Part shown: piece by piece, positions 1-21,078 of the stretch | Layout of the letters: each line of letters opens with the position of its first letter | Position numbering within the stretch: position 1 is the first letter of the stretch | Origin: a bacterium | GTDB lineage: Bacteria > Zhuqueibacterota > Zhuqueibacteria > Residuimicrobiales > Krinioviventaceae | Direction: 5' to 3' | Length of the DNA stretch: 21,078 nucleotides | Assembly: GCA_963674595.2 (NCBI GenBank) | Contig: CAXXFV010000030.1 | Span: forward strand, 1 to 21,078 | Notes under the pieces: model-generated | What the model was told of the DNA's origin: nothing | Databases searched by the model: none | Seen by the model: the letters and a program-made list of their open reading frames with translations, nothing else | Made by a program: the position numbers and the translations under genes

Positions 1-323
1 GCCCCGGTGTTTCCGGCACTAACAAAAGCATCGACCTTTTGTTCTTTTTGCATTCTCAGTGCAACAGCAATAGATGAGTCTTTTTTCTTTAATGCATTTG
101 CTGGTTGTTCATCCATCAACACAACCTCAGATGCGTGTTGAATAGAAATCGGCAGGTTTTGTGTATGAAAATGTTTTTCTATTTCAGCTTGAATAGCATT
201 TTCATCTCCAACCAAAACTATTTCAAAACGGCCTTTTGAAACTCTGGCCGCTTCAATACCACCATGAACTACGTCATGAGGAGCATTATCGCCCCCCATA
301 GCATCCAATGCAATTTTAATCAA
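1..323 (-). CDS. plsX: Phosphate acyltransferase PlsX, N-terminal part (runs off the left edge; absent from the ORF track)
   Basis: Hand translation from TTG at 323 (GGAG just upstream) gives MIKIALDAMGGDNAP...KKKDSSIAVAL...VDAFVSAGNTG, which contains the PlsX motifs DAMGGD and VSAGNTG. It sits in the canonical position after rpmF. Confidence 0.95.
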   Translation of the reverse strand, partial: MIKIALDAMGGDNAPHDVVHGGIEAARVSKGRFEIVLVGDENAIQAEIEKHFHTQNLPISIQHASEVVLMDEQPANALKKKDSSIAVALRMQKEQKVDAFVSAGNTG

Positions 324-397
324 ATTTTACTCCGGATTATATGATGCGCATTTTAACGTTTTGAACATTTTTCATTTTTGCGCTGATTGGTGGGAAC

Positions 398-580
398 CTA
401 TGATTCTCTTGGTAAAAATACTGAACGACCCTTATAGTATCCACAATTCGGACATGCTCTGTGAGGCATTTTGGGTTGATGACAATTGGAACATTCGGTT
501 ACTGCCGGTGCAGATGCTTTCCAATTTGCTCTGCGCTTATCTCTTCTGGATCTTGAAATTTTGTGTTTTGGTAAAGCCAT
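398..580 (-). CDS. rpmF: 50S ribosomal protein L32 (zinc-ribbon, four-Cys form)
   Basis: MALPKHKISRSRRDKRR N-terminus, CSNC...HRACPNCGYYKG; lies between yceD and plsX. Confidence 0.97.
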   Translation of the reverse strand: MALPKHKISRSRRDKRRANWKASAPAVTECSNCHQPKMPHRACPNCGYYKGRSVFLPRES

Positions 581-598
581 TTTTTCCTCTAATATTTT

Positions 599-1105
599 TT
601 ATTTTTGATTCGATAGTTTTTTCAAAGCTTCCCATCTGGGATCAATTGTTTCTGTCTCGCAGTTACAGGTAACTTTGTTCAAATTTTCACCGCATTTCGA
701 ACAGAGTCCCTTACATTTCGGATGGCATATCTTTTTAACAGGTAATGATACCAAAATCGATTGCCGGATGGACTCGCTGATATCTATTTCTCCCCCGGGT
801 TGGCGGGAATAATAGACATCATCTTCATTGTCCTGGGCAAGTTCTGCATTTGATGTGATAACTATTCGCAGAGACTCTTTAAGTTCATATTCGAATGGTT
901 CCAAACAACGGTCACATTCCAGCTCTGCGATGGTAGAAATTATAGTTTTCAAATAGAGATCATTATCGACTTTATTTATTGTAAAATCAATAATAATCGG
1001 CTTACAAAACTTCCCATCATCGTGAAGGTCAATCTCATTTGGCATAATTGTTTTTGCAAAGTGGGATTGACCTTCTTTAAAATCACATATTTTCAGATTT
1101 AACAC
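599..1105 (-). CDS. yceD: YceD/DUF177 family metal-binding protein
   Basis: CDRCLEPF, LPVKKIC..CKGLCSKCGENLN...C.C and IDPRWEALKKL motifs; directly upstream of rpmF. Confidence 0.92.
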   Translation of the reverse strand: MLNLKICDFKEGQSHFAKTIMPNEIDLHDDGKFCKPIIIDFTINKVDNDLYLKTIISTIAELECDRCLEPFEYELKESLRIVITSNAELAQDNEDDVYYSRQPGGEIDISESIRQSILVSLPVKKICHPKCKGLCSKCGENLNKVTCNCETETIDPRWEALKKLSNQK

Positions 1106-1129
1106 AGTTTAACTCTTAAATCGGCGGTC

Positions 1130-1158
1130 AATTTAGCAATTAATCGTTTAATAGTCAA
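1130..1158 (-). promoter_or_regulatory. Sigma70-type promoter for yceD-rpmF-plsX
   Basis: Minus strand reads TTGACT (1158-1153), 17 nt, TAAATT (1135-1130), with a TGn extended -10. Confidence 0.7.
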
Positions 1159-1196
1159 GATAAAAATTGTAAATTATGAATCAGATTCAAATTTAG

Positions 1197-1622
1197 CTAA
1201 TTTTTAATGCTGACAAGTTCTTTTTCGCTAAAGAAATAATATATTTCTTTTTTTGCATTTTCAGCGCTATCGGATCCGTGGACCATATTGTGCCGGGTAC
1301 TTTCCGCATATTCAAATCGAATGGTTCCGGGTTTAGCCTCTTCCGGATTCGTAGCTCCTATTAACTCGCGGTAATCATGAACAGCATTTTCTTTTTCTAA
1401 AACAGCAACAATACTGGGGCCTTTTGTCATAAAATTGATCAAAGCAGGGAAAAAGCTTTTATCTTTATGTACGGCATAAAAAGCCTCTGCTTCTTTTTTA
1501 TTTAACAAAAGCTTTTTCATGGCTATTATATTAAAGCCGGCTTCTTCAATCTTATTAATGATTCGTCCGGTTAATTTTTTTCTTATACAATCCGGTTTCA
1601 GTATCGCAAGCGTTCTTTCCAT
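1197..1622 (-). CDS. ndk: Nucleoside-diphosphate kinase
   Basis: MERTLAILKPD N-terminus, GATNPEEAKPGTIR, and catalytic HGSDS. Confidence 0.97.
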   Translation of the reverse strand: MERTLAILKPDCIRKKLTGRIINKIEEAGFNIIAMKKLLLNKKEAEAFYAVHKDKSFFPALINFMTKGPSIVAVLEKENAVHDYRELIGATNPEEAKPGTIRFEYAESTRHNMVHGSDSAENAKKEIYYFFSEKELVSIKN

Positions 1623-1675
1623 GAGTATCCCGAATTATTTTCATTAGAAAATTTAAGGAATGTACGAAATTATTT

Positions 1676-2227
1676 TCACAAATCATTCATTTTTTTTATT
1701 TCATCCAGTCCAACATGAAAAGCTTTAATATTTAATTCTTCGGTACCTTTAGGTACTCTGGCCTCGATAGCAGACAATAAAGCATCTATGGATACGATAT
1801 TTGACAAACCCGCTATTACTCCTAATGCTACAATATTTGCAACAAGCGCCCGGCCAACTTTTTCACGTGCCAACTTAATTACAGGAATTTTATAAACTTT
1901 AAATCCGCCGGCAGGGGGATTTGTAACAGCTTCTTCATCGATAATAACTAAACCATTTTCTTTTAAATCATTGATATATCGATCACAGGATTCCTGTGTC
2001 AATGCAAGCAAGAGATCGACATTCACAACTTTGGGATAATCAATGTCTTCATCAGAAATGATAACTTCTGACCGACTGGCACCACCGCGTGCTTCAGGAC
2101 CATAGGATTGACTTTGAGTAGCATTCAAATCATCATATATTGCCGCTGCTTCTGCTAAAATTTTACCGGCCAAAACCAAACCCTGCCCCCCTTCACCACT
2201 CAATCGGACTTCATAGCGAAAACTCAT
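1676..2227 (-). CDS. korC: 2-oxoacid:ferredoxin oxidoreductase gamma subunit (KorC-like)
   Basis: SGEGGQGLVLAGKILAEAA and SYGPEARGGASRSEV motifs; last gene of a delta-alpha-beta-gamma cluster. Confidence 0.9.
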   Translation of the reverse strand: MSFRYEVRLSGEGGQGLVLAGKILAEAAAIYDDLNATQSQSYGPEARGGASRSEVIISDEDIDYPKVVNVDLLLALTQESCDRYINDLKENGLVIIDEEAVTNPPAGGFKVYKIPVIKLAREKVGRALVANIVALGVIAGLSNIVSIDALLSAIEARVPKGTEELNIKAFHVGLDEIKKMNDL

Positions 2228-2230
2228 TTT

Positions 2231-3052
2231 TTAAATACTCCCTGTATTTTGAAAACGGTTAATTAATTTTTGATATTCTGCCCGGCATTCGGGTCGTTCT
2301 ATATCGACAAAAATACCGGTGACGACTTTGTCATTTAATTCATCCTGACTCATTTTTTGTGCACGCTGCACACTCACAGAATTCTCTTTCAACTCCTGCA
2401 GCATATCCACACCGGTCCCAATTCTATTTCGTCTTCCATAGGCCGTAGGACATGGAGACATGACCTCTACAATAGATAAACCTTTTTTTTCAATAGCCTG
2501 CTTTATAAATTTTTCAAGCTGGGTCGCATGATAAGCCGTGGTTCGCGCGACAAAGGTTGCTCCTGCGGCTTCGGCAAGACCGCTTATGTTAAAGGTATTT
2601 TCAAAACTTCCATAGGGGGCCGTGCTTGCCAATTTCCCGGATGGTGTTGTCGGTGAAACCTGGCCGCCCGTCATTCCATAAATATGATTATTAAATAAAA
2701 TCACTGTCAGATCAATGTTTCTTCTTGCTGCGTGGATGTAATGGTTTCCGCCGATAGATGTTGCATCGCCGTCACCTGTAATAACTATAATATGAAGGTC
2801 CGGCTTTGCCATTTTAATTCCTGTGGCAAAGGTGAGAGCCCGGCCATGCGTGGTGTGCAGGGTATTAAAATCCACATAACCAGGCAGACGACTGGAACAC
2901 CCTATTCCGGAAACCATACATATTTCGTCTTTAGATAAACCTGTTTTATGGATTGCCCTGATAAGTGATTTGAGCACAATACCATCCCCGCAGCCGGCAC
3001 ACCAAATTAACGGAAATTTATCTTTTCTGAGATAATCATCATAATTAAACAT
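2231..3052 (-). CDS. korB: 2-oxoacid:ferredoxin oxidoreductase beta subunit (TPP-binding, KorB-like)
   Basis: WCAGCG, SGIGCSSR, HTTHGRA, GDGD...NN.IYGMTGGQ TPP motif and SPCPT; overlaps the alpha gene by 8 nt. Confidence 0.92.
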   Translation of the reverse strand: MFNYDDYLRKDKFPLIWCAGCGDGIVLKSLIRAIHKTGLSKDEICMVSGIGCSSRLPGYVDFNTLHTTHGRALTFATGIKMAKPDLHIIVITGDGDATSIGGNHYIHAARRNIDLTVILFNNHIYGMTGGQVSPTTPSGKLASTAPYGSFENTFNISGLAEAAGATFVARTTAYHATQLEKFIKQAIEKKGLSIVEVMSPCPTAYGRRNRIGTGVDMLQELKENSVSVQRAQKMSQDELNDKVVTGIFVDIERPECRAEYQKLINRFQNTGSI

Positions 3053-4187
3053 TTTTTAATTCCTCAATTTTTTCACATATAGCCAGAGGATTTATAGGAT
3101 CGCCATCGATACGATTCAAACGATATACCGGCACTTTGCCTGCTGCCGCCCATTCAACTTCATGAGCAATCTGTCCCAGGTTCATTTCCACAACCAGCCA
3201 CTTTTTAACCTGGTTGGAATAATTTAAAATCTCTTTATCAGCAAAGGGCCATATCGTTTGAAGTCGCAGCATACCGGCCTTGATACCTTTTTCACGGGCA
3301 AGGCGGACAGCATGACGAGCAGACCTTGCCGAAGACCCATAGGACAATACTCCGATTTCAGCATCATCAAGCATATAGTTTTCCGTTAAAACAATATCAT
3401 CCCGGTTTTCTGAAATTTTATTTTCCAAACGGTTCATAAGTTTATTGATTTCCGTAACATTGTTTGTCGGGAAACCTGTTTCATCATGCGCAAGACCTGT
3501 GACATGGAAACGAAGACCTGATCCAAAATCAGCCATTGGTGGGACATGATTTTCAGTATGTTTATAGGGAAGGAAATCAGTTTCTGACTGATTTGGACGG
3601 GTTCGATCGATAATTTCAATATTTTCCAGCTTGGAAAAATCAATCTTTTCGCTAACATGCCCGATAATTTCATCCATTAAAAAGATGACGGGCGTTCTAT
3701 ATTTTTCAGATAAATTGAATGCTTTAATGATGAGGTCATAGGTTTCTCTAACACTGTTTGGTGACAGAGCAATTATTTGATGATCACCATGTGTTCCCCA
3801 TCTCGCCTGCATAACATCGCCCTGTGAAGGTAAAGTAGGCAAGCCGGTACTTGGACCGCCACGCATAACGTTTACGATCACAGTGGGAACCTCAGCCATG
3901 ATAGCATAGCCGATATTTTCCTGCATCAGAGAAAATCCGGGACCGCTTGTAGCTGTCATCGATTTGGTTCCGGTAAGTGACGCGCCGATAATGGCCCCCA
4001 TTGAAGATATCTCATCTTCCATTTGAATAAAAACGCCTCCGATTTTCGGCAGCATATAAGACAACACTTCTGCAATTTCAGAAGAAGGCGTTATGGGATA
4101 CCCTGCGTAAAATCGTAATCCGGCAGCTATGGCACCCTCCGCACAAGCCTCATTTCCGGTCATAATTTTTACATGATTTTTTTTCAT
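3045..4187 (-). CDS. korA: 2-oxoacid:ferredoxin oxidoreductase alpha subunit (KorA-like); start at ATG 4187 or GTG 4199
   Basis: TGNEACAEGA, GYPITPSSEI, QMEDE, TATSGPGFSLMQE, RGGPSTGLPT and VEMNLGQ motifs. Confidence 0.92.
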   Translation of the reverse strand: MKKNHVKIMTGNEACAEGAIAAGLRFYAGYPITPSSEIAEVLSYMLPKIGGVFIQMEDEISSMGAIIGASLTGTKSMTATSGPGFSLMQENIGYAIMAEVPTVIVNVMRGGPSTGLPTLPSQGDVMQARWGTHGDHQIIALSPNSVRETYDLIIKAFNLSEKYRTPVIFLMDEIIGHVSEKIDFSKLENIEIIDRTRPNQSETDFLPYKHTENHVPPMADFGSGLRFHVTGLAHDETGFPTNNVTEINKLMNRLENKISENRDDIVLTENYMLDDAEIGVLSYGSSARSARHAVRLAREKGIKAGMLRLQTIWPFADKEILNYSNQVKKWLVVEMNLGQIAHEVEWAAAGKVPVYRLNRIDGDPINPLAICEKIEELKNV

Positions 4188-4205
4188 AACAATAACCACA
4201 TTTAA

Positions 4206-4448
4206 TTATTGATCATTATCTTTTTTATCAGTTTTCCTGGAGCCCGCAACAGTGATGGCAAAATCCGGACACAAGAGTTCGCATAAACCACATACAGTGC
4301 ATGCTTCGATATCTGCAACTTTTGCCTTCCCCCCTTCCATTTTTAAAACATCTTTTGGGCAAAAATCAACACAGATAACACATCCCTTACACCACTCCTC
4401 ATTGATCTCTATTTTTATATTTTTTTTGTTTGAATTATAAACAGGCAT
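4206..4448 (-). CDS. korD: 2x[4Fe-4S] ferredoxin, oxidoreductase delta subunit (KorD-like)
   Basis: Two CxxCxxCxxxCP motifs (CKGCVICVDFCP and CTVCGLCELLCP). Start moved to ATG 4448 because GGAGG lies at 4458-4454. Confidence 0.9.
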   Translation of the reverse strand: MPVYNSNKKNIKIEINEEWCKGCVICVDFCPKDVLKMEGGKAKVADIEACTVCGLCELLCPDFAITVAGSRKTDKKDNDQ

Positions 4449-4465
4449 TGATGCCTCCAAAGATA

Positions 4466-5422
4466 TTATTTTATAATCTCTGTACCGGTTTTTCCAATTA
4501 TTGCGTGAGACATATTTTCTACCGAACTTATAACGGCCCTGTGGCCGCCATGTTCCAAAAAATGGATTGCCGCTTCAATTTTTGGTCCCATGTTGCCGGA
4601 AGGAAAATGTCCGTTTTGCAAATAGTCTTTAGCCTCATCAACTTTTAATACGTCCAGTTCTTGGTGCTTTGCCGTACCATAAAACAGACTAACCTTGTCA
4701 ACGGCTGTTAAAATAAAAAGTTCCTGTGCACCAATTTCATTTGCCAGGATAGCCGAAGCTCTGTCCTTATCAATAACGGCATCGACACCTTCCAAAGCTC
4801 CATTTTCGTCGATATAGACCGGGATACCTCCCCCGCCGGCGGCGATAACAATATGACCGGAATGAACAAGCTGTTTAATTGTTTCCGCTTCAACAATGGA
4901 TTTGGGCAAAGGGGAAGGTACAACGCGCCGATACCCTTTTCCTGAATCTTCTCTCATTATGTATCCACGTTTTTTTTCAAGTTCAGGCACATCCTTTTGT
5001 TGATAAAAAGGCCCGACAAATTTTTCCGGTTTGTGAATGGAAGGATCATTTTTATCAACAATGACCTGTGTTAATAACGTTACAACTTTACGGTTGATTC
5101 CACGAAGCTGCAGTTTATTTTGCAGAGACTGCTCAATCATGTACCCCATTCCACCTTCGAGGTCGGCAACAATAACTCCGAGAGGTATTGGGGGTACAAG
5201 CGTTCTTGTTTCTTCCACACGGATGAGCATGTGCCCAACCTGGGGACCGTTACCATGCGTAATGGCCATATGGTAACCTTTTTCAACCAAATCGGCAACA
5301 CCTAACAGGGCCCGGCGCGTGTTGGCAAATTGCTGATAAATATCACCTTCTTCAAATTCACGCGTAATGGCATTGCCCCCCAATGCCACCACAGCAGTTT
5401 TTATATTTTTTTGATCAGACAT
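4466..5422 (-). CDS. arcC: Carbamate kinase
   Basis: VVALGGNA, THGNGPQVG, GYRRVVPSP, GVDAVIDKD and GNMGPKIEAA motifs. The likely start is MSDQK at 5422, because the ORF-track start at 5497 overlaps the upstream gene. Confidence 0.95.
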   Translation of the reverse strand: MSDQKNIKTAVVALGGNAITREFEEGDIYQQFANTRRALLGVADLVEKGYHMAITHGNGPQVGHMLIRVEETRTLVPPIPLGVIVADLEGGMGYMIEQSLQNKLQLRGINRKVVTLLTQVIVDKNDPSIHKPEKFVGPFYQQKDVPELEKKRGYIMREDSGKGYRRVVPSPLPKSIVEAETIKQLVHSGHIVIAAGGGGIPVYIDENGALEGVDAVIDKDRASAILANEIGAQELFILTAVDKVSLFYGTAKHQELDVLKVDEAKDYLQNGHFPSGNMGPKIEAAIHFLEHGGHRAVISSVENMSHAIIGKTGTEIIK

Positions 5423-5432
5423 ATCCGGCAGC

Positions 5433-6743
5433 TTAAAAATCAGCCAAAGCATCAACCAAAGTCGGCTTGCCGATTTCCTGCAAATCATAAAAAACACGAA
5501 CAGCCGGTTTGTTTATTTTAATTATGCGCCGTAAATCAATCGGTGTGCCGATAATAACCGCATCACAATCACAACTGTTTATCGTCTTTTCAAGGTCTTT
5601 CATCTGTTCTTTTCCATAGCCCATGGCCGGCAGCAATTCACCTATTTCAGGATATTTTTCAAATGTACCTTTTAATGATCCTTTTAAAAACGGTCTGGGA
5701 TCGACAATTTCAGAAGCGCCAAACCGATCAGCAGCAACAATACCAGCGCCAAAGGTCATCTCACCATGAGTTAAAGTAGGGCCGTCTTCAACAACAAGGA
5801 CCCGTTTTCCTTTAATAATGTCCGGATCTTCTACATGAATGGGTGATGCCGCATCAATAATCTTTGCGCTGGGGTTAACGTGCCGGATATTATGGCGAAC
5901 CTGTTCAATATCATCCACTTCGGCTTCAATTTCTTTATTTATGATGACATAATCTGCCATACGAAGATTTGTTTCGCCCGGATAATATTGTATTTCATGG
6001 TTGGCGCGAAGCGGATCAACAACGACAATATGCAGGTCCGGTTTATAAAACGGCAGATCATTATTCCCGCCGTCCCAAAGTATGACGTCCGCTTCCTTTT
6101 CTGCCTGCTTTAAAATATCGCCATAATCCACACCGGCATAAACAATTGAGCCGCCGACAATGTGCGGTTCATATTCTTCCATTTCTTCAATGGTACAATT
6201 TTGGTCTTCCAAATCTTTAAGTGAAGCAAAACGCTGAACACGCTGGGCCACCAGGTCGCCATAGGGCATTGGATGTCTTATAACAACAATTTTTTTACCC
6301 TTGGATTTTAATATTTCTGCTACCCGTCTTGTGGTTTGACTTTTTCCGCAGCCGGTTCGAACCGCACACACGGCCACAACCGGTACATTTGCTTTAAGCA
6401 TGGTGTATTTGGGACCAAGCAATGTAAATGTAGCGCCAAGGGCATTAACCAATGCACCATTGTGCATGACGTATTCATGATCTACATCGCTATAGGAAAA
6501 AAAGACTTCATCTATATTATGTTGTTTAATTAATTGGGAAATATTTTCTTCAGAATCTATTGGAATTCCATCAGGATATAAAGGACCTGCAAGTGCAGCA
6601 GGATATTTTCTTCCTTCGATATTGGGGATTTGAGTTGCCGTAAATGAAACGATTTTATAATTCTGATTAGATCGGAAATAGGTATTAAAGTTATGAAAAT
6701 CTCTACCGGCTGCACCCATGATCAATGCTTTACGTGTGCTCAT
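5433..6743 (-). CDS. arcE: cDPGS-like P-loop NTPase (often labelled predicted GTPase); probable arginine synthetase, ArcE type
   Basis: GAAGRDFHNFN, FTATQIP, P-loop AVRTGCGKSQT, RHPMPYGDL, WDGGNND and VEDGPTLTHG match my recollection of the Thermococcus ArcE family. It ends 10 nt upstream of carbamate kinase. Start ATG 6743 follows GAGGT. Confidence 0.8.
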   Translation of the reverse strand: MSTRKALIMGAAGRDFHNFNTYFRSNQNYKIVSFTATQIPNIEGRKYPAALAGPLYPDGIPIDSEENISQLIKQHNIDEVFFSYSDVDHEYVMHNGALVNALGATFTLLGPKYTMLKANVPVVAVCAVRTGCGKSQTTRRVAEILKSKGKKIVVIRHPMPYGDLVAQRVQRFASLKDLEDQNCTIEEMEEYEPHIVGGSIVYAGVDYGDILKQAEKEADVILWDGGNNDLPFYKPDLHIVVVDPLRANHEIQYYPGETNLRMADYVIINKEIEAEVDDIEQVRHNIRHVNPSAKIIDAASPIHVEDPDIIKGKRVLVVEDGPTLTHGEMTFGAGIVAADRFGASEIVDPRPFLKGSLKGTFEKYPEIGELLPAMGYGKEQMKDLEKTINSCDCDAVIIGTPIDLRRIIKINKPAVRVFYDLQEIGKPTLVDALADF

Positions 6744-6768
6744 AAAAAACCTCATAATTTATTTTAAC

Positions 6769-6800
6769 AAAAAAAAAGAGGCCGTTGTTTATACTGCCTC
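6769..6800 (-). terminator. Probable intrinsic terminator overlapping the dusB stop codon
   Basis: Minus strand GAGGC-A-GT-ataaaca-AC-G-GCCTC followed by T9 (A-run at 6769-6777). The stem is short and imperfect. Confidence 0.55.
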
Positions 6801-7787
6801 ATTTAATTCTTGTTTATTTATATTTTCAGTTTCCAGTAAATTTTTGCATGTCAATAATTTTTCTTCAATTTCGCTATAATCATACGTTAGGAAAATCTGT
6901 CTTCGTAATTCGGTCGCATGTTCAAGTCCTTTAATATAGCAAGCCATGTGCTTTCGCATTATGTGTGAGGCTATTTTGTCTCCATAAAAATCACGGGCAT
7001 ATCTATAATGTTTAAGACAAACATCAATTTTTTCACCCGACGATACAGGTTCGGGAGGAATACCAAATTTTATAAAATCTTTAATTTGCCTGAAAATCCA
7101 CGGATTTCCCCTGGCTGCACGCCCAACCATAATTCCATCACAGCCGGTTTGTTCCAGCATTCGCAGTGCGTCCCCCGCATTTTTTATATCCCCGTTACCG
7201 ATGACCGGAACAGAAACGGATTTTTTTAATTTTTCAATAATGCTCCAGTCAGCTTCTCCTTTGAACTGCATTGACTGGGTACGGGGATGGATGGTTAAAA
7301 AAGAAACACCTGCATCGACTAAAACCTGGGCCGCCTCAACAGCAATATCGGAATTCCAGCCGCTGCGAATTTTTGCTGAAACAGGTATGTCTGTTTCATT
7401 TTTAATGGCACGAATAATTTCGGCCATATCATCCAAATTGCGCATCAGGGCAGAGCCGGCACCGCGCTTTATTATTTTCTTGGCAGGACACCCAAAATTT
7501 ACATCAATAAAATCAGGTTTATAATGGGAAATTTTTTGAATAGAAGAGGCAAAGGTCTCCGGTTCAGTACCAAATAATTGTAATCCTATTGGTCTTTCTG
7601 AATCCGAAAAAGAAATGAGTTGAAAAGTTTTTTCGTGGTCACGAATTAAACCGTCCACACTGGCCATTTCAGTTACAACTATATCCGCATCAAACTCTTT
7701 ACAAATCATTCGAAACGCCTGGTCCGTCCAACCGGCGAGCGGGGCCAATGCTACTGGTTTATCAATATGTATAGTTCCCAAATTCAC
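6789..7787 (-). CDS. dusB: tRNA-dihydrouridine synthase DusB
   Basis: LAPLAGWTD, GLQLFG, DVNFGCP (catalytic Cys), SAKIRSGW, IHPRT, VIGNGDI and GRAARGNPWIF motifs. Confidence 0.93.
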   Translation of the reverse strand: MNLGTIHIDKPVALAPLAGWTDQAFRMICKEFDADIVVTEMASVDGLIRDHEKTFQLISFSDSERPIGLQLFGTEPETFASSIQKISHYKPDFIDVNFGCPAKKIIKRGAGSALMRNLDDMAEIIRAIKNETDIPVSAKIRSGWNSDIAVEAAQVLVDAGVSFLTIHPRTQSMQFKGEADWSIIEKLKKSVSVPVIGNGDIKNAGDALRMLEQTGCDGIMVGRAARGNPWIFRQIKDFIKFGIPPEPVSSGEKIDVCLKHYRYARDFYGDKIASHIMRKHMACYIKGLEHATELRRQIFLTYDYSEIEEKLLTCKNLLETENINKQELNEAV

Positions 7788-7793
7788 GTGGCA

Positions 7794-7822
7794 AATTTAA
7801 TATTTTAAATATCTGAAAGCAA
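7794..7822 (-). promoter_or_regulatory. Sigma70-type promoter immediately before the dusB start codon
   Basis: TTGCTT (7822-7817), 17 nt, TAAATT (7799-7794), 6 nt, then the GTG start at 7787. Confidence 0.6.
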
Positions 7823-7869
7823 GTCTTTCTTTAACTAATAATTTAAACTAGTGATTTATTCCCACACGA

Positions 7870-10800
7870 TTAACGAATTAATACCATTTTGCCTGTTTTT
7901 TCATAATTATTAACTGTTAAACGATAAAAATACAAGCCGGAACTAACCTGAAAACCGGTTTGGTTCTTTCCGTCCCATATTGTATGATAAACACCTGCCT
8001 TTCTTTTGCTGTTCACCAACATTTTAACCTTTTGTCCCAATATATTATAGATGGTTAACCTGACATGCCCCGATTCTGGAAGATGGTACTCGATATTTGT
8101 CACCGGGTTAAATGGGTTGGGATAGTTTTGTTTTAAATCATAGGATAAGGGTATCATATCCTGTTCTGATTGGACTGATGTATTTACATCAAAACCGTGG
8201 CCGCCGCCATAGGCGCCCATATCGTTTCGCACAGTCCCCCGGCTTGGTAAAAGCGCCTGTCCGGGATTCAAAACATCTTCGGGATCATTAAAAGCCGGAT
8301 CAGGATTACCGCGATCGATACATGGCGAACCTGATGCCAGCCTGTAATCATATAGATCAGAATTTATAAATTGAGGATTAGCGACAATATTTGTCGATCT
8401 CCAGTGTATATTAACTTTAAAATAATTATTAGTATAATACCCCCTGTTCCAATAAGACATCGTCGTGTCGATATCACAGTAATCCAGATCAACATAACAA
8501 GTCGACAATCTATAATAAGAATATGTATAAAATTCTTTACCATATCTGGCCTGATTATGCCAGATAATACTGTTATTGATGAACAGGGAATCAATAGAAT
8601 TCAGGTAAAATGCGCCTGCATTTTGTTGTGCATGATTAGCCGAAATGGTCACATTAGAAAGAATGATTTTTTTATTTGAACCGGCACAATAAAAGGCGCC
8701 TCCTTCGTTTGAATTATTATTACATATCATTGTATTATTAAAAATTGGAGATGAATTTTTTAAATATATAGCACCTTTCGAATCAGCCAGATTTTCAAAA
8801 AAATAACTGTTGGAAATAACAGGAGTTGATCCAACAACAAATAAAGCACTGCCATTATAAGCGTTGTTATTTTGAATGGTTGAATGGTTTATATAAGGTG
8901 ATGATTTGGAAATATAAACACCGCCTCCGTAATATGCCCGGTTATCTGAAATTGTAACATAATCCATATAGGGTGACGACTCTGAAATAAACAGCCCTCC
9001 GCCTTTTGAGTCCGAATAGGTCTGACGATTTTTGCAGTCTCTGATCAGACAATGACGTAATGTATCATCATCCTGGGAGGAAATTATTTTAATTCCCCCC
9101 CAACCTTTACTCGTATCAATAGCCATAAAACAAACAGGATCATCTAATGTTCCATTTACCTGCAGCCCGGCATTTTCAGGAATTTGTAATGAGCTGTTTT
9201 CAAGAAACAATAGCTCTGTACCGGCTGTGATAGTCAATATTTCGGATGAAGGAACATAAATATTTCCGGAAACTATATAAGGTCCTCCCTCTTTCTGTAA
9301 AATACCGTTTATGGGTCCTTCGGTTATCGTGGAACCTTTGTGGACGTTTCCAATAATTTTTATAATTGTGTTTTGATCATCATTTGTTTGTACGAGTATA
9401 CTTTTACTGAAAGGTCCGCTCAATAGAGAATCGGCCTTCATTTTAAAATGCAGGGTATCTATATGTCCGGATGTAACTTTTAAGGGGTTCAGGTTGTTCA
9501 AACATTGCATATTTACACTATCGGATAAAAGCACCTGTTTTATGCCCAAATCAGCAACACAGCCGTTTTTTAAATACAGATCAAAATTAACATCAGTACC
9601 TGGCTGTAAATAGCCAAGATCAACAGGATTTGGCGCTATTGTTAAATGCACTCTGGAAGTTTGGGCCGCACTTTTCGTCCCGCCATAAGCTCCCTGGTTT
9701 ACACGATAACCATGTGGAAATAACTCATCCTTCATATCATCATTCGGATCACCAGCATCGATGCTCGGAGAGCCCACATCAAGATGTAAATCAGCATCGA
9801 CAAACATCGGGTCCTGACTGATATTACTTTCCTGCCAGTCATAGACATTTTCATTTTTCAAATTGAGCCAGGATGATCGCGTCGTATCAATATTAGAATA
9901 GGACATATCTATATAATCAGTCTTGTTCATATAACAAAAAGTATAATAGGTTGCAATATTGTGCCAAAAAATACAATTTTTCATCAACACCTTATTACCG
10001 CCTGCCAAGTCAAAGGAACTTCCCTTGATATAGGATGATTTATTAAATGCGCAAGTAACATTTGTTAATTCCAATGTCGAATTAACACTGCGAAATGCCG
10101 AACCTGTATTAGCATCATTATACATAACACTGCTATAATTCATTTTCAGGTGGCATTGTGAGAGATAAAAGGCACTTCCGGATGATAATGAATGATTATT
10201 TCTGAAACAACAATGTGAAATGGAAACAGATGCACTGTCTCCATAAAAACCGACACCATTTGTGTCATTTGTATTATTATAAATACAGGAATGAGACAGA
10301 GTAAGGTCAGAATTATCGGTTCTAACAGCACAGGCCGGAAAACTGTTAAAATATTCATCCGTAAAAGTACGGACGCCAAAAATATTACAAAAACCCAGGG
10401 TATCATCATCTTCGGAATGATTAAAATAAAGACCAAGCCACCCTTTTGAGGTATCAGCCGCGTAAAAATAGATACTGTCATTTTCAGTGCCCATTGCTTT
10501 CAGTTGAGCGCCTGTACCGATTGTTAAACGGTAAGGACCGTTGAATTTGACATGTACACCCGGTTCAATAACAAGCGACTTGTTTTCCTGTATATTGATA
10601 TTTCCCAAAACAGTATAAGGACTTGATTCTTTGGTCCAGACACCACTGACATTGCCCGCTTTTACAACAGAGTCTTCAACTCCTGTCCCTGTAACATGCA
10701 GCGTTTCAGAAGGACAATTGGAACAATGAAATACAACACTCGATATATTTTCATCATTTCCCTGTTGAGGATCGTATATGATCGAAAAACTGTCCACCAT

Positions 10801-13800
10801 GCCCGGTTGTAACACTGTTATATCATTAAATTGAGATATTTTAAAATCTGTTGTGTCTGTTAATACGATAGATGAAATGTTAATGGCCTCGTTACAGCCG
10901 TTTTTGCAATAAACGGTTTTACTGACCGGTTGCCCGATAGTAACCAATCCAAACGCCAGCTCAGAAGGTGCAACGGTCAGGAACACGCCTTCTGTTACAG
11001 CCGCTTTATCAGTTCCGCCCCAGGCGCCCATATTTCTGCGAAAACCGTGAGGAAAGGGTTCATTACCCAGCGGATCATTCGGATTAGCGGTATCAATACA
11101 CGGCGAACCGGTTTGAAGCAGGCCGTTACTGTCAGCAAAAAGCGGATCCCGGCATAAATTACCCGGTCCCCAGTGAAATCCGGAGTTTAATTCTTCTTTT
11201 ACTAATAATTGTTTCGACAGTGTATCAATATTCGAATAAGCTATATCAATAAAATAATCATCATAGGTATCTATAACAGCACCATCTGTAATTTCATTGT
11301 CCCATATAATTGAATTCCAGATATTTAGACAAGACATTTGATAAAGATATATTAATCTCGACGCCGTATTTTGTTTAACAGTGTTATTATTAAACGTTAC
11401 CTGACTGTTTGAATAAATATCAACTAAATGACTTGTTATATTATCGCAAAAAAGAGTTTGCTCTATAAGAGGATTTGAATTATATATTTCCAAGAGTCCA
11501 TTGTGAGTAGTATTATTTGAGAACCGGCAATTTGATAAAACCAAATTTGAAGAAGATAAATCCAATAAACTCGCATAACTTGTTACCGTATTATTTTCAA
11601 AGAAGGTATTCTGAAAAACAGTTGAAGAACCGACAAAACGGAATACCTCTCTATATCCAGAATGTGATACACTTGAAATGTTATTATTAAAAACATGACA
11701 ATAGGCAAGTGTATCATCATCTCCGGTACTATAAAAATAAAAACCGGACCAATATTCGGCATCTTCATCCATTGTTATTGAAATAGAATCATCCGGCAAT
11801 CCCATAGCAAGGAACTGGGCATCCGGATAAATCATAATTTGACAATCACCCATAACAATGATATCCACTCCCGGATGAATATTGAGCCGCTGACCGTCCG
11901 GGACAAAAATATCACCAAAAATACAATAGGGACTGTTTTCTTTGGTCCATTCACCATAGACTTGTCCGGCATTAATAACTGTTCCGATGGCGGGTCGAAC
12001 CCGTACCGGAACAGACTTGAATTTATCTTTATCATATTCTATATTAACCGTATCAGTAACAACTTTGGCTTGATCGCCGATGTAATTTATTTTTATTTGT
12101 AAAGAGTCTCCGGACATTAATGACACAGGCTCAAAAGCTGATTTTTCATTTTGAAAATTCAGGCTAAAATTTGTATTATTATTCAAATAAATATCATCAA
12201 CATCAATATTGTAAAGTGATCCATTTTTAAGCCAAATGGCTTTTTCGTGATGCTCTCCTATTTTTACAGGTCCAAAATCCACCATAACCGGTGCAACAGT
12301 CAGTTTTTTACGGGTTGTTTTTGCTGCTTCCGACGTACCGCCATAAAAGCCAAGGTTCCGACGGTAGCCATTTGGAAAAGGTTCGCCACCTACAGGATAT
12401 TCCGGATTTGCCGCATCAATACAGGGCGACAATTCACTCAAATGAAAGTCATAATTTTCAGCATCAACAAACATCGGATCAGAAGGTAAAATATAATCAC
12501 CAAGTAAAAAATTCTGTGGATACATTGGATTATCAGATACAAACTGCCAGTTTTCTTTGGTCGTATCAATACTACAAAAATTAATATAACAGGAAGATTC
12601 TCTGTGGACCTCTGAACTCAACTCATGACCAATGTTGGAATTACTTTTATTGTCCCAAAGAATTGAATTATTAACAACCAAATCAATTGCAAAAATAGAA
12701 CCAACTAAAGCAATTCCACCACCTTTATTGCCGGCAGAATTACGAACAATCGTTGAGTAATTAACAGACAGATTACCCTTTGTTAATCCAATAGCACCAC
12801 CGGTTTTATCCGCCCTATTGTATCCAATCAAGCAATTTTGTATGTTCAGTTGCGGGCCGGTAAATTGAATGCCGGCTCCGGTTGCAGCGGTATTGTTTAA
12901 TATTTTAGAGTTAAAAATATTAAAAACATAATCCGGATCGCTTGAAGACGAAGAAACAGAATATTGACAAACAGCACCGCCACTGGAATTGGCATGATTA
13001 TTTTGAAATAAACAATCCGTAATTATCGGAAATCCCTTGACAAAATAGGCAGCACCGCCATTATTTGCCTGGTTATATTCAAAAGTACAATAGCTTATAT
13101 TAGGAGAAGATATATTTGAATAGATAGCACCTCCTAATTCCGCTATATTATGCTCAAAAATACACTGTTCAATAAATGGAGAACTATTATCGGCATAAAT
13201 CACACCTCCCATTTTAGAACTTTCACCTGAATAGCTAAATTGACAATAAGACAATGTATCATCATGGTTGCTGTTGATGAGATCAATACCATTCCAAAAA
13301 ATACCTTCCTGGTCAGGTATAAACAAGACCGGTTCTTCTTCCGTGCCCTGAGCAATCAATTGAGCATACTCTCCGACAGTCAATTTATAATGATTAAAAA
13401 ATCGTACCTGTACGCCTTTCTTTATAATCAATGACTTTCCCTTTATTACCTGAATATCGCCGCCTATAAAATAGGGACTTTTATCCCTGGTCCAGACACC
13501 GTAAACATCGCCACCATAAATGACAGTGCCCTGTGTCGGCAAACCATATCCTTTTAGATTAAGCAACAAATAACGATGCACACCATTGGTTAAGGCCCTT
13601 ATCTGCAATGTCCCGCTATATTCCCGAAAAGTATCCGGCAGACAGGCAACATAAAACGTCCTGCTTTCATTTGGATTTATTGTATAAGGCCCGATTTCCG
13701 ATAAAAAATCTGCATTATCCTGGCTAATATAAAAATATTCTGAACAGGATAATTTTGATATTTCAATGGGTACTGTTCCATTGTTGGTTAAGGTAAAAGA

Positions 13801-15069
13801 TTCTGCCTCAGAAAGTGTGTTAACAACCGAACCGGGTAAAAAAAGACTGTTTTTATTCGTTTCCAGTTTGGTGTTATTATCCAGAGAGGGATAAATATTT
13901 AAAATGCCGTTATAAATTTTTTCAAAATCAGCAGGGATTTCTTGCGGGATGTGATACCACGCTTGTGTAATTTGGTCCGGGCTGCCGCTGCCCCAGCCAA
14001 AATTTAAATGAAAGAATTCATCTGTGTTATAACCATCCACAACAATGGCGTGACCTAATAGTGTTAACAAGGCCGGCTGCCCATTCATCATATTTTCTTT
14101 TAATTGATCATAAAATTGGAGCCAGGTTTCCAGATAATAATCTCCGGACTTGTACCCCAATTTATTTACAAGGGCATTGGGGACATTCTGAGGAAGGGCC
14201 GCAGAACTTTGCCCCAGATAATCCATCTTGATTAGTATACCACAAACAAAATTCAAGGCGGCTATTTCATCTTCACTGGGTGTAATATCACTTTCATACT
14301 TATTCTGCAACCGGGTTAAGAGGGTATTTAGAGTCCTGAAAGACGGAAAATCACAGCGGGTGCTGTCTAAATCAATAGTAATTCGACGAGTTTTCGTAGT
14401 ATAAATATCATCCAACGTTAGTTGTAGTGATCCGATAAACTGATGATAATTTACTATTTGCGCCAACGCCGTCGCCACACAACCGACCGGCGTGCGATTG
14501 TTTGTAGTTGTATCTATGGGACAGTATTTACGATATGGTATATTTTGGTTCCAGGTGGTCTCTACCCAGCCGCCTGTTATTGTGGTATTGGGATCGGGAA
14601 ACTGTTCAAATGTTGCTACATCATCCGTCGTTAATTTTTCTGAGGAGAGACGCATCCACATGGTTTGGTTCTTTTGCTTAACAGCATCTGATATTTGTTC
14701 TTTATGCTGATACAAATATCCTATATTTTTTCGTAAAAAGCTGTGAAACTGATTGGTGGAAACCGGATTCCATTTCTGAGTTAGAGAATAACATAACACC
14801 GGATAAAAATCCCTATCCGGCGAAAGGACAACAAAACCCTGGGGTGAAAGTTCAACAACATAACCCAGCAAAAGGTCTTTGTCTTTAAACTCTGAAATGC
14901 CGGATTGGCTAAAATTTTGTAAAGATAAATTTGATTTTGAAGAATTTGAATTAATGGAAATGAGAAAATTTTCAGCAACATGAGAGATTGGATTTTGTGG
15001 AGAAGTGAAAGAGTACAAGGAATGAACTTGAATGGTCAGATAAATAACTAAAAGCCAATTCTTTCTCAT
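7870..15069 (-). CDS. Secreted 2399-aa peptidase C10 (streptopain-like) with propeptide, four [Ig-like + right-handed beta-helix] modules and an FlgD-Ig/T9SS-type C-terminal domain
   Basis: Signal peptide; propeptide-like GFVVLSPD..YPVLCYS; WNQ..PY..YCP, VGCVATALAQI (Cys197), GHAIVVDGY (His340) and HLNFGWG; FxxN-x-GGA repeats; four SP(C/S)ID...NxGx(Y/W)GG endings; C-terminal LKQNYPNPFNP...SSGLYFYRL...KMVLIR. Confidence 0.88.
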   Translation of the reverse strand: MRKNWLLVIYLTIQVHSLYSFTSPQNPISHVAENFLISINSNSSKSNLSLQNFSQSGISEFKDKDLLLGYVVELSPQGFVVLSPDRDFYPVLCYSLTQKWNPVSTNQFHSFLRKNIGYLYQHKEQISDAVKQKNQTMWMRLSSEKLTTDDVATFEQFPDPNTTITGGWVETTWNQNIPYRKYCPIDTTTNNRTPVGCVATALAQIVNYHQFIGSLQLTLDDIYTTKTRRITIDLDSTRCDFPSFRTLNTLLTRLQNKYESDITPSEDEIAALNFVCGILIKMDYLGQSSAALPQNVPNALVNKLGYKSGDYYLETWLQFYDQLKENMMNGQPALLTLLGHAIVVDGYNTDEFFHLNFGWGSGSPDQITQAWYHIPQEIPADFEKIYNGILNIYPSLDNNTKLETNKNSLFLPGSVVNTLSEAESFTLTNNGTVPIEISKLSCSEYFYISQDNADFLSEIGPYTINPNESRTFYVACLPDTFREYSGTLQIRALTNGVHRYLLLNLKGYGLPTQGTVIYGGDVYGVWTRDKSPYFIGGDIQVIKGKSLIIKKGVQVRFFNHYKLTVGEYAQLIAQGTEEEPVLFIPDQEGIFWNGIDLINSNHDDTLSYCQFSYSGESSKMGGVIYADNSSPFIEQCIFEHNIAELGGAIYSNISSPNISYCTFEYNQANNGGAAYFVKGFPIITDCLFQNNHANSSGGAVCQYSVSSSSSDPDYVFNIFNSKILNNTAATGAGIQFTGPQLNIQNCLIGYNRADKTGGAIGLTKGNLSVNYSTIVRNSAGNKGGGIALVGSIFAIDLVVNNSILWDNKSNSNIGHELSSEVHRESSCYINFCSIDTTKENWQFVSDNPMYPQNFLLGDYILPSDPMFVDAENYDFHLSELSPCIDAANPEYPVGGEPFPNGYRRNLGFYGGTSEAAKTTRKKLTVAPVMVDFGPVKIGEHHEKAIWLKNGSLYNIDVDDIYLNNNTNFSLNFQNEKSAFEPVSLMSGDSLQIKINYIGDQAKVVTDTVNIEYDKDKFKSVPVRVRPAIGTVINAGQVYGEWTKENSPYCIFGDIFVPDGQRLNIHPGVDIIVMGDCQIMIYPDAQFLAMGLPDDSISITMDEDAEYWSGFYFYSTGDDDTLAYCHVFNNNISSVSHSGYREVFRFVGSSTVFQNTFFENNTVTSYASLLDLSSSNLVLSNCRFSNNTTHNGLLEIYNSNPLIEQTLFCDNITSHLVDIYSNSQVTFNNNTVKQNTASRLIYLYQMSCLNIWNSIIWDNEITDGAVIDTYDDYFIDIAYSNIDTLSKQLLVKEELNSGFHWGPGNLCRDPLFADSNGLLQTGSPCIDTANPNDPLGNEPFPHGFRRNMGAWGGTDKAAVTEGVFLTVAPSELAFGLVTIGQPVSKTVYCKNGCNEAINISSIVLTDTTDFKISQFNDITVLQPGMVDSFSIIYDPQQGNDENISSVVFHCSNCPSETLHVTGTGVEDSVVKAGNVSGVWTKESSPYTVLGNINIQENKSLVIEPGVHVKFNGPYRLTIGTGAQLKAMGTENDSIYFYAADTSKGWLGLYFNHSEDDDTLGFCNIFGVRTFTDEYFNSFPACAVRTDNSDLTLSHSCIYNNTNDTNGVGFYGDSASVSISHCCFRNNHSLSSGSAFYLSQCHLKMNYSSVMYNDANTGSAFRSVNSTLELTNVTCAFNKSSYIKGSSFDLAGGNKVLMKNCIFWHNIATYYTFCYMNKTDYIDMSYSNIDTTRSSWLNLKNENVYDWQESNISQDPMFVDADLHLDVGSPSIDAGDPNDDMKDELFPHGYRVNQGAYGGTKSAAQTSRVHLTIAPNPVDLGYLQPGTDVNFDLYLKNGCVADLGIKQVLLSDSVNMQCLNNLNPLKVTSGHIDTLHFKMKADSLLSGPFSKSILVQTNDDQNTIIKIIGNVHKGSTITEGPINGILQKEGGPYIVSGNIYVPSSEILTITAGTELLFLENSSLQIPENAGLQVNGTLDDPVCFMAIDTSKGWGGIKIISSQDDDTLRHCLIRDCKNRQTYSDSKGGGLFISESSPYMDYVTISDNRAYYGGGVYISKSSPYINHSTIQNNNAYNGSALFVVGSTPVISNSYFFENLADSKGAIYLKNSSPIFNNTMICNNNSNEGGAFYCAGSNKKIILSNVTISANHAQQNAGAFYLNSIDSLFINNSIIWHNQARYGKEFYTYSYYRLSTCYVDLDYCDIDTTMSYWNRGYYTNNYFKVNIHWRSTNIVANPQFINSDLYDYRLASGSPCIDRGNPDPAFNDPEDVLNPGQALLPSRGTVRNDMGAYGGGHGFDVNTSVQSEQDMIPLSYDLKQNYPNPFNPVTNIEYHLPESGHVRLTIYNILGQKVKMLVNSKRKAGVYHTIWDGKNQTGFQVSSGLYFYRLTVNNYEKTGKMVLIR
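8200..13870 (-). repeat. Four diverged intragenic modules of about 440-520 aa (approximate starts 13870, 12303, 10985, 9650)
   Basis: Recurring motifs in order: LT(V/I)AP...KNG (modules 2-4), GxWTKxxSPY, WxG...DDTLxxC, and DPxF...SPCID...EPFPxGxRxNxGxxGG. Similarity is clear at the protein level; boundaries are approximate. Confidence 0.8.
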
Positions 15070-15108
15070 AATGACCCCGCTTTTAAAAGCTTTATTTGAT
15101 ATTTATTA

Positions 15109-15137
15109 AAAATAAAAGGTCCCCCGCTAAAAGTCAA
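15109..15137 (-). promoter_or_regulatory. Sigma70-type promoter for the C10 protease gene
   Basis: TTGACT (15137-15132), 17 nt, TATTTT (15114-15109). A GCGGGGT ribosome-site-like motif precedes ATG 15069. Confidence 0.55.
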
Positions 15138-15145
15138 TTTATATT

Positions 15146-16598
15146 TTAATTATTTTTGTTATCAACATGTCTCAGTTTATTTTGAATTATTTTTTGTTCT
15201 TCCGCTTGTTTTAGAGCATACTTGAAATTGTCATTGTTAAATTGAAAATTATATTTTTTTAACAATTTTTCACGAACCTGATTTTTTATTTCCCTTTTCA
15301 ATTCTAAGAGACTCTTTTCTTAAAAAAACGGCTTTATTACCAGGATCAATGTCAGTAACATTTTTTATAGAGTCTATTTTGGTTTTTACAACAGAAGAAA
15401 CAGTATCGTTATAATATTTTGAACGTAATAAATGATCATTTAATTGTTGGATTTGTTCCATTACAACAGGGTGCCTGGATAATTCCGACGTTTTAGCATA
15501 ATTGGCAATCAATGTTCTTCGGGAATATTGGTCCAGTAATTTTCTCAAGTCTTTAACCGTTTCAGGTGTTTGTTTTCCTTCACGTAAAATATCAAACAAT
15601 GTAATAGAACCGCCTGAAAATACGGCAATTTTTTGCAACAAGTCTTTTTCCTGTAATTTGGACAAATCAATCATTGAAAACGGATGACCAGGCTTGCCGG
15701 ATGCTTTTTTAATGAGAGCGTCAAATTCTTTATCATCAACATGAAACTTGTAGAGGTCTGATAATTTTTCAAACAACTCTTGAACTTTATTATTGACCAG
15801 ATGTTGTCTGCTATGTTCCAAACCTTGCCGAATCCGGGGTGCTGCTTCATTAAAAGGTGGCCTTGCAACCTCACGTTTATCTTCTTTTAAAATAATATAA
15901 TACCCTTCATAACCGCGAACCGGTTCGGAAAACGCACCCATTTTCAGGGTATCCATTACGGCACGAAGCACACCATCGCCCAGGGATTCGCGGATAACCC
16001 AGCCCAAATCGCCTCCCTTAGCGCTTGTGGTAACGTCCTGAGAATATTTTTTTGCTGCTTCCTGAAAATCTTTTCCTTTTTTTAACAACTGATATATATA
16101 TTGAATAGAATCTTTTTGTGCTTGCTCCAATTCCAAAGTTGATGCTGTTAAAACCGGACGAATAATATACCGCATTCTATATTGCGGAGAAAATTCGTTA
16201 TAATATTTTTGTATGAGGCTATCGGTTACTATAGAATCAACAATTACTTTTCTTACAAAAATTTTATAAAGTATTTTCTGCTCATTGACATTCAAAAGCT
16301 TTTGTATATTTGCAGCCGTGTCAATTTTACCTTCAAGCGCTTCAAAAACAGCTATTTTTTCAAATGCCTTTTCTTTGACAACTTCTGTTAAATTTTCTCT
16401 TGTCGGCATTTGATCCGGTTTATATTGTGTACTGAGAAGATAGTGGTCAAGGTAGTCCTGGACAGTTATCTGACCATTATTAAAAGTTGCCAAAGTCTGT
16501 TTATTGCTTTTTTGACAAAAAACAAGCAGCAACATTACGATTAAAATGAAAGGAATAATCCGTATACCGTTTTTTGCATTATCAAAATTCCTAAACAT
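15146..16598 (-). CDS. PrsA/SurA-like parvulin (PpiC-type) chaperone, probable lipoprotein. As read it stops at 15270; an apparent extra base near 15293 hides a C-terminus ending at 15146
   Basis: Hydrophobic leader ending LVFC; GKDFQEAAKKYSQD..SAKGGDLGW...FSEPVRGYEGYYII parvulin core. The alternative frame continues EIKNQVREKLLKKYNFQFNNDNF...NKNN*. Confidence 0.8.
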
Positions 16599-16619
16599 CG
16601 AGTCCTCATCTTGTTATTA

Positions 16620-16657
16620 AATAATAAAATGGGATTGCCTTAAAAGACAATCCCATT
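16620..16657 (-). terminator. Intrinsic terminator after the repeat-protein gene
   Basis: Minus strand AATGGGATTGTCT-TTTA-AGGCAATCCCATT forms a 13-bp stem with one G.U pair, followed by TTATTATTT. It begins 17 nt after the stop codon. Confidence 0.8.
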
Positions 16658-16674
16658 ATAAAACCCAGGGTAAA

Positions 16675-19587
16675 TTATTTGATTAAGGTCATTTTTTTAA
16701 CTTTAATGCCAAATTGGCTTTCAAGGCGATACAAGTAGACACCACTGGATAGCATATTACCCATATCATCCGTACCGTTCCAGGCAATCGTATGATTTCC
16801 GGCAGAAACGGTTCTGTCTACAAGTGTACGAACTTTTTGTCCGAGCATGTTGTAAATAGCAACATTAACTTTGGATGCTTTTGGTGTGGTAAACTTGATT
16901 GTGGTGGTCGGGTTAAATGGATTTGGATAATTGTTGAAAAGTTCAAACTTTTCAGCAACCATTTCACGATCATTAACACCTGTTACTGTTGTATATTCAA
17001 CCTCACCGCGTGTGGTAACCTCAACAGCCCAGTCATCGATTGGTGTTTCAATCATTGGAGCAATACCCCAGACAGAGCCGGGTTGGAAATTATCCGTACC
17101 AAAGAAAACCATTAATGGTTCCAGATCCATAGCCAGTTCAAGGAAATCATAACCCCAACCATGACCTACGTAAAACATGCTGGTTGAATCATTCATAAAA
17201 GCTTCTACTTCACTGCCGGCAATGGTCAGATAGCCGTCATATTTTCGTGCTTTAGATGTATCCGGATTTGTGATTTCAACACCTGCGATAGCCAAAGTGC
17301 GATCATCATCGATTTCCCAGTTATTTTGTGACCAGTCATACCATTCATAGGCAATGTATTTTACGACAGGTTCTTCAGAACCATCAACTGGTGTCCATTC
17401 ATAATCACAACCCCACATAACAGCGGCTTCTGCACCAACAGGATCAATAACGATGCTTGGATCATTGAGACTGTTCAAAAATCCGGCCGGTGTATAATGT
17501 GCTTCATAGAAGAACATGTTTACACCGGTTGTGGCGTCATTGTCAAGATCGATGCCCAAATGATAATAACCTCGATGTCTAACTTTCATAACACCACTCT
17601 GGTCTTCAATCACAGCATTGTTGGGCCATGCAGGACCAGCCCAGAAAATAAATTGTGTATACAACACATCATTTTCTACGACAGCTTTGACTTGTTTAAT
17701 ATCAACAATATCGTTGACGGCAGCTTTAACATCGGCCGGATATGAGCCTGGGGTGTTGTCCGGTGCGTCAATTGCAACGGGAATGTTTGTCCAGTCAAAG
17801 TCTTTTGCATCCATTATAAAAGATCGTGTTACAGCAGCGCCCGGATAAGCAACTTCACCACGAGTTGTAACATCAACGGCCCAGTCATCAATGGGGGTTT
17901 CAATCATTGGGGTAATTCCAAAAACAGCGCCGGGTGTAAACAGTTCTTGTCCGAAATAGGCAATAAACGGATCAAGGTCCATACCGAGTTCCAGAAAATC
18001 ATAACCAAAAGCGGAACCTGCAAAGAAAATAGAAGTGGAATCATCTTTGTAAAGGTCAACTTCTGATCCGGCGATCAACATATCACCATACCACATCATG
18101 GCTTTGTCTGTATCAGGATAAGGTGCTTCAACAGCGGCAATTGCCAATGTTCGGTCGTCATCAATTTCCCAGTTGTTTTGTGACCAGTCATACCATTCAT
18201 AGGCAATGTATTTTACGACAGGTTCTTCGGAACCATCAACTGGTGTCCATTCATAATCACAACCCCACATAATAGCGGCTTCCGCGCCAACAGGATCAAT
18301 AACGATGTTTGGATCATTGAGACTGTTTAAAAATCCGGCCGGAGTATAATGTGCTTCATAGTAGAACATGTTTACACCGGTTGTAGCGTCATTGTCAAGA
18401 TCAATACCCAGGTGATAATAACCTCGATGTCTAACTTTCATAACACCACTTTGATCTTCAATCACAGCATTGTTGGGCCAGACCGGGCCGCCCCAAAATT
18501 TGAGCTGTGTATAAAGAACATCGTCTTCAATCATTGCTTTTACTTGTTTAACATCAACGATATCATTGACGGCGGCTTTAACATCAGCAGGATAAGAACC
18601 GGGTGTGTTGTCCGGTGCGTCGATAGCTACCGGGATATCGTTCCAATCATTTTCCAAACCATCAAAGACAATGGGTCTTTGAAGAGCCGGACCAGGATAG
18701 GTAACTTCACCACGGGTTGTCACATCAACGGCCCAGTCATCAATGGGGGTTTCAATCATTGGTGTAATGCCAAAAACAGCACCAGGGATGAAATTTGCAT
18801 CGCCAAAGTATGCCATAAACGGACGAAGATCCATACCAATTTCTATAAAATCGAATCCCCACCCTGAACCGGCAAAAAATGTGGATGTGGAATCATCTTT
18901 AAAAACATCAACTTCACTACCGGCTAACGTTTTAATACCAACCCATGCACGAGCATCGGTCGTATCCGGATCATCAACTTCGACACCGGCAATCATCAAA
19001 GTACGATCATCATCAATTTCCCAGTTATTTTGTGACCAGTCATACCACTCATAGGAAATGTATTTTACAACAGGTTCTTCGGAACCATCAACTGGTGTCC
19101 ATTCATAATCACAACCCCACATAATAGCGGCTTCCGCTCCAACAGGATCAATAACGATGCTTGGATCATTGAGACTGTTCAAAAATCCGGCCGGAGTATA
19201 ATGTGCTTCATAGAAGAACATGTTTACACCGGTTGTGGCGTCATTGTCAAGGTCAATACCCAGGTGATAATAACCTCGATGTCTAACTTTCATAACACCA
19301 CTTTGGTCTTCAATCACAGCACTGTTTGGCCATGCAGGGCCACCCCAGAACTTGATTTGAGTATAAAGAATGTCATTTTCAATAACGGCTTTAACTTCTT
19401 TAACATCAACGATATCATTGACGGCGGCTTTAACATCAGCAGGGTAAGAACCGGGTGTGTTGTCCGGTGCCTGGATTGCGACTGGAATGTTTGCCCAATC
19501 TGTTTCTGCTGCATCCAAAAATATTTGTGAGAACACAGCAGGAGACATAACAAAGATTAAAATTAACAACAATGCGACTTTTTTCAT
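16675..19587 (-). CDS. Secreted acidic protein: signal peptide, three 284-aa repeats (possibly DOMON/CBM9-like) and a 97-aa FlgD-Ig/T9SS-type C-terminal domain
   Basis: MKKVALLLILIFVMSPAVFS signal peptide and a strong AAGGAGG ribosome site. Lengths sum exactly: 21+3x284+97=970. C-terminal domain FELFNNYPNPFNP...SSGVYLYRL...KKMTLIK. The fold guess rests on the D.....DW, D.LY, IDLDND..TG and terminal E..MDL motifs only. Confidence 0.85.
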   Translation of the reverse strand: MKKVALLLILIFVMSPAVFSQIFLDAAETDWANIPVAIQAPDNTPGSYPADVKAAVNDIVDVKEVKAVIENDILYTQIKFWGGPAWPNSAVIEDQSGVMKVRHRGYYHLGIDLDNDATTGVNMFFYEAHYTPAGFLNSLNDPSIVIDPVGAEAAIMWGCDYEWTPVDGSEEPVVKYISYEWYDWSQNNWEIDDDRTLMIAGVEVDDPDTTDARAWVGIKTLAGSEVDVFKDDSTSTFFAGSGWGFDFIEIGMDLRPFMAYFGDANFIPGAVFGITPMIETPIDDWAVDVTTRGEVTYPGPALQRPIVFDGLENDWNDIPVAIDAPDNTPGSYPADVKAAVNDIVDVKQVKAMIEDDVLYTQLKFWGGPVWPNNAVIEDQSGVMKVRHRGYYHLGIDLDNDATTGVNMFYYEAHYTPAGFLNSLNDPNIVIDPVGAEAAIMWGCDYEWTPVDGSEEPVVKYIAYEWYDWSQNNWEIDDDRTLAIAAVEAPYPDTDKAMMWYGDMLIAGSEVDLYKDDSTSIFFAGSAFGYDFLELGMDLDPFIAYFGQELFTPGAVFGITPMIETPIDDWAVDVTTRGEVAYPGAAVTRSFIMDAKDFDWTNIPVAIDAPDNTPGSYPADVKAAVNDIVDIKQVKAVVENDVLYTQFIFWAGPAWPNNAVIEDQSGVMKVRHRGYYHLGIDLDNDATTGVNMFFYEAHYTPAGFLNSLNDPSIVIDPVGAEAAVMWGCDYEWTPVDGSEEPVVKYIAYEWYDWSQNNWEIDDDRTLAIAGVEITNPDTSKARKYDGYLTIAGSEVEAFMNDSTSMFYVGHGWGYDFLELAMDLEPLMVFFGTDNFQPGSVWGIAPMIETPIDDWAVEVTTRGEVEYTTVTGVNDREMVAEKFELFNNYPNPFNPTTTIKFTTPKASKVNVAIYNMLGQKVRTLVDRTVSAGNHTIAWNGTDDMGNMLSSGVYLYRLESQFGIKVKKMTLIK
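16969..19524 (-). repeat. Three tandem 852-bp intragenic repeats
   Basis: The anchor ATTTCCCAG recurs at 17312, 18164 and 19016, a spacing of 852 and 852. Protein copies begin IFLDAAETDW, IVFDGLENDW and FIMDAKDFDW. Confidence 0.95.
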
Positions 19588-19735
19588 TGGATCCTCCTTG
19601 AATTAATTTACATTAACTTTTTAAAGAAACAATTTTTAAAATTGGCCTCCTTTCTTTTTCAATATTACTGTTCATATTGTATTTTAAAAAGTAAAGTACA
19701 TTAATTGGAATTCATGCTTCAAATGTGTTCATTAT

Positions 19736-21078
19736 TTATTGACTGACCCATTGAGGGTCAACAGTTGGTGTTATTGCTCTGCCTGTAAAGCTTTTCCGAA
19801 GGAAAAAAGAAATCTGTTGAGATTTCGGCGAGACATCCAGTTGAATTGTATCCAGTACTGCGGTGTTAATCCAAATTTTATATCCGGCTTTTAATTTTTC
19901 AATTTCGGCTTCCAGTTTTTGTCTCTGTTTTTCATGGACCAAAGCTGTATAAACTTCATCTTTATATTTATAAAAACGGGTTGTATCCACATCTGCAATG
20001 TCAAGTTCACGCCATCTGTTTTTAAAATAATCTTTCATTTCTTCATCAGTTACATCAATACCGTCAAGCAGGTCTAATCGATAGGCATTATAGGTCCATT
20101 TTTTTCTCCCAAACGCGTAAATCTTCTTGCACCTGAAAAGAATCTGCAAAACCTTCTTTTTCGGAAACGGAGATAAAAACATCATTTTTTACCATAGTGC
20201 CGATTTCCGTTATTAATCTGCTTTTAAAATCAGGATATGATTGGCTCTGTTTCAGGTTTTTGCGGTAATAATTCATATAATTCAAAAAGTCCTGTACAGT
20301 TTTATTGCCATTATTCATGGTAACAAGCGTCTTTTTTGAAAGTTTATGAATCACTTTAAGATAATCCTTGGAAGTATCTGCTACACTTTTTACCGTGGCG
20401 CTTAAAGATGTTGCGGGTAAACCATCCTGAATCCATTGAAAAAGCGCCGGAGCTAATTCTTCGACAATTTCACCTTTAACACGCACGTTCATAGGTGTTA
20501 TCAATGAATCCATAAGCTGATGCACAATCTCATCTGCCTTAATATTATGAAGACGTTTCTGAATTTTTTTTCGCTGTACACCAAATTTTAATTCATCTTG
20601 TGTTATACCTTTCATTTGAAGACCCAAAATTTGAACAATTGCCCACCCATCTCCCCATGGTATGGGTTCCGATGGACGATGCAATTCCAGGTCTTGAATG
20701 AGTGCAAAAGTTTCAGTCGGCATACCTAAATAATCGACCCAGTCTGTTTCATAAAAACTTTTTTGCTCTAAAGGTATTTCCTTTCTTTTTAATTGGTTTT
20801 CAACATAATCATTCAAATCTGTTTTACTTGCTTCCTGAAATGCCTTTTTGGCCCCATCCAATGTGGGCATGGGCCAAATAAGCATTCGGAACTTGACGGT
20901 TGCTTTTTTAGTAGCTTCCTGAATTTCTTGTTCAGGAATATCAACTTTATTATGAACGTGCGTTATATAAAACGATTCCAGCAAATTGTTATATAACTTT
21001 TGACTCATACGACTTTTAACATAATAACTTTTGTTATATCCTTGTTTAAATCCTTCAGCAGCAAGAACAAGTTCGTTG
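19736..21078 (-). CDS. SurA/parvulin-like chaperone, 5'-truncated by the window edge and split by a single-base frameshift at about 20099-20105 (joins ORFs 20088..21008 and 19736..20185)
   Basis: The frame is open from the window edge (NELVLAAEGFKQGYNKSYYVKSRMSQ...). It contains KVDIPEQEIQE, a degenerate parvulin segment (PSEPIPWGDGWAIVQI), then IDVTDEEMKDYF and LKAGYKIWINTAVL. Removing one A from the A7 run gives a continuous VWEKKWTYNAYR. Confidence 0.7.

Follow-up and report, generated by a model that had tools for sequence, protein, structure and literature searches.

An arginine synthetase, ArcE, was reported in 2024 by Michimori et al. as part of the Thermococcus kodakarensis pathway ArcE (TK2200)-ArcB-ArcC (PMC11032458). 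According to that paper, arcE is found throughout Thermococcales, its product resembles cyclic 2,3-diphosphoglycerate synthetase (cDPGS) only weakly, and arcE-arcB-arcC clusters, with arcE adjoining arcC, occur in other bacteria and archaea (SI Fig. S2B). In the locus described here, unlike in T. kodakarensis, arcE and arcC are contiguous and are followed by korDABC and ndk. The locus is also bacterial, and the names of its nearest proteins point to KSB1 or Calditrichota. The initial annotation knew of no description of this gene combination, a claim that has to be narrowed for the arcE-arcC pair, already contained in PMC11032458.

The window (the whole stretch of DNA analysed) is a complete contig of 21,078 nt, C30 within the source genome. 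The row consists of seven co-oriented genes on the minus strand, spanning 1197-6743; these and the adjoining features are as follows.

6789..7787, minus strand: dusB, tRNA dihydrouridine synthase, a conserved neighbour upstream of arcE with an unrelated function (TIGR00737, 342 bits versus a cut-off of 293)
6756..6800, minus strand: weak hairpin followed by nine U, straddling the dusB stop and 45 nt before arcE
5433..6743, minus strand: arcE, arginine synthetase family protein, 436 aa, P-loop motif TGCGKS
4466..5422, minus strand: arcC, carbamate kinase, 318 aa
4206..4448, minus strand: korD, 2x[4Fe-4S] delta subunit, 80 aa
3045..4187, minus strand: korA, alpha subunit, 380 aa
2231..3052, minus strand: korB, TPP-binding beta subunit, 273 aa, overlapping korA by 8 nt
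1676..2227, minus strand: korC, gamma subunit, 183 aa
1197..1622, minus strand: ndk, nucleoside diphosphate kinase, 141 aa
599..1105, minus strand: yceD (DUF177), a conserved downstream neighbour (PF02620 match)
3-323: plsX, after yceD (PF02504 match)

The intergenic gaps from arcE to ndk are 10, 17, 18, -8, 3 and 53 nt, and all six, like the span of the row, are exactly those given in the initial annotation. Shine-Dalgarno-like GAGG/GGAGG motifs precede arcE, korD, korB and korC; this, together with the tight spacing, suggests that the row is probably co-transcribed. The terminator-like hairpin annotated upstream (GAGGC...GCCUC, then nine U, straddling the dusB stop) is present but weak (-8.6 kcal/mol, z -2.4, with equally good folds in 4 of 200 shuffles), and it was missed by a consensus terminator scan because its loop exceeds 8 nt. 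Similarly, the new promoter postulated after ndk does have a match (TTGACT-17-TAAATT, 1158-1130, 9 of 12 consensus positions), but such matches are no more frequent in the window than expected by chance (32 versus 23.2 +/- 5.1 in shuffles), and neither are terminator-like sites (7 versus 6.4 +/- 3.2). The operon boundaries are thus plausible rather than demonstrated.

The product of the first gene (5433-6743) matched no Pfam family. It aligns with an archaeal protein of the ArcE type (genome G194) at 63% identity over 432 aa without gaps (581 bits), as against 27% identity over 171 residues (46.6 bits) for that genome's true cDPGS, the identity of the latter being confirmed by a 637-bit match to PDB 9sxb. 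Strong matches are found in 39 of the 41 genomes of a class that holds a Methanofastidiosia MAG and that we take, following GTDB taxonomy, to be Thermococci, the comparison with TK2200 being made through these class members and not directly. The full-length matches among the 41 genomes share 51-65% identity (one genome's match is split over two contigs): 61-65% for the sole strong homologue in each of nine retrieved genomes, seven consisting of a single contig, that group as one clade in the tree, and 51-52% for two further members of the presumed class. In the same tree cDPGS forms a separate clade, split from the ArcE type by a branch of 2.9+2.9. The AF2 model of the protein (pLDDT 93.4) shares the P-loop NTPase fold of cDPGS (PDB 8oru/8ork, Methanothermus fervidus; 9sxb), with 8oru as its top fold match followed by LpxK 4ehy, a structure also named for TK2200p in PMC11032458. 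Overall, gene 1 is, as judged from its sequence and as initially proposed, a bacterial copy of the ArcE-type arginine synthetase and not a cDPGS.

The assignment of gene 2 as carbamate kinase is borne out by TIGR00746 (365 bits versus a cut-off of 358.25) and by a PF00696 match, and this is the sole carbamate kinase copy in the source genome. Arginine deiminase is absent from that genome (best match 42 bits versus a cut-off of 489), as it is from the T. kodakarensis pathway, and a single ornithine carbamoyltransferase (OTC) gene, above cut-off, lies on contig C8, unlinked to the row, much as TK0871 is unlinked to TK2200 (PMC11032458). With OTC and without a deiminase, a route from arginine to ornithine yielding two ATP, as claimed initially, is feasible. 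ArcE would convert arginine, ADP and Pi to citrulline, NH3 and ATP, the unlinked OTC would turn citrulline and Pi into ornithine and carbamoyl phosphate, and carbamate kinase would then yield the second ATP. This reading of ArcE and carbamate kinase is supported, the reaction directions being inferred. The arginine deiminase pathway, arcABC(D), has the same net conversion (arginine to ornithine, CO2 and 2 NH3) and also ends with carbamate kinase; here, however, arcA is missing, ArcE takes its place with a predicted second ATP, and the OTC gene is unclustered.

Genes 3-6 are supported as a four-subunit oxidoreductase (OFOR) of the KOR/Oor type, in agreement with the initial annotation. KorA exceeds the cut-off of NF006412 (589 versus 411 bits) and matches PDB 1yd7 at 414 bits and the alpha subunit of 2-oxoglutarate synthase (8ys5_A) at 301 bits; KorB matches 8ys5_C (294 bits) and comes slightly below the cut-off of the 2-oxoglutarate ferredoxin oxidoreductase beta model NF007207 (339 versus 364 bits). 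KorC matches PF01558 and, under cut-off, NF006323 (221.6 versus 235 bits), and KorD matches Fer4 families, its best NCBIfam matches, OorD and OGOR delta, both falling under their cut-offs. The delta-alpha-beta-gamma order is that of the four-subunit 2-oxoglutarate:ferredoxin oxidoreductases (Thermococcales KGOR, OorDABC; PDB 8ys5, 1yd7, 6n2n), which also provide the top PDB and NCBIfam matches; this locus differs from them in that kor lies between arcC and ndk, with sucCD on another contig (C6). As the KG-specific models for korA, korB and korD all score below cut-off, the predicted 2-oxoglutarate substrate derives mainly from the adjacency of kor orthologues to sucCD in relatives (9 of the 60 flanks from within the phylum, 11 of 20 from Ignavibacteria). 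The enzyme would then pass succinyl-CoA to SucCD, whose genes have been relocated to contig C6. No OGDH E1 was found in the source genome (38 bits versus a cut-off of 770), and KOR is the only 2-oxoglutarate-oxidising enzyme found there. Gene 7 is indeed Ndk (NF001908, 193 versus 155 bits), which may redistribute the NTP made and regenerate ADP. For a route from ornithine through glutamate and 2-oxoglutarate to succinate, in line with the initial annotation, most parts lie elsewhere in the source genome, namely a rocD-type ornithine aminotransferase (553.8 bits versus a cut-off of 378), three GDH genes and sucCD, but P5C dehydrogenase has only a candidate below cut-off; a flux from ornithine to 2-oxoglutarate would follow this line.

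The linkage of arcE, arcC and kor is conserved in related genomes, in a modular form that spans several phyla. Module by module, a block dusB-arcE-arcC-[sucCD]-[korDABC]-ndk-[hbd-ackA]-yceD reappears throughout the phylum of the window, as well as in Ignavibacteria, Fidelibacterota and WOR-3, its fullest form (L048) including both sucCD and hbd-ackA. Of 60 in-phylum flanks, 46 have arcC, 25 have kor and 42 have ndk downstream of arcE; 31 have dusB on the upstream side of arcE (as do 8 of 20 Fidelibacterota flanks), and 27 have yceD on the downstream side. Another arrangement, related to the published arcE-arcB-arcC clusters, was seen among 80 diverse named loci with orthologues of gene 1 (51-56% identity): in 10 of these, including Acidobacteriota, Bacteroidota, Aminicenantes, Desulfobacteraceae and Eubacteriales, arcE is on the same strand as an OTC gene, in 8 of them together with carbamate kinase. 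Such clusters share with the window the adjacent arcC, but they carry OTC and lack ndk, whereas the block type of the window carries ndk and lacks OTC; the two were never combined in 211 flanks. We regard it as fairly probable that the row represents two known energy modules and ndk within an old inherited gene block, probably co-transcribed, the juxtaposition going back to an ancestral block of FCB-type phyla.

The alternative closest to the initial annotation is one dedicated catabolic operon, in which the genes would be adjacent since they serve a single flux from arginine to ornithine (2 ATP), glutamate, 2-oxoglutarate and finally succinyl-CoA plus reduced ferredoxin, with Ndk balancing nucleotides. 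The same-strand gaps of 10-53 nt, the presence of the remaining parts in the source genome, the additional modules of the fullest block and the joint occurrence of arcC and korA (in 22 of the 60 in-phylum flanks and in 11 of the 20 from Ignavibacteria) speak for it. However, none of the connecting enzymes (OTC, ornithine aminotransferase, P5C dehydrogenase, GDH) is in the block in the 60 in-phylum flanks examined for OTC (0 of 60), and in the source genome these enzymes are encoded on other contigs. Moreover, arcE, arcC, sucCD and kor have been lost independently of one another: kor occurs without arcC in 3 flanks and arcC without kor in 24, and four genomes without an ArcE match keep sucCD-ndk-yceD, two of them with arcC. 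Unrelated housekeeping genes, yceD among them, are interspersed as well, dusB being linked to arcE as tightly as kor is, and the gene of the CCA-adding enzyme separating arcC from sucC in Ignavibacteria. KOR, as the sole 2-oxoglutarate oxidoreductase of the genome, has a general role. These observations argue against the linkage as a dedicated pathway from arginine to succinyl-CoA, which we consider unlikely.

Less likely still is a biosynthetic direction, with ArcE making arginine from citrulline, NH3 and ATP (or the ArcE-carbamate kinase pair supplying carbamoyl phosphate) and KOR acting reductively as a 2-oxoglutarate synthase feeding glutamate synthesis. ArcE is reversible, and in T. kodakarensis arcE alone sustains arginine synthesis from citrulline (PMC11032458) and the pathway supplies carbamoyl phosphate (PMC13260591); an anaerobe without OGDH may also run KOR either way. 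Unlike T. kodakarensis, however, the source genome carries two copies of argG as well as argH and carB, each above its cut-off, so that ArcE is unneeded for arginine and the pathway for carbamoyl phosphate. PMC11032458 argues for a catabolic ArcE where argG and argH occur, and the neighbours in relatives (SucCD, acetate kinase) are ATP-yielding. That gene 1 is a cDPGS or GTPase, as many databases name its relatives ('GTPase' or 'cyclic 2,3-diphosphoglycerate synthase'), has a negligible probability, since cDPGS, albeit its best PDB sequence and fold match, reaches just 31 bits over about 110 residues and 15% identity at TM 0.48, the two types coexist as separate paralogues in two archaeal genomes and are distant in the tree, and gene 1 orthologues cluster with OTC and carbamate kinase.

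An inherited gene order, probable co-transcription and a common theme of ATP harvest thus fit best the gene identities, synteny and genome inventory. In WOR-3 and L107, arcE-arcC-ndk stays together in surroundings that differ widely, with a methyltransferase or metK-ahcY upstream and hbd-ackA or ackA downstream, which hints at selection for at least this trio, beyond pure inheritance. In the fermentation of amino acids or organic acids, the metabolic members of the block would all act at NTP-yielding steps.

The window, which is the whole of contig C30 in a genome of 6.6 Mb and 37 contigs and whose DNA is present in six sequencing runs from three studies and in no RNA run listed, carries on its minus strand nine consecutive genes from dusB to yceD, with plsX next:

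6789-7787, minus strand: dusB
5433-6743, minus strand: arcE-like gene, containing the motif TGCGKS
4466-5422, minus strand: arcC, 10 nt downstream of arcE
4206-4448, minus strand: korD
3045-4187, minus strand: korA
2231-3052, minus strand: korB
1676-2227, minus strand: korC
1197-1622, minus strand: ndk
599-1105, minus strand: yceD
3-323: plsX, after yceD

The coordinates agree exactly with the initial annotation in giving seven co-oriented genes, arcE to ndk, with gaps of 10, 17, 18, -8, 3 and 53 nt; the flanking gaps, outside this row, are 45 nt for dusB-arcE and 91 nt for ndk-yceD. A common strand and short gaps across all seven genes give the layout of a predicted single operon. Its boundaries, proposed from two features, are plausible only. 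The upstream terminator-like hairpin is indeed there, with a U9 tail across the dusB stop, but it is weak (-8.6 kcal/mol, z -2.4). Past ndk, a promoter-like site matching 9/12 of the consensus can be found, but such matches are no commoner in the window than in shuffles. A consensus scan of the gene strand returned two weak terminator-like sites inside the row (4084-4067 and 4456-4443), and terminator-like sites in the window are not enriched (7 vs. 6.4 ± 3.2 in shuffles). The korC-ndk spacer folds no better than shuffles (z -0.74), and an Rfam search of the window matched no family.

Elsewhere in the window, 7870-15069 (minus strand) encodes a secreted 2,399-aa protein in which an N-terminal propeptide of Spi-inhibitor-like type and the Peptidase C10 domain precede extended tracts of Ig-like and beta-helix-like repeats, with a T9SS sorting domain at the C-terminus; such a protein fits a protein-degrading lifestyle. 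The 970-aa product of 16675-19587 (minus strand) combines FlgD_ig with a T9SS sorting tail, its remainder being without a Pfam family, and no Pfam family was matched by the ORFs 19736-20185 and 20088-21008.

Pfam likewise offers no family for the 5433-6743 protein, which belongs to a very large group of homologs (among 1.84 billion representatives searched, 3,779 matches reached E ≤ 0.001 and 664 reached E ≤ 1e-30) and has its closest relatives under source names KSB1 or Calditrichota. The archaeal comparison covered 41 genomes from the class of a Methanofastidiosia MAG locus (L144), which, from the title of that locus and GTDB taxonomy, we take to be Thermococci, containing Thermococcales. 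A strong ArcE (arginine synthetase) match is present in 39 of the 41, many of these 39 being single-contig genomes of 1.7-2.2 Mb; it is a single full-length match of 51-65% identity in 38 and is split over two contigs in the remaining one. Two archaeal genomes carry a second, weak match that is a true cyclic 2,3-diphosphoglycerate synthetase (cDPGS), scoring 607 and 637 bits to PDB 9sxb, whereas the window protein reaches 28-31 bits over 110-150 residues of solved cDPGS (9sxb itself giving a partial match of 31 bits). In one of these two genomes (G194), the window protein reaches 581 bits with the ArcE-type protein (63% identity over 432 aa, gap-free) vs. 46.6 bits with the true cDPGS (27% over 171 residues). 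The G194 genes for these two proteins are paralogues side by side on one strand, with about 530 nt between them (L157 6059-9339).

The phylogeny against cDPG synthetases, built with FastTree only from 154 rows, puts the window protein among 152 tightly grouped ArcE-type rows and the two cDPGS across a branch of 2.9+2.9 with support 100. A cDPGS identity was rejected on these scores and on this separate clade, and the ArcE-like assignment of the first gene holds: by sequence, its product is a predicted member of the ArcE-type arginine synthetase family, orthologous over its full length to the ArcE of the presumed Thermococci. An AF2 model (pLDDT 93.4), for which Foldseek ranked 8oru first, 8ork second and LpxK 4ehy third (E 6e-9), predicts a P-loop NTPase fold with an LpxK-like core. 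The same core is a feature of TK2200p, the characterised ArcE of Thermococcus kodakarensis, which PMC11032458 describes as superimposed on LpxK structure 4EHY. That text also reports arcE homologs as widespread in bacteria, including Caldithrix and Bacteroidota, with a weak resemblance to cDPGS and with arcB or arcC sometimes adjacent.

The product of arcC is a carbamate kinase (CK) by a full-length TIGR00746 equivalog match (365 vs. a cut-off of 358.25), and that of ndk is over its NCBIfam cut-off. Fer4, POR_N plus PFOR_II, TPP_enzyme_C and POR domains on the four consecutive kor genes predict a four-subunit 2-oxoacid:ferredoxin oxidoreductase with delta (2x4Fe-4S), alpha, beta (TPP) and gamma chains. 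With regard to its substrate, korA passes the generic alpha model NF006412 (589 vs. a cut-off of 411), and the 2-oxoglutarate-specific models score below their cut-offs (korA, 437 bits vs. 579 for NF007206; korB, 339 vs. 364 for NF007207; korD, 54 vs. 93 for NF007205). The best solved relative of korA is 1yd7, a Pyrococcus 2-keto acid:Fd oxidoreductase alpha chain (414 bits); the 2-oxoglutarate synthase 8ys5 gives 301 bits with the alpha and 294 bits with the beta chain. A putative role as 2-oxoglutarate:Fd oxidoreductase (KOR) is suggested by the genomic tie to SucCD, orthologous kor standing beside sucCD in 9/60 in-phylum, 11/20 Ignavibacteria and 1/80 diverse arcE flanks, and by the lack of an OGDH to cover this step, its E1 not being found in the genome.

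The genome holds one arcE and one arcC. Its ornithine carbamoyltransferase (OTC) gene, over cut-off, lies on contig C8 behind lptB-rpoN-hslVU and is therefore unlinked to the arcE row. With arcE, arcC and OTC all in the inventory, the genes of a predicted arginine synthetase pathway are complete. The arginine deiminase pathway (arcABC) was rejected, as arcA was not found in the genome, where the best TIGR01078 match scored 42.4 bits vs. a cut-off of 489.1. Two full-length copies of argG are over cut-off (C6:360430 and C23:868127), and argH and carB are present. The sucCD genes have moved out of the block to C6, close to two GDH genes and to argG-argH; this segment (C6:345000-364500) also contains a creatininase-like gene and an M16-like peptidase gene. 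A rocD-type ornithine aminotransferase is over cut-off on C20, and a P5C dehydrogenase candidate scores below its cut-off. Putative parts for the conversion of ornithine to succinate are present in the genome, scattered.

ArcE is found in 137 of the 151 genomes of the window's phylum (a tally that includes the unpublished G144, with a match, and the unpublished G088, without one) and in 38/41 WOR-3, 35/41 Fidelibacterota and 40/41 Ignavibacteria genomes. In these four groups the predicted enzyme is close to universal, usually together with CK. The gene linkage, surveyed by mapping the window's proteins onto 60 in-phylum arcE flanks (counted on the arcE strand), recurs in related genomes and in three other groups.

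Window genes and partners in arcE flanks, by group
Window's phylum, 60 flanks: arcC 46, ndk 42, dusB 31, yceD 27, kor 25, sucCD 20, ackA 6
Ignavibacteria class, 20 flanks: arcC 18, ndk 13, sucCD 16, korA 11
Fidelibacterota, 20 flanks: arcC 11, ndk 13, sucCD 6, dusB 8
WOR-3, 20 flanks: arcC 10, ndk 9, ackA 8

The fullest block, at locus L048, runs dusB-arcE-arcC-sucC-sucD-korDABC-ndk-hbd-ackA; in the taxonomic order to which the window belongs, the form is mostly that of the window, with sucCD absent. The modules vary independently, in-phylum flanks having kor without arcC in 3 cases and arcC without kor in 24. Four genomes with no ArcE match retain sucCD-ndk-yceD, and two of them also arcC; G088 enters only the tally of genomes lacking a match. 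At loci L168 (G104) and L170 (G058), where the window query found no ArcE, CK comes directly before sucCD-ndk-yceD, and at L168 a phosphofructokinase gene takes the place of arcE upstream of CK. In the Ignavibacteria block a gene for CCA-adding tRNA nucleotidyltransferase is kept between arcC and sucC (L105 11219-12667; L211-L229). The WOR-3 row at L109 is methyltransferase-arcE-arcC-ndk-hbd-ackA. The row at L107 is metK-ahcY-arcE-arcC-ndk-ackA. Past ackA, L107 has at 13088-15408 two genes that look like a pair of the NfnAB or sulfide-dehydrogenase type (DHODB Fe-S binding; GltD-like Pyr_redox_2). An OTC hidden in the block was rejected, with a match in 0/60 in-phylum, 0/20 WOR-3, 0/20 Fidelibacterota and 0/20 Ignavibacteria flanks.

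A wider set of 80 named, phylogenetically varied loci, retrieved with a search pattern from a ten-row alignment and including none from Thermococcales, contains orthologues 47-68% identical to the window protein. CK accompanies arcE in 19 of these loci, and OTC is on the arcE strand in 10, with CK too in 8 of the 10; the OTC-linked cases include Aminicenantes, Desulfobacteraceae, Acidobacteriota, Bacteroidota and Eubacteriales, and some of them share the 73-row FastTree clade of the window protein. OTC and ndk never occur together in one flank among 211 (L011-L070, L074-L153, L154-L165 and L171-L230), which leaves two mutually exclusive types of arcE cluster, with OTC or with ndk.

The reading that we favor, and regard as probably correct, is that the modules are known ones which sit in an inherited block, are likely to be co-transcribed here and share an energy-harvest theme; it is favored because the evidence pulls in opposite directions. 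Plain inheritance is indicated by the unrelated housekeeping genes in the block (dusB, cca, yceD, plsX), by modules that come and go separately and by the enzymes needed to link the steps of the proposed pathway, which are never in the block. As the sole 2-oxoglutarate oxidoreductase of the genome, KOR would also have a general role. On the other hand, some selection is indicated by the metabolic members, all of them NTP-yielding or NTP-balancing (ArcE, CK, SCS with KOR, acetate kinase and Ndk), and by the arcE-arcC-ndk trio, kept with differing flanks in different lineages.

A possible but doubtful extension of the selective argument makes the block an ancient substrate-level-phosphorylation island of FCB-type phyla, with up to four NTP-forming enzymes (ArcE, CK, KOR-fed SCS and acetate kinase) controlled jointly with Ndk, and with OTC-linked and ndk-linked clusters as two alternative organisations of the arginine synthetase pathway. 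Its conserved core would be arcE-arcC-ndk, which the window's phylum, WOR-3 and L107 all keep, among different flanks. Ndk would channel ATP into the remaining NTP pools and give back the ADP that ArcE needs; we infer that it may be a true partner of ArcE because PMC11032458 reports a sigmoidal ADP dependence for the enzyme.

A dedicated operon for arginine to succinyl-CoA via ornithine and 2-oxoglutarate, with Ndk balancing nucleotides, as the initial annotation read the linkage, has the operon-like layout and the scattered genes for its steps on its side, and is unlikely in view of the separate loss of modules, the connecting enzymes outside the block and the interspersed housekeeping genes.

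For the inherited block with its energy-harvest theme, the catabolic direction of the ArcE pathway appears more likely, because the genome carries argG, argH and carB and the neighboring enzymes yield ATP, following an argument of PMC11032458 itself. A biosynthetic or carbamoyl-phosphate-supplying role was shown in T. kodakarensis, according to PMC13260591, but the need for it is absent in the present genome.

Arginine synthetase was described in 2024, and, as far as PMC11032458 goes, in one archaeon only; the same paper already covers the enzyme, the pairing of its gene with arcC and how widely it is distributed among bacteria. Our literature search returned no paper joining ArcE with kor, sucCD or ndk, although SI Figs S2B, S10 and S11 of PMC11032458 may show part of this. 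In the same search, arginine synthetase and a ferredoxin oxidoreductase appeared together only in the T. kodakarensis work, and no paper linked carbamate kinase to KSB1 or Ignavibacteria.

As it stands, the finding reveals no new pathway. Bacterial ArcE copies are still named 'GTPase' or 'cDPG synthase' in databases, and a near-universal predicted ArcE in four uncultured, protein-degrading groups puts that annotation right and means that models of these organisms should assume a higher ATP yield from arginine. The recurrence of ndk, sucCD, kor and ackA with arcE poses the question of whether they may form a co-regulated ATP-harvest regulon.
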